DNA from: Proteobacteria bacterium UBA5122
GTDB taxonomy: Bacteria; Pseudomonadota; Gammaproteobacteria; Tenderiales; Tenderiaceae
Reading direction: 5' to 3'
DNA: 64,000 nucleotides
Assembly (NCBI GenBank): GCA_002415485.1
Contig: DHYU01000050.1
Location: 21,519-85,518 of the forward strand
Positions 1 to 64,000 of this stretch are shown piece after piece (within the stretch, counting starts at the first letter, position 1; every line of letters begins with the position of its first letter). The notes under the pieces are model-generated. The model was not told the origin of the DNA. It was given only the letters and a program-made list of their open reading frames with translations, and did no database searches. The translations under genes and the position numbers were made by a program.

Positions 1-1
1 T

Positions 2-1066
2 GGCCTGGAACTGAACAACGCCGCCACTCCTGAAGCGCTGGCCGACATAGAGAACAGTCGCGCAGATCTGAACGCCCAATACGAAGGCCTGCAGGAAGAA
101 CTGCTGGCGCTATACACCCAGATCAATCGCGACAGCTTCACCGCAGAAGTTGCCAATGGCCGCATTGTCAAAGTCGACTTCGCCAAGGCGGTGTGGGCCT
201 ATAAACCCAACGAGATGACCGTATTCGGCAAGATTCGCCACTACGGCCACAAGTTGTGGGAATTCTTCAGTGACGAACCCCGCGAGGCCAATACTGAAGG
301 CGGTATCTTCCCCGCCATCTTCGGCACCGTGATGATGGTCATCCTGATGTCGATCATGGTCATGCCATTCGGCGTCGTCGCTGCGGTGTACTTGCGTGAA
401 TACGCTACCCAAGGCCCGATCACCCGTACCATCCGCATCGCGGTCAACAACCTGGCCGGTGTACCTTCCATCGTCTATGGCGTATTTGGCCTCGGCTTCT
501 TCGTCTACTTTTTGGGTGGCAACATCGACCAACTCTTCTTCCAAGAGGCACTGCCCGCGCCGACCTTTGGTACTCCGGGTTTGATGTGGGCATCGCTGAC
601 GCTGGCCCTGCTGACCGTGCCCGTGGTCATCGTCGCCACCGAAGAAGGCCTGTCGCGCATCCCACGCTCAATTCGTGAAGGCAGTCTGGCCCTCGGCGCA
701 ACCAAGGCCGAAACCCTGTGGCGCACCATCATTCCGATGGCCAGCCCGGCAATCATGACGGGCCTGATCCTGGCCATCGCCCGTGCCGCCGGTGAGGTTG
801 CACCGCTGATGCTGGTAGGTGTGGTCAAACTGGCGCCTTCGCTGCCGCTGGATGAGAATTCACCGTTCATCCACCTGGATCGCAAGTTTATGCACCTGGG
901 CTTCCATATCTACGATGTTGGCTTCCAAAGCCCCAACGTCGAGGCTGCACGTCCGCTGGTCTACGCCACCGCCCTGCTGCTGGTCTTGGTCATCGTGATC
1001 CTGAACCTGGCGGCGATTGCGATTCGTAATCGCCTGCGTGAAAAATACAAGGCGCTTGAGAACTAA
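2..1066 (+). CDS. pstA: Phosphate ABC transporter permease PstA (long form), 5' end cut by the window edge
   Basis: Frame 2 is open from base 2 with no stop, so track ORF 191..1066 (GTG) is only the tail of a longer CDS. Multi-pass permease sequence with EAA-type loop (SLALGATKAETLWRTIIPMASPAIMTG). Directly followed by pstB and phoU. Confidence 0.85.
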   Translation, partial: GLELNNAATPEALADIENSRADLNAQYEGLQEELLALYTQINRDSFTAEVANGRIVKVDFAKAVWAYKPNEMTVFGKIRHYGHKLWEFFSDEPREANTEGGIFPAIFGTVMMVILMSIMVMPFGVVAAVYLREYATQGPITRTIRIAVNNLAGVPSIVYGVFGLGFFVYFLGGNIDQLFFQEALPAPTFGTPGLMWASLTLALLTVPVVIVATEEGLSRIPRSIREGSLALGATKAETLWRTIIPMASPAIMTGLILAIARAAGEVAPLMLVGVVKLAPSLPLDENSPFIHLDRKFMHLGFHIYDVGFQSPNVEAARPLVYATALLLVLVIVILNLAAIAIRNRLREKYKALEN

Positions 1067-1118
1067 GCGTTTATTTAAGATTCATACACCACTGTAACGA
1101 CAAAACGGATAGATCCGC

Positions 1119-1970
1119 ATGAGTGAAGAAACAGTTCAAAATGCCGCGCCGAAGACACATGCCATCAACATGTCGGCCCTGAAAAAACCGCGACGAGCTC
1201 AACCCGAGGCGCCCAAGGACATTGCCATCCACGTCAATGATCTGAAGCTGTATTACGGTGACAAGCAGGCCCTCAACGGCATCCACATGCAGATCCCACG
1301 TAAAAAGGTCACCGCCTTCATCGGTCCCAGTGGTTGCGGTAAGTCCACGCTGCTACGCTGCTTCAACCGCATGAACGATCTGGTCGACGGCGTGCGCATC
1401 GAGGGCGAGATCAACCTCGACGGCGATAACATCTACGCCCGCGGTGTGGACGTGGCCGATCTGCGTCGTCGCGTCGGCATGGTATTCCAGAAGCCAAACC
1501 CATTCCCGAAAACAATCTATGAAAACGTGGCCTATGGCCTGCGTATTCAAGGTGTCAACGACCGCCGCATCCTCGACGAGACCGTCGAAAACTCACTGCG
1601 CGGCGCTGCGCTGTGGGATGAGGTGAAGGATCGTTTGAACGACAATGCCTTTGGTCTCTCCGGCGGTCAGCAACAACGTCTGGTCATCGCGCGCGCCATC
1701 GCCATCGAGCCTGAAGTATTGCTGCTCGACGAGCCGGCCTCGGCGCTCGACCCGATCTCCACCTTGAAGATCGAAGAGCTGATTTATGAGCTCAAAGAGA
1801 AATACACCATCGTCATCGTAACCCACAACATGCAACAGGCGGCCCGTGTATCCGATTACACCGCCTTCATGTACATGGGCGACCTGATCGAGTTCTCGGA
1901 CACGGATACGCTGTTTACCAATCCGGCCAAGAAACAGACTGAAGATTACATCACCGGCCGCTACGGTTAA
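1119..1970 (+). CDS. pstB: Phosphate import ATP-binding protein PstB
   Basis: 283 aa ABC ATPase with Walker [10 protein letters not shown], signature LSGGQQQRL and Walker B LLLDEP. Lies between pstA and phoU. Confidence 0.95.
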
Positions 1971-1999
1971 TCGGCGGGCGATTACTGAGGGTAAAAATT

Positions 2000-2719
2000 A
2001 TGGATAAAAAACCGATCGCGCATCATATCTCACACCAATACGACGCCGACCTCGAAGATCTGCGCAGCCGGGTCTTCGCCATGGGCGGCCTGGTCGAGGA
2101 ACAAGTGGCCAATGCAGTGACTGCGCTGGTCAAAGGCGATGTTGAACTGGCGGATGCCGTCATCACCAATGACTATCGCGTCAACGCGATGGAAGTGGAA
2201 ATTGATGAAGAGTGCACGCACATCATCGCCCGTCGCCAGCCAACTGCGGGCGACCTGCGTCTGGTCATCGCCGTGATCAAAACCATCACCGATATGGAGC
2301 GCATTGGCGACCAGGCCGCGAAGGTGGCACGCATGGCGCGTCAACTGGCGGAGATGGAACGTCCTCGTAACGAATATGTCGAGATTCAAAGCCTCGGCAC
2401 CCACGTACAGACCATGATCCGCGGCGCACTGGATGCCTTCGCGCGCATGGATGTGCAAGGCGCCATCGAGACAGCCAAAGAAGACCTGAAGGTCGACCAT
2501 GAGTATGAAGCCATCATGCGTCAGCTGATGACATTCATGATGGAAGATCCTCGCACCATCAAACGTATTCTCGACGTGATGTGGGCCACCCGTGCACTGG
2601 AGCGCGTCGGCGACCATGCCAAGAACATCTGTGAATACGTGGTCTATCTGGTGGAAGGCAAAGACGTGCGCCACATCAGCGTGGAGCAGATCGAAGAAGC
2701 GGCGCTGGGCAAACGTTAA
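2000..2719 (+). CDS. phoU: Phosphate signaling regulator PhoU
   Basis: 239 aa with the duplicated helical PhoU repeat and paired motifs ERIGDQAAKVA and ERVGDHAKNIC. Last gene of the pst operon. Confidence 0.95.
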   Translation: MDKKPIAHHISHQYDADLEDLRSRVFAMGGLVEEQVANAVTALVKGDVELADAVITNDYRVNAMEVEIDEECTHIIARRQPTAGDLRLVIAVIKTITDMERIGDQAAKVARMARQLAEMERPRNEYVEIQSLGTHVQTMIRGALDAFARMDVQGAIETAKEDLKVDHEYEAIMRQLMTFMMEDPRTIKRILDVMWATRALERVGDHAKNICEYVVYLVEGKDVRHISVEQIEEAALGKR

Positions 2720-2736
2720 TCTGCCCGCCTGCTCAG

Positions 2737-2769
2737 AAAAAAGGCCAGTGCACGCACTGGCCTTTTTTT
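2737..2769. terminator. Bidirectional rho-independent terminator between phoU (+) and the phosphoesterase gene (-)
   Basis: AAAAAA, then GGCCAGTG, loop CACG, CACTGGCC, then TTTTTTT. The perfect 8-bp GC-rich stem is flanked by an A-run and a T-run, so it can terminate in both directions. Confidence 0.8.
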
Positions 2770-2783
2770 ATGGGTAACTAACG

Positions 2784-3584
2784 TTAATAACCATCACGTT
2801 CTGTATTCAAGGTGCCACAGGCCTGGGCGATGCGTTCAATGCCTGTATTGATCGAACCGTCGGCGTGCAGCTCCAACCAGCGATATCCTGGAGGGATGTC
2901 CTCCAACACAAACGCCTCTGTGCGCGGCTGAAATTGAATACAGGTCGAAGGCGAGGCCAGAAAACGCACCCCCGCGCGGTCTTCGTCATACACCTGATGC
3001 ACATGCCCCCACAGCACCACTTTGACCTGTGGATAGGTCGCGATCAATTCAAACAGCTTGTCCGCATTTTTCAATCCCAGTGGGTCCAACCATTTACAAC
3101 CGAGAGAAAATGGATGGTGATGCAAGGCGATTAATGTGTGATGCGTGGGATGACCCTTCAGCCGTTTTTCCAGCCACTGCAGCTCTGCCACATCCAGCTC
3201 ACCATAGACCTGGCCGGCAATCGCTGTCTTCAACAACAGGATCTGCCAATTGCCCAATACCACGTGTTTTTGACAACTGATCGGGCCACCGGCAAACACC
3301 TGCTCCATCAACGGCATGTCATCGTGATTGCCCGCCAAACAATGGATCGGATACGTTGCCTGTTGCAGATCACTGGCCAAACGGCGATATCCGAATTCGC
3401 TTTCGTCATGCACCAAGTCGCCCGTCAGCAACATCAGATCGCAGGTGCTGTGATCCACGCTTTGATACACCGCCCGGAATGACTCGAGGCTATTGATCCC
3501 ATACAGCCCCTTGGCTGAGTCTTGATATAGATGGGGGTCGGTCAGCTGCACGACCCGAATCACGGCCTTGTTATGCTCTATCAC
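2784..3584 (-). CDS. cpdA: Metallophosphoesterase, CpdA/Icc-like 3',5'-cyclic nucleotide phosphodiesterase
   Basis: 266 aa with calcineurin-like motifs in canonical order: LTDPH, GDLVHDE, GNHD, HHHP, GHVH. Confidence 0.75.
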   Translation of the reverse strand: MIEHNKAVIRVVQLTDPHLYQDSAKGLYGINSLESFRAVYQSVDHSTCDLMLLTGDLVHDESEFGYRRLASDLQQATYPIHCLAGNHDDMPLMEQVFAGGPISCQKHVVLGNWQILLLKTAIAGQVYGELDVAELQWLEKRLKGHPTHHTLIALHHHPFSLGCKWLDPLGLKNADKLFELIATYPQVKVVLWGHVHQVYDEDRAGVRFLASPSTCIQFQPRTEAFVLEDIPPGYRWLELHADGSINTGIERIAQACGTLNTERDGY

Positions 3585-3591
3585 GGTGTAA

Positions 3592-4284
3592 TTAACCTTC
3601 CGCCTTTTTCTTGGCTACATCATTACGCAAATACAGGGGCAAGGCCTGCTCAGCACTCACCGCGCCACCGGCGGCATAGATCTGCGCCGCCAGCACCGCC
3701 ACATCCTGCGCGGCGGGCAAGGCATCGGCAGCGATATCGATCACATTTGTCGCATACCGTTGTTGTAGCGGGGCTGCAAATTCTCGCCAGCCGCTCCCCA
3801 ATCCGTACCAGCCATCGCCGTCGACCGACGGCAGGGCCTCAGGTGCACACAAGGCATCGTCGGCCAAGGCCACCATACGGTCACCATCTAATTGATACGC
3901 CCCCCAATAGACCTCACCCATGCGTGCATCGATGATGGGCAGTTGTTTGGCATGGCCACTGCGGCGATAACCGCCCTGCGCCAGGGCTGCCAAGGTCGAT
4001 ACCGGCACCACCGGCAGATCGGTGCCAAAGGCAATCCCTTGGGCGACGCTGGTCGCGATGCGAACCCCGGTGAAGGCACCGGGGCCGCAGGCAAAGGCTA
4101 TTGCATCGAGTTGTTGTGGCCGCAACTGCGCCTGGGCCAACAAACGGTCGATCATCGGCAGGATGAGTTCACCGTGTTTTTTCGGTGCGAGTTCAAAGTG
4201 TTCTTCGAGTTGATTATTGATCAGCAAAGCCGCAGAACAGGCTTCGCTCGAGGTATCTAGAGCCAGGAGTTTCAAATAGGACAC
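3592..4284 (-). CDS. tsaB: tRNA t6A37 biosynthesis protein TsaB (YeaZ)
   Basis: 230 aa with N-terminal LLALDTSSEACSAAL and CGPGAFTGVRI motifs of the YeaZ/TsaB family. Neighbour of a yoaA-like helicase, as in E. coli. Confidence 0.85.
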   Translation of the reverse strand: MSYLKLLALDTSSEACSAALLINNQLEEHFELAPKKHGELILPMIDRLLAQAQLRPQQLDAIAFACGPGAFTGVRIATSVAQGIAFGTDLPVVPVSTLAALAQGGYRRSGHAKQLPIIDARMGEVYWGAYQLDGDRMVALADDALCAPEALPSVDGDGWYGLGSGWREFAAPLQQRYATNVIDIAADALPAAQDVAVLAAQIYAAGGAVSAEQALPLYLRNDVAKKKAEG

Positions 4285-4342
4285 CCATCAAATTGGCGAA
4301 ATTTCAGTCCGCCATGATAGATGGATTTAAAGCAGTGTTAAA

Positions 4343-4364
4343 CCCCGGACAAGCATGCCCGGGG
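4343..4364 (-). terminator. Hairpin terminator downstream of the small membrane-protein gene
   Basis: On the minus strand: CCCCGGGCATGCTTGTCCGGGG (6-7 bp GC stem), followed by TTTAACACTGCTTTAAA. Lies 8 nt after the stop at 4372. Confidence 0.5.
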
Positions 4365-4371
4365 TCAGCAA

Positions 4372-4521
4372 TTAACGATGACGATCGGCCGAACGAACCT
4401 TCACTGCCTCGTCACGCGGCTCGTGCAGCTTATGCGCGGTTAGCTGCAAGGTCACCAACGCCCCGATAACACCACCCATGCAAAATGCAACAACAACAGC
4501 TTCAATGATCATGCTGGTCAT
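4372..4521 (-). CDS. Small (49 aa) single-pass membrane protein, function unknown
   Basis: Track ORF is 4372..4575. The internal ATG at 4521 is preceded by a perfect AGGAGG (4529..4534) at 7-nt spacing. It has one hydrophobic helix (IIEAVVVAFCMGGVIGALVTL) followed by a basic tail. The upstream 18 codons have no RBS. Confidence 0.5.
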   Translation of the reverse strand: MTSMIIEAVVVAFCMGGVIGALVTLQLTAHKLHEPRDEAVKVRSADRHR

Positions 4522-4642
4522 AGCCAGTCCTCCTGTTTGCTGTCCCGCAGTCCCTGCGGTTTCCGTTGAACTCATTATGGCTAGCGGCTGGGGGACAAAG
4601 ACTGACTAGAGAGGTCTGGAGCAATGTTACAAAGATTTACAT

Positions 4643-6607
4643 TTAACCGGCACTGGCCTCTTGGCCACCGAGCCCGGGATCCTGCTGCTGTTTGACGTAG
4701 TTGTAGAAACGCTGCACCAGCTCCAGCTTGCGGGTACGCCGCATCGGCGGCAGACTGTCGAGAAAGACACGGCCGTAGGGTTTGTCGATCAGGCGCGGGT
4801 CGCACAGCATCATCACGCCGTAATCGTCCACGTCACGAATGAGCCGCCCCGCCCCCTGCTTGAGGCTGATCACCGCCGTCGGCACCTGGTGATCCATGAA
4901 GGGATTCCCGCCCTTGTTACGGATGGCATCGAGGCGCGCCGTCAGCACCGGGTCATCGGGGGTGGCAAAGGGCAGCTTGTCGATGATCACGCACGATAGC
5001 GCCTCACCGCGCACATCCACCCCCTCCCAGAAACTGCCCGTCCCCAGCAGCACAGCATTGCCCAACTCACGAAAACGCTGCAGCAGTTCGCTGCGCGGCA
5101 GGCTGCCCTGCACCAGCAAGGGGTAATCGATCTCCCCCTCCAGCATCTCAGCCGCCTGCTTCAGCGCGCGGTGACTGGTAAACAGCATAAAGGCACGACC
5201 TTCACTGGCGGCCAGGACCGGCAGCGCTGCCTCAACGATCTTGCGCGTGTAGTCCGGGTGATTGGGCTGTGGCAGATCGGTCGGCACGTAGAGCAAGGCG
5301 TGGTTGGGATAGTCGAACGGGCTTTGCCAGCAGCCGGTCATCGGCGCCTTGAGGCCGAGGCGGTCGGCAAAGTGCTCAAAGCCACCGTTGACGGCCAGCG
5401 TCGCCGAGGTGAAGACCCAGGCCGCCCGCTCCTGCTGCATGCGCTGCTGAAAGGGCTCGGCAATCTCCAGCGGCGTGCAGTTGAGGGCAAAGCTGCGGCT
5501 GAAGATCTCCAGCCAGTAGATGTTGTCCGGCGAGGCCTCGCCATCGAACAGGCAGAGTTTATGGAACAGCGCGACGGCGCGCTCGTGGCAGTTCTCCAGC
5601 CCCTTGCTGCGCTGTGCGCCCTCCTCCAGCAGCGGGATCAACTCGTCGAACACGCGGCGCAGATAGGCGAGCTGGTCGCAGAGTTTTTCATCCTGCTGCG
5701 CGGCCAACCACGGCATACGCTGCGCCTGACTGCCCATGGCCAGCCGCAGATCGCGGGCGGCGTATTCGAGCCGTTCGGCGACGGTCTGCAGGGCCTTGGT
5801 GTCGGAGGCCGTCTGGTGAAATTCGTTGATGGTGTCGCGCGCCAGCTCGCTCAGCTGACGGCTGCTCAAGGTCTGGCCGAAGAAGTTGCTCGCCACCTCG
5901 AGCAGCTGATGGGCCTCGTCGATGATGTAGGCATTGGCACCGGGCAGCAGCTCACCAAAGCCCCCGTGCTGCAGCACCATGTCGGCGCACAACAGGTGGT
6001 GGTTGATGACGACGATGTCCGCCTCCTGCGCCTCGCGTCGCGCCTTCATCACATGGCATTCTTTGAAATCGGGGCAGTCATTGCCCAGGCAGTTGTCGGT
6101 GGTCGAGGTCACGTATGGCCAGATCGGCGCATCCTCACTGACGGCCTTCACCTCGGCGATGTCACCGTTGTGGCTGCTCCCGGCCCAGCGGCGGATGCGC
6201 TGCAGCTGATCGACCATCTCCCGCGATGCCAATTGCCCCTCAGACTCGGTCAGTTTCAGCCGGTACCAACACAGGTAATTGGCGCGCCCCTTGAGCAATG
6301 CAACTCCCACTGGCACCGCCAGCGCCTTGCGCACCACAGGCAGGTCACGATGAAAGAGTTGGTCTTGCAGATTTTTGGTACCGGTCGAGATGACGACCTT
6401 TTTGCCGGACAGGATCGCCGGCACCAGATAGGCGAAGGTCTTGCCGGTACCGGTACCGGCCTCACAGATCAGGGTTTGGTTTTCGTCGATGGCGCGGGCG
6501 ACGGCCTCGGCCATCTCCTGCTGTTGCTGCCGCGGCCGAAAGCCGTCGATGTGGTCGGCCAGCGCACCGGCATCGCCCAGAACCGCTGCAACATCAATAT
6601 CAAACAT
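4643..6607 (-). CDS. yoaA: ATP-dependent DNA helicase, DinG family (YoaA-like, Fe-S)
   Basis: 654 aa with Walker A AGTGTGKTFAYL, DEAH box (IIDEAHQL) and a Cys cluster (C..NCLGNDCPDFKEC) typical of XPD/DinG Fe-S helicases. Its size and its tsaB neighbour fit YoaA. Confidence 0.8.
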   Translation of the reverse strand: MFDIDVAAVLGDAGALADHIDGFRPRQQQQEMAEAVARAIDENQTLICEAGTGTGKTFAYLVPAILSGKKVVISTGTKNLQDQLFHRDLPVVRKALAVPVGVALLKGRANYLCWYRLKLTESEGQLASREMVDQLQRIRRWAGSSHNGDIAEVKAVSEDAPIWPYVTSTTDNCLGNDCPDFKECHVMKARREAQEADIVVINHHLLCADMVLQHGGFGELLPGANAYIIDEAHQLLEVASNFFGQTLSSRQLSELARDTINEFHQTASDTKALQTVAERLEYAARDLRLAMGSQAQRMPWLAAQQDEKLCDQLAYLRRVFDELIPLLEEGAQRSKGLENCHERAVALFHKLCLFDGEASPDNIYWLEIFSRSFALNCTPLEIAEPFQQRMQQERAAWVFTSATLAVNGGFEHFADRLGLKAPMTGCWQSPFDYPNHALLYVPTDLPQPNHPDYTRKIVEAALPVLAASEGRAFMLFTSHRALKQAAEMLEGEIDYPLLVQGSLPRSELLQRFRELGNAVLLGTGSFWEGVDVRGEALSCVIIDKLPFATPDDPVLTARLDAIRNKGGNPFMDHQVPTAVISLKQGAGRLIRDVDDYGVMMLCDPRLIDKPYGRVFLDSLPPMRRTRKLELVQRFYNYVKQQQDPGLGGQEASAG

Positions 6608-6622
6608 TAGCCCGGCTTGACC

Positions 6623-7126
6623 TTAAGGCGCTTGGTTGTCCCAAACCTCATCTTCCGCGCCGAATTCACGGGTCCAGACCAAGGTTGAAATGGCTTTGAA
6701 TTTGGCGACGGACATCGCGCCACGTTTGGCGCGGTTGCTCGCCGCCTCACGATTGGCCGCAACGATATCCTCGCGCAGGGCCTCGTACATCTCGTAGGGC
6801 TCGAAGTTCTCATCCAGCAGGACCATCACCACACTATCCCACTCACTCTCCAGTTTGAGCTGTCCGATACGCTGACCGGCCTTGCCCTCATCGAAGATCA
6901 CGCGGCCTTTGATCTGCACCTTGCGCCCCTCACGAGCGCCGGTACCCACCGCATCGTAACCACCCTCGGTTCCAGGTGGCACAGGCTCCAGCCCCAAATG
7001 GTAACAGGCGTCGAATTGGGCGATCTCGCCACTGACCCCACCCAAGGGTTTGCCGGTGGCGTTGCGATAGTCGCGCGCGATGCGGCGCGTTTCAGCAATC
7101 AGTTTTCGTAAGTCGTAAACGGCCAT
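6623..7126 (-). CDS. Hypothetical protein with a PD-(D/E)xK nuclease-like motif pattern
   Basis: 167 aa, 15 nt upstream of and co-directional with yoaA. Ordered E (GEIAQ), D (GGYDAV) and QxK (VQIKGR) residues on predicted strand-like segments resemble a restriction-endonuclease-like core. I recognise no family with certainty. Confidence 0.45.
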   Translation of the reverse strand: MAVYDLRKLIAETRRIARDYRNATGKPLGGVSGEIAQFDACYHLGLEPVPPGTEGGYDAVGTGAREGRKVQIKGRVIFDEGKAGQRIGQLKLESEWDSVVMVLLDENFEPYEMYEALREDIVAANREAASNRAKRGAMSVAKFKAISTLVWTREFGAEDEVWDNQAP

Positions 7127-7288
7127 ATGGTCTGACAGGAATCCCCTCGATACACATCCATCTGTATCGGTTAAATAATGTTAAATATTATATTTCTTAA
7201 TATATTAGCCAGACAGTCTGTCACTTCACCTGAGGTAACGGCGACGTTCAAACAATCATTTGACCACCGGCTCTGGCATAATCGGACC

Positions 7289-8854
7289 ATGCATAACGAC
7301 ACGCCCCTCATCCGCCATCTGCAACACGCCGACTGTTACCCTCACCCAGTCCGCGATCTGCGCGTCATCGAGACCCACATCTCGTGGGTGCTGCTGACCG
7401 GCGACTATGCCTATAAAATCAAAAAACCGCTGAACCTCGGCTTTCTCGATTTCAGCAGTCTGGCGCAACGTCAACACTACTGCCAGCGCGAGCTAGAACT
7501 CAACCGACGTCTGGCGCCCCAAGTCTATCATGAAGTTGTCGCCATTCGCGGTAGTTTGACGCAGCCACACATCGGCGGCGATGGCCCTGCCATCGAATAT
7601 GCGGTCAAGATGCGCCAGTTCGACCCCAGCCAGCAACTGGACGCCCTGCTCGCCAGCGGCGACCTAACGGCAGATCACATTGACCAACTCGCCAGCACCA
7701 TCGCCCGTTTTCACCACCAGGCTGCCGTTGCATCCTCAGACCAGGACTACGGCCAGGCCGGACCAGTGCTCGCCGCTGCCCAGCAGAACTTCGATCAGAT
7801 CCATGCCCTGCTGCCGACCGACTCGCCACGCAGCGCCGCACTGGGCCCATTGGCAGACTGGTTTGAGCACAATCAGCCCCAGCTCGCACAGCTCATCGCG
7901 CAGCGGCGGCAACAGGGGCACGTCCATAACTGCCACGGCGACATGCACCTGGGCAACATGGCGCTGATCGATGATGAGGTCGTCATCTTCGACTGCATCG
8001 AATTCAATGAACACTTCCGCTGGATGGACACCATCAGCGAACTGGCCTTCGTCACCATGGACCTGCAGCAACGCGGCCACGTCAACCTCGCCCACCGCCT
8101 GCTCGACCGCTACCTCAGCCTCAGCGGCGACTACGACGGCCTGCGCCTGTTGCGTTACTACCAGTTCTATTACGCCATGGTGCGGGCCAAGGTGGCGGCC
8201 ATCCGCTCCGACCAGAGCGGCAACGCGCAGGACTGGGCCGAACATGATGCCTACATCGCGCTGGCGCAGTCTTTTATCCGGCCGCAGACACCGCATCTCT
8301 TCATCACCCATGGCCTCTCCGGCAGCGGCAAGAGCAGCATCAGCCAGCCCCTGCTGGAGGCCGGCGGCCTGATCCGGCTGCGCTCGGACGTCGAACGCAA
8401 ACGGCTCTACGGCCTGGCCACCAACGAGCGCTCCAGCAGCGCCATCGGCCGAGGCATCTACCAACCCGAGGCCAGCGCCCGCACCTACGCCCATCTCGCC
8501 GCCTGTGCGCAGATGCTGCTGACGGCAGGTTACAAGGTCATCGTCGATGCGACCTTCCTCGCCCAGACAGAGCGCCAACGCTTCGCCGAGCTGGCGCGCG
8601 CGCTGGACTGCCCGTTCACGATCCTGCATTTCCATGCACCGCTGGCGACCTTGAAACGCTGGATCCGCGAACGTGAGGCGGCCGGCAAGGATGCCTCCGA
8701 GGCCACCGTGGAGGTGCTGGAGAAACAACTACAGAGCCAGCAGCTACTGACTGCAGACGAGCTTGCCTATACCTTATCCGTCGATGCCGAGGACCTGGAC
8801 GCCGCACCGAAGCTGATTTCGGCACTCAGCACCACCCTAGACATCACTTCATAA
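7289..8854 (+). CDS. Bifunctional aminoglycoside-phosphotransferase-like kinase / P-loop (AAA) kinase fusion protein
   Basis: N-terminal half has ETHISWVLLTG..AYKIKKP and the APH/protein-kinase catalytic loop HGDMHLGNM plus IFDCIEF. C-terminal half has Walker A GLSGSGKSS. The start is moved from the track ATG at 7178 to the ATG at 7289, because the first 37 codons lie in AT-rich promoter-like DNA and look non-protein-like. Confidence 0.75.
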   Translation: MHNDTPLIRHLQHADCYPHPVRDLRVIETHISWVLLTGDYAYKIKKPLNLGFLDFSSLAQRQHYCQRELELNRRLAPQVYHEVVAIRGSLTQPHIGGDGPAIEYAVKMRQFDPSQQLDALLASGDLTADHIDQLASTIARFHHQAAVASSDQDYGQAGPVLAAAQQNFDQIHALLPTDSPRSAALGPLADWFEHNQPQLAQLIAQRRQQGHVHNCHGDMHLGNMALIDDEVVIFDCIEFNEHFRWMDTISELAFVTMDLQQRGHVNLAHRLLDRYLSLSGDYDGLRLLRYYQFYYAMVRAKVAAIRSDQSGNAQDWAEHDAYIALAQSFIRPQTPHLFITHGLSGSGKSSISQPLLEAGGLIRLRSDVERKRLYGLATNERSSSAIGRGIYQPEASARTYAHLAACAQMLLTAGYKVIVDATFLAQTERQRFAELARALDCPFTILHFHAPLATLKRWIREREAAGKDASEATVEVLEKQLQSQQLLTADELAYTLSVDAEDLDAAPKLISALSTTLDITS

Positions 8855-8881
8855 AATTCAAGTATCTTAATGAACAAAAAG

Positions 8882-8913
8882 AAAAAACCCCGATCTTTCG
8901 ACCGGGGTTTTGT
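8882..8913. terminator. Bidirectional terminator between the kinase-fusion gene (+) and cysH (-)
   Basis: AAAAAA, then CCCCGATC, loop TTTC, GACCGGGG, then TTTTGTTT. The stem has one mismatch and is flanked by A and T runs on either side. Confidence 0.7.
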
Positions 8914-9612
8914 TTAGATATGCAAACCGCACTCTGACTTGGGCTTATCTACCCATCGACCACTGCGGTCATCACCGGGACGGGTACAGTGGGCACAGCC
9001 GATGGATGAATAACCCTGCGCCACCAGCGGGTGGAACGGCAGCGCGTGCTCCTTGATGTAGGCCTCGCGCTCTTCCTTGGTGACATCGATCAACGGATAG
9101 AATTTGATGATCTTGCCACGATATTCGAACACATCCAGCGTCGCACGGTGTTCGGTCTGCCAACGCATCAGCCCTGAAACCCAAACCCGATGCTGGGCCT
9201 TGATGCCTTGCAAAGGCTCAACCTTGTTGATGGAACAGCAGAAATCCGGATCACTCTTCCAGGTTTCATCCTTGATGGTGAATGCGTGCTTCCAGTCCTC
9301 CGGGTGTACATCTTCCACATTAAGCTTATAGAGATTACTGAGGTCGACCTTGTACTCCAGCGTCTCTTTGAAATGGAACCCGGTGTCGATGAAATGGACC
9401 TTCTGCTGTGGCGCGATGGTCGCGAATACGTGCAGCAGAAAGGCCGAGTTGGCAGCAAAAGAGGACGTCAGCATCACTTCGCTGACATCAAAGTCTTTGT
9501 ACAGCTGGGTCACACGCTCTTCGACGGATAGATCACGGTAGCGGCGATTGAGATCCTGCACCAGGGCTTCTACGTCAATTTCTGCGTTCATCTGTTCGGC
9601 TGTCGCACTCAT
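8914..9612 (-). CDS. cysH: Adenylyl-sulfate (APS)/PAPS reductase, thioredoxin-dependent, Fe-S type
   Basis: C-terminal catalytic ECGLH motif, plus the CC (DFCCSINK) and CxxC (GCAHCT) pairs that mark [4Fe-4S] APS reductases. The start is set at the ATG at 9612, which is preceded by AGGAAGG. The track start at 9633 is a TTG. Confidence 0.85.
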   Translation of the reverse strand: MSATAEQMNAEIDVEALVQDLNRRYRDLSVEERVTQLYKDFDVSEVMLTSSFAANSAFLLHVFATIAPQQKVHFIDTGFHFKETLEYKVDLSNLYKLNVEDVHPEDWKHAFTIKDETWKSDPDFCCSINKVEPLQGIKAQHRVWVSGLMRWQTEHRATLDVFEYRGKIIKFYPLIDVTKEEREAYIKEHALPFHPLVAQGYSSIGCAHCTRPGDDRSGRWVDKPKSECGLHI

Positions 9613-9790
9613 GGCGCCTTCCTGTAATTGCAAACGACAGCCCTAAAGACTGCCGTTGGGGTGACTCAAGATGGCAGCCAGTTTATACGCGAAACGTATA
9701 TCGAACAAGAATCTTTAGATTATTTTTTTATATATGGCTATATGAATTACATATATAAATGCTAGGCGTATAAAACCCATGGGTTAAACA

Positions 9791-10885
9791 CTACTCCGCG
9801 TAATCGGCCAAGCGCAGCGGCCGACGACGCGCGCCCCAATCGCCCGGCTGCGCCATAAAAACCCCGGCACAGCGGGTGCCGCAATGGTCACACCGGCCGT
9901 GTTGATCCAAATGCCACTCAGACAAACGATACCAATCGCGACCAATCAAACTCTGGCCACAGCGATGGCAATAAGTGCTCTGCCCGATCAGGTCATGCAC
10001 ATTACCGGTGTAGACATAACGAACCCCGTTATTAAGTGCGATCTCCCGTGCACGCGTCAGGGTTTCGATCGGGGTTGCGGGCACATTGCGCATCTTCCAG
10101 TCCGGGTGAAAGGCAGTAAAGTGCATCGGCACATCCGGCCCCAACTCATTCACCACCCACTTGGTCATCGCCTGCAGCTCGGCATCGCTATCGTTATGGC
10201 CAGGGATCAACAAGGTCGTCAGCTCCAACCACACCTGGGTCTGGTGTTTGATATAACGCAAGGTATCCAGCACCGGCTGCAGATGGGCACCGCAGAGTTT
10301 GAAATAGAACTCATCGGTGAAGGCCTTGAGATCGACATTGACCGCATCCATATGCTCAAAGAAGCGTTGACGGGGCTCATCGCAGATATAACCTGCTGTG
10401 ACCGCCACCGATTTGATGCCCAGCTCACGACAGGCCACGGCCGTGTCGACCGCATATTCGAGAAAGATCACCGGGTCGTTGTAGGTATAGGCGACGCTGG
10501 CACAACCGCTGTCCTTGGCGGCCTTGGCGATCAGCGCGGGCGGCGCATGATCGGCAAGAATATCCATCTCGCGCGCCTTGCTCATGTCCCAGTTCTGACA
10601 AAACTTGCAGGCCAGGTTGCAGCCCGCCGTGCCAAACGACAACACCGGGCTACCGGGCAGAAAATGGTTCAACGGTTTCTTTTCGATCGGATCGATGCAG
10701 TAGCCGCTGGAGCGGCCGTAGCTGGTCAACACGACGGCATTATTTTGGTTGGCGCGGATAAAACAAAGGCCCTGCTGGCCCTCATGCATCTTGCAGTAAC
10801 GCGGACACAGATCACACTGCACGCGGCCGTCATCCAGTCGATGCCAGTACTGCGTCTGCACCACGGTGTTTGATTGGTCGCTCAT
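9791..10885 (-). CDS. amrS: AmmeMemoRadiSam system radical SAM enzyme
   Basis: Radical SAM CxxxCxxC motif (GCNLACKFCQNW), an extra N-terminal Cys cluster (CDLCPRYCKMHEGQQGLCF) and a C-terminal CHRC..CDHCGTRC. Divergent from a MEMO1/AMMECR1 pair. Start set at the ATG at 10885 (MSDQSN...) instead of 10975. Confidence 0.8.
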   Translation of the reverse strand: MSDQSNTVVQTQYWHRLDDGRVQCDLCPRYCKMHEGQQGLCFIRANQNNAVVLTSYGRSSGYCIDPIEKKPLNHFLPGSPVLSFGTAGCNLACKFCQNWDMSKAREMDILADHAPPALIAKAAKDSGCASVAYTYNDPVIFLEYAVDTAVACRELGIKSVAVTAGYICDEPRQRFFEHMDAVNVDLKAFTDEFYFKLCGAHLQPVLDTLRYIKHQTQVWLELTTLLIPGHNDSDAELQAMTKWVVNELGPDVPMHFTAFHPDWKMRNVPATPIETLTRAREIALNNGVRYVYTGNVHDLIGQSTYCHRCGQSLIGRDWYRLSEWHLDQHGRCDHCGTRCAGVFMAQPGDWGARRRPLRLADYAE

Positions 10886-10973
10886 CCCCGGCCTCGACTG
10901 TCTGTCTAATAACCCTATACTTAATATATAGTCAGACCTTGCACCAAAACCAAGCACAGGATACGCCGCGCCC

Positions 10974-11756
10974 ATGGAGATGACCCGCCCCGCCGCCGTT
11001 GCCGGAATCTTTTATCCCACCACTGCCGATGCGCTGGCGGTGGATGTACAAAGTTTCCTCAAAGGCACACCACTGGCGGCGGCGCCCAAGGCGGTGATCG
11101 CCCCTCATGCCGGGTATATCTATTCAGGCCCGGTGGCGGGCCGGGGCTATCACACCTTGATCCCGGCCGCAGGCGTGATCACACGCGTCATTCTGTTAGG
11201 CCCATCGCATCGAGTGCCATTACTCGGCCTGGCGGCCAGCAGCGCCGACTACTTTGAAACACCGCTCGGCAAGGTCCGGCTCGATCGGCAGACCACCAGC
11301 CTGGCCCTGTCGCTGCCACAAGTGGCCCTGCTGGACCAGGCCCACGCACTGGAACACAGCCTTGAGGTCCAACTACCCTTCCTGCAAACGGTGTTGAGAG
11401 ACTTCCAGTTGTTGCCGCTGGTGGTTGGTGATGCCACTGCGGATGAGGTGGCCGAAGTGCTCGACCTGTTATGGGGCGGCGATGAAACGCTGATCGTCGT
11501 CAGCTCGGACCTGAGTCATTACCACGATTACCAAACCGCACAGCAGATGGACAGGCGCACCAGCGATGCGATCGAACAGCTCAATATCGGTCAAATCGGC
11601 CCCAACGACGCCTGCGGCTGCCGCGCAATCAACGGCCTTTTGTTACAGGCGAAACGCCTGGGCCTGCACTGCAAAACCATCGCTCTCGCCAACTCGGGCG
11701 ATACCGCAGGCTCACAGGCACAGGTTGTCGGGTATGGTGCTTATGTCTTCCTCTGA
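10974..11756 (+). CDS. amrB: MEMO1-family protein (AmmeMemoRadiSam system protein B)
   Basis: 260 aa with MEMO1 motifs APHAGYIYSG, LGPSH, SSDLSHYH and ACGC. Confidence 0.8.
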   Translation: MEMTRPAAVAGIFYPTTADALAVDVQSFLKGTPLAAAPKAVIAPHAGYIYSGPVAGRGYHTLIPAAGVITRVILLGPSHRVPLLGLAASSADYFETPLGKVRLDRQTTSLALSLPQVALLDQAHALEHSLEVQLPFLQTVLRDFQLLPLVVGDATADEVAEVLDLLWGGDETLIVVSSDLSHYHDYQTAQQMDRRTSDAIEQLNIGQIGPNDACGCRAINGLLLQAKRLGLHCKTIALANSGDTAGSQAQVVGYGAYVFL

Positions 11757-12327
11757 TACCCACACCATGCGCTTGAATCCAGAACAGCGACAACAACTGT
11801 TGGCCTTGGCACGGGAGAGCATCCGTCACGCGCTGCAACATGATGCCCCACTCCGACCTGCGCTGGCAGACTACCCGCCGCCGCTGACCGAACCTGCAGC
11901 GAGCTTTGTCACGCTCAACCTCAATCAGCAACTGCGCGGCTGCATCGGCACACTCAGCGCCTACCAGCCTCTCGTCATCGATGTCGCCACCAACGCCTAC
12001 AACGCGGCCATGCGTGATCCACGCTTCCCATCGCTCACGGCGGAGGAACTAGCGCAGGTCAAGATTCACATATCCGTACTGAGCACACCGGCACCACTGT
12101 TTGTCGATTCTGAAGAGGATCTGCTGGCCAGGCTGCGACCTGGCATTGATGGATTGATCATCCGCGATGGGGTATATCACGCAACGTTTTTACCGTCGGT
12201 GTGGCAATCCCTGCCGACTGCGGCAGACTTTGTCTCGCACCTGAAACACAAGGCCGGATTGCCAGCACACTATTGGTCCGACACTTTGGAAATCGAAACC
12301 TACCAAAGCGAGTCCTTCGGCGATTAA
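11743..12327 (+). CDS. amrA: AMMECR1-domain protein (AmmeMemoRadiSam system protein A)
   Basis: AMMECR1 hallmark motifs LRGCIGT and DPRFP. Start chosen at the ATG at 11743, which overlaps the amrB stop by 14 nt. ATGs at 11734 and 11767 are alternatives. The track start at 11566 lies deep inside amrB. Confidence 0.75.
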   Translation: MSSSDTHTMRLNPEQRQQLLALARESIRHALQHDAPLRPALADYPPPLTEPAASFVTLNLNQQLRGCIGTLSAYQPLVIDVATNAYNAAMRDPRFPSLTAEELAQVKIHISVLSTPAPLFVDSEEDLLARLRPGIDGLIIRDGVYHATFLPSVWQSLPTAADFVSHLKHKAGLPAHYWSDTLEIETYQSESFGD

Positions 12328-12334
12328 AGGATGA

Positions 12335-13270
12335 TTACCGAACACCCGGCGCAATCAAGCTCCGCGCCGTCCCCGCCACCGGGATACATTCACCGACTGA
12401 GGCTGGGCCACACACCGAGCCATCCCACCAGATCGTCTTCGACAACTTGGCACCATCGAGGCGCGCCTTCAACAGGTTTGCCCCGCGCAGATCGGCATGA
12501 GACAGATCGGCATTGCGCAGATCGGCATGCGCCAGCGAGGCCTGTCGAAAATCGACCCCCACCAACGATGCATTACTCAAATCAGAGCCCGACAAATCCG
12601 CCAGACTCAAATTACTGTACGCCAGATTGATATCACGCAAATCGCCACCGGCCAGATTTGCTGCGGTCAGATTGGCATTACGGACGCTGGCCGCCGACAA
12701 ACTCGCCCGCCCCACGCTGAGCCCGGGCATCTGACAATTGTCCCAATTCACGCCCGCTGTTGGGGGGGCCTCACAATCGCTGTCGCCTGCACCATTGTCG
12801 CTCGGCGTCAACCAAATCGCCGCTGCCACCATCCCCGTCAACAGAACCATCATTACCACCAACGGCCACTTGGACTGGCGTTCAGTCTTCATCAGTTTTT
12901 GCAGCCGCTCAGTCCGCGCCACCCGCTCTTCGATATCCTCGACCGACTCCTCCTGCCGACGATCACCTTCGCGCTGCTCAGCGGCAGTCGTCTTTTCCCG
13001 GCTGCGCCGGTCACGCGCCAGGCGCTCATCTGCAGCACGTCGCGCAGCCTCCAATCGAGCCTGCGCCTCAGGATCGGTCATATCAGCCTTCATCACCTCA
13101 GGCACCAATGCCTCCACGTCACCCAACGCAAGCCACTCCACCTTATCAAGACTGACCAAGGCAGTGGGTTTTAAGCGACCTATCAATAATGCCTGTGAGA
13201 TCGCCTTGGCTGGAAAAGGGCCAAGGATATCGTCGCCGCGCTTGGTGTACCAAAGTGTGTGTTCAGTCAT
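12335..13270 (-). CDS. Single-pass membrane protein: N-terminal GYF_2-like domain, charged coiled segment, TM helix, C-terminal pentapeptide repeats
   Basis: 311 aa. WYTKRGDDILGPFPAKAISQALLIGRL resembles GYF_2/DUF4339. TM helix is PLVVMMVLLTGMVAAAIWL. The C-terminus is a run of A(D/N)LxX pentapeptides (ANLTAANLAGGDLRDINLAYSNLSLADLSGSDLSNASL...). Confidence 0.7.
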   Translation of the reverse strand: MTEHTLWYTKRGDDILGPFPAKAISQALLIGRLKPTALVSLDKVEWLALGDVEALVPEVMKADMTDPEAQARLEAARRAADERLARDRRSREKTTAAEQREGDRRQEESVEDIEERVARTERLQKLMKTERQSKWPLVVMMVLLTGMVAAAIWLTPSDNGAGDSDCEAPPTAGVNWDNCQMPGLSVGRASLSAASVRNANLTAANLAGGDLRDINLAYSNLSLADLSGSDLSNASLVGVDFRQASLAHADLRNADLSHADLRGANLLKARLDGAKLSKTIWWDGSVCGPASVGECIPVAGTARSLIAPGVR

Positions 13271-13534
13271 CCCGATTCTGCCGCTCCATCACCGAACCTT
13301 AAGTTTACATTGCTCTAGGCAAAGGCCAATATACTTTACATCGGCTATTTAAGCGCTTGATTTAAATAATGCATTACACCTTATCCACCTCAACCTGGAG
13401 CCATCTCAAGTTTGCCGCCATTTCAGCGTCACAAAAAAGATGAAAACATACTTACCGTCACCAATCACAACGCCGATAGGTTGTATATATGACTCCATAC
13501 AGACGACTGACGGGATAATTCAACGAGATCACTG

Positions 13535-14917
13535 ATGGAAATTAATGGCCCACAACTGCCACCACAACTCACGCAAACCAGCAGTGTTGACCTGGTGAAC
13601 TGGCGTAACGGCCAGTTATTACAGGCACTGGTGATACGTGCTGCCACTTACAATCAGCAAGCACTGCTACAGATCGGCCGCCAGCAATTTGAGACTCAAA
13701 CGACCGCCCCCCTGCAAACAGGACAGCGTTTAACAGTCGAAGTCATCAAGGCCGACACCACGCCTCCCCTGCTAAAACTCCACACCCCGATCCAAGCACC
13801 GGACCAGACCATCAGCAATCAGCTCAAGATCACGTTGCCCCGGCAACTACCGATGCCACCGCTCATCAACAATCTCAACTGGCTGCAACAAACACCGCCC
13901 CAGGCCATCGCCCACATACTCCCCAGCACCGTCATAGATGCCCTGAAGACGCTGCGACAACAGCTACCCAATCGCGAGCACATCGCCACTGCCGCTGGAT
14001 TAAAAGACGCACTCAAAAACTCAGGGCTATTTTTGGAACAAAAATTGGTACAAAGCGCCCGCCCTGCGCCCACTCCTGGCAGCGCCTCGACCACAACCAA
14101 TACCAGCCAAATGCTCAATGGCGATCTCAAAACCCAACTGACACGTCTACTGACGAGCACACAACAAGAGATCAGTCGCATCGAAAACAAACCCCAGGGT
14201 AATGAGCGTTCCCTCAATGCGTTGCAGGCGCGACTGGCCACCTTGCGTCAACTGGGCAGTTTATTACAAAGACCACCTGCCACCACGGTCCGTCCATTAT
14301 CCGTCCATGCCTTGACGCCACTGTTCAGCTCAGGCCCACCACTGCTACCGGACATCAACGACAATAAACAGACACAACTGCGCGGCCCCGCTTCTCGCGG
14401 AACAGCTAGCCCGATAGCGACCCTCGCCTTTCAGGCCAGTGTTTTGATGATTTTGAAGGAACTCGCCCGACAAACCGAAGGCGCCTTGGCGCGTGTTCGA
14501 TTGAATCAATTGAATGCACTGCCCACCCAGGAGCAACCCAACCCACCGTTGTTATTCGAAGTACCCATACGACACAATGAGACGATTCGTCCGATATCAT
14601 TGCGCGTGGAGGAAGAACAGCGGCAACAAACTGGGGAAGAGGAACATCACCAACGTCACACGGTACATCTATCACTCGACCTCGAAAATCTCGGCCCATT
14701 GCACGCCCGTGTCTCGTTAATCAATGAAAAGATTCTAGTGACCATGTGGGCCGAACGTACCGAGACACTCACCATAATTTCTAAACATCTACACGAACTA
14801 CACCAGCGCCTGCGTGAAGCAGGGATTCAACTGGACCCGATACAGTGTCTACAAGGCACACCACCCGAAACGACCGGAAAAACCACGCAACGACTGACAC
14901 TCAACGAAAAAGCATGA
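13535..14917 (+). CDS. FliK-like protein (flagellar hook-length control protein C-terminal domain), second copy
   Basis: 460 aa, Q/P/T-rich. The C-terminal segment HTVHLSLDLENLGPLHARVSLINEKILVTMWAE...LHQRLREAGIQLD has the same pattern as the C-terminus of the canonical FliK at 35526..36839. Confidence 0.6.
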   Translation: MEINGPQLPPQLTQTSSVDLVNWRNGQLLQALVIRAATYNQQALLQIGRQQFETQTTAPLQTGQRLTVEVIKADTTPPLLKLHTPIQAPDQTISNQLKITLPRQLPMPPLINNLNWLQQTPPQAIAHILPSTVIDALKTLRQQLPNREHIATAAGLKDALKNSGLFLEQKLVQSARPAPTPGSASTTTNTSQMLNGDLKTQLTRLLTSTQQEISRIENKPQGNERSLNALQARLATLRQLGSLLQRPPATTVRPLSVHALTPLFSSGPPLLPDINDNKQTQLRGPASRGTASPIATLAFQASVLMILKELARQTEGALARVRLNQLNALPTQEQPNPPLLFEVPIRHNETIRPISLRVEEEQRQQTGEEEHHQRHTVHLSLDLENLGPLHARVSLINEKILVTMWAERTETLTIISKHLHELHQRLREAGIQLDPIQCLQGTPPETTGKTTQRLTLNEKA

Positions 14918-15204
14918 AACATACACATGACAAACCGAAAAAGGCCGTTGCTCTGGAATGGGACGGGTTCACCGCACCCAAGGTGACTGCAAAAGGAAGT
15001 GGTGAGCTGGCGGAACAGATCCTGGCGATTGCGCGAGCACACGATATTCCGCTGCAAGAAAATACGCCTCTCGTGGAACTGTTATCACAGCTGGACCTGG
15101 GCGATGAGATTCCGGAGACATTGTACGTCGCCGTTGCACAAATCATTGCCTTCGCTTACTACCTATCTGAGCGCTATTCAGTGATGAAAGATACAGAAGC
15201 GTAA
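14914..15204 (+). CDS. Free-standing FlhB C-terminal-domain-like protein (EscU/YscU/FlhB cytoplasmic fragment, no NPTH, no TM)
   Basis: 96 aa. The ATG at 14914 overlaps the upstream stop (ATGA). Aligns by eye with in-window FlhB residues just after NPTH (APxVxAKG, IA, DxPL, EIPExLYxAVAQxxAF). Confidence 0.7.
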   Translation: MKHTHDKPKKAVALEWDGFTAPKVTAKGSGELAEQILAIARAHDIPLQENTPLVELLSQLDLGDEIPETLYVAVAQIIAFAYYLSERYSVMKDTEA

Positions 15205-15222
15205 GTTACAACGACGGGGCGT

Positions 15223-15606
15223 TTAGCTACTCACTCCATGCAAACGTTGCAACAATTCTGCCTCTTCACGCGTCAACCCACAGCGCTGCATGATTTCATC
15301 AATCCCTGCTCCTTCGCGCAGTAATTCAATGGCCTGACTGTAATGCTGACCTGAGACATCGTGCTCATCGAGTTTTTCCTGCCGGTCAGACAGATTGTGC
15401 ATACGCTTTTCAATCCGAGCCAAATGGCCGCCAACGCCAGCAGCACCTGCATACAAGGCCTTTACATCCTGCTCAACTGCGGCCAAACGCGATGTTTGTT
15501 CTGCTAACTGCTGCTGAGCAATCTGCAACTTACGACCAAGCAATATCACCAATCCCAGCGCAATGCTGGCCAATACCACGGCGACTATAGAAATAACACT
15601 ATCCAT
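15223..15606 (-). CDS. DUF2802-like protein (conserved last gene of polar-flagellar che/mot clusters)
   Basis: 127 aa with an N-terminal TM helix, a coiled segment and a C-terminal helix-turn-helix-like GIDEIMQRCGLTREEAELL. Occupies the same position as the gene after cheW in Pseudomonas. Confidence 0.6.
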   Translation of the reverse strand: MDSVISIVAVVLASIALGLVILLGRKLQIAQQQLAEQTSRLAAVEQDVKALYAGAAGVGGHLARIEKRMHNLSDRQEKLDEHDVSGQHYSQAIELLREGAGIDEIMQRCGLTREEAELLQRLHGVSS

Positions 15607-15623
15607 TCGCTAGAACCCCGACA

Positions 15624-15815
15624 TCACACATATTCATCAATGCGCGGATGACCACCGTCATCTTTCTTTTTATCTTCATCTTTGGCCGTTTGCTCGCGAA
15701 AGGGACGGTTTCGTCGACGACGCTCACCTTCAGACTCCTCTTCAGATTCTATACGACGGCCTGGGCGTTGCGGCCAGATCGGCGGCAACGGGCCGTTGAT
15801 ATCGAAATCCGCCAT
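15624..15815 (-). CDS. Small highly charged hypothetical protein (63 aa)
   Basis: The ATG at 15815 is preceded by AGAGGGG. The sequence is P/R/E/K/D-rich with no recognisable family. Coding status is uncertain. Confidence 0.3.
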   Translation of the reverse strand: MADFDINGPLPPIWPQRPGRRIESEEESEGERRRRNRPFREQTAKDEDKKKDDGGHPRIDEYV

Positions 15816-15890
15816 GTTGCACCCCTCTTTTGTTTCCATTGCAAAAGAGCATACAACATTTGACGAATTATTATAGAGCTCAAACAAACA

Positions 15891-15910
15891 GGGGCGCCTG
15901 ACGGCGCCCC
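15891..15910 (-). terminator. Rho-independent terminator after cheW
   Basis: Perfect 8-bp GC stem GGGGCGCC, loop, GGCGCCCC, lying 25 nt after the cheW stop and followed on the minus strand by TGTTTGTTTG. Confidence 0.7.
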
Positions 15911-15935
15911 CGAAGAGGATAACAATGAGTCGCGA

Positions 15936-16412
15936 TTAAAGGGCAGAAAACTCTTGCCACTCTTCCTCGGTCAGTAATTTATCAAGATCCACCAGGATCA
16001 GTAGCCCCTCGTCCCGGTTGGCAACCCCTTGGATATAACGCGAGCTTTCTTCATTGCCGACATTGGGTGCCTGATCGATCTCGGACTGCTTGAGGTAGAC
16101 GACCTCGGCGACACTGTCGACCAAAATCCCCACTACCTGTTCACCGGCCTCAATGATCACGATACGGGTCGCATCATCTGCCTCTTTCTCACACAGACGG
16201 AAACGACGCCGCGTATCCATCACGGTGACAACATTACCACGTAGATTAATGATCCCCAGCACATAATCAGGCGCCCCGGGGACAGGTGCAATCTCCGTCA
16301 TGCGCAGTACCTCTTGTACTTGCATAACATTCACACCATAGGTTTCATCCGCCAACCGAAAAGTCACCCACTGGGTCACCGGATTATTTTCAACATTTTC
16401 CTTTTGTTTCAT
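15936..16412 (-). CDS. cheW: Chemotaxis coupling protein CheW
   Basis: Single CheW domain (VTFRLADETYGVNVMQVQEV...INLRGNVVTV). The ATG at 16412 is preceded by GGGAG. The track start at 16433 adds 7 codons. Confidence 0.9.
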   Translation of the reverse strand: MKQKENVENNPVTQWVTFRLADETYGVNVMQVQEVLRMTEIAPVPGAPDYVLGIINLRGNVVTVMDTRRRFRLCEKEADDATRIVIIEAGEQVVGILVDSVAEVVYLKQSEIDQAPNVGNEESSRYIQGVANRDEGLLILVDLDKLLTEEEWQEFSAL

Positions 16413-16487
16413 TGTTAGCTCCCGCAACGCCAACCGCGCCTTTTTACCACCACGCCGACTGGTTTATCATCCTAAAAGTAATCCGTG

Positions 16488-17339
16488 CTAATTGCATATT
16501 TCGTCCAGAGTCCCACCATCCTTTAATGCCAGGACAAAACTTTCCACATCGAGCAATGCAAACATCTCTTCTTTCACTGTCCCGGCCAACCAGGGTCGAC
16601 TCTCAAATCTGGCCTCGCGCCATTTCACCTTTTCTGCAGAGGTTTTTAAAACATCCTCCACATTGTCGCAGGCCAGTCCCCACTCCCCATCACCGACCAA
16701 TACAATATGCGTGAACTGCGGACGTTCCGATAGTGACATTCGCGCCTTGTGATGCTTGGGGATCACAAAACGAGCAAGATCGATCACCTTCACTTGTTTG
16801 CCGCGGACGGGCAACAAACCGATAAACCAGTCTTCATGCCCTGGGACGGAGGTGATCTCATCCGACCAATGAATAATCCCATTCAGTTTTACCAGCGGCA
16901 CGGCCAGCTTCAAGAAACCAGCGACCTGAAACACCAAACTCTCGAACTCACCCTGCGCCCACTCGGGGACCACTGCTTGAGCTTGAGCTGGAACAGGTGC
17001 AGGGACAGATTCGGCCAACACCGGCTCTGACACCACTGTTTCCTGCACCACATCCACCACATCGACAGGTGGTTCAACTTCAAGCACCGTCTCGGTTTTG
17101 GCCTCGACCTGCGGTTCAACAGCTACCACTGGTACTGGCTCAGGCGTGGTGACAAGTGGAGCCGGTGTGACGACAACCGGAATTTCAGTCACGGTTTCGA
17201 CGCGAGACTCAACTTCTTGCTCAACATCCTGTTCAGTCTCCAGCTGTAAGTCTTCGAACAGCAGCGAATCGATATATACCTTGAGCGCCAGATCCTGCTC
17301 AATGACCGCCGTCGGTTTTACAGATCGCTTAGTCATCAT
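16488..17339 (-). CDS. parP: CheW-domain protein, ParP-like (chemotaxis array polar-localisation partner)
   Basis: 283 aa. Conserved N-terminal ALKVYIDSLL peptide, a long V/E/P/T-rich linker and a C-terminal CheW-like domain. Sits immediately downstream of the ParA-like ATPase, as with ParC/ParP in Vibrio and PA1462/PA1463 in Pseudomonas. Confidence 0.65.
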   Translation of the reverse strand: MMTKRSVKPTAVIEQDLALKVYIDSLLFEDLQLETEQDVEQEVESRVETVTEIPVVVTPAPLVTTPEPVPVVAVEPQVEAKTETVLEVEPPVDVVDVVQETVVSEPVLAESVPAPVPAQAQAVVPEWAQGEFESLVFQVAGFLKLAVPLVKLNGIIHWSDEITSVPGHEDWFIGLLPVRGKQVKVIDLARFVIPKHHKARMSLSERPQFTHIVLVGDGEWGLACDNVEDVLKTSAEKVKWREARFESRPWLAGTVKEEMFALLDVESFVLALKDGGTLDEICN

Positions 17340-18122
17340 CTACAGCCCCACTGCCTGCTGTCCGATATCACGCGCCAGAAAATCATTCAACAAACGACTA
17401 TAGGCGATGACACCTCGTGAATGCGGCGCACTCATCGGCAACGGAATGCCTTCGCGACTGGCCTCGCGGAATTGGGTGTCTACCGGAATGGCCGAGCCCC
17501 ACAGTTCAGGACCATAGCGGTCACGCAGCTGACGCAGCGCTTGAGTCGACGCACGGGTGCGCCGATCAAACAAGGTTGGCAAAATTGTATAAGGCAGCGG
17601 CGTTTTGCGCGAACGCGTGATCATGACCAGGGTTCGCACCATACGCTCCAGGCCCTTCAACGCCAGAAACTCGGTCTGGGTTGGAATCAGCAAATGATCA
17701 CATGCCGCTAATGCATTGACCATCAACACGCCCAACATTGGCGGGCAATCTATCAAGGCAAAATCATACCGTGATGACAGTCGCGTCAGTCCCTGTTTCA
17801 GCACTAGCCCCATCCCGCTCTGACTACCAAGCTGACGATCCAGGGTTGCCAAGGCCATAGAGGCCGGTAGCAATTCGATATTTTCGAAGCGTGTCGGTCT
17901 CACCAAACGTGCAGGATCACACTGGCGGTTCTCAAATAGTGTGTAGACACTGGTTTCTAACTCATCCGGGCTATAGCGGAAATACGCCGTTAACGAACCA
18001 TGCGGATCAGTATCGACCAGCAACACTCGATAACCACGCATCGCCAGCAACCCACCCAGGGTGACAGTCGATGTCGTTTTACCGACCCCACCTTTTTGAT
18101 TGGCGACAGCCCAGACCTTCAT
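17340..18122 (-). CDS. parC: ParA/MinD-family ATPase, ParC-like (chemotaxis cluster)
   Basis: 260 aa with the deviant Walker A NQKGGVGKTT. Located between motD and the CheW-like gene. The start overlaps the motD stop (ATGA). Confidence 0.75.
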   Translation of the reverse strand: MKVWAVANQKGGVGKTTSTVTLGGLLAMRGYRVLLVDTDPHGSLTAYFRYSPDELETSVYTLFENRQCDPARLVRPTRFENIELLPASMALATLDRQLGSQSGMGLVLKQGLTRLSSRYDFALIDCPPMLGVLMVNALAACDHLLIPTQTEFLALKGLERMVRTLVMITRSRKTPLPYTILPTLFDRRTRASTQALRQLRDRYGPELWGSAIPVDTQFREASREGIPLPMSAPHSRGVIAYSRLLNDFLARDIGQQAVGL

Positions 18123-19186
18123 TGCTGTCCCTCCTGGTTACCTAGAGGACGAATGCCGGGAAAATTCAATCCCTCGATCACCCGATCGAAGCGACCGTCG
18201 GGCGCACGTTGTTCCTCTGAATCTTTAACCGTATCACGCAAACGCAAGGGCAAGGCGGGATCATCTTCGCCTTGTTTTAAGGCCGCATCAGCACCGGCCA
18301 GCGGGTCCTCGGCAGGGGCGTCAAGATTGATATTGGATTTGGGCAACTCTGTCTCGACGGCATCTTCGTCTGGCCGTTCAAACTGACGTTCGGCATCCTT
18401 GGAGAGAATCAACACGACCACACGACGATTGCGCAGGCGTCCATCTTCGGTATCGTTAGTCGCAATAGGACGATGCTCGCCATAACCAATGGCCGCCATG
18501 CGTGTGGGATCTACGCCTTCATCAGAGAACAGATGTACCACGCTCGCCGCCCGCCCGGCAGACAACTCCCAATTGGACGGGAAGGTGGCGGTATTGATAG
18601 GCAAGTTGTCGGTAAAGCCTTCGACTTTGATCGTATTATCAAAATCCCGCACGATACGTGCCATCTGCGACAATACGGGCACCGCCTGAGGCTGTAGCAA
18701 TGCGGTGCCACTGGCAAACAGAATCTTGGTGTTGATTTCGACTTCCAGCCAATCCTTGGCACGACGCACCTTAATCACGTCCTGCGCAATCAGCCCCGAT
18801 AAAGCGCGCTCCATTTCATCAGCGATCTTTTTCATTTTGAGGCGTTCTTTGGCCTGACCGGAATCCATCCCATCCAAGTTCTTGTGTACCTCTTGTCGTA
18901 TCGGAACTTGAATCGAATCAACCACGTTTGGGTCTACGCGCGAATGTTGTTTGATGTCTTGAGGGGCCTTGATTGCCTGCCCTACCTGAATGGGTTCAAA
19001 GGTTTTTGGTGTCGTGTGGAAAGCGGCAATCAGGGATTCAGACAAAACCCTGAACTTACCTTCGTTGACGGATGACAGGGCATACATGACCACAAAAAAC
19101 GCGAACAATAGCGTGATAAAATCGGCATAGGAGACCAACCACCGTTCGTGGTTTTCGTGCTCTTCATGTTTCTTTTTTCGTCCCAT
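18119..19186 (-). CDS. motD: Flagellar stator protein MotD (MotB family, OmpA-like peptidoglycan-binding domain) with a long acidic C-terminal extension
   Basis: N-terminus KKHEEHENHERWLVSYADFITLLFAFFVVMYA (TM segment with the conserved Asp), then an OmpA-like core ending in GYGEHRPIATNDTEDGRLRNRRVVV, then about 100 extra residues. Confidence 0.85.
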   Translation of the reverse strand: MGRKKKHEEHENHERWLVSYADFITLLFAFFVVMYALSSVNEGKFRVLSESLIAAFHTTPKTFEPIQVGQAIKAPQDIKQHSRVDPNVVDSIQVPIRQEVHKNLDGMDSGQAKERLKMKKIADEMERALSGLIAQDVIKVRRAKDWLEVEINTKILFASGTALLQPQAVPVLSQMARIVRDFDNTIKVEGFTDNLPINTATFPSNWELSAGRAASVVHLFSDEGVDPTRMAAIGYGEHRPIATNDTEDGRLRNRRVVVLILSKDAERQFERPDEDAVETELPKSNINLDAPAEDPLAGADAALKQGEDDPALPLRLRDTVKDSEEQRAPDGRFDRVIEGLNFPGIRPLGNQEGQQ

Positions 19187-19318
19187 GCCTTCAATCCTAG
19201 CAAATGCTTACGCCACAACAGTCAATAAACCGACTCGAATATAGGTAATGCAACATTCGTACCGAAAATTGACTCTGGGGTACTCATTCCCCTATTTAGG
19301 CTTAGACTGGATAAGCAC

Positions 19319-20059
19319 CTAGTGCAGATACCCCTGCAGTTTGGTTTCGATATTACGGGGATTTTCACCTTCGGCGATCGAAATAATGCCTTCGATAATC
19401 ATCTCGCGGAATTGACTTTGCTGGTGAATGGCGGACTTGAGTTTGTTGGCCATCGGCAGGAATATCATATTCGCAAATCCCACACCATATATAGTGGCAA
19501 CGAAAGCGACGGCTATCCCTGCCCCCAGCTTGCTGGGATCAGCCAGATTACCCATTACGTGGATCAACCCCATCACAGCACCGATAATACCTATTGTAGG
19601 CGAATACCCACCAAAGGCCTCATACACTTTAGCCGCCTGGGTGTCGAAGTGCTCACGCACCCCCAGTTCAACTTCTAAAATACCTCGAATGGCATCAGGT
19701 TCACTGCCATCTACCAGCAACTGCAAACCTTTTTGCGCAAAGGGGTCTGTTTCTGATTCGACAAGAGATTCCAGCCCTAGCAAACCTTCTTTACGCGCAA
19801 TATTACTCCAGCTAATGATTTTATCGATTGCGGCTTGCTGCTCAAGTTTTGGTGGAACAAATACCCAAGACGTGATTTTCATGCAGCGAAGGAAAACGGG
19901 CATGGGAACTTGCACAAACACACAACCAAGCGTTCCGCCGAATACAATCAAGAAAGCAGTAATCTGCATCAACGAAGAGGTGTGCCCACCTTCGAGTATG
20001 TTGCCGCCGATGATGGCGCCAAAGCCGATCAACAGCCCGAGTAAGGTTAAGATATCCAT
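19319..20059 (-). CDS. motC: Flagellar stator protein MotC (MotA/PomA family)
   Basis: 246 aa, four TM segments. The N-terminus MDILTLLGLLIGFGAIIGGNILEGGH closely resembles Pseudomonas MotC. Confidence 0.9.
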   Translation of the reverse strand: MDILTLLGLLIGFGAIIGGNILEGGHTSSLMQITAFLIVFGGTLGCVFVQVPMPVFLRCMKITSWVFVPPKLEQQAAIDKIISWSNIARKEGLLGLESLVESETDPFAQKGLQLLVDGSEPDAIRGILEVELGVREHFDTQAAKVYEAFGGYSPTIGIIGAVMGLIHVMGNLADPSKLGAGIAVAFVATIYGVGFANMIFLPMANKLKSAIHQQSQFREMIIEGIISIAEGENPRNIETKLQGYLH

Positions 20060-20063
20060 ATCG

Positions 20064-21125
20064 TCAGACCGCTTCCGTCAATGCTGGACCTACCGTATTC
20101 AAGGCAAGAATCCGATCCGCCAATCCGGCCTCGGCAATCGCCGCCGGCATACCATATATGACACTTGTTGCCTCATCCTGAGCCCAAACAGTCGCGCCCT
20201 GGGCCTTCAACGCCCGCGCACCCTCGCGACCATCTGCCCCCATCCCCGTCAATACCACTGCTAATACATCACCTTTATATACTTCGGAGGCTGAACGAAA
20301 GGTAATGTCCACACTTGGCTTATATGTTTGCCCCACCGTCCCGGGATAAACACGTAAACTGACGTGACCGCGCGAGCCCGTCAATTCCATTTGAGTCCCC
20401 CCCGGAGCCAGATAGGCTGTCCCGGGCTTTAATACATCGCCATCCGCAGCCTCTTTCACCGAGATCGCAGATAACTTATCCAGACGCTGTGCAAAGGCCG
20501 GAGTAAACGACGCCGGCATGTGCTGAATCAACACTATCGGCAGTGGGAAATTTGCGGGCAACCGTGTTAGCACTTCCTGTAATGCAACAGGCCCTCCGGT
20601 TGAGGTGCCTATCGCGACCAAACGGTAGCTACCTTTTGGTTTAGGTGGTGATGGTGGACGTGGTGGCATTGCCGCTGCTCGCGCACCCGGCTTGGTCGAC
20701 AATGTGGGCACCGGTTTATGCTTAAGGCCTCGCGCCCCGATCAACCGCACACGCGCACATAATTGACGCTTCGCCAACTCTTTGTCCTGCGAAATATCGT
20801 CCATGTTCTTGGGCAAAAAATCCATCGCGCCAGCCTCTAGCGCGTCCAGCGTGGCCTGAGCACCTTGCGTGGTCAGCGATGAGAACATCAACACTGGCGT
20901 AGGACAACGCTCCATGATCTTACGCACGGCACTGATGCCATCCATCACTGGCATTTCAATATCCATCGTGACGACATCTGGTTTTAATTTCACGACTTGT
21001 TCGACAGCCTCGCGACCGTCAGCGGCCGCACCGACCACTTCTATTTTTGGATCGGCATTTAAAATCTCAGTCAAACGACGTCTAAAAAAACCCGAGTCAT
21101 CAACCACTAAGACTCGCACTGGCAT
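20064..21125 (-). CDS. cheB: Chemotaxis protein-glutamate methylesterase CheB (cluster 1)
   Basis: REC domain (VLVVDDSGFFRR, DIEMPVMDG) plus a methylesterase domain (GTSTGGP, IQHMP, GMGADG). Confidence 0.95.
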   Translation of the reverse strand: MPVRVLVVDDSGFFRRRLTEILNADPKIEVVGAAADGREAVEQVVKLKPDVVTMDIEMPVMDGISAVRKIMERCPTPVLMFSSLTTQGAQATLDALEAGAMDFLPKNMDDISQDKELAKRQLCARVRLIGARGLKHKPVPTLSTKPGARAAAMPPRPPSPPKPKGSYRLVAIGTSTGGPVALQEVLTRLPANFPLPIVLIQHMPASFTPAFAQRLDKLSAISVKEAADGDVLKPGTAYLAPGGTQMELTGSRGHVSLRVYPGTVGQTYKPSVDITFRSASEVYKGDVLAVVLTGMGADGREGARALKAQGATVWAQDEATSVIYGMPAAIAEAGLADRILALNTVGPALTEAV

Positions 21126-21137
21126 GAATCACTACTC

Positions 21138-23345
21138 CTACATGCGGCCGCCATAGGCCTCCATCAGCCCTGGCATATCTAGAATGAGCGCGATCCCGCC
21201 ATTGCCTGTGATCGTTGCGCCCGAAATACCCTTTGTCCCTTGCAGCAATGCACCGAGGGGTTTGATGACAACCTCCTCCTGTCCCACCAGATTGTCCACC
21301 AAACAACCAATATGCTGATTCCCAATCGTAGTGACGACAACATAGCCCTGCCCTGCAGGCTGCTCCTGATAATGACCGTTCACCAGCCACTTTCCTAGTT
21401 TAACCAGAGGAACGGCTTTTTCGCGGATAATCACCACACGTTTACCGTCAACGGTACTCAGCTTGGCAGAGTCAAGATCAAATATTTCACTCACATTTGC
21501 CAGCGGAATGGCAAAAAACTGTTTACCCAACACCACCATCAAGGTAGGCATAATGGCGAGCGTCAGCGGCAACTTGATGATAATTCGACTGCCCTTACCC
21601 TCAGTCGAGTCGACCTCTACCACACCGTTGAGCTGGGTGATGCGCGTTTTAACGACATCCATCCCAACCCCACGACCAGAGACATCAGAAATCTCGGTTT
21701 TGGTCGAAAATCCCGGCGCGAAAATCAGGTTATAACAGGCCTTTTCATCCAGACGAGCAGCAGATTCTTCATCCAATACCCCTTTTGAAACTGCACTGCG
21801 GCGCAAGACATCGGCATTCATGCCTTTGCCATCATCCTCGATGACCAACAGGATATGATCCCCTTCCTGTTGCGCAGAGAGTATCACCCTTCCTGTACGC
21901 GGCTTGCCCTTAGCTTCACGCTCATCTGGCATTTCAACACCGTGATCCACCGCATTGCGCACCAAATGCACCAGTGGGTCGGCCAATGCCTCGACCAGAT
22001 TTTTATCTAAATCAGTTTCCTCACCGTAGAGTTCTAGCTCTACTTCTTTTTTCAGGCTACGGGCCAAATCCCGTACCACACGAGGAAAACGGCCAAAGAC
22101 CTTTTTGATCGGTTGCATACGGGTCTTCATGACCGAGGTTTGCAAATCAGATGTCACTAGATCGAGATTGGCGATTGCCTTGGCCACTTCTTCATCGGCC
22201 ATGGTTGTTTTCAATGTCGCCATCCGATTACGCACCAACACCAGCTCACCCACCAAGTTCATGATGTCATCTAAGCGTTTGGTATCGACGCGCACTGTCG
22301 TCTCAGCCGCTGGCGCCTCTTTGGCAGGGGCCGCTGCCGGTTTCTTTACATCTGCCACAGGGGCTGGCGCCGGCTCTACCTTAGGCTTGGGCTTGGGGGC
22401 CTCTTTTGCTGCAACTGCAGGGGCAGGCTCTACCTTAGGTGGAGGCGATGGTGCGGCTGCAGCCTTTGGTGCGGCAGCGGGCCGTTCAGCAGGCGGGGTA
22501 GTTCGAGCCGCTGCCGTTTTTTTCTTTTCTTCCAGTTCGTCGAGCAGCGCCTCAAACTCATCATCACTAATTTCATCTGACGTGGGCGCAGCTCCTGTCG
22601 CTGCAACTGGTCTATTGGGGGCAGGCTTGGCCTCCTCTTGCCCACTCAACTGATCCAGCAGCGCTTCAAATTCTTCATCAGTAATATCATCGCCTTGCTG
22701 TGCTGTCGCAGGAGTGGCTGCCACTTTTGCAGGTGAACCATGTAATTCATCCAGTAACGCTTCAAACTCATCATCAGAGATCTCGTCTCCGGAACCGGTG
22801 CTAGCACTGACCTTAGCGGGTGCTGATGGGACGGGAGGAGCCGATGGTTCTTCAAAAAGGTCATCCACCCCAAAACTGAGTGCCTCATCTGCAGGTGCAA
22901 TGCCTGGGGCTTCCTCCACCACAGGGGTGGGAGCCGGCGCAGCTCCTCCTGGCGCTTCACCACGCAGAATAGCCTCTAGGCCACCGATGAGCGCAGGGTC
23001 GGCCTCTTCCGGATCAACACCAGAGCGAATACTATCCATCATGTCATTGACGACATCCACAACCCGCAGAATGATGTCCATCATTGCCGCGTCTATAGAT
23101 CTCTCTCCCTGCCGCAACAGGTTAAAAACATCCTCTGCACGGTGACAAACCGTCACCAAGGCCGTCAGGTTAAGAAACCCAGCCCCGCCTTTAACCGTGT
23201 GAAAACCACGAAAGACTGCATTCAGCAGATTGACATCTTCCGGCGTTCGTTCCAGCTCAACAAGTTGTTCCCCCAACAGCTCGAGGATCTCTCCAGCCTC
23301 TAGCAGGAAGTCTTGTAAGATGTCATCACTCAGATCGATTGCCAT
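21138..23345 (-). CDS. cheA: Chemotaxis histidine kinase CheA (cluster 1)
   Basis: 735 aa. HPt with FRGFHTVKGGAGFL, a long low-complexity linker, HATPase (DDGKGM, GRGVGMDVV) and a C-terminal CheW-like domain. Confidence 0.95.
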   Translation of the reverse strand: MAIDLSDDILQDFLLEAGEILELLGEQLVELERTPEDVNLLNAVFRGFHTVKGGAGFLNLTALVTVCHRAEDVFNLLRQGERSIDAAMMDIILRVVDVVNDMMDSIRSGVDPEEADPALIGGLEAILRGEAPGGAAPAPTPVVEEAPGIAPADEALSFGVDDLFEEPSAPPVPSAPAKVSASTGSGDEISDDEFEALLDELHGSPAKVAATPATAQQGDDITDEEFEALLDQLSGQEEAKPAPNRPVAATGAAPTSDEISDDEFEALLDELEEKKKTAAARTTPPAERPAAAPKAAAAPSPPPKVEPAPAVAAKEAPKPKPKVEPAPAPVADVKKPAAAPAKEAPAAETTVRVDTKRLDDIMNLVGELVLVRNRMATLKTTMADEEVAKAIANLDLVTSDLQTSVMKTRMQPIKKVFGRFPRVVRDLARSLKKEVELELYGEETDLDKNLVEALADPLVHLVRNAVDHGVEMPDEREAKGKPRTGRVILSAQQEGDHILLVIEDDGKGMNADVLRRSAVSKGVLDEESAARLDEKACYNLIFAPGFSTKTEISDVSGRGVGMDVVKTRITQLNGVVEVDSTEGKGSRIIIKLPLTLAIMPTLMVVLGKQFFAIPLANVSEIFDLDSAKLSTVDGKRVVIIREKAVPLVKLGKWLVNGHYQEQPAGQGYVVVTTIGNQHIGCLVDNLVGQEEVVIKPLGALLQGTKGISGATITGNGGIALILDMPGLMEAYGGRM
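22530..22790 (-). repeat. Three in-frame copies of an acidic peptide motif in the CheA P1-P3 linker
   Basis: GDEISDDEFEALLDELHG, GDDITDEEFEALLDQLSG and SDEISDDEFEALLDELEE at about aa 186-272 of CheA, separated by A/P-rich spacers. Confidence 0.85.
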
Positions 23346-23357
23346 AGTGCACCCGAC

Positions 23358-24098
23358 TTAGAAGCCCAAACTCGATAGCAGGTCATCAACCTCATCCTGC
23401 CCTTTCACAATATTTCCTTGATCTATCCCTTCGATTGAAGGCCCTGTCGCCTCAATGGGATTTACTTCCTTTTTCTCAGGCTGAGCTTTGAGTTTCTGAC
23501 CAGAAATCCGAATCAAATCGACCAAGCCCGACTCCACATCCTGGACCAGAGTGATTACACGACGGATAATCTGTCCAGTCAGGTCCTGGAAGTCCTGTGC
23601 CATCATGATATCGGTCAACTTGCTGTTAAATTGGGGCATGGTTTCGCCCATCCAGTCAAAAAACTGGTCAAGTTCACGACTCAGCTCGCGAAACTCCTCA
23701 ACAGCCATATCACGGCTACGAAAACGTCCCCAGTCGGCGTGCAGTTTGGCCATACGGGTTTGCAATTCATCGGATAACGGTTGCAACTCCTCAACAGCCC
23801 CCAAGGTCTTATCTGCGGCCTGCTCTGTCATGGTGATGACATAATTAAGGCGCTCCTTGGCATCCGGTATGTCGGTTTCAGCCAGGGTGGTTATTTTGGT
23901 ATCAATCTGGAAATTAGCCAGGGTGTTATGTAACTCGCGTGTCAGCTTGCCCAATTCCTGAAACAACTGACTTTCACGTATCGCAGACAGCGCCTCCAGT
24001 GACTCCTGCGCCCCCTGCTCATCCCCCGCTTCCAGGTGTGCTACTAGGCTCCTGGCGAATTCGAGGCATTGTTCACTGCCGACAAGTGCTTCCGACAT
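23358..24098 (-). CDS. cheZ: CheY-P phosphatase CheZ
   Basis: 246 aa between cheY and cheA, with the catalytic-region DFQDLTGQ motif and the C-terminal CheY-binding peptide DDLLSSLGF. Confidence 0.9.
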   Translation of the reverse strand: MSEALVGSEQCLEFARSLVAHLEAGDEQGAQESLEALSAIRESQLFQELGKLTRELHNTLANFQIDTKITTLAETDIPDAKERLNYVITMTEQAADKTLGAVEELQPLSDELQTRMAKLHADWGRFRSRDMAVEEFRELSRELDQFFDWMGETMPQFNSKLTDIMMAQDFQDLTGQIIRRVITLVQDVESGLVDLIRISGQKLKAQPEKKEVNPIEATGPSIEGIDQGNIVKGQDEVDDLLSSLGF

Positions 24099-24131
24099 TT
24101 TGTTCCCTCAAACTTATTCAACAACCGATAC

Positions 24132-24512
24132 TTAACCGCCAGCTTCTATGCGCTCAAAAATCTTATCGATTTTTTCCTTCAAAGTGCCCGCGGTAAACGG
24201 TTTGACGATGTAGCCGTTGACACCTGCCTGGGCGGCCTCAACGATCTGCTCGCGCTTCGCCTCTGCCGTCACCATCAGCACCGGCAACTTGCATAGACGC
24301 TCATCAGCCCGAACTGCCTTCAGCAGATCGATTCCCTGCATACCCGGCATATTCCAATCCGTTACCAGGAAATCGAAATTGCCTGACTGCAACATCGGCA
24401 ACGCGGTCAAGCCATCATCGGCCTCCGACGTATTGTTGAATCCCAAATCACGCAATAAATTTTTGATAATCCGCCTCATCGTCGAAAAATCATCAACGAT
24501 CAGGATTTTCAT
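24132..24512 (-). CDS. cheY: Chemotaxis response regulator CheY (cluster 1)
   Basis: [25 protein letters not shown]...DWNMPGM...VKPFT. Start set at the ATG at 24512. The track start at 24608 adds 32 unlikely codons. A TTG at 24524 is an alternative. Confidence 0.9.
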
Positions 24513-24797
24513 GTTCTTATCCAAACCAGAAACCTCCGTGCTAGCAAGACGACTCCGTGACTGCATATCCCTTACTATTTTCGGGCAAGTAGTTAGTGAG
24601 CAATCCACCCATTATTACTATCTGCAGTTTAGAAAAAATATTTAGGAATCTCGTGTTGATTTTTGTACAAAAAAGATATGTGAATCAAAATTTTCCAATT
24701 CACATGGCAGCAATGTGCATTTGCCACCCAATCAGCAAATCACCACAAAATATTAAGGAAATTGAGCGCCGCCGATATCCATACCGGCAGCCTGCTC

Positions 24798-25544
24798 TTA
24801 AGACTCTGACCGTCCGGTCCACTGTCCCAGGCGCGCCTGCAAACGAATCAACGCCTGACTGTGGATCTGGCTCACACGAGACTCGCTAACCCCCAAAACA
24901 GCTCCAATCTCACGCAAATTCAGTTCTTCGTCATAATAGAGCGTCATAACCAGACGTTCGCGCTCTGGCAACCCGGCAATGGCCTCCGCCAGGGATCGTT
25001 TGAAATCTTCTTTTTGCAAACCGTCGAATGGAGTCGAGGCATGATCTGACAACGAAGTCGCGACTGCCTCATCATCGGAACCTAGATCATCGAAACTCAA
25101 CATCAGGTAACCACTGGCAGATTGCAGGGTCTGATGATACTCCTCAAGACTCATTTCCAGGGCCTCGGCGACTTCGTTGTCACGCGCATCACGCCCTTTC
25201 ATGTTCTCGATTTGACGGACCGCCTCAGCAACTTTACGTGCCTTGCGGTGCACTGAACGTGGCGCCCAGTCGTTTTTACGGATTTCATCGAGCATGGCAC
25301 CACGGACACGGATGCCAGCGTAGGTTTCAAAGCTGGCGCCCTGCTTGGCATCATAATTTCGAGCGGCCTCCAGTAAACCAATCATGCCTGCTTGAATCAG
25401 GTCATCTGCCTGCACGCTGGGCGGCAATCGACACATCAGGTGGTAAGCAATACGCTTAACCAGCGGCGCATGCTGTGTAACCAGATCATCTTTGTTGTCT
25501 TTTTTCGTTGACTGCATATCACTAAACATCGCGAGTCCATTCAT
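24798..25544 (-). CDS. fliA: Flagellar sigma factor FliA (sigma28)
   Basis: 248 aa sigma70-family protein with regions 2-4 and the region 4.2 HTH LNLREIGAVLGVSESRVSQIHSQAL. Follows flhF-fleN. Confidence 0.95.
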   Translation of the reverse strand: MNGLAMFSDMQSTKKDNKDDLVTQHAPLVKRIAYHLMCRLPPSVQADDLIQAGMIGLLEAARNYDAKQGASFETYAGIRVRGAMLDEIRKNDWAPRSVHRKARKVAEAVRQIENMKGRDARDNEVAEALEMSLEEYHQTLQSASGYLMLSFDDLGSDDEAVATSLSDHASTPFDGLQKEDFKRSLAEAIAGLPERERLVMTLYYDEELNLREIGAVLGVSESRVSQIHSQALIRLQARLGQWTGRSES

Positions 25545-25565
25545 CTTTGCGGCCCCCTGGCATTA

Positions 25566-26432
25566 TCATTCGACTTGCACCAGCCGTTCAATAAAAAACT
25601 CTAAATGCCCTCCCGCTTGACGAGGCATCGGCCAGCCATCCACTTTTTTGGCCAGTGTTTTGAAAGCCATTGCCGATTTGCTACGCGGATAGGCATCCAC
25701 CACCGCCTTTTGTTTTTGCAGAGCCTTACGCAGATATTCGTCGTAGGGTACCGCCCCCATAAAATCCAGTGCAACGTCGAGAAACCTATCCGTCACCCTG
25801 ACCATCTTATTATATAGATCTCGCCCTTCTTGGGGAGTATGCACCATGTTACACAATACACGGAAGCGATGCAGCCCATAATCTTGATTTAACAGCTTTA
25901 TTAAAGCATAAGCGTCGGTAATAGAGGTAGGCTCATCACAGACAACAACAATGACCTCCTGTGCGGCGCGCGAGAAACTGACTACCGAATCAGAAATACC
26001 TGCTGCCGTATCCACGATCAACACATCGATATCAAAAGGGAGCTCACTGAACGCGCGAATCATGCCTGCGTGCTCCATTGGGCTCAGTTCGGCCATATTT
26101 TGTGTACCTGATGCTGCGGGCACCACCTTGACCCCTGCGGGCCCCTCAAGCACGATTTCCTCCAAGGTTGTCTCCCCTTTGAGGACGTGCGACAGATTGT
26201 ATTTCGGCCTCAAGCCCAACAGGACATCGATATTGGCCAGGCCCAGGTCGGCATCCATCAGCATGACCTTTTTACCTTCATTGGCCAAGGTCACCGCCAG
26301 ATTGACCGAAACATTGGTCTTACCGACACCGCCTTTGCCACTGGCGACAGCAATCACACGCACCGGACGAGACCGAGACATACGACGCAACCCTGCCGCC
26401 TGATCGTTAGGAGAATCCGCTGCCAGCATCAA
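25566..26432 (-). CDS. fleN: MinD-type ATPase FleN/FlhG (flagellar number regulator)
   Basis: 288 aa with the deviant Walker A ASGKGGVGKTN. Overlaps the flhF stop. Confidence 0.9.
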   Translation of the reverse strand: MMLAADSPNDQAAGLRRMSRSRPVRVIAVASGKGGVGKTNVSVNLAVTLANEGKKVMLMDADLGLANIDVLLGLRPKYNLSHVLKGETTLEEIVLEGPAGVKVVPAASGTQNMAELSPMEHAGMIRAFSELPFDIDVLIVDTAAGISDSVVSFSRAAQEVIVVVCDEPTSITDAYALIKLLNQDYGLHRFRVLCNMVHTPQEGRDLYNKMVRVTDRFLDVALDFMGAVPYDEYLRKALQKQKAVVDAYPRSKSAMAFKTLAKKVDGWPMPRQAGGHLEFFIERLVQVE

Positions 26433-27682
26433 TAATTCCCCTCTCCAACTCTGATTCCAGGTACTTCATCGGCGATGCTCTCTTCATTTTCCTGCATCAT
26501 GGCCACGCTGCGACTCACCAAGGTATGCGCGCGCGCCGGTTGCAGATCTTCGGGCACACGCTGGCCGTCACTCAGATAGGCAATGGGTAGCTGATGGCGG
26601 ATAGCGACATCCAGCGCATGCCCCAAACCTACACTCTCATCAAGTTTAGTGAGGATGCAGCCGTGCAAATCTATGCCCTGGGCGCGGAAATTTCTGACAA
26701 CATCATCCATGCCGGACAGGCGGGCAATTGCAGACATCACCAGATAGTTGCGCACACGCACCTGCTCCGTTTTCAACAGTGCCAATTGCTGCGCCAGACG
26801 CATGTCACGCTGACTGACGCCGGCTGTATCGATCAGCACCAGTGGTTTGTCGCAAAAATAATCCAATGCCTCCTGCATCGCCTCCGGCGTACCGGCGAAG
26901 CGGATCGGCACATCGAGGATTCGTGCATAGGCCTTCAATTGTTCGTGGGCACCGATCCGATAATTATCGGTCGAGATCAACGCGACACTGCGTGAACCAT
27001 GACGCAAGGCAAAACGCGCCGCCAGCTTGGCGATGGTCGTTGTTTTGCCGACCCCTGTCGCCCCCACCAAGGCCACTACGCCGCCGTTGACCAGAATATC
27101 GTCGTTGGTGACCTGCAGACTCACCGCCAACTTACCTAGCAAACGCCGCCATAACTCGTCGACGTTTCCTGACTCAGGCAGATCCGCCGTCAGCTGTTGA
27201 CTCAAACGCGTGCCAACCCCAAGCTGACTCAGACGACGACGCAGCTCGAATTCAAACGGCCGTTGCTGGCGGTATTCCTTATCGGTCAAATTGGCCAACT
27301 GACCTTCCAGTAAACCACGCATGGTCTTGAGTTCGCTCTTCATCGCCTCCAGCGTGGGCTCCTGGCTCCACACGATCTGTGGCTTGGCCGGCTCGCGCTC
27401 AGATTTCATCTGTACAACGCCCGCCTCAGTCGCGCCGCGTGCCGCAAAATCGACGCTATGAATCTGTGCGGATGTCTGCGTTGGCGCTGGTTTGGCCGCT
27501 GGCTTGGCCACATCGGCGACCTGTTGACGGATAGCGGACTCGTCATAATCGAGCGCGGCGATTATCTCTACACCACCGTTGACGCGCTTATTGGACAGGA
27601 TGACGGCATCGTCGCCCAGTTCCTCTTTGATCTGACGCATCGCCTGTCTCACATCGGGTGCAAAATAACGCTTTATCTTCAT
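26429..27682 (-). CDS. flhF: Flagellar biosynthesis GTPase FlhF (SRP-type)
   Basis: 417 aa with N-terminal MKIKRYFAPDVRQAMRQIKEELG, the G1 motif GATGVGKTTTIAKLA and DTAG. Confidence 0.9.
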   Translation of the reverse strand: MKIKRYFAPDVRQAMRQIKEELGDDAVILSNKRVNGGVEIIAALDYDESAIRQQVADVAKPAAKPAPTQTSAQIHSVDFAARGATEAGVVQMKSEREPAKPQIVWSQEPTLEAMKSELKTMRGLLEGQLANLTDKEYRQQRPFEFELRRRLSQLGVGTRLSQQLTADLPESGNVDELWRRLLGKLAVSLQVTNDDILVNGGVVALVGATGVGKTTTIAKLAARFALRHGSRSVALISTDNYRIGAHEQLKAYARILDVPIRFAGTPEAMQEALDYFCDKPLVLIDTAGVSQRDMRLAQQLALLKTEQVRVRNYLVMSAIARLSGMDDVVRNFRAQGIDLHGCILTKLDESVGLGHALDVAIRHQLPIAYLSDGQRVPEDLQPARAHTLVSRSVAMMQENEESIADEVPGIRVGEGNY

Positions 27683-27719
27683 GACACCACCTCACCAGTC
27701 CCTCGTTACTCAAACTCGC

Positions 27720-29819
27720 CTACGCGGCAATCTGTTTACCCACAGTGGCGACGATCTTGATCTGCACGTCGTCCGGTATCTCGTTGTACGACAGCACCTT
27801 CAAGCTCGCCAATGCGCTACGCAGCAACTTCGCCAATACGGGGCGCACATTCGAACTCACCAACAACACTGCCGGTTGCCCCGTTGCCTCCTGTCGCTGC
27901 ACAGTCTCCGACAGGCTGCTGAACATGCTCTCCGCCAGCCCCGGTTCCAGCCCCAGGCCGCCACCGTTCTGAATGGAGTCTTGCAATATCTGTTCCAACC
28001 CTGGATCCAGCGTAATCACTGGCAACTCACCTGCTAAGCCATTGATTTTTTGAATGATTGACCGCCCCATGGCTTCGCGGGTCAGCGCCGTCAAAATGGC
28101 GGAATCCTGGGTTCTGCTGCCGGCATCCGCCAATGTTTCGACGATTCGACGCATATCGCGAATGGGGATCTGCTCCTCCAACAGACTTTGGAGCACCTTC
28201 ACTACCGAGCCTAGTGGCAATACCTCCGGCACCAAACCTTCCACCAGTTTAGGCGCGGCCTTGCCCAGATTATTGAGCAATTGCTGTACCTCCTCACGCC
28301 CCAGCAACTCATGCGCATGCGTTGTTAAGATATGACTCAGGTGAGTGGCGATCACTGTACTAGGATCCACCACGGTATAACCCATGGTCTGCGCCTGGTC
28401 TTTATTACCAGGCTCAATCCATATTGCATCCAAACCGAAGGCGGGGTCCTTGGTCGTAATCCCCGGCAAATTACCAAAGACCTGACCTGGATTGATCGCC
28501 AATTCACGGTCCGGATAAACATCCGCCTCCCCCACGGTCGCCCCCAGCAAGGAAAGCCGGTAGACATTGGGCGCAAGCTCCAGGTTGTCGCGAATATGCA
28601 CTGATGGGATCAAAAAGCCGAGATCTTGCGTGAGCTTCTTACGTACGCCCTTGATCCGCCCCATAAGTTGACCACCCTGATTCTTATCAACCAATGGAAT
28701 CAGGCGATACCCCACCTCCAAACCAATGGTGTCGACAGGCAATACATCATCCCAACTCAGATCCTTGGACTCAGCACTCGGCTCCGGTGGTGGCGGCGCA
28801 GCCTCTTCAGCCGCAACGCCCTCTTCACGACGCTTGGCCATGTAATAGCCAATCCCACCCGTCAGTCCTGCCAACAGCAGAAATACAAAATTAGGCATCC
28901 CCGGGATGATCCCCATCACACCCAAGATGCCGGCAGTCACATAAAGCGCACGCGGGTCAGCCAACAGTTGCGACGTCATCTGCGTACCCATGTCTTGCTC
29001 ACTGGAGACACGTGTCACAATAATCGCGGTCGCTGTCGACAGGATCAGCGCCGGGATCTGCGCCACCAAGCCATCACCAATAGTCAACAAGGTATAAACA
29101 CGAGCCGCATCGGAAAATGGCATCCCATGCTGCACCATACCGATCGCCAAACCACCAATAAGATTGATAAAAAGAATCAGCAAACCTGCAATCGCGTCAC
29201 CACGCACAAACTTGCTGGCACCATCCATCGAGCCATAAAAGTCCGCTTCACGGATAATGTCTTCACGCCGCCGCTGAGCCTCTTCCTGGCCAATGATGCC
29301 GGCATTCAAATCTGCATCGATAGCCATCTGTTTACCTGGCATCGAGTCCAAGGTGAAACGGGCAGACACTTCAGAGACACGTCCAGCACCCTTGGTGACA
29401 ACCACAAAGTTGATAATCACCAGGATCGCAAATACCACCAGACCGACAGCGTAGTTACCACCAATTACAAACTCACCAAAGGCCTCGATCACCTTACCTG
29501 CCGCATCGGTTCCCGTGTGCCCTTCCAACAACACCACCCGTGTCGACGCGATGTTCAACGCCAAACGCAATAGGGTCGCAATCAGAATTACCGTTGGAAA
29601 CACACCCAAATCCAATGGCCGATTGGTATAAATCACCGCCAGCAATACCACCATCGATAAAGCGATACTGAAGGTGAACAAGATGTCCAACATAAATGCC
29701 GGCAATGGCACAACCACCATCGCCAGCATCAAGAAAATAAATACAGGCACGCCCAAGCCAGACTTTAGTGTTTTGACGATTGCGTCCATCGTTACATTTG
29801 GCTTAGCCATACTAATCAC
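27720..29819 (-). CDS. flhA: Flagellar export apparatus protein FlhA
   Basis: 699 aa with an 8-TM N-terminal domain, the FHIPEP region and a large cytoplasmic domain. Overlaps the flhB stop. Confidence 0.95.
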   Translation of the reverse strand: MISMAKPNVTMDAIVKTLKSGLGVPVFIFLMLAMVVVPLPAFMLDILFTFSIALSMVVLLAVIYTNRPLDLGVFPTVILIATLLRLALNIASTRVVLLEGHTGTDAAGKVIEAFGEFVIGGNYAVGLVVFAILVIINFVVVTKGAGRVSEVSARFTLDSMPGKQMAIDADLNAGIIGQEEAQRRREDIIREADFYGSMDGASKFVRGDAIAGLLILFINLIGGLAIGMVQHGMPFSDAARVYTLLTIGDGLVAQIPALILSTATAIIVTRVSSEQDMGTQMTSQLLADPRALYVTAGILGVMGIIPGMPNFVFLLLAGLTGGIGYYMAKRREEGVAAEEAAPPPPEPSAESKDLSWDDVLPVDTIGLEVGYRLIPLVDKNQGGQLMGRIKGVRKKLTQDLGFLIPSVHIRDNLELAPNVYRLSLLGATVGEADVYPDRELAINPGQVFGNLPGITTKDPAFGLDAIWIEPGNKDQAQTMGYTVVDPSTVIATHLSHILTTHAHELLGREEVQQLLNNLGKAAPKLVEGLVPEVLPLGSVVKVLQSLLEEQIPIRDMRRIVETLADAGSRTQDSAILTALTREAMGRSIIQKINGLAGELPVITLDPGLEQILQDSIQNGGGLGLEPGLAESMFSSLSETVQRQEATGQPAVLLVSSNVRPVLAKLLRSALASLKVLSYNEIPDDVQIKIVATVGKQIAA

Positions 29820-30984
29820 CTACGCCTTTAGGCTTAACTACATTGCCATCTGCATCGTAGTGCATATCATCTGGCACCTCGACATTAGGCATATTAATTT
29901 CAGAAGACCCACTCTTCCCAGGCTTCTGCCGTAAATGAAAGACGAAGGCCAACACCTGGGCGACAGCCAGATACAAACCCTCTGGAATTTCTTGATCCAA
30001 TTCGGTGGTGTGATAAATCGCCCGCGCCAATGGAGGCGCAGATAAGATGGGAACATTGTTTTCCTGGGCGATTCGACGTATTTCAAAGGCCACAAAATCA
30101 GCCCCCTTGGCGACCACGATCGGTGCACGCATCTTATCTTGATCATATTTGATCGCAACCGAGAAGTGGGTTGGGTTGGTAATGACCACATCCGCCTCAG
30201 GCACTGCCTGCATCATACGACGGATCATTACTTCCATCTGTGTTTGACGAATGCGCGACTTCAGCTCAGGACTACCTTCCGTATCCTTATTCTCCTGTTT
30301 GACTTCCTGTTTGGTCATCTTCAGTTGCTTGCGGTGATTCCAGGCCTGGAATGGCACATCCACAACAGCAATAAGAATCATCGTCAGGCTAACTAACAAG
30401 AACACCCAAACCACCATCAAGGAGCCGTGTTCAATAGCCTGCTCCAGGGGTTCGCGAGCCAATACCAACACCTCGTCCATGAACCACCACAAAAGCACAA
30501 CACCCAAGCCCATAATGACAGCGAATTTGACTATTGATTTACCCAACTCCATCAAGGCCTGGGTGCCCACCATTTTTTTGACACCCTTAAGGGGATTCAT
30601 TTTGCTTGGCTTGGGTACCAATGCCTGAGTTGAAAAGTTCCAACCACTCATTGCCAAAGAACCGACTATTGCAGATGCAAGCATCACCAACAAAAATGGT
30701 GTCAATGATGACAAGGCAATCGCAATCGACTCCATAAATGCATTTAATCCGAGAGAACTATTAAAAACTTGTTCACGATCTAGTGAAAAACTACCGCGCG
30801 CAATATCGAACATTGCCTCAACAGTCCAATGCCCAAATATCAGGATACTCACAGCACCACAAATCAGCATTACAGTTGTTGTGAGTTCCTTGGAACGCGC
30901 CACCTCACCCTTTTTGCGCGCATCCGCCAGCCTCTTTGCCGTGGGTTCTTCTGACTTGTCTTGACCATCGTTATTCTCAGCCAT
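29812..30984 (-). CDS. flhB: Flagellar export switch protein FlhB
   Basis: 390 aa with N-terminal EEPTAKRLADARKKGEVARSKEL, four TM segments and the autocleavage motif NPTH (VVITNPTHFSVAI). Confidence 0.95.
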   Translation of the reverse strand: MAENNDGQDKSEEPTAKRLADARKKGEVARSKELTTTVMLICGAVSILIFGHWTVEAMFDIARGSFSLDREQVFNSSLGLNAFMESIAIALSSLTPFLLVMLASAIVGSLAMSGWNFSTQALVPKPSKMNPLKGVKKMVGTQALMELGKSIVKFAVIMGLGVVLLWWFMDEVLVLAREPLEQAIEHGSLMVVWVFLLVSLTMILIAVVDVPFQAWNHRKQLKMTKQEVKQENKDTEGSPELKSRIRQTQMEVMIRRMMQAVPEADVVITNPTHFSVAIKYDQDKMRAPIVVAKGADFVAFEIRRIAQENNVPILSAPPLARAIYHTTELDQEIPEGLYLAVAQVLAFVFHLRQKPGKSGSSEINMPNVEVPDDMHYDADGNVVKPKGVGD

Positions 30985-30991
30985 GTCATAC

Positions 30992-31765
30992 TCACCGGGT
31001 CAATATCAACAAGGACTGCTCAAACCCCTTGTCAAATAGGGCCTGAATATTAATGGCGATGGAAGGAAGTGTTGCAACAAGCAAAACAAAACCAGACAAG
31101 ATGATAATAACGAAACCGACTGAGAAAATATTCATCTGAGGAGTCGCGCGGGTCACCACCCCCATCACAACATTGATCATTAACAAACCAATAACGATAG
31201 GTAGAGAAATTGTCACTGCCCCCGCAAAGATCAAGGCCCCAAACTTCACCAAATCCCAAATACCTGTCTTAGACAACCCACCACCGAGAGGCAGTATTTC
31301 GTAGCTCTGGTGAATGATGGCAATCAACACCAAATGACCATCGAGGGCCAAAAACAACAATATGGTAAAAATATTCAAGAATTGAGAAATAACGGGAACG
31401 TTAATACCAGAAGATGGATCCATCATCTGAGCAAAACCCAATGCCATTTGCATACCGACAATTTGCCCCGCATGCACCACCGTGGCGAATATCATTTGCA
31501 ATGTAAACCCCATTGCCACCCCGATCATTATTTCTCCAGCAATAAACAACATTCCAGCAGCTGACAATGGATCAAAGGTCGTTGGCATTGGCTCAATCAG
31601 CGGCGCCATGAAAACAGTCAATGCGAGCACCAAAATCACCTTGACATGACCTGGCACCGAGTTGGACCCTACTAATGGAGCTGCCATTAAAAAAGCAGAT
31701 ATGCGAAACCCCGGCGCCGCATACTGCAGCAAGAGATTGTGCACATCTGCCGGCGTAAAAGTCAT
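30992..31765 (-). CDS. fliR: Flagellar export apparatus protein FliR
   Basis: 257 aa polytopic membrane protein in the fliPQR-flhB position. Confidence 0.9.
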   Translation of the reverse strand: MTFTPADVHNLLLQYAAPGFRISAFLMAAPLVGSNSVPGHVKVILVLALTVFMAPLIEPMPTTFDPLSAAGMLFIAGEIMIGVAMGFTLQMIFATVVHAGQIVGMQMALGFAQMMDPSSGINVPVISQFLNIFTILLFLALDGHLVLIAIIHQSYEILPLGGGLSKTGIWDLVKFGALIFAGAVTISLPIVIGLLMINVVMGVVTRATPQMNIFSVGFVIIILSGFVLLVATLPSIAINIQALFDKGFEQSLLILTR

Positions 31766-31774
31766 AACACTCCC

Positions 31775-32044
31775 CTAACCAATCACCAGGGGGATATTTT
31801 GATAGAGCTGGGTGACGTATGCGACCAGTGTTTTTAATATCCAAGGCCCCAAAAAAATCAACATCACAAAGGTAATCAGCAGCTTTGGAATAAATGTCAT
31901 GGTTTGTTCATTAATCTGTGTGGCGGCCTGAAAGATTGCGATAAGCAATCCCACGCACAACGCTGGCAATAAAATCACAGCATTTAACAGAATCAGTAAT
32001 TCCAATGCTTCACGACTAATAACAATGGTCGTTTCAGGAGTCAT
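31775..32044 (-). CDS. fliQ: Flagellar export apparatus protein FliQ
   Basis: 89 aa two-TM protein between fliP and fliR. Confidence 0.9.
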   Translation of the reverse strand: MTPETTIVISREALELLILLNAVILLPALCVGLLIAIFQAATQINEQTMTFIPKLLITFVMLIFLGPWILKTLVAYVTQLYQNIPLVIG

Positions 32045-32053
32045 ATATCCCCC

Positions 32054-32791
32054 TCATCGCACATAGAAGCTAGACGCCAGAGTTCCCAACAAGAGAACCC
32101 ATCCGTCAACCAATACAAACAGCATAATTTTGAATGGCAGCGAAATAATCAGTGGTGACAACATCATCATACCCATCGACATCAACACACTTGCCACAAC
32201 CAAATCTATAATGAGAAAAGGAATAAAGATCATGAAGCCAATTTGAAAGGCGGTTTTCAACTCACTGGTCACAAACGCTGGCACCAACACCTTAAGTGGG
32301 ACATCCTCCAGTGTTTCTTCAGTCACAGTTGTATTTGATAAATCCAGAAACAAGGCCAAATCCGGCTCCCGAACCTGATCCAACATAAACTGCTTAAAGG
32401 GTGCCAATGCCCCTTTGAGTGCAACATCGCTGGCCATTTCCTCATCCATATATGGCTTAATGGCATTTTCATAGGCCCGATCAAACACTGGGGCCATAAT
32501 GAAAAATGTCAGAAACAGCGATAGTCCGATAATAATCTGATTAGTGGGTGTCGACATGGTACCCATCGCCTGACGCAATAAAACCAACACAATGGCGATG
32601 CGGGCAAAACAAGTCATCATTAACAAGGCGGCAGGCAAAAACGACATTAGTGTCATCAATGCCAACACTTGAATGGTTAATGTATAAGTTTCGCTACCAT
32701 CTGGATTAACCGTCATGTTGAGCGCATCCAGCCCAGGCGATGCCTGCGCAGGAGCAGCCAACATTATGACCATCAACAACAACCATTTCAT
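32054..32791 (-). CDS. fliP: Flagellar export apparatus protein FliP
   Basis: 245 aa with a signal-like N-terminus and conserved FliP segments ([46 protein letters not shown]). Confidence 0.95.
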
Positions 32792-33381
32792 GATTCACGC
32801 CCCTTCATTGCCTGTTTCAGACGCAAAGCAAAAGCACCATTCGTTTTTTCAGAATCGTTAATAATCACATGATCACTCGGTGAAATTTCATGCAGTTTTT
32901 CCACTCGACCAGGTGCAACACCAAGCAATAACTGAGTATCCCCCACCTGCACAATGACTACGCGTTCTTTCTGACCAACATTCAATCCAGCCACCAGTTT
33001 CAGTTGCCCCTGACCTGAAACAGAAAAATTGCCATACCTCTTAACCAGCCAAGCCAAACCAAAAATAATGACAATAACGACTATCAAACCAAATATCGTT
33101 TTCAACAGCTGAGTGGCACTTGCAACTTCTGGCGATGCTGCTGGCGGTTGCGACATGCGTGTCGCAACCACCGGCTTCTCTGTGCTGACTGAATTATCAT
33201 TGGCAATGTCGCCTACTGGAGCGACAGTCTCTACCACAGGTTCTACAACAGGCTCTACAACATCACTTTCAATCGCCTGCCCATTGGCAACCCCTGTTGC
33301 AAAACACAAACCAAAGAATAACGATGCCAATAGAGCATATAGATTGAACTTAGGGATTGACTGAGACAACCTGATCAACAT
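32788..33381 (-). CDS. fliO: Flagellar protein FliO (extended N-terminal region)
   Basis: The C-terminal half has the FliO TM helix ([20 protein letters not shown]) and soluble domain ([29 protein letters not shown]). The N-terminal ~90 aa add a second hydrophobic segment and a [11 protein letters not shown] repeat. Located between fliN and fliP. Confidence 0.8.
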
Positions 33382-33389
33382 GCATACTC

Positions 33390-33791
33390 CTACTTGAGCT
33401 TTTTAATTCGCTCAGAGGCACTAATGACGTCGGTCAGGCGAATACCAAACTTTTCGTTAACCACCACGACCTCCCCATGAGCAATCAGGGTGCCATTCAC
33501 CAACACATCCATTGGTTCGCCAGCCAGACGATCCAGCTCAACTACCGATCCCTGATTCAATTGCAACAGATTGCGAATACTGATTTTGGTTCGACCAATC
33601 TCCATGGAGATCGTCACAGGTATATCAAGAATCACTTCCAGATTGGAATTTTCATCAACACTACCACCTACCGCAGGCGTCAATTCGTTAGGATATGCTG
33701 CCTCAGCTTCCTGTTCTGCCTGTTCAGCCAATGCAGCGGCCCAATCATCACCAACATCACCCATATCATCGCCATTATTTTTATCGTTCAT
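33390..33791 (-). CDS. fliN: Flagellar motor switch protein FliN
   Basis: 133 aa with an acidic N-terminus and the SpoA domain (VVELDRLAGEPMDVLVNGTLIAHGEVVVVNEKFGIRLTDV). Confidence 0.95.
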   Translation of the reverse strand: MNDKNNGDDMGDVGDDWAAALAEQAEQEAEAAYPNELTPAVGGSVDENSNLEVILDIPVTISMEIGRTKISIRNLLQLNQGSVVELDRLAGEPMDVLVNGTLIAHGEVVVVNEKFGIRLTDVISASERIKKLK

Positions 33792-34798
33792 TTGACTTTA
33801 CCTCCAATTTTCGAGGCATGGGATACAGGCGAGCGTACCGGCCCCAAAATTTTGATCGCATTATTCCCTTGATATGCACCAAACTTGCCTTTAAATACAG
33901 GCACATCATCTGCAGTCGCTAAAAACACCTCATTCGGATACTCAAAAGGAATGATATCGCCAACCTTTAGGTCTGCGACTTTTTTGAGAGACATATCAAC
34001 TTCAGTCAATATGCTCTTCAGCAAAATAGGTGCGGCTTTGATATCTTCTTTCAACGCATTGGTCCAGCGCTCATCAACCTCCGTTCGATCACTAACGGTT
34101 CCGGCATCTAATAATTCACGAATTGGCTCGACCATTGAGTATGGAATCGTGACATGAAGATCCCCACCACCTCCATCCAACTCAACGTGAAAAGTGCTGA
34201 TGACAACAACTTCCGTTGGGCTAACGATATTTGCAAAGTGAGGATTGACTTCGGAATTCTGGTACTCAAACTCGACCGACAGGACAGGCGCCCATGCGTT
34301 AGCCATATCCTCAAATACCTTATTCAGCATCAACTCGATGATGCGATTCTCGGTTTGAGTAAATTCGCGGCCTTCAATTTTGTTATAAAACTTACCACTA
34401 CCCCCAAAGAAGTTATCCACTACGATAAACACCAACTTTGGATCAAATACAATCAGTGCGGTCCCCCGCAAAGGGCGGATATGGACCAAGTTCAAGCTGG
34501 TTGGCACAAACAAGCTGTGCACATACTCAGCAAATTTCAACATCTGCACACCACTCACAGAGATCTCGGGTGAGCGACGCAGCATATTGAATAAGTTAGT
34601 GCGGAAATAACGAGCAAAACGCTCGTTAATCATTTCCAGGGTGGGCATACGCCCACGAACAATCCTGTCCTGACTTGTAAAATCATAAGAACGCGCATCA
34701 CCATCGAACACATCATCGTCTGTGGCAACGTCACCATCATCAACGCCATGTAAAAGCGCATCGATTTCATCTTGTGATAATAGATCGTTGATAGACAT
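33788..34798 (-). CDS. fliM: Flagellar motor switch protein FliM
   Basis: 336 aa with the N-terminal CheY-P binding peptide LSQDEIDALL, and the middle and SpoA-like domains. Confidence 0.95.
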   Translation of the reverse strand: MSINDLLSQDEIDALLHGVDDGDVATDDDVFDGDARSYDFTSQDRIVRGRMPTLEMINERFARYFRTNLFNMLRRSPEISVSGVQMLKFAEYVHSLFVPTSLNLVHIRPLRGTALIVFDPKLVFIVVDNFFGGSGKFYNKIEGREFTQTENRIIELMLNKVFEDMANAWAPVLSVEFEYQNSEVNPHFANIVSPTEVVVISTFHVELDGGGGDLHVTIPYSMVEPIRELLDAGTVSDRTEVDERWTNALKEDIKAAPILLKSILTEVDMSLKKVADLKVGDIIPFEYPNEVFLATADDVPVFKGKFGAYQGNNAIKILGPVRSPVSHASKIGGKVK

Positions 34799-34800
34799 AT

Positions 34801-35313
34801 TTATTGCATCACAAAGCTGGTGAAATACACTTCTTCGATCTCGCTAGCGCCTTCATATTTCTCGATTACATCGCGAATTTCTTGCAAGGCAGCTTGACGC
34901 AACATTTCTTTACCTTCGCGACTCACCAGCGTTTCGAACGTTTGACTACTGAACATAAGAATCAGGTTGTTGCGTATCACTGGCATGTGCAACACAAGCG
35001 CATCCAGTGCTGTTTTTTCGTATGCCATCACCTCTATGCTGATCTGCAGATAACGAATACCTGAATCAGTCTCGAAATTGACGGTAAAGGGCTCTTGGAA
35101 CTTGTGATAGATCGGGATCTTTTTCTCAGGCTTTTGATCGGCCTCTGCAACTGCCGCCTCTTTAGGTTTCTCAAAGAACCCCATGAAATAGAGTGTTCCG
35201 GCTACACTGCCGCCAATAAACAGCAGAACCACCAGAATCAATACCAGTTTACTTTTGCCACCCTTGGCCTTCGCTGGTTTTTTATCGTCTTCTTCAATGT
35301 CAGCCATGTTCAT
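34801..35313 (-). CDS. fliL: Flagellar basal-body-associated protein FliL
   Basis: 170 aa with a single N-terminal TM helix. First gene of the fliLMNOPQR block. Confidence 0.9.
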   Translation of the reverse strand: MNMADIEEDDKKPAKAKGGKSKLVLILVVLLFIGGSVAGTLYFMGFFEKPKEAAVAEADQKPEKKIPIYHKFQEPFTVNFETDSGIRYLQISIEVMAYEKTALDALVLHMPVIRNNLILMFSSQTFETLVSREGKEMLRQAALQEIRDVIEKYEGASEIEEVYFTSFVMQ

Positions 35314-35352
35314 TGTCCTTTGTATTGCCAGTCAGATACTGACGATACAATA

Positions 35353-35367
35353 GCAAGAAACATGCCC
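35353..35367 (-). promoter_or_regulatory. sigma54 (-24/-12) promoter candidate for fliL operon
   Basis: The minus strand reads GGGCAT-GTTTC-TTGC, with correct GG-N10-GC spacing, about 40 nt upstream of the fliL ATG. An AAGGA RBS follows. Confidence 0.55.
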
Positions 35368-35525
35368 AACTATTTATTCATTTAATTTCAATCAGTTGCG
35401 ACGACGGCAGCAGAAAACGCCACCCTTTTGACTCATAAAAACACGAATATCCGCCATAAATATGGCGCGTATCTAGCATAAGGAAGGCACCGGCACCTCG
35501 GACACAAGGCGCCGGCAAAGAAGGA

Positions 35526-36839
35526 CTAGGCGTAGAAGTCGATTGCGCCGTTTAGGCCGTCGACACCTTCAACCACTGTATCGCGGCCACTGGCAATCTC
35601 ATGACCAGCCGAGCCAGATCGCTGATCATCACGACCACCATCTTGTGCCTGCTGTTGACGGCGATCTTTAAGCGATTGATCGGTCACCTGGGCATCTGCC
35701 AAGTTAAAGCCTTGGGCATTCAGCATTTCACGCAGTCGTGGCATAGAGCTATCTATGATATCTCGTACTGCGGCATGCTGAGAGCTGATCGTTACCCTGG
35801 CCTGATCATCATTGAGCTCTATCCTCACCTCGATAGGCCCCAAACGTTCAGGATTCAAACGTATTTCAGCAGTTTGCACCTTGTCGCGCACCATCCAGGT
35901 AATACGATTGGCAAAGGCATTCGACCAGCCAGGATCCTGAACGGGCAGTGGAATGGCGGTCGAAAGCGGCGCGGCTTGAGCCACAGCGACAATAGGTCTA
36001 GCCCCATTTATCAATGAAGATGCCGCCGTCATCCATGCCTGAGGCTGCTCGCCGCCGGATTGACGACCGCCGGAGTTACCCCCCAAATCCGTGCCGCCTC
36101 CCCCTTGACCTGTTTGAGCCATTTGATTCATTAAGGCGCTCATCTTAACCTGACGAATCACATCAGCTTCTTTCTTTTCTACTGTTTCAGCAACCTTGGG
36201 GCGCGCGATCATCTCTTCCGCCTGTTCTGTCGGCGAGGCATTCGCTAGCTCGGTCGCCAACGGCTTCGAACCCTTGGCTTCCAAGCCAAATTCAGCATTG
36301 AATGGCAATGGAACATCGGTACGTCCCTGAACACTCTGCGCGATAACCGCTGCCGCAGAGGCTGGCATATTCGCCGGTAAAGGCTTGAGCTCCGCTTGAG
36401 GAGAAATATACAGTTGATGTTGCTGCAGGAACCCGATAATTGCCTCTTCATCCCCTTCTTGTAACAGGGCCTGAAACTCCTGCAGCACTCCATCCAACTC
36501 AGGTGCGGCACTCACCGGCCCTAGCTCACCGGCCTGTAATTGAGCCAACAGATCTTTAAATATCTGCGGCAACTCATTGCTACCGTCTGCAAACAATTGC
36601 GGCAGCCCGCTGCCCCCTTCGGCAAACAGTTGCCCCAACAACTCGACAGGCATCGCACCTGGCGGCACAGGCAAACGTCCATTGGCCGTCAATGCCTGCC
36701 CGGCTGCCATATATTGAGACAAAAACAGACCACCACTAACCAGTTGATTACCCTCCATTTTTGGAGGAGCCACACTAAAGCCCACCTCTCCACTCTTAGG
36801 TGGATTCAGCGATAACAATGGAGAAAGTCCTGTGTTCAT
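35526..36839 (-). CDS. fliK: Flagellar hook-length control protein FliK
   Basis: 437 aa, A/Q/G/P-rich. C-terminal Flg_hook-type domain: AEIRLNPERLGPIEVRIELNDDQARVTISSQHAAVRDIIDSSMPRLREMLNAQGFNL. Confidence 0.85.
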   Translation of the reverse strand: MNTGLSPLLSLNPPKSGEVGFSVAPPKMEGNQLVSGGLFLSQYMAAGQALTANGRLPVPPGAMPVELLGQLFAEGGSGLPQLFADGSNELPQIFKDLLAQLQAGELGPVSAAPELDGVLQEFQALLQEGDEEAIIGFLQQHQLYISPQAELKPLPANMPASAAAVIAQSVQGRTDVPLPFNAEFGLEAKGSKPLATELANASPTEQAEEMIARPKVAETVEKKEADVIRQVKMSALMNQMAQTGQGGGGTDLGGNSGGRQSGGEQPQAWMTAASSLINGARPIVAVAQAAPLSTAIPLPVQDPGWSNAFANRITWMVRDKVQTAEIRLNPERLGPIEVRIELNDDQARVTISSQHAAVRDIIDSSMPRLREMLNAQGFNLADAQVTDQSLKDRRQQQAQDGGRDDQRSGSAGHEIASGRDTVVEGVDGLNGAIDFYA

Positions 36840-36873
36840 ATCACACCCTTGTTAGCAATCCAACTTAATATAG

Positions 36874-36888
36874 GCAAGTTTTATACCA
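36874..36888 (-). promoter_or_regulatory. sigma54 (-24/-12) promoter candidate for fliK
   Basis: The minus strand reads TGGTAT-AAAAC-TTGC with correct spacing, 35 nt upstream of the fliK ATG. Confidence 0.5.
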
Positions 36889-36946
36889 ACAATTGCAGGG
36901 TGAATACGAAGGGGGTATCAGCCCAGGATAGGAGACCAAGACGCAA

Positions 36947-36967
36947 CCCCCCGTAATATACGGGGGG
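36947..36967 (-). terminator. Hairpin terminator after the second che operon
   Basis: CCCCCCGTA, loop ATA, TACGGGGGG (9-bp stem), lying 6 nt after the cheB2 stop. The downstream T tract is weak (TTGCGTCTT). Confidence 0.55.
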
Positions 36968-36972
36968 ACCAA

Positions 36973-38040
36973 CTAGTCCTGGATTAGTTTTAAAATATGA
37001 TCGGAAACCTTATTCAGGGGGACAATGTGGTCAACCCCACCACGGGCAACGGCCTCACCCGGCATTCCCCAAACCACACTGGTCTTTTCATCCTGCGCAA
37101 TGGTCTTGGCCCCGGCATCATGCATTTCTTTCAGGCCATCTGCACCATCGGCCCCCATCCCCGTCAGAATAACACCTGTCGCATTAGGCCCGGCACTTTG
37201 AGCCACCGAACGAAACAACACGTCTACTGATGGACGATGCCGATTGACTGGAGGGCCATCACTCAATTTACACACATAACGGGCACCATCACGCACAACC
37301 AGCAAATGAGCACATCCGGGGGCTATGTACGCATGCCCTGGCAAAATTTGCTGCCCATCTCTCGCCTCACAGACTGACAGCGCTGTATTTTTATCCATGC
37401 GCGCAGCAAATGGCGCGCTAAAAGCTTCAGGAATATGCTGCGCAATTACTATGCCGGGCGTATCAGGCGGCAATCCCATCAACACATCCTTAATCGCCTC
37501 CGTTCCCCCTGTAGATGCACCAATCGCAATCAGTTTGTCTGTCGTCTTGTAATGACGAGTTGTGGATTTGCTGATCACTGCATCGGCAGAAAATTTGGGC
37601 TTGGCTTTTAACGATGACCCGGATAAATTCGCCAATGCTGCCGGCTTAACATTGGCTGCAACGCGAATCTTAGCAATCAATTCTTCCCGATATTCATTTA
37701 GACCATACTGCAAATCAATCTTGGGTTTTGTCACAAAATCAATTGCCCCAAGCTCAAGTGCTTGCAGTGTAACATCAGCACCTTGCTCAGTCAGGGAGGA
37801 CACCATTACAACTGGCATTGGCCGCAGCCGCATCAAATTACGCAGGAAGGTCAACCCATCCATGCGTGGCATCTCTACATCCAGAGTTAAAACATCAGGA
37901 TTAAGTTGTTTGATTTTGTCACGAGCAATTAATGGATCCTGCGCTACGCCAACAACTTCGATATCGCCAGCGCTCTGCAAGATCTCCGTCAGCATCTGTC
38001 TTACGAGTGCTGAATCGTCAACTATAAGTACTTTGATCAT
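36973..38040 (-). CDS. cheB: Chemotaxis methylesterase CheB (cluster 2)
   Basis: 355 aa. REC ([23 protein letters not shown]) plus esterase (GASTGG, AQHIP, GMGADG). Confidence 0.95.
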
Positions 38041-38051
38041 GCTATCTACAC

Positions 38052-38669
38052 CTAAAACAAATCAATTTCGCCTTCGATAGGCTTAGACTCCAAGGTATCC
38101 AAGTAACGAGTCTCGCGTTCGATAATCGTATTATTGTGCAATGATCTTAGTTTCTTCATACGGACCTTACCCGACATAGGGTAATACTGAACCTTCCTAG
38201 GATAGATATCACCCACATCTTCGGCGATTAGTTTTAGACCTTCCATTCGAATAAATTCATGCACAAACTGAATATTCTTACTGCCAATATTGGTCATTTT
38301 CTCGAGAATCTTACCACCACCAAATATTTTGATCTCAAGATTTTCACGGCGCCCACCATGCTTCAGTATCGAGTTGATCAATGCCTCCATCGCATAGTTG
38401 CCATACCGTGTCGCCATGCTTCCCCATGCAGAGTTGGCATCATGCTGTCTTTCGGGCTGACTAGCCGGGAGCATAAAGTGATTCATGCCACCGATGCTAA
38501 ACACCCTGTCTCTGACGCAAGCGGACACACAAGAGCCCAATACAGTAACAATTACTTCATCATAGGTAGTAACATAAAACTCACCCGGCAAAATCTTGGC
38601 CGCATTTATTTCCTGAGCCTTATCCCAATATCTGTTTATATTCTCAAATCCGGGGAGCACAGGCTTCAT
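38052..38669 (-). CDS. cheD: Chemoreceptor glutamine deamidase CheD
   Basis: [10 protein letters not shown] and the catalytic-Cys motif [11 protein letters not shown]. Start chosen at the ATG at 38669, preceded by GGAG. The track start at 38714 is a TTG overlapping the cheR stop and cannot be excluded. Confidence 0.85.
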
Positions 38670-38710
38670 ATCAACTCCACGCATCCTATGCGATGAATGC
38701 ATTGGCCACC

Positions 38711-39541
38711 TCAATGAGTTTTTCGATAAATTGTCTGCCCCAACAGGCTAAATCTATCAGACACTTTATAAAGCGTTTCGGAGTGCCCAACAAACAAATG
38801 GCCATCATCTCGAAGCGCATTAGCATATCGATCAAACAAAATCTTCTGGGTAGGCTTGTCAAAATAAATCACCACATTTCGACAAAAAATTAGGTCCATT
38901 TTATTCTTAATTGGCCACTCCCCCATCAAATTCAATTGACGAAAGGTAATCATATCCCTTAACTCCTGGGACACTCTCACTTTACCCTGAGAACCACCTT
39001 TGCCACGTAAAAACCATTTCTTAACAACAGAGGCGGGCACTCCCTTAATACGATCTTCTGTATAAACACCACTCTGCCCAGTTGCCAATACATTGGTATC
39101 CAAGTCAGTTGCCAATATTTTCACATCCCATCCCGACGATTCGGAGATGACCTCTCGCACAGTCATTGCGATGCTATATGGCTCCTCCCCTGTCGAACAT
39201 CCCGCTGACCAGATGCGAATCTTCCTGGTGGCCTGGTTCTGCTTCATCAAATTAGGTAATAAGGTTGTCTTTAAGAACTGAAAATGGTGATCCTCTCTAA
39301 AGAATGCAGTCAGGTTCGTCGTCACCGAATTGATAAAGTTACCAATCTCAGGATTCGACGAATCCTCGAGCATGGAACAATATTTTTTGAAATCAGCCAC
39401 ACCAAGCTGTCTCAAGCGTCTAGCAAGGCGACTATACACCATATCACGTTTGCCTTCGCTTAAACTGATTCCAGTATGCTCACGAACCAGGACTCTGATT
39501 TTTTCAAAATCACTGTCGCTTAATTCAAACTCCTTAGACAT
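38711..39541 (-). CDS. cheR: Chemotaxis methyltransferase CheR (cluster 2)
   Basis: 276 aa with an N-terminal helical domain and a SAM-binding fold (RIWSAGCSTGEEPYSIAM, IFCRNVVIYFD). Confidence 0.95.
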   Translation of the reverse strand: MSKEFELSDSDFEKIRVLVREHTGISLSEGKRDMVYSRLARRLRQLGVADFKKYCSMLEDSSNPEIGNFINSVTTNLTAFFREDHHFQFLKTTLLPNLMKQNQATRKIRIWSAGCSTGEEPYSIAMTVREVISESSGWDVKILATDLDTNVLATGQSGVYTEDRIKGVPASVVKKWFLRGKGGSQGKVRVSQELRDMITFRQLNLMGEWPIKNKMDLIFCRNVVIYFDKPTQKILFDRYANALRDDGHLFVGHSETLYKVSDRFSLLGQTIYRKTH

Positions 39542-39576
39542 CGTATTTACCCGTCCTAAACTAGAACATTAAAGGC

Positions 39577-42339
39577 CTAGAATTCTTCCCATTCACCGCC
39601 ATCGGCATCATTCGAACGACCGGCACTTGGCTTCCTAGGGGCAGCTGTTTTCCGCGCAGGGGCTGGGCGTGAAGCTGGCGCGGATGGAGCAGCTGTGCGA
39701 CGGGCTGGCTGGCGAGCGTTATGATTATCAACACCCACATTGAAAAACTCCATCATCGTCAGCATGCCTTTCGCCTGTTCATCCATGGACTCACTCGCAG
39801 CAGCTGCCTCTTCCACCAACGCAGCATTCTGTTGTGTCACCTCATCCATCGACATCACAGCTTTATTAACTTGCTCGATACCTGCAGATTGCTCCTGACT
39901 TGCAGCGGCAATCTCAGCAATAATATCGCTAACCTTTTTAACCGAATTCACAATTTCTTCCAGAGTATCACCTGATTCATTCACCAGACGAGAGCCCTCT
40001 TCGACCTTTTCTACGCTATCTTTTATCAGCGTTTTAATCTCTTTGGCGGCTGAAGCACTACGCTGCGCCAGACTTCTCACTTCAGACGCAACAACCGCAA
40101 AACCTCTTCCTTGCTCTCCTGCACGTGCTGCCTCCACGGCCGCATTTAGTGCCAACAAATTAGTTTGGAAGGCGATCTCATCAATAACACCGATGATGTC
40201 GGCAATTTTCTTGCTCGCCGCATTGATCTCGGCCATGGCTGATACTGCATTACCAACAACATCACCACCTTTCTCGGCTTGCTGACGGGCACTGGATGCC
40301 AATTGGTTTGCCTGTCTTGCATTGTCAGCATTCTGTTTCACGGTACCTGTTAGCTGCTCCATGCTAGATGCAGTCTCTTCCAGGGAAGATGCCTGCTCTT
40401 CGGTCCGCTGACTCAAGTCAGAATTACCCTGCGCGATCTCTGAAGATGAGGTTTGAATATTTTCGGATGTTTCTCTGATCTTGATTACCATGTCCTTCAA
40501 ATTGGCCATCGACGAATTGATAGCGTCTTTAAGGACACCAAACTCACCTCCATAATCATTAACAACACTATTGGTCAGATCACCATCAGATAGGCTCTTG
40601 ATGACTGTAATCCCTTCACGCAGAGGAGCAACCATCGAGTCAATGAGATTATTCACAGACTCAGACAAACCACGCATAAAACCTTCGTATCGACTTGAAT
40701 CGATACGCTTATCAAGATCACCTTGAGATGCAGCCTTAATCAGCTCACGCACTTGAGATTCAGCATCTTTTTGTTCGGTAATGTCTTTCCACTCAACCAT
40801 ATTCCCCATGTAATTTCCTTTGGAGTCAGTGATCGCAGTGGCATTAACTTCAAACTCTAGATCCAGGAGCTTGATCTCTGCCTTGGCAGGCAAGCGAGAT
40901 AGATCAGATAATAATGAGCGTTGATGTGCAGGATTCTTGTGGAACTGGTCAATATTCTGGCCAACCAACTTATCTGGATCCAACCTTGGAAACACCTTGC
41001 GTAGTTCACTTATACGGCGACGCAACAACTCAACAACAGATGAGTTCACATAGGTGATATTTAAATCTTCATCACACAGCATCAATGCGCTAGTAGAGCT
41101 ATCAACAGCAGACTTCAGTCGTGACACCTCCATCTCCCGGGCTCTTTGCTCGGTCACATCTGCCCACTCCAAAGAGTTACCGATATACTCTCCAGCCATG
41201 TCAAACAGGGCGCACACATTAATATTAAATATTAAAGGTCCTACCTTGATATCTGTGCTGTACGGCAAATTAGATGGATCGGCTAACAGTTTACGCTGAT
41301 GGCTCGGGTTCTTATGAAAGATATCTATACATGTCCCCAGTGCCGAAGAAACACTAAAGCCTGGATATAACTGTCTCAGGGTACTTTCATTTTTCGTGAG
41401 CAACTCAATGGTGGCCGTGTTGGCATAGGTGATCACCAAGTCTCTATCGATCATCATGACCGGAGTCATTGAGTTTTGCACTGCTGCCTGCAGCCGAACC
41501 ACCTCGTTTTCTTTCTGACGCAACTCTGTTACATCGGACCACTCCAAGGTATTCCCAATGTAATTACCGGCATCATCAAGCATCGCGGTAATATTCAATT
41601 GGAATGTCAGCGGCCCTACTTTGATATCTGTTTTGTAGGGAAAATTTGCCTGATTAGCCAATATTTTTCTCTGGTGAGAGGGGTTTTTATGGAATTGATC
41701 GATACACTCTCCAAGCAGATCCTTTGGATTCAGCCCTGGGAATATAGATCTTAGTACATCTACGTTTTTGCTTAACAAATCCACCGTTGCTTGATTGGCA
41801 TATGTAATCTTAAGATCCCTATCGATCATCATAATCGCAGTCATGGACCCAGACACAGCTGAACGCAACTCCAACACCTGTTTCTTCAGCGATTCATAGT
41901 CCGTTTTTTCAACCTGAATCATATTTGCGCTCATGTTTGTTTGCTCCTTGTGCACTGGGTTTGTATTTGATTTATTGATTATTTCTAATAAGTATTGTGT
42001 CAACTCATCAGCACTATGCTGCATCGACCCCTTATTAGTCTCGGCTGAAAACTTTATTAACTCAGCTTTTATTTTGTGAACAATTGTCTCGTCTAGATGC
42101 AGCCTGTTCAACCACGCTTCATCCAGTTTTTCACCCTGCCCCCCGGACGCTGATGCATCTAAGGCGCTCGAGACAAAATGACAGAAATTAAATACCTGGT
42201 AATTTGAAATGGGTGGCGAAAAACCAAACTCCGTTGGTGCTGAGAGAATTTCATCGAACAAATAATGCTCAAACTCAGATATCACGGACTTATCCAGCGC
42301 TGCCGTGCCGCGCTGTTTGCTATTCGTGCTCATTGCCAC
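39577..42339 (-). CDS. Soluble methyl-accepting chemotaxis protein: unknown N-domain, three tandem PAS modules, HAMP, MA domain, C-terminal EWEEF pentapeptide
   Basis: 920 aa with no hydrophobic TM stretch. The highly conserved signalling hairpin [38 protein letters not shown] is present. It ends in ...GGEWEEF after a P/A/R-rich tether. Confidence 0.9.
40765..41892 (-). repeat. Three tandem ~124-aa PAS-like modules inside the MCP gene
   Basis: Modules start at about aa 165, 289 and 413. Each contains (I/L)xITYAN, IDxFHKNP(S/A)HQR, a (T/A)(D/E)IK segment (TDIKVGPL in modules 1-2, AEIKLLDL in module 3) and G(N/E)Y(I/M)GN..EW.D(V/I)TE. Confidence 0.85.
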
Positions 42340-42508
42340 CCCCAGCAGTGATTCCCCATTAATAAACGGGAATTAAATTTTATGGTGATTGTTTTTATGG
42401 CTGTATACGAGCCAAGATGAAAAGCTGTTGTGCGCTCAACAAACCCGTACATTACGACCATCGATCGTACGCACAAACTGACATTCTGCCAGCATTGGCT
42501 GCATACCA

Positions 42509-43024
42509 TTAATCACGGACTAAACGCCCAGCTTCAGCGACAATGCTACTATTCAGCAAATGATCTATATCCAACACAATGATCATCTTTTCATCGATCG
42601 TCGCCAAGCCTTTAACAAAATCTGTACTTATTGCTTGACCAAAATCAGGGGCCGCTTTCAGTGCATCTTCATTGATATTGTAAACTTCTGAAACTGCATC
42701 CACGACGATCCCCATTGTGCGCTCGCCCTTCTCGCCCTTAATTTTGAGGACGATTACAACAGTCGTTGGGCCATACGCAATCGCCTCCAGCCTGAATCGC
42801 TCGCGCAAATCAAAGATCGGGACAATCGTTCCACGCAAGTTGATCACACCTTTGATATACGCTGGTGTATTTGGGATAGGCGTTACTTGATCCCAGCCCT
42901 TGATCTCCTGCACTCGCAGGATATCCACGCCGTACTCTTCGCCGGCCAACATAAAGGTCAGATACTGGTTACCTTCGCCATTCATTCCCAAGACTTCATT
43001 ATCCATTCTGTGCACCGTATTCAT
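42509..43024 (-). CDS. cheW: CheW (cluster 2)
   Basis: 171 aa with a single CheW domain (YLTFMLAGEEYGVDILRVQEI...INLRGTIVPI). Confidence 0.9.
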   Translation of the reverse strand: MNTVHRMDNEVLGMNGEGNQYLTFMLAGEEYGVDILRVQEIKGWDQVTPIPNTPAYIKGVINLRGTIVPIFDLRERFRLEAIAYGPTTVVIVLKIKGEKGERTMGIVVDAVSEVYNINEDALKAAPDFGQAISTDFVKGLATIDEKMIIVLDIDHLLNSSIVAEAGRLVRD

Positions 43025-43033
43025 AGTTATCTC

Positions 43034-45172
43034 CTAGGCTGCTGCCGAAGCTGCTGCCCGTTTTTTGATGCGTTCTTTGGATAGCTTTACCAATCCTGGG
43101 ATATCTAGGATCAACGCAACTGTACCATCCCCAAGAATTGTCGCACCCGACAGGCCATCTACCCGCTTGAAATTTGATTCCAGGCTCTTGATCACTACTT
43201 GTTGCTGACCCAATAGATCGTCAACAAAAATGCCAGCCAACTGACCATCCCCCTCAACGACTACCAGCAGTCCATTGATCAACTCTTTATTGTCACACTT
43301 GGTATTAAATACCTTATGCAGCCGCAGGATAGGCACATACTCATCGCGCAGTCTATAAAGCTCAGAATCAGAAGCAATAGACTTCACATTCTCTTTGCGG
43401 ATTTGCAGAGATTCGATAATAGAGACTAGCGGGACAATGTATGTTTGATCGCCCAAACGTACCAACTGGCCATCAAGAATAGCCAATGTCAAAGGAAGGC
43501 GGATGGTAAATCTCGACCCTTTTCCGGGTATTGAAAGCACCTCGATCGCACCACTCAAGTCCTTAATATTCTTCTTCACCACATCCATGCCGACGCCCCG
43601 GCCAGACACGTCACTGATCTGATCTGCGGTTGAAAATCCTGGATAAAAAATGAGCTCATTAACCTTTTCTGCGGACAACTCATCACCCGCGTTTATCAGC
43701 CCTTTTTCAATTGCTTTGTTCTTGATCTTCTCTGTATTCAGACCAGCACCATCATCACTAATTTCGATGACAATATTACCGCCTTGGTGATAGGCATTCA
43801 GATGAAGCGTAGCGACTGCAGGTTTGCCAAGAGATGCACGCACTTCAGGTTTTTCAATGCCATGATCCAATGCATTGCGTACAAGATGGACTAATGGATC
43901 ACCGATCTTTTCCATAACTGTTTTATCAAGCTCGGTGTTCTCGCCCGAGAGCTTGAGTTCAACGTTCTTACCCATTTTTTGACTTAAATCGTGCACCAGC
44001 CTGGGAAAACGATTAAATGCAAAACTGATAGGCAACATACGAATACGCATTACATTTTCTTGTAATTCACGCGTATGATGCTCCAACTCGGCCAACCCTT
44101 CCTGTAGGCGCTGGACCTTATCCATCGTAAAGTCTTCGCCTAGTTGATTGAGCATCGACTGGGTAATAACAAGCTCGCCGACCATATTGATCAACGCATC
44201 TACCTTATCAATCCCGACACGAATCGAACCCGATTCAGTACTGGGGGGCGCTGCTTTTCTCGCAACGGCGGATTTTTCTTCAGTTTTTGGTGGAGCGATT
44301 GGTGGAGCTTCTTTGGGTTGAGCTGCTGCGACAGCCGCAGCTTTAGCAACAGGTGCTGGCGCTGCCGGCGCAGTCGTTTTACTAGCAGGTGCCGCTACCG
44401 GGGCAACCGCCACTGTTTCTACTGTTGTTGCCTTTTGCTCACCACCGATAATGGTTAATTCCAACTCACAATCATCATCCACCCAAGCGAATACATCACG
44501 AATTTGGGCCTCATCGGCATCGCCAATATATTCAATCTCCCACGACAGAAAACAGTCTTCAGGATCAATATCGGCAAATGAAGGTAGCCCACTATCATTC
44601 ACCTTGACCTGGATGGTGCCCAGATCGGACAATTCTTCGAATAAACGAACAGGATCATTCCCTGTCTTGAACAGATGAGAAAGCGGTTTAAAACGAATGT
44701 GCCATCCTGAACCAACCATAACTTCCGGATGATCCGACAAAGAGGTGTGATCAACACCAGAAACATCATTGTCTGGCTCCTCTCCACCTTTCAACAATCG
44801 TTCTAATTGCTGCTGTACTTCGGCCGCGTGCTCTGCATCAATATCTTGGCCCGTCTTTAGGGCATTCAGCATTTCGCGCAACACATCCACCGAGGTCAGC
44901 ATCAAATCTACCGCAGGCTGGGTGACATTGCGCTTTCCATCACGCATTTCATCCAGCAAGGTTTCCAATACGTGTGTAAAACTGGCGACAGCATTCAAGC
45001 CAAACGTGCCACTGCCTCCCTTTATCGAATGGGCTGCACGAAATATTGTGTTAATACTGTCTTGATCAGCGGCACCTACATCAAGCTCCAGGAGCTCGCT
45101 TTCCATGATGTCGAGTCCTTCAAAACTCTCCTCATAGAAAGTGTCGAGAAACTGACTGACATCAATACTCAT
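43034..45172 (-). CDS. cheA: Chemotaxis histidine kinase CheA (cluster 2)
   Basis: 712 aa. HPt FRAAHSIKGGSGTFG, dimerisation domain, HATPase (DDGAGL, GRGVGMDVV) and a CheW-like C-terminus. Confidence 0.95.
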   Translation of the reverse strand: MSIDVSQFLDTFYEESFEGLDIMESELLELDVGAADQDSINTIFRAAHSIKGGSGTFGLNAVASFTHVLETLLDEMRDGKRNVTQPAVDLMLTSVDVLREMLNALKTGQDIDAEHAAEVQQQLERLLKGGEEPDNDVSGVDHTSLSDHPEVMVGSGWHIRFKPLSHLFKTGNDPVRLFEELSDLGTIQVKVNDSGLPSFADIDPEDCFLSWEIEYIGDADEAQIRDVFAWVDDDCELELTIIGGEQKATTVETVAVAPVAAPASKTTAPAAPAPVAKAAAVAAAQPKEAPPIAPPKTEEKSAVARKAAPPSTESGSIRVGIDKVDALINMVGELVITQSMLNQLGEDFTMDKVQRLQEGLAELEHHTRELQENVMRIRMLPISFAFNRFPRLVHDLSQKMGKNVELKLSGENTELDKTVMEKIGDPLVHLVRNALDHGIEKPEVRASLGKPAVATLHLNAYHQGGNIVIEISDDGAGLNTEKIKNKAIEKGLINAGDELSAEKVNELIFYPGFSTADQISDVSGRGVGMDVVKKNIKDLSGAIEVLSIPGKGSRFTIRLPLTLAILDGQLVRLGDQTYIVPLVSIIESLQIRKENVKSIASDSELYRLRDEYVPILRLHKVFNTKCDNKELINGLLVVVEGDGQLAGIFVDDLLGQQQVVIKSLESNFKRVDGLSGATILGDGTVALILDIPGLVKLSKERIKKRAAASAAA

Positions 45173-45176
45173 GGGA

Positions 45177-45539
45177 TTACCTCAATACTTTTTTGATAGT
45201 GGCGAGTAATTGATCCGGGTTGAATGGTTTGACAATCCATCCCGTAGCCCCCGCAGCCTTGCCTTCTGCCTTTTTATCCGAACCTGATTCAGTCGTCAGC
45301 ATCAACATAGGTGTAAACCGGAAATTGGGTAACGCACGCAGCTCGCGAATCAGGGATATACCATCCATATTTGGCATGTTGACGTCGGTGATTACCAAGT
45401 CAACCTTATTGCTTTTAGCCTTTGATAGGGCATCAACCCCATCTACAGCATCTACCACCGTATAACCGGCACCTTTTAATGTAAATACCACCATTTGACG
45501 CATGGACGCTGAATCATCTACTGCAAGTATCGTCGGCAT
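45177..45539 (-). CDS. cheY: CheY-like response regulator (cluster 2)
   Basis: 120 aa stand-alone REC domain (ILAVDDSASMRQ, DVNMPNMDG, VKPF). Confidence 0.9.
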   Translation of the reverse strand: MPTILAVDDSASMRQMVVFTLKGAGYTVVDAVDGVDALSKAKSNKVDLVITDVNMPNMDGISLIRELRALPNFRFTPMLMLTTESGSDKKAEGKAAGATGWIVKPFNPDQLLATIKKVLR

Positions 45540-45590
45540 GTTGCTTCCCCCGTTATACCTAATGCTACTCAGGTATTACCTGTGTCCTAA

Positions 45591-45899
45591 CTATAAACCC
45601 ATGGCTTCCGTTACGCCGCTCAGTCTCGCGGCATTGCATACCGTATCCGATGGCGCACGCCAAGATACGGAAAATCCCGCATCTTTAGCATGTATAAAAA
45701 AAGAGTAAATCAGCTGCAGAGCCGCAGCATCAATTCGTTCAATGCGGGATCCGTCCAGTACAACCGGCATATTCTGCTCGGCCGCCTGGGCAAGCAAAGC
45801 TTTGAAGTCTGTCAGAACAGAAACATCCAGCGAATCCTCACACTCGATCAATGTTTCTGATGATATATCCCCGTTGTCCATTAATTTCGATCCTTCCAT
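45591..45899 (-). CDS. STAS-domain protein (anti-sigma-factor-antagonist-like), first gene of the second che operon
   Basis: 102 aa. Its size and pattern (VVLDGSRIERIDAAALQLI) fit the SpoIIAA/STAS fold. I see no obvious DSxG phospho-serine motif. Confidence 0.6.
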   Translation of the reverse strand: MEGSKLMDNGDISSETLIECEDSLDVSVLTDFKALLAQAAEQNMPVVLDGSRIERIDAAALQLIYSFFIHAKDAGFSVSWRAPSDTVCNAARLSGVTEAMGL

Positions 45900-45955
45900 A
45901 TCCGTAGGTTGATCGTTTGTCCTGTAGGCAATGTACCCGCTCCTTACAAGACGTT

Positions 45956-45982
45956 TTAGCGGCAGTCATTAACAACACTTTA
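45956..45982 (-). promoter_or_regulatory. sigma28 (FliA)-type promoter candidate upstream of the STAS-che2 operon
   Basis: The minus strand reads TAAA-GTGTTGTTAATGACT-GCCGCTAA. The consensus is TAAA-N15-GCCGATAA, so this has exact spacing and one mismatch in the -10. It lies about 55 nt upstream of the STAS ATG. Confidence 0.55.
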
Positions 45983-46081
45983 GAACACATCAAACTTATT
46001 AAGATCAAAAACCACACTCGACAATAGGTTTTTACTTATTCAAAACCAACAACTTACATGATATCGACCTTCACCTCTGGC

Positions 46082-46519
46082 TCAATCTTGATCCACCCGC
46101 AGCGGCCTGTCATCCAATTCCCGTTGTTCTCGCTTTGCCTGAATTACCCGTTCGTCCGCCATGTACTTCTCCAGAACTGCGTCCAAGGCACGAGAACGCC
46201 CACGCTTGGCAAACCAAAAACGCTTTTTTTGCTCAAGATAACGTTTCGATGACTCCACCACTTCCCGCTGCGCCTCAATCGCAGCCTTGATCTTGGTCAA
46301 AAAGGCGCGAAAATCGTTGATTCTGCTGCCGGATATTCCCGCCTGGCCCGCTGTTCTAAAGCGTTCCATATACTCCAGTTGATAACCTTCCAGCTGCTGC
46401 AACCGCTCACTATTATTGTTCAAGGCCTTGAGTGCTGCAGCCAGTTCTTTGACAGCATCTTTCTCATCATGGTGAGCCAAATCAACCACTGGCTGAATGC
46501 GTTGTGACTTCTTAATCAT
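46082..46519 (-). CDS. fliJ: Flagellar export chaperone FliJ
   Basis: 145 aa coiled-coil protein. The start overlaps the fliI stop (ATGA). It occupies the position after fliI. Confidence 0.85.
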
Positions 46520-47874
46520 TCACCCTTACCTGCACGCTTACTGAAAATCGCCGCCAGCTTTTGAATGCTTTGCGCAAACGACAACCCTTCTTTGATGCCT
46601 TGTTTAAGGAAGGTCATTATCGCCGGGTTATAGGCGATCGCCTCGTCCACGCGGGGATCGCTACCCCGGTTATAGGCTCCAACGGTAATCAAGTCTCGGT
46701 TCTGCTCATAGAGCGAATACAGATATTTGAGATGGCGCGCTGCCTGCTGATGCTCTGGCGAGGTAATCGCCGTCATGACCCGACTGATCGATGCCTCGAT
46801 ATCGATCGCGGGGTAATGCCCGGCTTCGGCCAAGCGGCGTGATAAAACGATATGACCATCCAAAATCGCACGCGCAGCATCGGCAATGGGGTCCTGCTGA
46901 TCATCACCTTCGGTCAACACCGTATAAAAGGCCGTGATGGATCCCCCTCCTTTGGCACCATTACCAGCCCGTTCAACCAACTGTGGCAGTTTGGCAAACA
47001 CTGAAGGTGGATAACCTTTAGTGGCTGGAGGTTCACCTATCGCCAATGCAATCTCACGCTGGGCTTGGGCAAAACGCGTCAGCGAATCCATCAACAACAA
47101 CACCTGTAAGCCTTGATCCCGAAAATACTCAGCAATACTGGTCGCCAGCATCGCCCCATGCATACGCATGAGTGGTGAGTTATCGGCCGGGGTAGCCACT
47201 ACCACTGACCGGGACATCCCCTCTTCGCCGAGGATGTTTTCGATAAATTCCTTCACCTCGCGACCGCGTTCACCAATCATTCCAACCACGATCACATCGG
47301 CATTGGTGTAGCGTGTCATCATCCCCAACAACACACTCTTACCTACACCACTACCTGCAAAAAGCCCCATCCGTTGACCTCGGCCAACTGTAAGCATGGC
47401 ATTGATTGCCCCCACACCTACATCCAAGGGCTGATCGATAGGATGACGCAATAATGGATTAATGAATTTACCGTTTAACGAAACCTGTGCCTCGGCATTG
47501 AGTGGCCCCTTATCATCCAATGGACGACCTGAACCATCGAGTACACGCCCAAGCAATGATTTACCTGCCGGCGCCATCAGCATCTCAGTGGTAGGAATAA
47601 CCTTGGCATTGGGAACCAAACCCTGAATGCTCCCCGTAGGCATCAGATAGGTTTTATCTCCGGCAAAACCAACCACCTCTGCCTCGACTGGCTCGCCCTG
47701 ATTGGGTACCACCAAACAGCGACCACCGATCGCTGCCTGAATGCCAACAGCCTCGAGCGTCAAGCCCACCATGCGCGTCAATCGCCCACTCACCACCAAC
47801 GGCACAGGCTTGCTCAGCGCCTCGCGCCGACGCTGCAGGCTAGTGGCAAACCCTTGGGCCCGCGAACTACTCAT
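46516..47874 (-). CDS. fliI: Flagellum-specific ATPase FliI
   Basis: Walker A GSGVGKS, Walker [10 protein letters not shown] and F1-ATPase-like architecture. Start set at the ATG at 47874, which overlaps the fliH stop by 8 nt. The track start at 47940 lies inside fliH. Confidence 0.95.
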
Positions 47875-48493
47875 CTCCGGCTCTCTCGCCACCGAGCAAC
47901 TTGGCAGCAATGGCAGCCACCCGACTCTCGATGGTGGCATCCACGTCTGAACTGGCCGTCGTCAGATGACAGCCGCCCCGCTGCAGTATGGGATCTTCTA
48001 CCAACACCCAGGCCTGTTCATCATCACCGCTGAGCATCACTTTACGCACGATCTCGGCATCATCCGGATGAAGATGAATCTTGATGTTTTGTGCTGATGT
48101 GGCCAGCGTGGCAACAGCCTCTCGCACCACAGAGATGACTTGTCCGGGATCAGTCTTTAACTCCCGGCGTACAATCTGCTTGGCCACTGCAACAGCGAGT
48201 TGTACCAACTCCCGCTCGACCAATTCATCGCATTGCGTCAAGGGGTGCTGGAAAATGGAAGCCACGTAATGCAGTTGTTCCTGCAAAGTCTCTACCTGCT
48301 GCCTCCCTGCAGCAACACCATCCTGCAGTCCTTGATTGAAACCTTCTTGATAGGCCTGCTGACGCAAATGTTCTAGCTCCTGGCTTCGATGTGCCTCAAT
48401 TTCTTGTGGCGACTTCTGTTTGACGCTGACTGCCCCAAATTCGGTCAAGGTCATCCGTTTGATGACACTGTTATCTGCCTCAGGCTTAGACAT
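47867..48493 (-). CDS. fliH: Flagellar assembly protein FliH
   Basis: About 208 aa with a charged N-terminal half and the FliH C-terminal domain, between fliG and fliI. The ATG at 48493 is preceded by GAGGAG. Confidence 0.85.
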
Positions 48494-49514
48494 ACTCCTC
48501 ACCCTTACCACCGATCGTCAATTCGCCCGCTTCCATCATGCGACGCGCAATTGCCAGTACTTCCTTCTGTGCACCTTCCACCTCGCTGAGCTTAACCGGA
48601 CCACGGGCCTCGAGGTCGTCACGCAGCATTTCACCTGCACGTTTAGACATGTTTCTGAAAATTTTCTCTTTCAAATTCTCATCTGCAGCCTTCAGTGCCA
48701 ACAACAAGGTTTCAGAAGATACCTCACGTAGCAGGGCCTGAATGCCACGATCATCAATCTCTGCAATATTGTCGAATACAAACATCAAGTCTTCGATGTT
48801 TTGTCCCAGCTCAGGATCAGACTCACGGATTTCATCCATGATCTCACCTTCTACCGATGAATCCATGAAATTAAGGATGCTGGCCGCTGTTTTCATCCCC
48901 CCCACACTAGAGGACTGAACAGTGCTATTCCCCGTAAACTGTTTCTCCAGGATGAAGTCAAGTTCATTCAAAGCGGCGGGCTGAATACCATCCAGCGAGG
49001 CGATCCGCATAATCGTATCGGCGCGGGTCCGTTCAGGCAGCATACCCAATACACCCGCAGAATGATCGGGGTCCAGATAAGACAACACAATTGCAATGAT
49101 CTGTGGATGCTCGCGACGAATCAGTTCGGCAACTGCTTTTGGTTCCATCCACTTCAGTGACTCCAGCCCCTTGGATGAATGGCCAAATAAAATGCGGTCA
49201 ATAACCTGGGTCGCCTTATCTGCGCCCAAGGCATTGACCAGTAGGTTGCGAATATAATCTTCAGAGCCTCCAAGTGCTGCCTGATCTCCAACCTCTTCAT
49301 TAAATTCCGACAGTACCTGATGAACCACGTTCTTGGGCATATTATTGATCGTGGCCATTGCTGCACCGACCTTCTGCACTTCACGTGGTCCTAGATGCTT
49401 CAAGATTTCCGCAGCCGAAGACTCACCCAAACTCATCAGCAATACAGCCGCACGCTCGGAGCCTGACATTTCACCCGAATCGGAAGGCTTCTTTTTTTTG
49501 TCTTTATCCGGCAT
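48486..49514 (-). CDS. fliG: Flagellar motor switch protein FliG
   Basis: 342 aa with the conserved MFVFDNI segment and the charged C-terminal torque helix region. Confidence 0.95.
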   Translation of the reverse strand: MPDKDKKKKPSDSGEMSGSERAAVLLMSLGESSAAEILKHLGPREVQKVGAAMATINNMPKNVVHQVLSEFNEEVGDQAALGGSEDYIRNLLVNALGADKATQVIDRILFGHSSKGLESLKWMEPKAVAELIRREHPQIIAIVLSYLDPDHSAGVLGMLPERTRADTIMRIASLDGIQPAALNELDFILEKQFTGNSTVQSSSVGGMKTAASILNFMDSSVEGEIMDEIRESDPELGQNIEDLMFVFDNIAEIDDRGIQALLREVSSETLLLALKAADENLKEKIFRNMSKRAGEMLRDDLEARGPVKLSEVEGAQKEVLAIARRMMEAGELTIGGKGEEYV

Positions 49515-51153
49515 CTGCTTCTACCCAACCTTTCACGATCTCAGCCACACGGCGAGGATCTTGAGTTACCACCGCCTTAGCGTCCGCCAGCTGATCTTCG
49601 TAGGACTTGCCACCTGGCAAGGCAGGCACTGCCCCACCACCTGCCAACGCCAACTGCTCTGCCCCCATACCCTCAGCTGCCTCACCCGCGCCTGCAGGTA
49701 ATGCTGCTGGACGCTTACCCTGTTTTGCCAAACTGGTCAGCACGGGCTTAATTACAGTAAAGATCAACAAAATGATTGCCACAATCGCTGCCAGCTGCTT
49801 AATAATATCCCAGACCCAAGGTTGTTCGAACAGAGATGGCTCAGGCAGTGGCTCGGGCTCTGCAACTTGTTGAAAAGGCGCATTAATCACATTCACACTG
49901 TCACCACGGTCAGCCCGATAACCAACAGCCTCACGAACCAGAGAAGTAATCCGGTCGATCTCTTCCTGGGTCATCGCACGACTGACAACTTCTCCTGCGT
50001 CATTGGTCTCTTGCATATTATCGACCACAACCGCTACAGATAGACGGGTCACCGTCCCTGTAGACAGCTTGGTATGGCTAACTGTACGATCTAACTCATA
50101 ATTTCGTACCACCCGGCGTGAGCTGTTTTTATCGATACTTTGCTCACTGCTATCCGTCCCCTGCAATGCTCCATTCTGAGCTAGATTGGCATCTTCTGGC
50201 GGTTGATTTGTCAATGCACCTGGCACACCCTGTAAACCTGTACGCGCCGCCTGATTCAATTCTTCAATTGTTTGTTCACTACGAATGGATGGCAAATCTG
50301 GGTTATATGCCTCTTGAGTCTTTTCGGTCACAGTGAAATCCAGATCAGCCACAACCTGCGCACGCATCCCATCCGCACCGAGAATCGGCATTAGAATATT
50401 CTCGATACGTTTGGTGTAATACTCCTCAAGATTCTTACGATAATCGAATTGGGTCGCGGTATAACGCATTTCATTCATTGAGCCAGGCATGCTCAACAAA
50501 CGTCCCGTGTGATCAACCAATGTCACATCGTCCGCTAGCATCCCTGGCACACTAGAAGCCACCAAGTGAGTCACCGATGCGGCTTGATCTGGCGATAGTG
50601 TCCGCCCTTGATTTAAAGTCACTACCACAGATGCACTGGGACGCTTTTTATTACGTACAAAGGCTGATTGCTTGGGCAAGGCCAGGTGCACACGGGCACC
50701 TTTGACAGCTGATATCGACGTGATGGTTTTAGACAACTCACCTTCCAACGCTTGTTGGTAACGAGCCGTCTCAATAAATTGACTGGTACCGAAGCCCTGC
50801 TCTTTATGCAGCAACTCATAACCCACGCCGCTATCACGTGGCAAACCTGCCCCGGCCAATTTCAAACGCGCATCATACAAACGACTACCGTCGACCATGA
50901 CCGCACCGGTAGCCTGGTTGATTTCATATTTGATACCCGATTGATCAAGTATATTGGAGATTTCCATCACTTGCTGATCATCGAGATTACCATACAACAT
51001 GCGATAGCTCGGTTGCTGCGACCACAGAATAATAACCACTGCCAGTGCAATACTGACTGCGATACCAACCATCAGCCCCAACTGACGCACCATCGGCAAA
51101 CGGTTAAAACCGGTTACCTGGGCCGAAAGATTCTCTGCTTTAACTAGAGCCAT
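49504..51153 (-). CDS. fliF: Flagellar MS-ring protein FliF
   Basis: 549 aa with N- and C-terminal TM helices flanking a large periplasmic region. Overlaps the fliG start. Confidence 0.95.
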   Translation of the reverse strand: MALVKAENLSAQVTGFNRLPMVRQLGLMVGIAVSIALAVVIILWSQQPSYRMLYGNLDDQQVMEISNILDQSGIKYEINQATGAVMVDGSRLYDARLKLAGAGLPRDSGVGYELLHKEQGFGTSQFIETARYQQALEGELSKTITSISAVKGARVHLALPKQSAFVRNKKRPSASVVVTLNQGRTLSPDQAASVTHLVASSVPGMLADDVTLVDHTGRLLSMPGSMNEMRYTATQFDYRKNLEEYYTKRIENILMPILGADGMRAQVVADLDFTVTEKTQEAYNPDLPSIRSEQTIEELNQAARTGLQGVPGALTNQPPEDANLAQNGALQGTDSSEQSIDKNSSRRVVRNYELDRTVSHTKLSTGTVTRLSVAVVVDNMQETNDAGEVVSRAMTQEEIDRITSLVREAVGYRADRGDSVNVINAPFQQVAEPEPLPEPSLFEQPWVWDIIKQLAAIVAIILLIFTVIKPVLTSLAKQGKRPAALPAGAGEAAEGMGAEQLALAGGGAVPALPGGKSYEDQLADAKAVVTQDPRRVAEIVKGWVEADAG

Positions 51154-51170
51154 AATGCCTTACCTCATCC

Positions 51171-51512
51171 TTACATGGACATGCTCATAACGTCTTTATA
51201 GGCTTGTACTAGTTTATTTCTCACCTCTGTCATCGCTGTCATCGCCAACTTGGCCTTTTCAGATGCGATGGTGACATCAACCAGATTAACGCTGGGATCA
51301 CCCATTTCCATGCGTTTCTTCAAATCACCCGATGTTTTGCTCAACGAGTTGACAGTATCGACTGAACTCTTCAGCACCGTTGAAAAATCCAGGCCCTGAG
51401 TCGCACCGGTTTGTTGCACAGCATCAACGTTCTGTTTGCTTTGTGCTTGCGCAGCCAACACGCGCATTTGGTTTAGCACCTGATTAATATTGATATCATT
51501 ATTAATATTCAT
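51171..51512 (-). CDS. fliE: Flagellar hook-basal body protein FliE
   Basis: C-terminus EVRNKLVQAYKDVMSMSM is typical of FliE. By codon arithmetic, the ATG at 51512 is preceded by GAGGAG at ~7 nt. The track start at 51527 is a GTG inside the fleR 3' end. Confidence 0.85.
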   Translation of the reverse strand: MNINNDININQVLNQMRVLAAQAQSKQNVDAVQQTGATQGLDFSTVLKSSVDTVNSLSKTSGDLKKRMEMGDPSVNLVDVTIASEKAKLAMTAMTEVRNKLVQAYKDVMSMSM

Positions 51513-51513
51513 C

Positions 51514-52857
51514 TCAATGCTCCTCACCAGGAATCACTAGCCCTTCTTCACGCATCCTAGCCATTTTGTAACGCAGAGTACGCGGACTAACGCCCAATTC
51601 GGTCGCTGCCTGCTTCTTACTACCATATTTGCGTAGCGCATCGAGAATGATCTGATACTCGGTGACGCGCAGATCTGCCGTCAAACGTTTGTCGCCACCT
51701 TCACATACCAATTCAGGAACAGCTTCGATGGGCATATCTTCATCCATCTCGAAAACAATATCTTCAGCACGAATCGTGTCACCGTTCGATAGAATTTGGG
51801 CACGTTGCATCACATTCTCCAGCTCACGCACATTGCCTGGCCAAGCATGGCGAATCAAAGCAGCCTTTGCAGTTTCAGTTAATTCAGGCATTGGCATACC
51901 CGGCATTTGGTGACGTTTGATAAAGAACTCTGCCATTGGAATCACATCTGCCATACGCTCGCGCAATGGCGGAATACGAATGGGGAATACATTCAAGCGA
52001 TAATACAAGTCCTCGCGAAAACGCCCAGCTTCGACTTCTGCCTTCAGATTACGGTTAGTCGTCGCAATGATACGAACATTCAGCGGGATAGTTTTTTTGC
52101 CACCGAGACGCTCGACCTCGCGCTCTTGAATCACTCTCAGCAACTTTGCCTGCAGCGCAAGATCCATCTCTGATATTTCATCGAGCAACAAGGTGCCGTC
52201 TTGTGCCTGTTCAAACTTACCGGCACTCGCTTGATAAGCGCCAGTGAATGCCCCCTTCTCATACCCAAACAAGACTGCTTCAAGCATGTTGTCTGGAATC
52301 GCAGCACAGTTAATCGCAACGAATGGAGAACAAGCTCGAGGAGAGCTACGATGAATGTGTTGAGCAACCACTTCTTTGCCTACACCGCTTTCACCATTCA
52401 ACATCACAGTAACGTCTGTTGCCGCAACACGCTCGGCCAGGGCAATCATCTTCAAGGTCTTAGGATCTTCAGCGACTACGGCGCCACTGGCCTCTACTTG
52501 GTTCAAATAACGATTCACCATATTAACTAGCACTTCCGCCTCGAAAGGCTTGACTAGATAATCTGCAGCTCCTTCACGCATAGCCTGAACAGCCTTCTCG
52601 ACATTACCGTAAGCAGTCATCAATACAACTGGCAAATTTGGATGCCTTTCCTTCAGTAATTGCATCAGGCCATGGCCATCCAGATCTGGCATGTGGACAT
52701 CACTGACCACCATGGAGAATTCGGAAGTTTCGATCGCCTTCAGCGCTTCATTACCGTCGGCCACTGCCTTAACGGGAATACCTGCCAGAGACAATGTGTC
52801 ACACAAGGCCTCACGCAGAGAATAATCATCTTCCACGACTAATACTGCAGAGTTCAT
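51514..52857 (-). CDS. fleR: sigma54-dependent response regulator FleR (FlrC)
   Basis: 447 aa. REC (VVEDD, DVHMPDLDG), AAA+ sigma54-activator domain (GESGVGKE, GAFTGA) and a C-terminal HTH. Confidence 0.9.
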   Translation of the reverse strand: MNSAVLVVEDDYSLREALCDTLSLAGIPVKAVADGNEALKAIETSEFSMVVSDVHMPDLDGHGLMQLLKERHPNLPVVLMTAYGNVEKAVQAMREGAADYLVKPFEAEVLVNMVNRYLNQVEASGAVVAEDPKTLKMIALAERVAATDVTVMLNGESGVGKEVVAQHIHRSSPRACSPFVAINCAAIPDNMLEAVLFGYEKGAFTGAYQASAGKFEQAQDGTLLLDEISEMDLALQAKLLRVIQEREVERLGGKKTIPLNVRIIATTNRNLKAEVEAGRFREDLYYRLNVFPIRIPPLRERMADVIPMAEFFIKRHQMPGMPMPELTETAKAALIRHAWPGNVRELENVMQRAQILSNGDTIRAEDIVFEMDEDMPIEAVPELVCEGGDKRLTADLRVTEYQIILDALRKYGSKKQAATELGVSPRTLRYKMARMREEGLVIPGEEH

Positions 52858-54047
52858 AGCGCTTCCTCACGTTGCTTATCACCCTTAGCCTCAGCGGTAA
52901 CCAGCACCGGTAGGCGAAGACGAAAACTGGTACCACGACCAGACATGGTTTCAAAATCAATGGCGCCGCCATGCTTTTCAACAATGGACTTCACGACGGC
53001 CAGACCAAGGCCTGTGCCTTGTGGGCGAGTAGTTACAAAGGGTTCAAACAGGGTTTGACGAATATCGGGATCAATTCCCTTGCCGTGATCCTGGACAATA
53101 ACATCAAGATTGATAGCGTCACGACTTGAGAACTGCATATCGATGCTGCAATGTTCTTCGCTCGCTTGCAGGCCATTGGCTGCCAAATTCAACAACACAC
53201 TCAGCAGTGCATCTTTATTGGCTTGAATGCGCGCACCACGCAGATTGTTTTGAATATTCAACACAGCGTTTTTTTCTTTTAATTTGCCTTGCAAACCGCT
53301 GCGCACTGCATCCAATAGAATATCCAACTCGAAGCATTGCTCTGCTCCGTGCTGCCCTCCCTTGGTGTAGGCCAGCATATCGCTGATCATTGACTCTATA
53401 TATTTCAGTTGGTTTTGGGCCTTGTCGGCACAGGTCTTTACACGCATCTTATCGCCAGCAACGACTGGCAACTGTGAGGTATACAACATCGCCGCTGATA
53501 AAGGCGTGCGAATTTGATGCGCCAGCGAAGCCGCCATATAACCCATCGATGACAGACGCTGCACACGACTGACACGATCCTGTAATTGACGAGTTTGAGT
53601 CACATCGTTGATCAACAACATTTGACCTGGCTCATCCCCTAACGAATTTGTTGCGATATTGACGCGGCGCCCATCGCGTAGAGATACGTCATGACCATCG
53701 TCATAACTTGGAGCAAATGCGCGAGCAATGACAGCGCGCCATGGCATCCCTAGCAAGGGGTTGCCCAGAAATTCAATTGCAGCAGGATTGCATAATTGAA
53801 CCGTGCCATTCCCATCCAGCACCACAACTCCACCCGGCAATACTTCTAATAGGCGCTCTAAACGCGCCAGACGACGCTGGGTTTCAGCCAACTGGGTTGG
53901 GGCAGTATGTTCACTCAGTTGCAGGCCAAGACTCTCTACCTGCGTTTCGAGCTGAGAATAGGAGTACATGAGGCGCTCAGACATTTGATTGAACGCCTTG
54001 AATGCGTCCTCCAAATGTTGAAGCTGATTAGACTGTTGTGCCTGCAT
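52854..54047 (-). CDS. fleS: Sensor histidine kinase FleS (FlrB), cytoplasmic PAS-HK
   Basis: 397 aa with no TM segment. Has a PAS-like region, H-box ASLAHQIRTPL and N/G boxes LNLAANGLQA, DHGKGI, GTGLGLAVV. Overlaps the fleR start. Confidence 0.85.
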   Translation of the reverse strand: MQAQQSNQLQHLEDAFKAFNQMSERLMYSYSQLETQVESLGLQLSEHTAPTQLAETQRRLARLERLLEVLPGGVVVLDGNGTVQLCNPAAIEFLGNPLLGMPWRAVIARAFAPSYDDGHDVSLRDGRRVNIATNSLGDEPGQMLLINDVTQTRQLQDRVSRVQRLSSMGYMAASLAHQIRTPLSAAMLYTSQLPVVAGDKMRVKTCADKAQNQLKYIESMISDMLAYTKGGQHGAEQCFELDILLDAVRSGLQGKLKEKNAVLNIQNNLRGARIQANKDALLSVLLNLAANGLQASEEHCSIDMQFSSRDAINLDVIVQDHGKGIDPDIRQTLFEPFVTTRPQGTGLGLAVVKSIVEKHGGAIDFETMSGRGTSFRLRLPVLVTAEAKGDKQREEAL

Positions 54048-54112
54048 TGTGTCTCGCCTTGTCCTGTAGTGGGGTTCGGTAGTTGACGAACCTTTTGTTC
54101 ACTACAAACAAA

Positions 54113-54127
54113 GCAAAACTTAGGCCA
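54113..54127 (-). promoter_or_regulatory. sigma54 (-24/-12) promoter candidate for fleS-fleR
   Basis: The minus strand reads TGGCCT-AAGTT-TTGC with correct GG-N10-GC spacing, about 65 nt upstream of the fleS ATG. Confidence 0.6.
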
Positions 54128-54187
54128 ATTTATTGTTACTCTTAAAATACAATGAGTTATATAAAATTTGAAATCAAAAGGTCAAAA

Positions 54188-55666
54188 TTATGTCACTTCT
54201 TCTCCACGCTGCAGGCCATATTTACGCATCTTTTCAACCAACGTGGTACGACGCAGTTTCAAGCGACTCGCAGCATGGGCAACGATGCCCTCTGCCTCAT
54301 CCAGGGCCAACGTAATGTACTGACGCTCCAGCTCTGCAAGGTGTTCTTTGAGATCCAAGCCTTCAGGCGGCAGCGATACGATCCCATCAACAGACACAGA
54401 GGGCATCACCTCGTTAGAGCTTCGCCCACCTTCCATTGCCCGAACAATCAACTGCTCGTCAATCTCTCTCCCTTCGTCACTCACCACTCGATATTTTGCA
54501 GGAAGGTCATTCACATCCACCACACCCATTGGGAACATAATGACCAAACGCTCAACAAAATTAGCTAATTCACGGACATTCCCGGGCCAATCGTAATGAC
54601 ACAGCGCCATCATCGCAGCCTGTGTCAGCCTTACAGAACCACGGTTTTCATGCTCCAAACGCGCAACCAATTCATTCACTAGCAGTGGCACATCCTCGAT
54701 CCGCTCGCGCAACGGCGGCATTTCGATTGGAAATACATTAAGACGATAATACAAATCCTCGCGGAATTTACCCTCCTCGATGGCCTGCTCCAGATTACGG
54801 TGAGTTGCTGCCACGATCCGAACATCTGCAGTGATACTCTTGTTACTGCCAACACGCTCGAAAGTGCGCTCTTGGAGCACGCGCAATAGTTTTACCTGCA
54901 TATGCAGGCTCATATCACCTATTTCATCTAAAAAGAGCGTACCGCCTTCAGCCAATTCAAAACGCCCTTGCCGAGTGCTAATCGCCCCGGTAAACGCCCC
55001 TTTTTCATGACCAAACAACTCACTTTCCAACAAATCCGCAGGGATGGCGCCGCAATTGATCGGGACAAAGGGTTTATTACGGCGATTTGAATGATAGTGG
55101 ACATTGCGCGCAACAACCTCCTTGCCAGTGCCTGATTCGCCGAGAATCAGCACATTGGCATCAGACACGGCCACCTGCTCAATCAAACGGCGGACACCAT
55201 GAATTCCTTTGCTTTCACCGACCAGACTTCTAAACAGTTCTGGTGAATTATTGCGTGCCGGCAATCCACTCGGAGACGGCTGAGGTACAGCCTCACGCAC
55301 TTTCTGCCACAACGCCGATAACGCCTTGTGTCTGAAAGGAGAGTCGATTCGAAACTCCGAGGCCTTGATCACGACTGGCGCATAGGCATCCGCCTCTTCA
55401 TCTTGCGCCAACAACAAGAGTACGGGCTTGACTGTAGATGACAGCAATTCTTTGCTGATTTCGATACAACATGAACGATCGTTCAATCCGGCTAGTACTA
55501 CCGCATAGTACTGCTGATCTGTCGCCCCATCCTGGCGGGCCTCTTTCTGCCACTGCTCGCTACTACAGGCAGTCACATCACCGACATCCATAAACTCAAG
55601 GACGGCGTGCAACTCTTGTCTGCGCTCTGCTTTATCATCAATCAGTAGAACACCCGATTCGCGCAT
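54188..55666 (-). CDS. fleQ: Flagellar master regulator FleQ (FlrA), sigma54-dependent activator
   Basis: 492 aa. REC-like FleQ domain without an obvious phospho-acceptor Asp, AAA+ domain ([14 protein letters not shown]) and a C-terminal HTH. Confidence 0.9.
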
Positions 55667-55818
55667 GCATCACCCTCTGTTATTTGACGTCATTGCTCAA
55701 GCCAAGCTGGCCTCTTGAACAGCTTTCAACATATTGTCAAATTTTTGGCATGCAAACAATCTTTTTTTGATATCAAGCGTAAAATATTGATATATATTCA
55801 GTTGAAATGAAAATCGCG

Positions 55819-56355
55819 CTATGCAGGCTTCTTGTTTTTGGCTATTTGGCGTCTGTGGGCTCGGAATACGTAACGCTCAATACTATCGGACAACTCGTCA
55901 TTCTGAATGGCAAAGTCACAACTCACCCAGCCAGACTCTATTGAGCTTACCTGGACAGCAAATGTTAGAGGAAATGGAAATTGTTGTTTTAGATACAAAT
56001 CTATCTCGAGATCCGTGCCAATAGTAGGCATATTATCGGAGTCTGCACACAGCCAATGCAATTTACCCGACTGCAACACAACTTGTCTTGGGAGGGGCAG
56101 TGGGATGTCACGAGCCAATAAACGCCCCAGCATCTGCATCATCACATTCAGCTTGGCATCTAAACGCTGGAACTCTTGAGAGATGGCTGAGGCCTCATCA
56201 ATATCCAATGAAGGGGCATAATAATCATCCAAACCACTAATCATTCGCATATGCTCGAGATTAATTGCGTCACGAACTGTGGCCCCACCTTCCCCGGAAA
56301 AGGTGTGCCAGCAAATGGGGAGATGCCCTTCTAAATAAACACCTTGGAATTGCAA
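55819..56355 (-). CDS. Hypothetical protein, possible atypical PilZ-like c-di-GMP receptor
   Basis: 178 aa. The C-terminal half looks like a beta-rich barrel (LEIDLYL..PLTFAVQVSSIE..VSCDFAI) followed by ERYVFRAHRRQIA. My family assignment is tentative. Located between the fliT-like gene and fleQ. Confidence 0.35.
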   Translation of the reverse strand: MQFQGVYLEGHLPICWHTFSGEGGATVRDAINLEHMRMISGLDDYYAPSLDIDEASAISQEFQRLDAKLNVMMQMLGRLLARDIPLPLPRQVVLQSGKLHWLCADSDNMPTIGTDLEIDLYLKQQFPFPLTFAVQVSSIESGWVSCDFAIQNDELSDSIERYVFRAHRRQIAKNKKPA

Positions 56356-56448
56356 TTAAAGACCCCAGAAAACACTAGTGAACATACACCGACGATACCA
56401 GATAGAACTAACACCTCTCAAGCGAGCATTAGTCAATTAATCAATGTA

Positions 56449-56757
56449 TTAGGGCTGATTATCTTGATAAGCAGCAGTAGCTTTTTGAGAAACATTCAAT
56501 TCTCGCAAGCTATTTGCGACATCGGACTTGGCGATATTAGCCAAATGCATAATCTGACGATCAGCATTGAGTAAAAACGCCCCCAATGCCTGCCAAGCCT
56601 GTAGATCTGAGTTTTGAGGAATAGATGAAAAGTATTGTGTAAGCAGCGGCCGGCGCTCAGATTCCAATCGACACACATGCTCCCAATCGCCTGACTGGGC
56701 CGCCGACAACATCACCGCCGTCGTGTTTCGCAAGTAACTTTCGGTAGATTCTGACAC
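56449..56757 (-). CDS. Putative flagellar chaperone FliT-like protein
   Basis: 102 aa, all-helical. The GDWEHVCRLESERRPLL pattern and the position directly after fliS fit FliT-type proteins. Similarity is weak. Confidence 0.45.
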   Translation of the reverse strand: MSESTESYLRNTTAVMLSAAQSGDWEHVCRLESERRPLLTQYFSSIPQNSDLQAWQALGAFLLNADRQIMHLANIAKSDVANSLRELNVSQKATAAYQDNQP

Positions 56758-56789
56758 CGGACTTGGCCAGTACGACTAGCAATTTATCG

Positions 56790-57221
56790 CTACACTGTCG
56801 GCTGGGTACGGGATGTCGCTGGGCGTGTGTCTGTGGCAATCGCATCCCATCCAGCCTTGATTTCTAGCAATAAGCCAACAACCTCATCCAGCATGGCTGT
56901 ATCATTTTTGAGATTGGCTTCCGCCAAACGACGCCCCATATAATCATAGAGCGCATCCAGATTCTCAGCGATCTCGCCGCCCTGATCCTTGTCCAAGCTC
57001 ATGCGCAAACCATCGATAATCGAAATCGCCCACGAGATATGGCTACCCTTTAATGGAATTTGCCCACGCTGCATATAGCCCTTAGCGAGGTTGATCTTTT
57101 CTAGGGCCCCCTCCAATAACATCTGGATAAGCCGATGTGGACTCGCCGTCATAACATCGGTTTCAGTACCCACTTTTTTGTACTGTTTAAGTGCACTATC
57201 CAGATGTGATGAGTAATTCAT
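56790..57221 (-). CDS. fliS: Flagellin-specific chaperone FliS
   Basis: About 143 aa four-helix FliS pattern (SPHRLIQMLLEGALEKI..A). The ATG at 57221 is preceded by GGAGA. The track start at 57233 has no RBS. Confidence 0.9.
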   Translation of the reverse strand: MNYSSHLDSALKQYKKVGTETDVMTASPHRLIQMLLEGALEKINLAKGYMQRGQIPLKGSHISWAISIIDGLRMSLDKDQGGEIAENLDALYDYMGRRLAEANLKNDTAMLDEVVGLLLEIKAGWDAIATDTRPATSRTQPTV

Positions 57222-57280
57222 TTTAGTCTCCATATGAACTGCTACTGAAGAAGCATGCCTTAAGCATAGAGTATCACACC

Positions 57281-58639
57281 TTATCGACTACCAAAGGTGG
57301 GGAGATTAGCCAACTGGCGTGACAAAAAGTCGCCAGAAGACTGCATTTGCGCCACCAATCCTTCTAAAGCATTAAATTGAGCTCGATAACGTTTCTCAGT
57401 TTGCTCCAATCTATATGTAAGAAGATCACGGCGATCATCCAGAAGATTGATTCGAGAATTTATGCTACCTTCCCTAGTCGAAATAAAACCACTGGCGCCA
57501 CTTAAAGTATCGGCCAGAGCTTCAAATCGTACAGCAAACCCATTGGTTTGATCCCCGAATAGTTTGGCCACACTCGTAATGTCATTCGAAAGCGCCTTAT
57601 CCAGCTTCGTAGAATCCACGACTAGTTTCCCATCAGACCCTGTACTAATCCCCACATCTGACAGGTAATTGTACCCCCCCCCGGCAAATTTATCATTGAG
57701 GATATTACGAAGCTGGCGCTCCATATTTAATAGGGCACTATCCCCCTGCAAGGTTGCGCCTTTACCGCCCAGTGTCCGCATAGTAGAGCTAATGTTATTA
57801 TAGGCGTCGACAAACCCTTGAATATTGGTCTTGATTTTCTCATTGTCGCGCGCAACGACCAAGGATTCAGTCACCGTAGTAGCAGACTTCAGATTCAATG
57901 TAACCCCTTGAATCACCCCCGTCACTGCATTTGTGGCACTACTGACAGCATACCCATCAACCGTGAGATTAGCATTGGCGGCAGCCTGTAGCTCACTCGC
58001 TCCCGCACCATAGATAAGCTTAGATAAACCTGAACCATCGGCATTGGTCGCATCATCATCAGTAGTGGTAACCGATACCGCATTAGCGAGCCCGGTTTCT
58101 CGTGATGTTAAAACCAGATGGCTTCCGCTCCCTGTATTGATAATGCTGGCGTTCACAAATGAATTATTGGTACTACCATTAATTGCGTCCCGAATCCCTT
58201 CAAGGGTGTTATTAGTGCCATTGACAGCAATATTGAACGTCTTGGTGCCAGACGAAAAATGAAGTGTGCCCGTCCCGCCGATGGCGGTTTTAGAATCCAC
58301 ATACGAGGCAGACCCTATTTTGTGTGCCTGAGCTAAATTAGCGATTGTAATTTGGTGTGATGACGCTGAGGCTGTAGTATCAGCTACCGCGGCAAACGCA
58401 TTTTCATTAGAAGAAGTAGTAGAGAATAGCTCAAATTTGTCTCGCGATGCCAACTTACCCATCGCCGTCTCAAACGACGAAAAAGCACTTTTGAGCTGCC
58501 CAAAGGCACTCAATTGCGCTCTGCTGTCGGCCTTTTGCCGGTCCAACTGTTCTAACGGACGACGCTCCAAGGCCATCAACTGACTTACAATGGCATTTAC
58601 ATCGAGTCCGGTACTGAGCCCACCTACAGAAATAGACAT
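57281..58639 (-). CDS. fliD: Flagellar filament cap protein FliD
   Basis: 452 aa with N-terminal ISVGGLSTGLDVNAIVSQLMALERRPL and C-terminal coiled FliD_C segments. Confidence 0.95.
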   Translation of the reverse strand: MSISVGGLSTGLDVNAIVSQLMALERRPLEQLDRQKADSRAQLSAFGQLKSAFSSFETAMGKLASRDKFELFSTTSSNENAFAAVADTTASASSHQITIANLAQAHKIGSASYVDSKTAIGGTGTLHFSSGTKTFNIAVNGTNNTLEGIRDAINGSTNNSFVNASIINTGSGSHLVLTSRETGLANAVSVTTTDDDATNADGSGLSKLIYGAGASELQAAANANLTVDGYAVSSATNAVTGVIQGVTLNLKSATTVTESLVVARDNEKIKTNIQGFVDAYNNISSTMRTLGGKGATLQGDSALLNMERQLRNILNDKFAGGGYNYLSDVGISTGSDGKLVVDSTKLDKALSNDITSVAKLFGDQTNGFAVRFEALADTLSGASGFISTREGSINSRINLLDDRRDLLTYRLEQTEKRYRAQFNALEGLVAQMQSSGDFLSRQLANLPTFGSR

Positions 58640-58670
58640 AAAATCACCTCACTAGATGCTTTATCCTGAG

Positions 58671-58685
58671 GCAATTCCCGTGCCA
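58671..58685 (-). promoter_or_regulatory. sigma54 (-24/-12) promoter for fliD-fliS
   Basis: The minus strand reads TGGCAC-GGGAA-TTGC, a perfect match to TGGCAC-N5-TTGC. It sits in the 50-nt gap between the flaG stop and the fliD ATG, with an AGGTGA RBS downstream. Confidence 0.75.
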
Positions 58686-58689
58686 AGAT

Positions 58690-59103
58690 TTAAGCTTCGG
58701 CTTTGATTAGAAACCCTAACCCACTCTCCAAAGCCTTTGATATAGATAAAGCATCTTCATTTGGGATCTGGCGAACAAGCTCTTCTGTCTCTGGATCAAA
58801 GACTTTGATAACCATGGTGCCACTATCCCGATCAACTTTAAATTCGAGATCCCGATCAATATTAAGAGCGAATTCTCTCATTCGGTCAGCAGCTTCCTGA
58901 AGCTGTTGTTCCATATCCTGCTGCTGCGTTTGTTCTGCTTTTTGCGGCAATGCGGATCCGCTGTTGGCAACATTATGCCGCGAGTCACTTATACCACTCG
59001 TATCACGTACCTGTTCTCGCTGCTCTTGAGTCGCACGTCTAGCAGAAGTCAAAGAGTTATGAGTTGCCCCATAAGCTGCATTTGTTGAGACTTCGTTAAT
59101 CAT
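58690..59103 (-). CDS. flaG: Flagellar protein FlaG
   Basis: About 137 aa with the C-terminal FlaG domain (DLEFKVDRDSGTMVIKVFDPETEELVRQIP). The ATG at 59103 is preceded by GAGGAGG. Confidence 0.85.
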   Translation of the reverse strand: MINEVSTNAAYGATHNSLTSARRATQEQREQVRDTSGISDSRHNVANSGSALPQKAEQTQQQDMEQQLQEAADRMREFALNIDRDLEFKVDRDSGTMVIKVFDPETEELVRQIPNEDALSISKALESGLGFLIKAEA

Positions 59104-59192
59104 GACTAACAACCTCCTCGGCCTAAATCCCCCAGTTGACTGCAATATCCAGCAACTGAGGGATCTATTCTAACCCTTTGCTTATTCAATCA

Positions 59193-60014
59193 CTACTGGA
59201 GTAGTGAAAGAACGTTTTGAGGGATAGAGTTAGACTGGGCCAGCATTGCAGTACCTGCTTGTTGCAGGATCTGAGCCCGTGTCAATGCGGCTGTTTCTTT
59301 GGCAAAATCAGCATCTTGAATACGACTGCGAGCAGCAGACAAGTTTTCAGAGGTATTTTCAACGTTACGGATTACAGATTCGAAACGATTCTGAACCGCA
59401 CCCAATGTTGCACGGAGGGAGTTCACTTTTGTCAGGAATGTATCCGCCGCTGAGATCATTGCAGATGCAGCCCCGGCGGACAGCACTGTTTGGCTTCCGA
59501 ACTTAACCTTGGCGGTATTCGTAGACAAGTTGGTGGTTGTTACCTTGATGGTATCACCGTTGTTTGCACCAACCTGGAATACAAATGAGGTCGCATCTTT
59601 ACCGATGATCGATTGACCATTGAACTTGGTACTGATAACCCGGTTGATCTCAGCTTTCAGCTGAGTTACCTCAGCATCCAATGCAGCCCGGTCACTCGTA
59701 CTATTGGTGGCATTGGCTGATTGTACTGCCAGCTCACGAATACGTTGGATACTCGTTGTGATCTCCTGCATGGCCCCTTCCGCAGTTTGGGCCAGAGAAA
59801 TCGCATCGGCAGAGTTACGTGAAGCCTGTTGCAAACCGCGAATTTGTGCACCAAAGCGCTCGGAAATCGCTAAACCTGCCGCGTCATCCTTTGCACTATT
59901 GATACGTAGACCAGAAGACAAACGTTGTAGCGCAATTTTCAGCGCCGCTTGGGTGCTGTTCAGATTACGCTGAGCGTTCAGAGACATGATATTGCTGTTA
60001 ACTATTTGAGGCAT
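59193..60014 (-). CDS. fliC: Flagellin (short, D0/D1-only type)
   Basis: 273 aa with conserved N-terminus ([34 protein letters not shown]) and C-terminus ([33 protein letters not shown]), and only about 60 aa of S/T-rich central region. Confidence 0.95.
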
Positions 60015-60125
60015 GATACTGACTCCTGCATACTTTGAGGCTCGCAGGCGCTAATCGCCGCGTAAAGCCCCCTTGTCATCAGCGGATATACTTTCCAAAT
60101 GAAGTATTCACCGCTCCCGTCTAGT

Positions 60126-60153
60126 CTATCGGCCTGCCGCGACCAAGACTTTA
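60126..60153 (-). promoter_or_regulatory. sigma28 (FliA) promoter candidate for fliC
   Basis: The minus strand reads TAAA-N16-GCCGATAG (consensus TAAA-N15-GCCGATAA), about 110 nt upstream of the fliC ATG. Confidence 0.6.
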
Positions 60154-60192
60154 AAATTTTTTCCCTCCCTCGACATTAAACCCACAACCATA

Positions 60193-60221
60193 TTGATTTT
60201 AGCGCCATACCTGCTTAAATT
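60193..60221 (+). promoter_or_regulatory. Possible sigma70 promoter for the Maf-like gene
   Basis: TTGATT, a 17-nt spacer, then TAAATT, ending 30 nt upstream of the ATG at 60251. This is a pattern match only. Confidence 0.3.
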
Positions 60222-60250
60222 ACAAAGACTTACAAAACAGAGAGTCCACC

Positions 60251-62788
60251 ATGAAAGAACAAAACACTGAGCCGGCCCCACGACCAGAATTTTTAGTCGA
60301 CATAGGCTCTGGTTTTGAAATCTCTGCGTTCGGAGAGCGATACCTGCCTCATGCCACCCCCGCATCCATTGGAACAACCCCAATCACAGAGCAATATGAT
60401 GAGAAGTTTGGAAAGTATTTCTTTGAAGACAATGCTTTCTATACGGTTATTGGCACCGATTCCGGCCTGCTCATCAAATATGTGCTTGAACAAGGCATTC
60501 CATCAGGAACAAGCTATTTATTTGTAGAACTAGACAACGTCATTCCCCAAATAGAGCAAGATCTTGTCACAGAAAATCTCAAGTCGAAAATACGGATATG
60601 TGCATTCAAAGATTGGCAAGATCAAGCAATCGAACTAAATATAGGCAACTACATCTATGGGCGCAGGAATCTTTTCTACAGAAGCCTCGCCGCCCAGGAA
60701 GGAATTAGTAACGCCTACTCTGAGCTATCCAGTGCCGTCGAAGAAGAAATGGCCAATTGGGTATTCCTGCACAATATAGAACTAGAGTCTGAAGTTTTCT
60801 CCAGGCATCAGCTGAATGCGCTGCCTGAAAACATATACCCTGCAGACCTGCTGAGAAACAGCTGCCCAGATAGAACCGCCATCATTCTCGCAGGCGGTCC
60901 GTCACTCGACAATTTCATCCCTTGGCTCAAGCAAGGGAACCATCGCGATCAAGTATTGCTCATTGCTGTTTCTCGTATTTCAAAGCGATTACAAATAGAT
61001 GGCATTGTTCCTGACGTATTTGTCTCGGTCGACCCACAAGAGGTTAGTTATATTGTCAGCAAAGAATGTCTCTACTTCCCACCCGACACCATTTTTGCCA
61101 TCTCGTGCACATTGACCCAGAAACTATCAGCCCAATGGCATGGCAAACAGGTATACATGGGGCCTAGGTATCCACATACGACCGACAAAAACCCTGACAA
61201 CATTTCTGTTATCGGACCAACCGTTACTAACAGTGCCATTGAGCTTGCTGCGTATATGGGGGCCAGCAACATTGTCTTGGCTGGTGTAGATTTATGCTAT
61301 AGCGATTCGGGGCATAGCCACGCGACAGGCAGTATTGAAGCAGACATCGGCCATTTTTTTAGCCATATCGATTTAATTGTTGAAACCAACAGCGGCGGTC
61401 AAGCTGACACTAACAAAGGATATTTTACTGCCATTAACATGATATCCATGCAGGCCCAACGATTAAAAGACAAATGCAAGATAATTACCATTGCCGAACA
61501 TGGCGCTAAAATCAATAAGATTGATTATGTACCACTAAGCGAGCTAAAAATTTCCAACCCATTCCCCTCAGCCATTCGACCAACAATAAACAACCTAATC
61601 CCTTCCGACAAAGATCGAAGGTATGTCATAGATATATACAACCAAATGAAACAAGAGCTAGGCACAGCAATAAGCGCTCTTGATAAAATTCACGATCTCG
61701 CAAACGAAGCTAAAGAACTAAACACAGGCCTTTATAATGCCCATACAAAAATCATCGACACAAAAAAGCGGTTCAGGCTGTCTGAGATAGAAAAGTCTTT
61801 CAAAGATACCTATGACCATCTTTGTCAAACCATCGTTGAATACAACAGTTCTACTTTTTCAAACACGCTCTCCGGTCATAAAGCGGATGATGAGTGGGAA
61901 GTGGATGAAGTGATCTCACAAATGGAGGCGTACTACTCAGCACTAGCTAAAGGCAGTGTCTCCACTAAACATCACTACACCCTCGCCCTCGAAGAGATTA
62001 ACAAACGAGCAAAAGAAGAGGACACCCCTCCTGACATAAAGTCACTCATCAGTTATTGGAATAAAAATAAAATACCAGGCAGAGCACGCACTTGGATAGC
62101 ACAACATTCCGAGGCTTATAACAAGTTATCTGCAAACGAAAAACAACTACTGGCTGACCAAGATCAGGTTTTTGAAAAAAGTCTTGCGCAAGACATGAAA
62201 GACTTCGCCTCAAAAACGTATGATGATAAGAACTTTCATTTAAAAATCCTTATAGGGCAACTCGATGCCATCCAGCAACGATTTCTTCAAAAAAACCTGA
62301 CATCCTTAAAGAGAATACAAAACAATCTGCGCCCGCTTAAAACTGACTGGGGGCTGCAGCTTTATCACCTTGTATCTGGCTACATTAGCGAACTTGAACG
62401 ACAACCAAAATCAGCTGCAATATTTTATCAAAACGTACAAGACGAGCCTTATTGGATAACAAAACAATACGCCCTTGAGCGTCAGCTCATGTTAGCCATG
62501 GAGTTGGCAGAGATCGATATGGCGCTAGATTGCCTTGATCAGCTCAGCCACAAACTAGATAGTTACCAACCATTCTATGCCCAATTATTGAACCAAGCTG
62601 GCCGATCGAATGCTGCGATCAACGTATATACGGAATATCTGACCAAACATCCAAATGACATAGAGATCATGGCGGACTTGGGCTTGATCTTCAAACTTAT
62701 CGGCAATCAGGAAGGACTCTACTGGGCGCGCGAACATATCAAGGCCTTGTCTCCGGCCTATGCCCGCCTGGCCGAGCTACAGGACTAA
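60251..62788 (+). CDS. Motility accessory factor (Maf)-like protein: DUF115/MptE-like putative flagellin glycosyltransferase with C-terminal TPR-like region
   Basis: 845 aa. The central region TAIILAGGPSLD...LLIAVSRISKRLQIDGIVPDVFVSVDPQE...VLAGVDLCY fits the DUF115 (Maf) core. The C-terminus is helical-repeat-like. Divergent from fliC. Confidence 0.65.
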   Translation: MKEQNTEPAPRPEFLVDIGSGFEISAFGERYLPHATPASIGTTPITEQYDEKFGKYFFEDNAFYTVIGTDSGLLIKYVLEQGIPSGTSYLFVELDNVIPQIEQDLVTENLKSKIRICAFKDWQDQAIELNIGNYIYGRRNLFYRSLAAQEGISNAYSELSSAVEEEMANWVFLHNIELESEVFSRHQLNALPENIYPADLLRNSCPDRTAIILAGGPSLDNFIPWLKQGNHRDQVLLIAVSRISKRLQIDGIVPDVFVSVDPQEVSYIVSKECLYFPPDTIFAISCTLTQKLSAQWHGKQVYMGPRYPHTTDKNPDNISVIGPTVTNSAIELAAYMGASNIVLAGVDLCYSDSGHSHATGSIEADIGHFFSHIDLIVETNSGGQADTNKGYFTAINMISMQAQRLKDKCKIITIAEHGAKINKIDYVPLSELKISNPFPSAIRPTINNLIPSDKDRRYVIDIYNQMKQELGTAISALDKIHDLANEAKELNTGLYNAHTKIIDTKKRFRLSEIEKSFKDTYDHLCQTIVEYNSSTFSNTLSGHKADDEWEVDEVISQMEAYYSALAKGSVSTKHHYTLALEEINKRAKEEDTPPDIKSLISYWNKNKIPGRARTWIAQHSEAYNKLSANEKQLLADQDQVFEKSLAQDMKDFASKTYDDKNFHLKILIGQLDAIQQRFLQKNLTSLKRIQNNLRPLKTDWGLQLYHLVSGYISELERQPKSAAIFYQNVQDEPYWITKQYALERQLMLAMELAEIDMALDCLDQLSHKLDSYQPFYAQLLNQAGRSNAAINVYTEYLTKHPNDIEIMADLGLIFKLIGNQEGLYWAREHIKALSPAYARLAELQD

Positions 62789-62791
62789 ACC

Positions 62792-64000
62792 TCAGTCTGC
62801 AGCGAGCCCCATGGCCGCCTCCTGCGCGTGTTTAATCTGATCACGCAGGCGGGCGGCCTCTTCAAATTCCAGATTCTGTGCGTGTTCGAACATCTGCTTT
62901 TCGAGTTGTTTGACCGTCTTCGCCAATTGATCAGGCGACATCTTGCCGTAATCCGCGACCTCTTCTGCAACCTTGGCAGAACGTCTCGCTGCCCCCGGCG
63001 CCCCGGGATAGGCCCCCTCCATCACATCAGTGACCTTGCGCTCGATACCCTTCGGCGTGATGCCGTGATCACGATTGAACGCCATCTGCTTGGCGCGGCG
63101 CCGCTCGGTCTCATCGATCGCACGCTTCATGGAGCGGGTGATCGAGTCCGCGTACAAAATAGCCTTGCCGTGGAGGTTCCGCGCCGCACGTCCTATCGTC
63201 TGAATCAAGGACCGATCCGAACGTAGAAAACCTTCTTTATCCGCATCGAGGATCGCCACCAGCGACACCTCCGGGATATCCAAACCTTCGCGCAACAAAT
63301 TGATCCCGACCAGCACATCAAACACCCCCAGGCGCAGATCACGAATGATCTCCACCCGTTCAACGGTATCGATATCCGAGTGCAGATAACGCACCTTCAC
63401 GCCGTGCTCGTTCAGATACTCGGTCAAATCTTCGGCCATGCGTTTGGTCAACGTCGTCACCAACACCCGCTCAGCCTTCTCGGCGCGGATCTTGGCCTCT
63501 GACATCACATCATCCACCTGCGTTGCGACCGGCCGGATCTCAATCTCGGGATCGACCAGCCCCGTCGGCCGCACCACCTGCTCCACCACCTGATCACCGT
63601 GTTCTTCTTCGTAGGGACCAGGCGTCGCCGAGACGAATATCGACTGCGGCGAGCGCAACTCAAACTCGTCAAACTTCATCGGCCGGTTATCGAGTGCCGA
63701 CGGCAGACGAAAGCCGTAATTCACCAGGTTTTCCTTACGTGAACGGTCACCCTTGTACATCGCGCCTATCTGCGGGATCGTCACATGACTCTCATCGATC
63801 ACCAGCAAGGCATCATCCGGCAGATAATCAAACAAGGTCGGCGGCGCCTCACCGGCCGCACGCCCCGATAGATAACGTGAATAGTTCTCGATGCCGGAGC
63901 AGTAACCCAGCTCCTGGATCATCTCGATATCGAAGATCGTGCGCTGTTCAAGCCGCTGCGCCTCGACCAGCTTGTCCGCCGTACGCAGCTCTTCCAGACG
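62792..64000 (-). CDS. uvrB: Excinuclease ABC subunit B (UvrB), N-terminal part beyond the window edge
   Basis: The frame is open from 64000 down to the stop at 62792. The track ORF 62792..63922 starts at an internal Met. Helicase motifs are present (IDESHVT, motifs [30 protein letters not shown]...QTIGRAARN), plus the C-terminal UVR domain ([12 protein letters not shown]). Confidence 0.95.

Follow-up and report, generated by a model that had tools for sequence, protein, structure and literature searches.

How type III secretion systems switch from one class of substrate to another is a question decades old, and in the flagellum it is FliK, together with the cleaved end of FlhB, that tells the growing structure to stop the hook and start the filament. 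The locus described here raises the question of what a further, free-standing set of these two partners may be doing beside a flagellar cluster that already encodes both of them. It lies within a 64,000-nucleotide stretch of contig DHYU01000050.1 from the gammaproteobacterium UBA5122 (the window), and the genes that matter to the argument are these:

13535..14917, plus strand: fliK2, a 460-aa ORF with a C-terminal FliK-type T3S4 switch domain (Pfam Flg_hook)
14914..15204, plus strand: flhX, a stand-alone 96-aa ORF homologous to the C-terminal piece of cleaved FlhB (FlhB-CC/CCD; Pfam and NCBIfam)
14914..14917, plus strand: ATGA stop/start overlap of fliK2 and flhX, read from the sequence and indicating translational coupling
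15223..15606, minus strand: convergent DUF2802 gene (FlrD-like; Pfam PF10975, E 7e-25), the last gene on the flhA...cheW operon side
29812..30984, minus strand: canonical, full-length FlhB, with NPTH at residues 269-272
35526..36839, minus strand: canonical FliK, 437 aa, upstream of fliL (Pfam Flg_hook)

An earlier, sequence-only reading of this DNA had proposed that a soluble FliK-C-like protein is coupled here to a soluble FlhB-C-like one, and the analyses presented here uphold that proposal. Both genes were recovered by an independent gene caller, the ATGA that joins the stop of the 460-aa ORF to the start of the 96-aa ORF is present as claimed, and the two families that had been named were found by profile search, Flg_hook (PF02120, IPR021136) in the 460-aa product (E 5.2e-18, residues 366-445) and Bac_export_2 (PF01312) in the 96-aa product (E 5.5e-18). 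Pfam, NCBIfam, profile comparison, AlphaFold2 and Foldseek are concordant, and together with the FlhB BLASTP match and the conserved overlap they support a module in which a FliK-C-like protein is translationally coupled to a free version of the C-terminal fragment that cleavage yields from FlhB. No strong Shine-Dalgarno sequence was found 5' of the flhX ATG in the window; a longer GTG start for flhX, at 14845, is present in the sequence and was set aside as unsupported by homologues. Gene context likewise confirms the position of the pair, which borders a polar flagellar cluster at its che/mot end and runs on the opposite strand, adjoining flrD(DUF2802)-cheW-parP-parC-motDC, and the DUF2802 neighbour is present at most related loci. 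The canonical fliK position upstream of fliL (fliE-R region) is filled by the 437-aa FliK and not by fliK2, and no injectisome genes were found within the window.

FlhX is 37% identical (BLASTP, E 2e-14) to residues 277-354 of the in-window FlhB, close to the one-third estimated by eye, and it matches only positions 262-334 of the 335 in the Bac_export_2 profile. Since the NPTH of the in-window FlhB occupies residues 269-272 and the alignment begins at 277 (BLASTP) or at about 274 (HMMER against Salmonella), the homology begins just past the cleavage site. FlhX itself has no NPTH, and just 10 residues precede its FlhB-homologous part, so that there is no membrane region, both as had been read from the sequence. 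Relative to full-length FlhB/SctU it is therefore without the four transmembrane helices, the linker and NPTH autocleavage, and missing from it too are the first half of the FlhB cytoplasmic domain and the FlhB tail of approximately 35 residues at the C-terminus; the canonical FlhB of the window is presumably its docking partner or paralogue. The best NCBIfam model for FlhX is TIGR00789 flhB_rel (residues 9-85, E 1.1e-24), a family to which Bacillus subtilis YlqH also belongs. Its score of 86.4 bits falls under the curated cut-off of 117.35, which is why NCBI labels such proteins generically as EscU/YscU/HrcU; the cut-off seems to be tuned to another clade and hence to be no argument against homology. 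AlphaFold2 confidence was moderate for both proteins of the pair (pLDDT 72.5 for FliK2 and 76.8 for FlhX). Compared with Salmonella FlhB-C, the FlhX model fits chain B (3b0z_B) with a target-normalised TM of 0.85 and an rmsd of 1.4 A at 38% identity. When mapped to Salmonella FlhB by HMMER, two short stretches of FlhX fall on the residues A286, P287, A341 and L344 that are named as the early-substrate pocket (PMC13344023):

14974..14979, plus strand: FlhX A21-P22, in the place of A286-P287 of Salmonella FlhB, one half of the pocket that docks early substrates
15136..15147, plus strand: FlhX A75...I78, corresponding to Salmonella FlhB A341...L344, the other half of the pocket

Among 27 FlhX sequences P22, A75 and I78 are invariant and A21 is kept in at least 90%. 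To judge from these aligned residues, the hydrophobic pocket at which FlhB docks early (rod- and hook-type) substrates is retained in FlhX.

The corresponding determinants of the FliK partner are found in the last part of FliK2:

14549..14854, plus strand: T3S4-type switch domain, FliK2 residues 339-440 (AlphaFold2 strands 339-406 and helix 409-428)
14897..14914, plus strand: terminal motif L-T-L-N-E-K-A of FliK2 (family consensus hydrophobic-hydrophobic-D-E-[KR]-A)

The C-terminus of the 460-aa ORF had been likened to that of the canonical FliK, which itself matches Flg_hook with E 1.2e-25. This likeness stands at the profile level and fails at the level of direct comparison: BLASTP of FliK2 against the in-window FliK gave no significant match (best E 1.3), whereas a profile of the FliK2 family (at least 34 database homologues and 70 genome loci) aligned with it over 118 columns (hhalign probability 89.9%, E 1.7e-6) and with the C-domain of Salmonella FliK, 2rrl, at E 7.5e-4. 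The best Foldseek matches of the FliK2 model were the substrate-specificity-switch domain of PscP (5cuk) and FliK-C (2rrl), both with probability 1.00. Among 65 FliK2 tails, position -6 is L, V, I or F in 63, position -5 is L, I or V in 63 and position -4 is D in 51, the window protein carrying N at -4 in place of the usual D; for comparison, FliK ends in GVDIFA in E. coli and in AIDFYA in the window. By this comparison of tails, a FliK-type terminal motif (hydrophobic-hydrophobic-D/N-x-x-A) is kept in FliK2. Conservation of the tail (D-E-K, with purine-rich codons) could in part be due to ribosome binding at flhX and not to the protein itself. The idea that the tail mimics strand beta-1 of FlhB (VVITN) and completes the FlhX sheet was dropped, the match to the FliK terminal motif being simpler; augmentation of the FlhX sheet by the FliK2 tail is possible.

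The pair is not a discovery. It is the orthologue of an operon already named, fliK2-flhX of Pseudomonas putida KT2440 (PP_4328/PP_4329), which is FliA-dependent and lies by flrD-cheW-parP-parC (Leal-Morales et al., 10.1101/2021.08.29.457346); the name flrD for the DUF2802 neighbour comes from the same study. Orthology follows from comparison with Stutzerimonas (Pseudomonas stutzeri group) loci, where synteny is identical and homology colinear, the FliK2 proteins being 28% identical over 424 residues (E 6e-22), and from the description of the P. putida operon, whose two genes keep this order and, on the other strand, likewise adjoin the cheW-flrD end. There too the C-terminal domain is the sole part of FliK2 in common with FliK, and FlhX resembles processed FlhB; it is reported to be 34% identical to HP1575 of Helicobacter pylori (10.1101/2021.08.29.457346). 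The window copy differs in coming from another, uncultured gammaproteobacterial lineage, which has a conserved divergent pentapeptide-repeat gene upstream that the Stutzerimonas loci lack.

For H. pylori, FlhX (HP1575) has been described since 2005-2006 as a 'spare part' that stands in for FlhB-CC (Pallen et al. 2005; Wand et al. 2006; Smith et al. 2009), and it is reported to permit export upon deletion of the FlhB-CC domain (10.1101/2021.08.29.457346). Like the window protein it is a stand-alone homologue of the post-cleavage fragment; unlike it, it is not reported to be coupled to a FliK-like gene, and substitution for FlhB-CC is experimental in H. pylori only. The suggestion that such pairs have no experimentally defined role thus has to be given up for FlhX, and it stands for the fliK2 of P. 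putida, which is uncharacterised although transcription of the pair has been shown (10.1101/2021.08.29.457346). In the literature searched, no fliK2 or flhX mutant phenotype was reported outside H. pylori. A linked flhX-fliK pair is also found in Nitratiruptor (PMC9321776).

In Salmonella, the FlhB-CCD fragment holds the gate in early mode until the T3S4 fold and the last five residues of FliK, the latter reported to be needed to flip the switch, eject it, and it is degraded after release (Chevance et al., mBio 2026, PMC13344023). FliK2 and FlhX have the same domain types, pocket residues and type of terminal motif. The Salmonella partners, however, are a secreted ruler and part of a membrane gate protein, whereas those of the window are separate, co-encoded, predicted soluble proteins, beside a cluster that also has its canonical FliK and FlhB. 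The injectisome pair SctP/SctU (PscP SS domain, 5cuk; PscU-C, 5cul) provides best or near-best structural matches to the FliK2 T3S4 and FlhX folds, yet in sequence the window pair belongs to flagellar families (Flg_hook, flhB_rel).

FliA dependence is experimental in P. putida only, and for the window the upstream sequence offers one candidate element:

13472..13479, plus strand: sigma-28 (FliA) -10-like octamer GCCGATAG, 56-63 nt upstream of the fliK2 start, with a poor match at -35

The octamer is identical to the -10 element of the textbook site upstream of the in-window flagellin gene, TAAAG-N16-GCCGATAG. Neither GCCGATA across the window (10 occurrences, 6.8 expected) nor CCGATA in front of FliK2 at other loci (9 of 65, about 5 expected) shows enrichment, and FliA control of the window pair is therefore not claimed; a sigma-28 promoter before fliK2 is only suggested by the octamer.

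We propose, with a probability of about 0.55, that the pair is a P. putida-type orthologue that serves the flagellar export-specificity switch as a cytoplasmic accessory module, supplying or controlling a spare, exchangeable FlhB lock. Polar flagellates build a new flagellum each generation, at a time when sigma-28 is possibly still active. FliK2 and FlhX would be made at approximately 1:1 through termination-reinitiation and would bind each other via the contact that FliK-C makes with cleaved FlhB, binding by FliK2 keeping a spare pool of FlhB-CC soluble and under control. FlhX may in turn be able, like its H. pylori counterpart, to exchange onto the cleaved FlhB of the export gate. With a controlled pool and exchange at the gate, the module would re-supply or tune the ejectable 'early-mode lock' once sigma-28 is active, its net effect being either to re-arm gates or to stabilize the switched state. 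A more specific version, which we put forward tentatively and consider rather improbable in its full form, is that a cytosolic FliK2-FlhX heterodimer, in which the T3S4 domain and the terminal hydrophobic-hydrophobic-D-x-x-A motif clamp the spare lock, exchanges this lock on and off the cleaved FlhB of the gate, so that the supposedly irreversible hook-to-filament switch of polar flagellates would be resettable or error-corrected.

The same features would be compatible with proteins that never act at the gate. The FlhX pocket, retained on a protein that has lost its membrane anchor, might mop up leftover rod- and hook-type substrates and cytoplasmic FliK, and FliK2, which keeps the T3S4 domain and terminal motif in a protein with no FliK-like ruler, might capture ejected FlhB-CCD; mutual decoys or sinks of this kind could ensure that switching is clean and irreversible, or guard immature basal bodies against switching too early. 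Expression in P. putida is late, that is FliA-dependent (10.1101/2021.08.29.457346), and in Salmonella the fidelity of switching is shown to be influenced by released FlhB-CCD as well as by slowly secreted FliK (PMC13344023). Decoys co-translated at 1:1, however, would be expected to bind each other and both be largely neutralized, and H. pylori FlhX has been shown to work at the gate by substituting for FlhB-CC. We regard this explanation as possible and, on balance, unlikely.

The remainder of FliK2 bears on whether the protein could be a second ruler:

13616..13783, plus strand: N-terminal beta domain, residues 28-83, five strands (AlphaFold2 block pLDDT 73-82)
13799..14263, plus strand: helical middle domain (residues 89-243), in which the motifs LPRQ, SGLFLE and DLK are conserved
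14267..14404, plus strand: variable linker, residues 245-290, predicted disordered (pLDDT below 50)

Within the family alignment the beta domain carries the conserved motifs W-R-V-G-x-x-L-Q-A and G-Q-x-L-x-L-x-V, and the helical domain, in which block pLDDT between residues 101 and 220 is mostly 83-96 and falls to 57-74 at 171-190, has invariant P102, Q104, G164, E168, D197 and K199. In Pfam, the first 300 residues gave only a sub-threshold S1-like hint at the beta domain (E 0.042); the helical domain has no homologue in Pfam, the PDB or the window, and in sequence and fold searches of the PDB the C-domain was the sole part of FliK2 matched. Comparison of residues 1-300 by hhalign with 23 in-window proteins returned probabilities of at most 2%, that for the in-window FliK being 0.1%. 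The N-terminal region is thus predicted, from the model and these searches, to be a folded beta-plus-helical unit unrelated to the FliK ruler, in place of the unfolded N-terminal ruler and export domain of a canonical FliK. The designation 'second FliK' accordingly fits the last 120-130 or so residues and the terminal motif, and does not fit the first 300 or so.

A second ruler and second lock would have FliK2 exported late, with FlhX replacing the ejected FlhB-CCD and FliK2 then stripping it, as an extra ordered step of late export or as length control of another structure. Residues 1-20, modelled as disordered, might be an export signal, the switch domain and its terminal motif are complete, and the long linker, in which length varies within the family alignment, is ruler-like; FliK2 proteins range from 358 to 625 aa between taxa. 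Against this stand the predicted stable fold of residues 28-243, its helical part at high confidence, and an N-terminal region with no similarity to that of FliK and no obvious gate-recognition motif; nor is any known second length-controlled structure encoded nearby. We consider a ruler function very doubtful.

The arrangement is widespread. FliK2 lies directly upstream of FlhX at 70 of 80 gammaproteobacterial genome loci from many families, and this recurrence places the arrangement far beyond chance and confirms that such pairs are conserved next to che/mot clusters; a 4-nt ATGA-type overlap was found in 62 of the 73 junctions scored. The nearest genome matches to the window pair are Candidatus Tenderia and Chromatiales MAGs. 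FlhX is by far the more conserved member (mean pairwise identity 56%, against 28% for FliK2), its sequences being 54-73% identical across loci, and FliK2 has a median identity of 30% to the window protein. FlhX occurs without an adjacent FliK2 in Methylobacter and, reportedly, in H. pylori, so that FliK2 is not obligatory for FlhX. An FlhX profile matched 9217 clusters; among the best 150 representatives, nearly all are stand-alone proteins of 73-198 aa (most 86-170 aa) and none is a FliK2-FlhX fusion, two longer two-domain matches being an FlhB fragment and an unrelated protein with two FlhB-C-like domains and a transglycosylase-like one. That the genes are functionless, decaying duplicates of fliK and flhB, or a chance pair of ORFs, for which the fast evolution of FliK2 and the sub-cut-off TIGR00789 score might speak, is effectively refuted by this conservation of an intact, syntenic pair with invariant pocket residues, which in P. 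putida is transcribed (10.1101/2021.08.29.457346). Only one orthologue was seen to be disrupted by a frameshift or stop.

Finally, what is added here to the operon already described is the retention of the pocket in FlhX, the terminal motif of FliK2 and the prediction that the N-terminal two-thirds of FliK2 is folded and not a ruler. We suggest that fliK2-flhX is a natural, co-expressed and soluble version of the FliK-C/FlhB-CC partners, present in hundreds of gammaproteobacterial species. Should the heterodimer proposal prove true, FliK2-FlhX would be the functional counterpart of the Fluke/FlhB-CCD dual-inhibitor system in Salmonella. If FliK2 and FlhX bind each other as we infer, the pair would make the FliK-C/FlhB-CC contact readily accessible to structural and biochemical work, would test replacement of the lock in trans, and may offer an account of how polar flagellates switch accurately.

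We show that the fliK2–flhX pair encodes soluble versions of the two proteins whose contact switches flagellar export from hook-type to filament-type substrates, that FliK2 and FlhX each retain a surface important in the canonical counterpart, and that the two genes are coupled through a stop/start overlap nearly everywhere. The module is the orthologue of a named operon and is therefore already known. In Pseudomonas putida, PP_4328 was named fliK2 (FliK-like in its C-terminal domain only, with a FliA-dependent promoter) and PP_4329 is flhX, the orthologue of Helicobacter pylori HP1575; together they make up a class IV operon that lies at the flagellar cluster boundary and adjoins flrD, cheW, parP and parC (bioRxiv 10.1101/2021.08.29.457346). 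FlhX was defined by Pallen et al. (2005), comparative studies routinely list it with flagellar type III proteins, and one of them mentions a linked flhX–fliK pair for Nitratiruptor (PMC9321776). The sequence-only reading held that such pairs have no experimentally defined role; in H. pylori, however, FlhX was shown to be a ‘spare part’ that allows export after deletion of FlhB-CC, the FlhB fragment C-terminal to the NPTH autocleavage site (Wand et al., 2006). The P. putida authors described fliK2 function as uncharacterised and the role of FlhX as poorly understood. Our literature search found no fliK2 or flhX mutant phenotype reported outside H. pylori.

Genes of the module
13535–14917, + strand: fliK2, ATG start, 460 codons, stop TGA
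14914–15204, + strand: flhX, ATG start, 96 codons

The TGA of fliK2 and the ATG of flhX have the bases ATGA (14914–14917) in common, and an independent gene caller predicted the same two genes, with identical proteins, on a public contig. The pair is convergent with a DUF2802 gene, 18 nt separating both stop codons, and the − strand around it carries a gammaproteobacterial polar-flagellum cluster whose scanned genes are, in transcription order, fliK, fliL, fliM, fliP, fliR, flhB, flhA, flhF, FleN/FlhG-like ATPase, fliA, cheY, cheZ, cheA, cheB, motA-like, motB-like, ParA-like gene, long CheW-like gene, cheW, a 63-codon ORF and the DUF2802 gene. The 63-codon ORF (15624–15815, − strand), also present in the public gene calls, has no match in Pfam; homologues were seen at the equivalent position in four related loci (L002, L015, L017 and L018). 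A second chemosensory set (36973–45539, − strand), separate from the cheYZAB set at 20064–24608, lies inside the flagellar cluster between fliK and a putative fliJ/fliI (assigned on size and position only) and comprises CheB, CheD, CheR, a 920-aa PAS/HAMP chemoreceptor, a 171-aa ORF, CheA and a CheY-like receiver.

An octamer, GCCGATAG, lies 56–63 nt upstream of fliK2 behind a poor −35 and is identical to the flagellin-gene −10. Neither the window nor the set of related loci is enriched in this element; sigma-28 control of fliK2 is experimental in P. putida only (bioRxiv 10.1101/2021.08.29.457346). The flagellin gene itself (273 aa) is preceded by a textbook sigma-28 promoter, TAAAG-N16-GCCGATAG (60127–60160, − strand), and is divergent from a gene for an 845-aa MptE-like (PF01973) protein (60251–62788, + strand), a candidate Maf-type flagellin-modification factor.

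The profile searches proposed in the sequence-only reading matched both ORFs. On the FlhB/SctU Pfam profile, FlhX aligns to the final 73 positions only (E 5.5e-18), and its score against its top model in NCBIfam, TIGR00789 (‘FlhB-like flagellar biosynthesis protein’), falls below the cut-off of that model. As had been proposed, FlhX corresponds to the part of the in-window FlhB behind NPTH (residues 269–272), with 37% identity to residues 277–354 (E 2e-14); ten residues precede this part in FlhX and nine follow it, whereas FlhB goes on for 36 residues more. The AlphaFold2 model of FlhX, built like that of FliK2 from a 27-sequence alignment, has pLDDT 76.8, and its closest PDB entries are FlhB-C structures of Salmonella and Aquifex, in each case chain B, which is the fragment after cleavage (3b0z_B: target-normalised TM 0.85, rmsd 1.4 Å), followed by EscU, PscU, YscU, SpaS and Spa40.

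The likeness of the FliK2 C-terminus to FliK held at the level of profiles but not of single sequences: Flg_hook (Pfam) matches FliK2 residues 366–445 (E 5.2e-18) and the canonical in-window FliK (E 1.2e-25), and a profile of 27 FliK2 homologues aligned over 118 columns with the latter (hhalign probability 89.9%, E 1.7e-6) and with 2rrl, a solved structure of the C-domain of Salmonella FliK (E 7.5e-4), whereas BLASTP detected no similarity between the two in-window proteins (best E 1.3). The predicted architecture (pLDDT 72.5, pTM 0.60) is as follows.

FliK2 regions in the AlphaFold2 model
Residues 1–20: disordered N-terminus
Residues 28–83: beta domain, five strands
Residues 89–243: helical domain, mostly confident prediction
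Residues 245–290: disordered linker
Residues 303–327: long helix
Residues 339–440: beta/alpha domain
C-terminal end: disordered tail

Foldseek gave two probability-1.00 matches, 2rrl and 5cuk, the latter being the substrate-specificity-switch domain of the injectisome ruler PscP. For the first 300 residues, no resemblance emerged to Pfam families, to PDB entries or to the window's other flagellar proteins. Longer homologues (L003, L009, L019, L053 and other related loci) apparently have two or three N-terminal beta domains; repeated G-Q-x-L-x-L-x-V motifs indicate that the length range of FliK2 homologues (358 to 625 residues) is due partly to domain duplication and not to linker length alone.

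A one-genome-per-species scan found at least 554 stretches encoding an FlhX relative. The best 80 loci came from Chromatiales, Candidatus Tenderia, Thiogranum, Thiohalobacter, Ectothiorhodospiraceae, Spongiibacteraceae, Oceanicoccus, Oleiphilaceae, Hahella, Cycloclasticus, Methylobacter, Stutzerimonas/Pseudomonas and others. In 70 of these 80, the gene directly 5′ of flhX on the same strand encodes a FliK2 homologue, and 62 of 73 scored junctions have the identical 4-base overlap; cheW, parC or motB homologues occur within 5 kb downstream in at least 49, in line with the che/mot association given in the sequence-only reading. The ten exceptions are six Methylobacter loci, two cut at a contig end and two in which an insertion separates the genes. 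In the Methylobacter loci (L060, L063, L065, L066, L070 and L076), flanks of up to 5 kb yielded no FliK2, so that FlhX does not always require an adjacent FliK2; in L070 the lone flhX (5001–5285) sits, by eye, between a queF-like gene and psd (phosphatidylserine decarboxylase). In an Aestuariirhabdus locus (L036) an opposite-strand 369-aa gene with two CxxCH-type motifs (3720–4829, − strand) splits fliK2 from flhX, a rare break in coupling, and in L016 a gap of ~2.4 kb separates them. FlhX is under strong constraint (56% mean identity between pairs), whereas FliK2 diverges rapidly (28%). Compared with the Stutzerimonas proteins, the FlhX of the window shows 59% identity (E 6e-35), and its FliK2 is colinear over 424 residues at 28% identity (E 6e-22). 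Among the best 150 of 9217 clusters matching the FlhX profile in the full library, nearly all are stand-alone (73–198 residues, most 86–170 aa) and none is a FliK2–FlhX fusion. A 437-aa database protein from outside the window (P0181) represents another mode of FlhB-C fold use: two tandem FlhB-C-like repeats, each with the pre-cleavage strand and with NEES or SDKQ replacing NPTH, and a C-terminus resembling, by eye, a lytic transglycosylase.

Divergent from fliK2 is a gene for a 311-aa pentapeptide-repeat protein (12335–13270, − strand) with a weak N-terminal GYF_2-like match. A homologue is equivalently placed in 36 of the 80 loci, some without che genes downstream, usually with Memo and AMMECR1 genes beyond it; it is missing in Stutzerimonas, and its place beside the pair may be conserved in Chromatiales/Tenderia-like lineages.

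In Salmonella, early-substrate export needs FlhB-CCD (the post-cleavage fragment), which is lost, FliK-dependently and apparently by degradation, on hook-basal body completion; it was proposed that the folded T3S4 (switch) region of FliK pauses secretion, giving the last five residues of FliK the chance to engage FlhB-CCD and destabilise it (PMC13344023, 2026). The early-substrate docking pocket of FlhB (A286, P287, A341 and L344; PMC13344023) corresponds in the HMMER alignment to FlhX A21, P22, A75 and I78. Across 27 diverse FlhX sequences the last three of these never vary, and A21 is conserved to at least 90%. In 65 FliK2 sequences the last six residues are conserved: L/V/I/F at −6 (63/65), L/I/V at −5 (63/65), D at −4 (51/65), then E, K/R and A/T/V/I. 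The hydrophobic-D-x-x-A pattern is common to this tail and to the two canonical FliK ends compared (E. coli, GVDIFA; in-window, AIDFYA); the window FliK2 ends LTLNEKA, with N in place of D. The ATGA overlap constrains the final residue, and the purine-rich D-E-K codons could also act in flhX ribosome binding.

The observation made in the sequence-only reading is confirmed and its interpretation reasonable. We consider a spare, exchangeable lock together with its handler more likely than a pure decoy. FliK2 and FlhX would be produced at about 1:1 and may bind each other as FliK-C does FlhB-CCD. FlhB-CCD on its own is without the strand and helix that the N-terminal half of the cytoplasmic domain supplies, and in Salmonella it is unstable after release; FliK2 would plausibly hold FlhX in solution and govern when it is free. 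By analogy with H. pylori FlhX, which can replace FlhB-CC, FlhX could plausibly be swapped onto cleaved FlhB at the export gate, whereby gates could be re-armed for early export, premature switching corrected, or the switched gate stabilised by a tail-less CCD. Most of the data would also suit a mutual decoy or sink, but this agrees poorly with the obligatory co-translation of the two proteins and with the finding in H. pylori. A second ruler with a second lock is conceivable but disfavoured; the predicted folded N-terminal two-thirds of FliK2 argue against a secreted ruler. Decaying duplicates are excluded by conservation.

The interest of the module lies in its unexplained function, which is easier to test now that a model of FlhB-CCD ejection exists. 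The conservation of the FlhX pocket, the FliK-type terminal motif of FliK2, its N-terminal fold, predicted to be unlike FliK, and the breadth of stop/start coupling are added here, and may also help in testing what fliK2–flhX does.

Follow-up and report, generated by a model that had tools for sequence, protein, structure and literature searches.

An F7-type chemosensory operon preceded by a sigma-28-type promoter motif between fliJ and fliK of a polar-flagellum gene cluster

Described F7-type systems and the fliJ-fliK site

The closest described counterparts of the operon considered here are the stage-1 F7 clusters, represented by cluster III of V. cholerae (VCA1088-1096) and by MEALZ_2869-2879 of Methylomicrobium alcaliphilum (Ortega et al. 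2020, PMC7184735): They comprise, in this order, genes for a STAS protein, CheY, CheA, CheW (in two copies), an Aer2-like soluble receptor of the 36H class, CheR, CheD, and CheB, end with genes for an mcpA-like receptor, a second STAS protein, and a serine phosphatase, and share their genomes with an F6 system that includes cheZ. In the studied organisms of stages 1 and 2, F6 controls the flagellar motor, and no flagellar context is given for the F7 clusters of these stages (PMC7184735). The stage-2 cluster Che1 of Shewanella oneidensis combines Aer2 with a linked STAS/PP2C-kinase switch, CrsA/CrsR; its output is linked to RpoS, and it has not been reported within a flagellar cluster. Che2 of P. 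aeruginosa (PA0173-PA0179, McpB/Aer2) lies far from the flagellar genes, has the order cheY-cheA-cheW-aer2-cheR-cheD-cheB with no leading STAS gene, and encodes a single-PAS, haem-binding Aer2 with extra HAMP domains and a C-terminal CheR-tethering pentapeptide. Aer2 of Vibrio vulnificus, which has no membrane segment, carries three PAS domains with the haem His and O2 Trp motifs, HAMP, a 36H module, and the C-terminus EWEEF (PMC10107281). The site between fliJ and fliK, in turn, holds hsbA-hsbR-hptB in Pseudomonas (bioRxiv 10.1101/2021.08.29.457346): In P. putida this module starts with a STAS gene, is preceded by a weak FliA-dependent promoter, and is transcribed mainly from an RpoS-dependent promoter together with fliK, which also has a sigma-54 promoter of its own.

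We analyzed a stretch of 64,000 nucleotides from Proteobacteria bacterium UBA5122 (hereafter the window), in which STAS-cheY-cheA-cheW-aer2-cheR-cheD-cheB occupy positions 36973-45899 of the minus strand, on which all features given below are located. The operon is flanked by fliJ (46082-46519; Pfam FliJ and TIGR02473), the final gene of the upstream flagellar operon, and by fliK (35526-36839; Pfam Flg_hook), the opening gene of the downstream one. All eight ORFs are intact and have clear Pfam or NCBIfam matches, which bears out a preliminary description of this DNA as containing a complete second chemosensory operon that sits physically within the flagellar cluster and follows the P. aeruginosa Che2 order from cheY to cheB. 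Its premise that fliJ and fliK are normally contiguous in Pseudomonas-type clusters is wrong, as Pseudomonas, Marinobacter, and their relatives carry hsbA-hsbR-hptB at this site.

The operon shares with the stage-1 clusters their eight types of gene, arranged in the same order, and the presence of an F6 system with cheZ, but it has a single cheW, and neither an mcpA-like receptor nor a second STAS gene nor a serine phosphatase was found anywhere in the window: cheB is directly followed by fliK. It further differs by its location between fliJ and fliK and by a sigma-28-type motif; the location inside the flagellar block also separates it from P. aeruginosa Che2, as do the leading STAS gene and the three PAS domains of its receptor. 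The partner-switch genes of Shewanella Che1 are missing from the window. With hsbA-hsbR-hptB of P. putida the operon has in common the site, a STAS gene in first position, and motifs matching both the FliA-dependent and the fliK promoter, but that module contains no che genes, and its HsbA, unlike the STAS protein of the window, possesses a phosphorylatable serine and an adjacent kinase/phosphatase partner. The primary F6-type block cheY-cheZ-cheA-cheB-motA-motB-parC-(cheW-like)-cheW (15936-24608; Pfam) constitutes a complete system 12 kb downstream of the F7 operon, and fliA, encoding sigma-28, lies between fleN and cheY1 (24798-25544; Pfam sigma-70 regions 2, 3, and 4).

Receptor and core proteins of the operon

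The aer2 ORF (39577-42339) encodes an Aer2-like soluble tri-PAS MCP that was assigned by the NCBIfam model for Vibrio Aer2, motifs, and alignment to Tsr. The true start is probably the ATG at 41934, which yields 785 aa; the preceding 135 aa, only 32% identical to the corresponding segment of one related locus (L081), may represent an extra, fast-evolving N-terminal extension relative to the V. vulnificus protein. FHKNPxHQR and EWxD(V/I)T each occur three times at a distance of 125 residues, and all three PAS repeats contain the haem His (FHKNP), the O2-stabilizing Trp, and the DxT motif defined in PMC10107281, by which haem binding is predicted. The third PAS domain matches the PaAer2 PAS structures 3VOL/4HI4. 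No hydrophobic or transmembrane segment was detected in the protein (maximum 19-residue hydropathy 1.41), and its C-terminus is EWEEF, the CheR-tethering pentapeptide. With three PAS domains, a HAMP unit, and a 36H module, it agrees with V. vulnificus Aer2 in both architecture and pentapeptide. Since the score against NCBIfam NF041847 (Vibrio Aer2) is 1061 bits and thus below the cut-off of 1200, we regard the receptor as a relative and not as an equivalog of Vibrio Aer2. It aligns without gaps to residues 217-522 of E. coli Tsr and to the cytoplasmic domain of Tar, which places it in the 36H class.

The core proteins are E. coli-like as well. CheA2 (43034-45172; Pfam Hpt, H-kinase_dim, HATPase_c, and CheW) matches the NCBIfam model of E. 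coli CheA over its full length with 612 bits, and in BLASTP against E. coli CheA it scores 496 bits versus 293 for CheA1 of the F6 system. CheW2 (42509-43024; Pfam CheW) has 48.7% identity with E. coli CheW versus 33% for CheW1; it is the only coupling protein of the operon, as no CheW-like sequence is encoded in the 574 nt that separate cheW from the internal start of aer2. CheB2 (36973-38040; Pfam Response_reg and CheB_methylest) is 57.5% identical to its E. coli counterpart versus 39% for CheB1. CheR2 (38711-39541; Pfam CheR_N and CheR), which lacks an F6 counterpart in the window, has 44.6% identity with E. coli CheR, and CheD (38052-38714; Pfam CheD) reaches 266 bits with PRK13487, above the cut-off of 223. 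CheA2, CheW2, and CheB2 are hence nearer to the E. coli proteins than their F6 paralogues are, whereas the E. coli-like CheY/CheZ pair is found in the F6 block, which agrees with the scenario of Ortega 2020 (PMC7184735). By its 36H receptor and the E. coli-like core proteins, the cluster classifies on sequence grounds as F7-type, and the earlier assignment to F7/Che2 stands.

The single-domain response regulator CheY2 (45177-45539; Pfam Response_reg) has 40% identity with E. coli CheY, compared to 63% for CheY1 of the F6 system. It retains D12, D13, D57, T87, and K109 and deviates from E. coli CheY at FliM-contact positions (Y106W, I95K, A90S, and K119T). These substitutions count against a role at the motor, as does the complete F6 system with CheZ.

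The pathway would operate as follows: O2 or another haem ligand would bind to the three haem-PAS domains of Aer2, as the conserved motifs suggest, and the HAMP region and the 36H kinase-control domain would relay the signal to CheW2/CheA2. CheY2 and CheB2 would then receive phosphoryl groups from CheA2, and adaptation would be mediated by CheD, CheB2, and CheR2, the latter tethered at EWEEF.

Promoter motifs, synteny, and output

The promoter-like site upstream of the operon (45956-45982) that had been pointed out before proved to be a sigma-28 (FliA)-type motif, TAAAGTGT-N11-GCCGCTAA, and constitutes the sole strict match in 64 kb at an expectation of 0.03 by chance. It agrees with TAAAGTTT-N11-GCCGATAA at 14 of 16 positions, has the correct spacer and the right orientation, and ends 56 nt before the first ATG of the STAS ORF; only the site upstream of fliC is comparable to it within the window. 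The product of fliA is the sigma factor predicted to read this promoter. The motif recurs with the same 14-nt spacer in nine related loci (L081, L082, L083, L089, L090, L086, L087, L088, and L027), although the orthologous intergenic regions are otherwise only about 50% identical, and weaker versions precede the STAS gene in L014, L015, L017, and L032 (the relaxed pattern has a background frequency of 0.006 per 200 nt). In the Methylophaga group, a sigma-54-like motif takes its place, and several F7 clusters among the related loci compared have neither motif. That no fewer than nine diverged loci have kept a sigma-28 motif ahead of the STAS gene is a new result of this sequence comparison. The proposed embedding of the operon in the flagellar hierarchy, already clear in physical terms, thereby gains support at the transcriptional level.

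At the other end, the strong hairpin of the preliminary description (36947-36967) is real: CCCCCCG-tatatta-CGGGGGG begins 6 nt past the cheB2 stop codon, and the extended structure folds with -24.6 kcal/mol (z = -2.9). Its T-tail is weak; it is likely an imperfect terminator, and because of the poor U-tail read-through into fliK is possible. At the corresponding position, two relatives (L081 and L083) possess unrelated hairpins, each with a T-run behind it. The fliK gene is preceded at a distance of 34 nt by a sigma-54-type motif of its own, TGGTATAAAACTTGCC (36873-36888), of which the TGGTA and TTGC columns are invariant in an alignment with L081, L082, and L083, and L089 has a perfect TGGCACAAATATTGC at this position. 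From the conserved sigma-28 motif, the trailing hairpin, and the sigma-54 motif of fliK, the pathway is predicted to be a late flagellar-class product, which would be made in cells with a finished hook-basal body.

The layout is not peculiar to this genome: The synteny comparison of the fliJ-fliK junction revealed the identical arrangement in L081, L082 (Ca. Tenderia electrophaga), L083, and L089, and F7 clusters between fliJ and fliK also in L015 and the Methylophaga loci (Methylophagaceae) and in several MAGs. In other loci, including those of Woeseiaceae and Thioalkalispiraceae, the F7 cluster follows fliK (L014, L017, L027, and L086-88). Relatives with the identical layout share 73-90% CheB identity, and a tree of FliI and FliJ is congruent with one of CheA, CheW, and CheY (r = 0.91). 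The word "inserted" is consequently misleading, as the arrangement is routine among relatives and the Che genes have diverged together with the flagellar ones; since the layout is old and common to many environmental bacteria, the operon represents a variant of a known system and not a one-off insertion. In relatives the fliJ/fliK/fliL junction also gathers a globin-GGDEF-EAL protein, MCPs, and cheW.

We therefore favor, at a probability of roughly 65%, that the operon encodes an intact stage-1-type F7 pathway which is transcribed as a separate unit at the fliEFGHIJ/fliK boundary of a polar-flagellum cluster, belongs to the late flagellar class, and has held this position since ancient times. 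A rather unlikely, though serious, competitor is that the F7 genes merely lodge at an insertion-tolerant operon boundary with no tie to the flagellum and serve an output other than motility (stress/RpoS, c-di-GMP, or biofilm). Position alone proves little, because the junction also collects unrelated signaling genes, hsbAR-hptB among them, and hsbA-fliJ is a preferred insertion and split point in Pseudomonas (Leal-Morales et al., bioRxiv 10.1101/2021.08.29.457346). A non-motility output has moreover been proposed for Shewanella Che1, with its link to RpoS, and cluster III of V. cholerae and Che2 of P. aeruginosa are suspected of having one, too; it would be in line with the lack of E. coli FliM-contact residues in CheY2, the full F6 system in the window, and the running of the motor by F6 in stage-1/2 organisms (PMC7184735). 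What speaks for the flagellar tie is that the sigma-28 motif with its fixed spacer is kept across diverged loci regardless of whether the cluster lies before or after fliK, and that the linkage has been maintained through long co-divergence of the Che and flagellar genes and survives even in the reduced flagellar cluster of L090. If the sigma-28 promoter is inactive, the finding shrinks to conserved, ordinary synteny. For the favored late flagellar-class pathway we infer an output linked to motility, and our preferred guess is that CheY2 modulates swimming in oxygen gradients.

The STAS protein and the history of the site

The first gene of the operon (45591-45899) encodes a STAS-only protein of 102 aa (Pfam STAS_2, 2.8e-12, 47 bits); translation more likely starts from an ATG at 45881 with GGAAGGA as its Shine-Dalgarno sequence, which yields 96 aa and corresponds to the form in the protein database. 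Among solved structures, MlaB-like STAS proteins come closest, though the match is weak. A leading anti-sigma-antagonist gene defines the oldest, stage-1 F7 clusters (PMC7184735), so that this gene is not the unusual accessory it had been taken for. Where HsbA-like controls have LDSSALG, the window protein reads RIDAAALQ, and in the family motif ERID-A/T-A-x-LQ the second position after the Asp is Ala in 17 of 17 members. No kinase/anti-sigma factor or PP2C phosphatase partner was found in the 64-kb window, in L081-83, or in L089. Because the phosphorylatable Ser and the kinase/phosphatase partners are absent, classical partner switching, to which the gene had been tentatively connected, is unlikely: Judged by its motif, the usual regulation by phosphorylation is not available to the protein. 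Most plausibly, if speculatively, it is a CheA/CheY-associated accessory analogous to CheS of Sinorhizobium meliloti and Agrobacterium, which is likewise small, STAS-only, and encoded just upstream of cheY-cheA (PMC12654446), but which belongs to another chemosensory class and phylum and is likened here by gene position and size.

That the STAS protein is instead a true anti-sigma-factor antagonist which binds FlgM, with the pathway thereby acting back on FliA activity through partner switching, appears improbable. The STAS fold is present, the gene takes the position that hsbA has in Pseudomonas clusters, and HsbA of P. aeruginosa is reported to be a FlgM antagonist; the family, however, has no phospho-Ser motif, partner genes are missing as described above, HsbA has no effect on FliA activity in P. 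putida, and the 5' STAS gene and an HsbA-like STAS gene co-exist as separate genes in composite loci, which makes them paralogues with different roles.

These composite loci (L135, L134, and L158) contain F7, mcpA, and an hsbA/hsbR-like module between fliJ and fliK (Pfam-verified), including the trailing mcpA-like receptor, second STAS gene, and serine phosphatase of stage 1, and match Shewanella Che1 with its linked switch; in L134 and L158, which are metagenomic, the site holds F7 together with hsbA-hsbR-hptB. The occurrence of a full stage-1 cluster plus an hsbA/hsbR-like module between fliJ and fliK on metagenome contigs is a new result and ties the arrangement of the window to the hsbAR-hptB site of Pseudomonas. 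That a mobile che cassette entered this particular genome recently by horizontal transfer, for which one might cite a GC content of 0.45 at 38-44 kb versus 0.51-0.53 across fliF-fliI, is highly improbable and effectively refuted by the layout shared with relatives at 73-90% CheB identity, the congruent trees, and flanks of the F7 cluster that contain no mobility genes or repeats, with the GC content of fliK-fliP being equally low (0.45-0.47).

We read the position of F7 as ancient and vertically inherited, and the window locus as what looks to be a trimmed form of fliJ-[STAS-cheY-cheA-cheW-aer2-cheR-cheD-cheB-mcpA-hsbA-hsbR(-hptB)]-fliK, which is still found complete in some uncultured bacteria and of which Pseudomonas/Marinobacter retain only hsbA-hsbR-hptB. 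We tentatively put forward, as a possibility that we consider doubtful in its full extent, that the fliJ-fliK (or fliK-fliL) slot was the ancestral home of the gammaproteobacterial F7 system and the HsbA/HsbR (CrsA/CrsR) switch, originally under FliA control, linked to the flagellum, and oxygen-sensing. If so, the window would have kept the che core and Pseudomonas/Marinobacter hsbAR-hptB, whereas Vibrio, Shewanella, and P. aeruginosa would have relocated the F7 cluster.

The role of F7/Che2-type systems outside enteric bacteria is a long-standing question. The accepted account sees no relation between them and the flagellum before a "repurposing" that came late; the window points in the opposite direction. 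F7 operons reside in the flagellar clusters of many environmental Gammaproteobacteria, among them Tenderia-like electroautotrophs, Methylophaga, Woeseiaceae, and sulfur oxidizers, and the conserved FliA-type motif that many of them carry offers a concrete, testable handle on function. The window also connects the much-studied HsbA-HsbR-HptB switch of Pseudomonas to the same locus history. Should the slot indeed have been the ancestral home, the motor "takeover" by enteric F7 would rest on long-standing ties to the flagellar regulon instead of being a repurposing from scratch.

Gene content and class of the embedded operon

The window carries a flagellar cluster of the Pseudomonas/Vibrio polar type, whose upstream part (fliC, fliD, fleQ-fleS-fleR, then fliEFGHIJ down to 46082, minus strand) is followed on the same strand by eight chemosensory genes (36973-45899) and then by fliKLMNOPQR-flhBA-flhF-fleN-fliA. 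The preliminary description had placed a second chemosensory operon between fliJ and fliK; its genes and coordinates were confirmed, and all eight genes are intact: they encode STAS_2 (102 or 96 aa; the protein database entry has the 96-aa form, not the 102-aa form), CheY, a five-domain CheA, CheW from a single gene, an Aer2-like receptor, CheR, a CheD that scores above the NCBIfam cut-off, and CheB. An F6-type block runs from 24608 down to 15936 (minus strand) in the order cheY-cheZ-cheA-cheB-motA-motB-parC-(cheW-like)-cheW and includes the CheZ of the window. At the end of this block lies a gene for a second FliK-like protein with a Flg_hook domain (460 aa; 13535-14917, plus strand), neighboured by a DUF2802 gene (15223-15606, minus strand) and a pentapeptide-repeat protein (12335-13270, minus strand); the fliK2/flrD genes of the P. 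putida flagellar cluster match this group. The first 14 kb hold ABC transporter, PhoU, helicase and radical SAM genes, and GC content is 0.56-0.61 at positions 1-14000 versus 0.45-0.47 over much of the flagellar/chemosensory region (30000-46000 compared). The window is part of a 284-kb contig in the ENA metagenome assembly ERZ925377, and the sequencing runs that contain it are of metagenome DNA, with no RNA run among them. Divergent from fliC, an 845-aa MptE-like protein (60251-62788, plus strand) may be a Maf-type flagellin-modification enzyme.

For classification, the embedded and the F6 proteins were each compared with those of E. coli K-12. The embedded copies are the closer ones for CheB (57.5% identity versus 39% for the F6 paralogue), CheW (48.7% versus 33%) and CheA (496 bits over the full length versus 293 bits), the F6 copy for CheY (63% versus 40%). 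In the account of Ortega et al. (2020, PMC7184735), E. coli CheA, CheW, CheR and CheB are derived from F7 systems and CheY and CheZ from F6; the likeness pattern in the window is exactly the one to be expected on that account. The cytoplasmic domain of the embedded receptor aligns with zero gaps to E. coli Tsr residues 217-522 and over 327 residues to Tar, which assigns it to 36H, the receptor class of F7 systems. The F7/Che2 class suspected at the outset is supported by the 36H receptor and the E. coli identity pattern: the embedded operon is a known kind of system, a stage-1-type F7/Che2 cluster in trimmed form.

The leading STAS gene, previously taken for an unusual accessory, is typical, since a leading anti-sigma-antagonist gene marks stage-1 F7 (PMC7184735). 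The F7-linked STAS family is non-phosphorylatable: the 17 aligned proteins read ERID-[A/T/C/G]-A-x-LQ, with alanine at the second position in 17/17, and the aligned position in HsbA-like proteins of Pseudomonas/Marinobacter-type loci reads LDSSALG. Because this motif is missing and no kinase or phosphatase gene was found within the window, the suggested tie of the pathway to partner switching is unlikely in the classical, phospho-controlled form. The closest PDB relatives of the STAS protein are MlaB-type STAS proteins, with weak matches. CheS, known from S. meliloti and Agrobacterium, offers a precedent: it too consists of STAS alone, and its gene directly precedes cheY-cheA. CheS binds CheA and changes how CheY is handled (PMC12654446); the likeness is one of domain content and gene position.

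The Aer2-like receptor and its counterparts

The embedded receptor comprises three PAS repeats at a spacing of exactly 125 residues, each with FHKNPxHQR, the region of the haem-coordinating histidine of Aer2, and EWxD(V/I)T, which holds the O2-stabilising tryptophan and the DxT motif. PAS structures of the P. aeruginosa Aer2 can be aligned with the third repeat, and no hydrophobic segment was found in the receptor. Its C-terminal EWEEF pentapeptide and overall design are those of the tri-PAS-haem Aer2 of V. vulnificus (PMC10107281); against the NCBIfam Vibrio Aer2 model it scores 1061 bits, below the cut-off of 1200. Codons 1-135 of the open reading frame (41935-42339, minus strand) share 32% identity with the nearest relative, L081, versus 80-98% for the remainder, and within the frame a strong Shine-Dalgarno sequence (AAGGAG) precedes the ATG at 41934, so that translation probably starts there; the extension is also open in L081. 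Since globin-PAS receptors occur in relatives, these 135 residues were compared with globins, and a decayed globin domain was ruled out (hhalign probability 1.3%), as was a leftover of an additional cheW or of a ParA gene (zero phmmer matches to either).

Between cheW and cheR, many related F7 operons contain a ParA-like ATPase, a short ORF (~54 aa) and a globin-PAS receptor whose N-terminus bears a conserved G(D/F)DPLAW(L/M) peptide (L086:13338-17259, L087, L088, L014, L027 and Methylophaga loci), a set not present in the window; it recalls Rhodobacter PpfA/TlpT, which partitions cytoplasmic arrays. An 812-aa CheA in L088 (10691-13129) has a precomputed Globin Pfam match among its CheA domains and, if the match is true, would be a kinase with a built-in haem sensor domain. 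The receptor gene is absent from the F7 operon of Ca. Tenderia electrophaga (L082), L083, L089, L090 and L158, where cheR directly follows cheW, which implies that the Aer2 partner of Ca. Tenderia electrophaga and its relatives is encoded elsewhere or lost.

Conservation of the layout and of its transcription signals

A FliI scan restricted to one genome per species yielded 80 loci (best match 77% identity, a Thiohalobacter MAG), whose gene order was mapped by tblastn and phmmer. Among them, the STAS-F7 operon directly follows fliJ in L015 and six Methylophaga/Methylophagaceae-like loci, and follows fliK in L014, L027 and L017 (Thioalkalispiraceae, checked with Pfam); fliJ-fliK-fliL is contiguous in 14 loci, and in several the cluster ends after fliJ or fliK. 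In contexts reached via CheB and STAS homologues, L081, whose CheB homologue is 90% identical, has the layout of the window from fliJ-STAS through cheB-fliK-fliL, and L082, L083 and L089 have it minus aer2. Contexts picked solely via the STAS family lie in flagellar clusters in 3/3 cases (L086, Woeseiaceae; L087; L088). Neighbour-joining trees of FliI+FliJ and CheA+CheW+CheY from 12 loci give the same groupings (pairwise distances r = 0.91), and the GC content of the embedded cluster matches that of the neighbouring fliK-fliP genes. Shared layouts, congruent trees and matching GC together indicate that the arrangement is old and inherited; a recent horizontal insertion is ruled out on the same three counts.

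Other gene orders occur around this slot. The closest FliI relatives, which are Thiohalobacter-like, carry another oxygen/haem-type sensor in the fliK neighbourhood, a 750-aa protoglobin-PAS-GGDEF-EAL protein encoded between fliK and fliL (L003:13476-15728; also L001, L005, L009, L033). L094, L146 and L093 read fliK-cheY-cheA-cheW-MCP-ParA-STAS-cheR-cheD-cheB-fliA, with STAS mid-cluster and fliA immediately downstream. L090:1-21071 is a reduced cluster with fleQ, a short fliF (354 aa), fliG and the F7 operon (STAS to cheB), followed by fliM, fliN, fleN, fliA, F6 che genes and motAB; neither fliE/H/I/J/K/L nor genes of the export gate were seen in this 21-kb stretch, which may be a motor-and-switch remnant that kept both chemosensory systems.

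In Pseudomonas, Stutzerimonas, Marinobacter, Zooshikella and others the slot holds fliJ-hsbA(STAS)-hsbR(REC-PP2C-kinase)-hptB-fliK, as published for P. putida (bioRxiv 10.1101/2021.08.29.457346). When metagenomes were scanned with a profile of CheD, without assumption on flagellar context, Pfam-verified contigs were recovered that bridge this layout and that of the window: in L135 the fliJ-fliK slot holds a full stage-1 cluster (fliI-fliJ-STAS-cheY-cheA-cheW-ParA-aer2-cheR-cheD-cheB-MCP-STAS-SpoIIE/HATPase_c_2-fliK), and L134 and L158 read F7-hsbA-hsbR(REC-SpoIIE-HATPase_c_2)-Hpt-fliK-fliL. These gene orders suggest that both layouts are what remains of a single composite locus. Other contigs, many of them short, carry canonical stage-1 clusters with no flagellar neighbour visible; a CheR+CheB neighbour-joining tree, poorly resolved and with many short contigs, spreads the embedded clusters over at least four clades and gives no direction as to whether embedding is ancestral.

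The promoter-like site reported upstream of the operon proved to be a sigma-28-type motif, TAAAGTGT-N11-GCCGCTAA, which matches the consensus at 14/16 positions and is the sole strict match within 64 kb (0.03 expected); just one other site there is comparable, and it lies upstream of fliC. In aligned fliJ-STAS intergenic regions, otherwise ~50% identical, TCTAAAG...TGCCG(C/T)TAA forms a conserved island. The motif recurs with the same 14-nt gap from TAAAG to the -10 octamer in L089, L090, L086, L087, L088 and L027 and in weaker versions in L014, L015, L017 and L032 (background of the relaxed pattern in all fetched DNA, 0.006 per 200 nt). Methylophaga-type loci have in its place a perfectly conserved sigma-54-like CTGGCATGGTCTCTGCAT, and upstream of several F7 clusters neither motif was found. 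CTGGCATGGTCTCTGCAT lies ~300 nt upstream of STAS and is identical in 4/5 loci (L024, L034, L037, L046, L135), the identity of L135 to the other four covering the 15 nt checked; in those four a conserved ~60-aa ORF stands between it and STAS. A generic sigma-70 promoter scan returned fewer sites than in shuffles. The strong hairpin noted downstream of cheB is present, with a weak T-tail. At 34 nt upstream of fliK lies TGGTATAAAACTTGCC. L081-83 share its TGGTA and TTGC columns without change, and at this position L089 carries a perfect sigma-54 site. Two strict sigma-54 consensus sites occur in the window (33480-33495 and 58670-58685, both minus strand): one precedes fliD by 31 nt, and one falls within fliN, from where it could drive fliOPQR. 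Three units would result: fliEFGHIJ, an F7 operon of FliA type and a fliK operon of sigma-54 type. The situation in P. putida is parallel, with a weak FliA component in PhsbA and dependence of PfliK on sigma-54 and FleQ (bioRxiv 10.1101/2021.08.29.457346).

Predicted output and significance

The analysis shows what the operon is and to which class it belongs, that it is intact, and that its synteny and promoter motifs are conserved. Its function is a matter of prediction. Expression of the F7 operon would be FliA-dependent and late-flagellar, and O2 would be sensed by the predicted haem-PAS domains, driving CheA2, the F7 kinase. That the output acts on swimming behaviour is a guess, with these points against it: CheY2, the F7 copy, keeps its phospho-acceptor residues and differs at FliM-contact positions (Y106W, I95K, A90S, K119T), a full F6 system is co-resident, and the studied stage-1/2 F7 systems do not run the motor (PMC7184735). 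The main rival is that the operon lodges neutrally at an insertion-tolerant operon boundary, with an output unrelated to motility. The preliminary description was right in its observations and partly right in their interpretation.

In the literature searched, we found no account that places che genes between fliJ and fliK, or an F7 system within a flagellar cluster, and the supplements of Ortega et al. (PMC7184735) mention neither fliJ nor fliK; the genomic and predicted regulatory context of the F7 operon is widespread, without a description found there. For a single genome, the embedded operon is no surprise. It is nevertheless a useful lead on the role of ancestral F7 systems and on the origin of the HsbA/HsbR switch.
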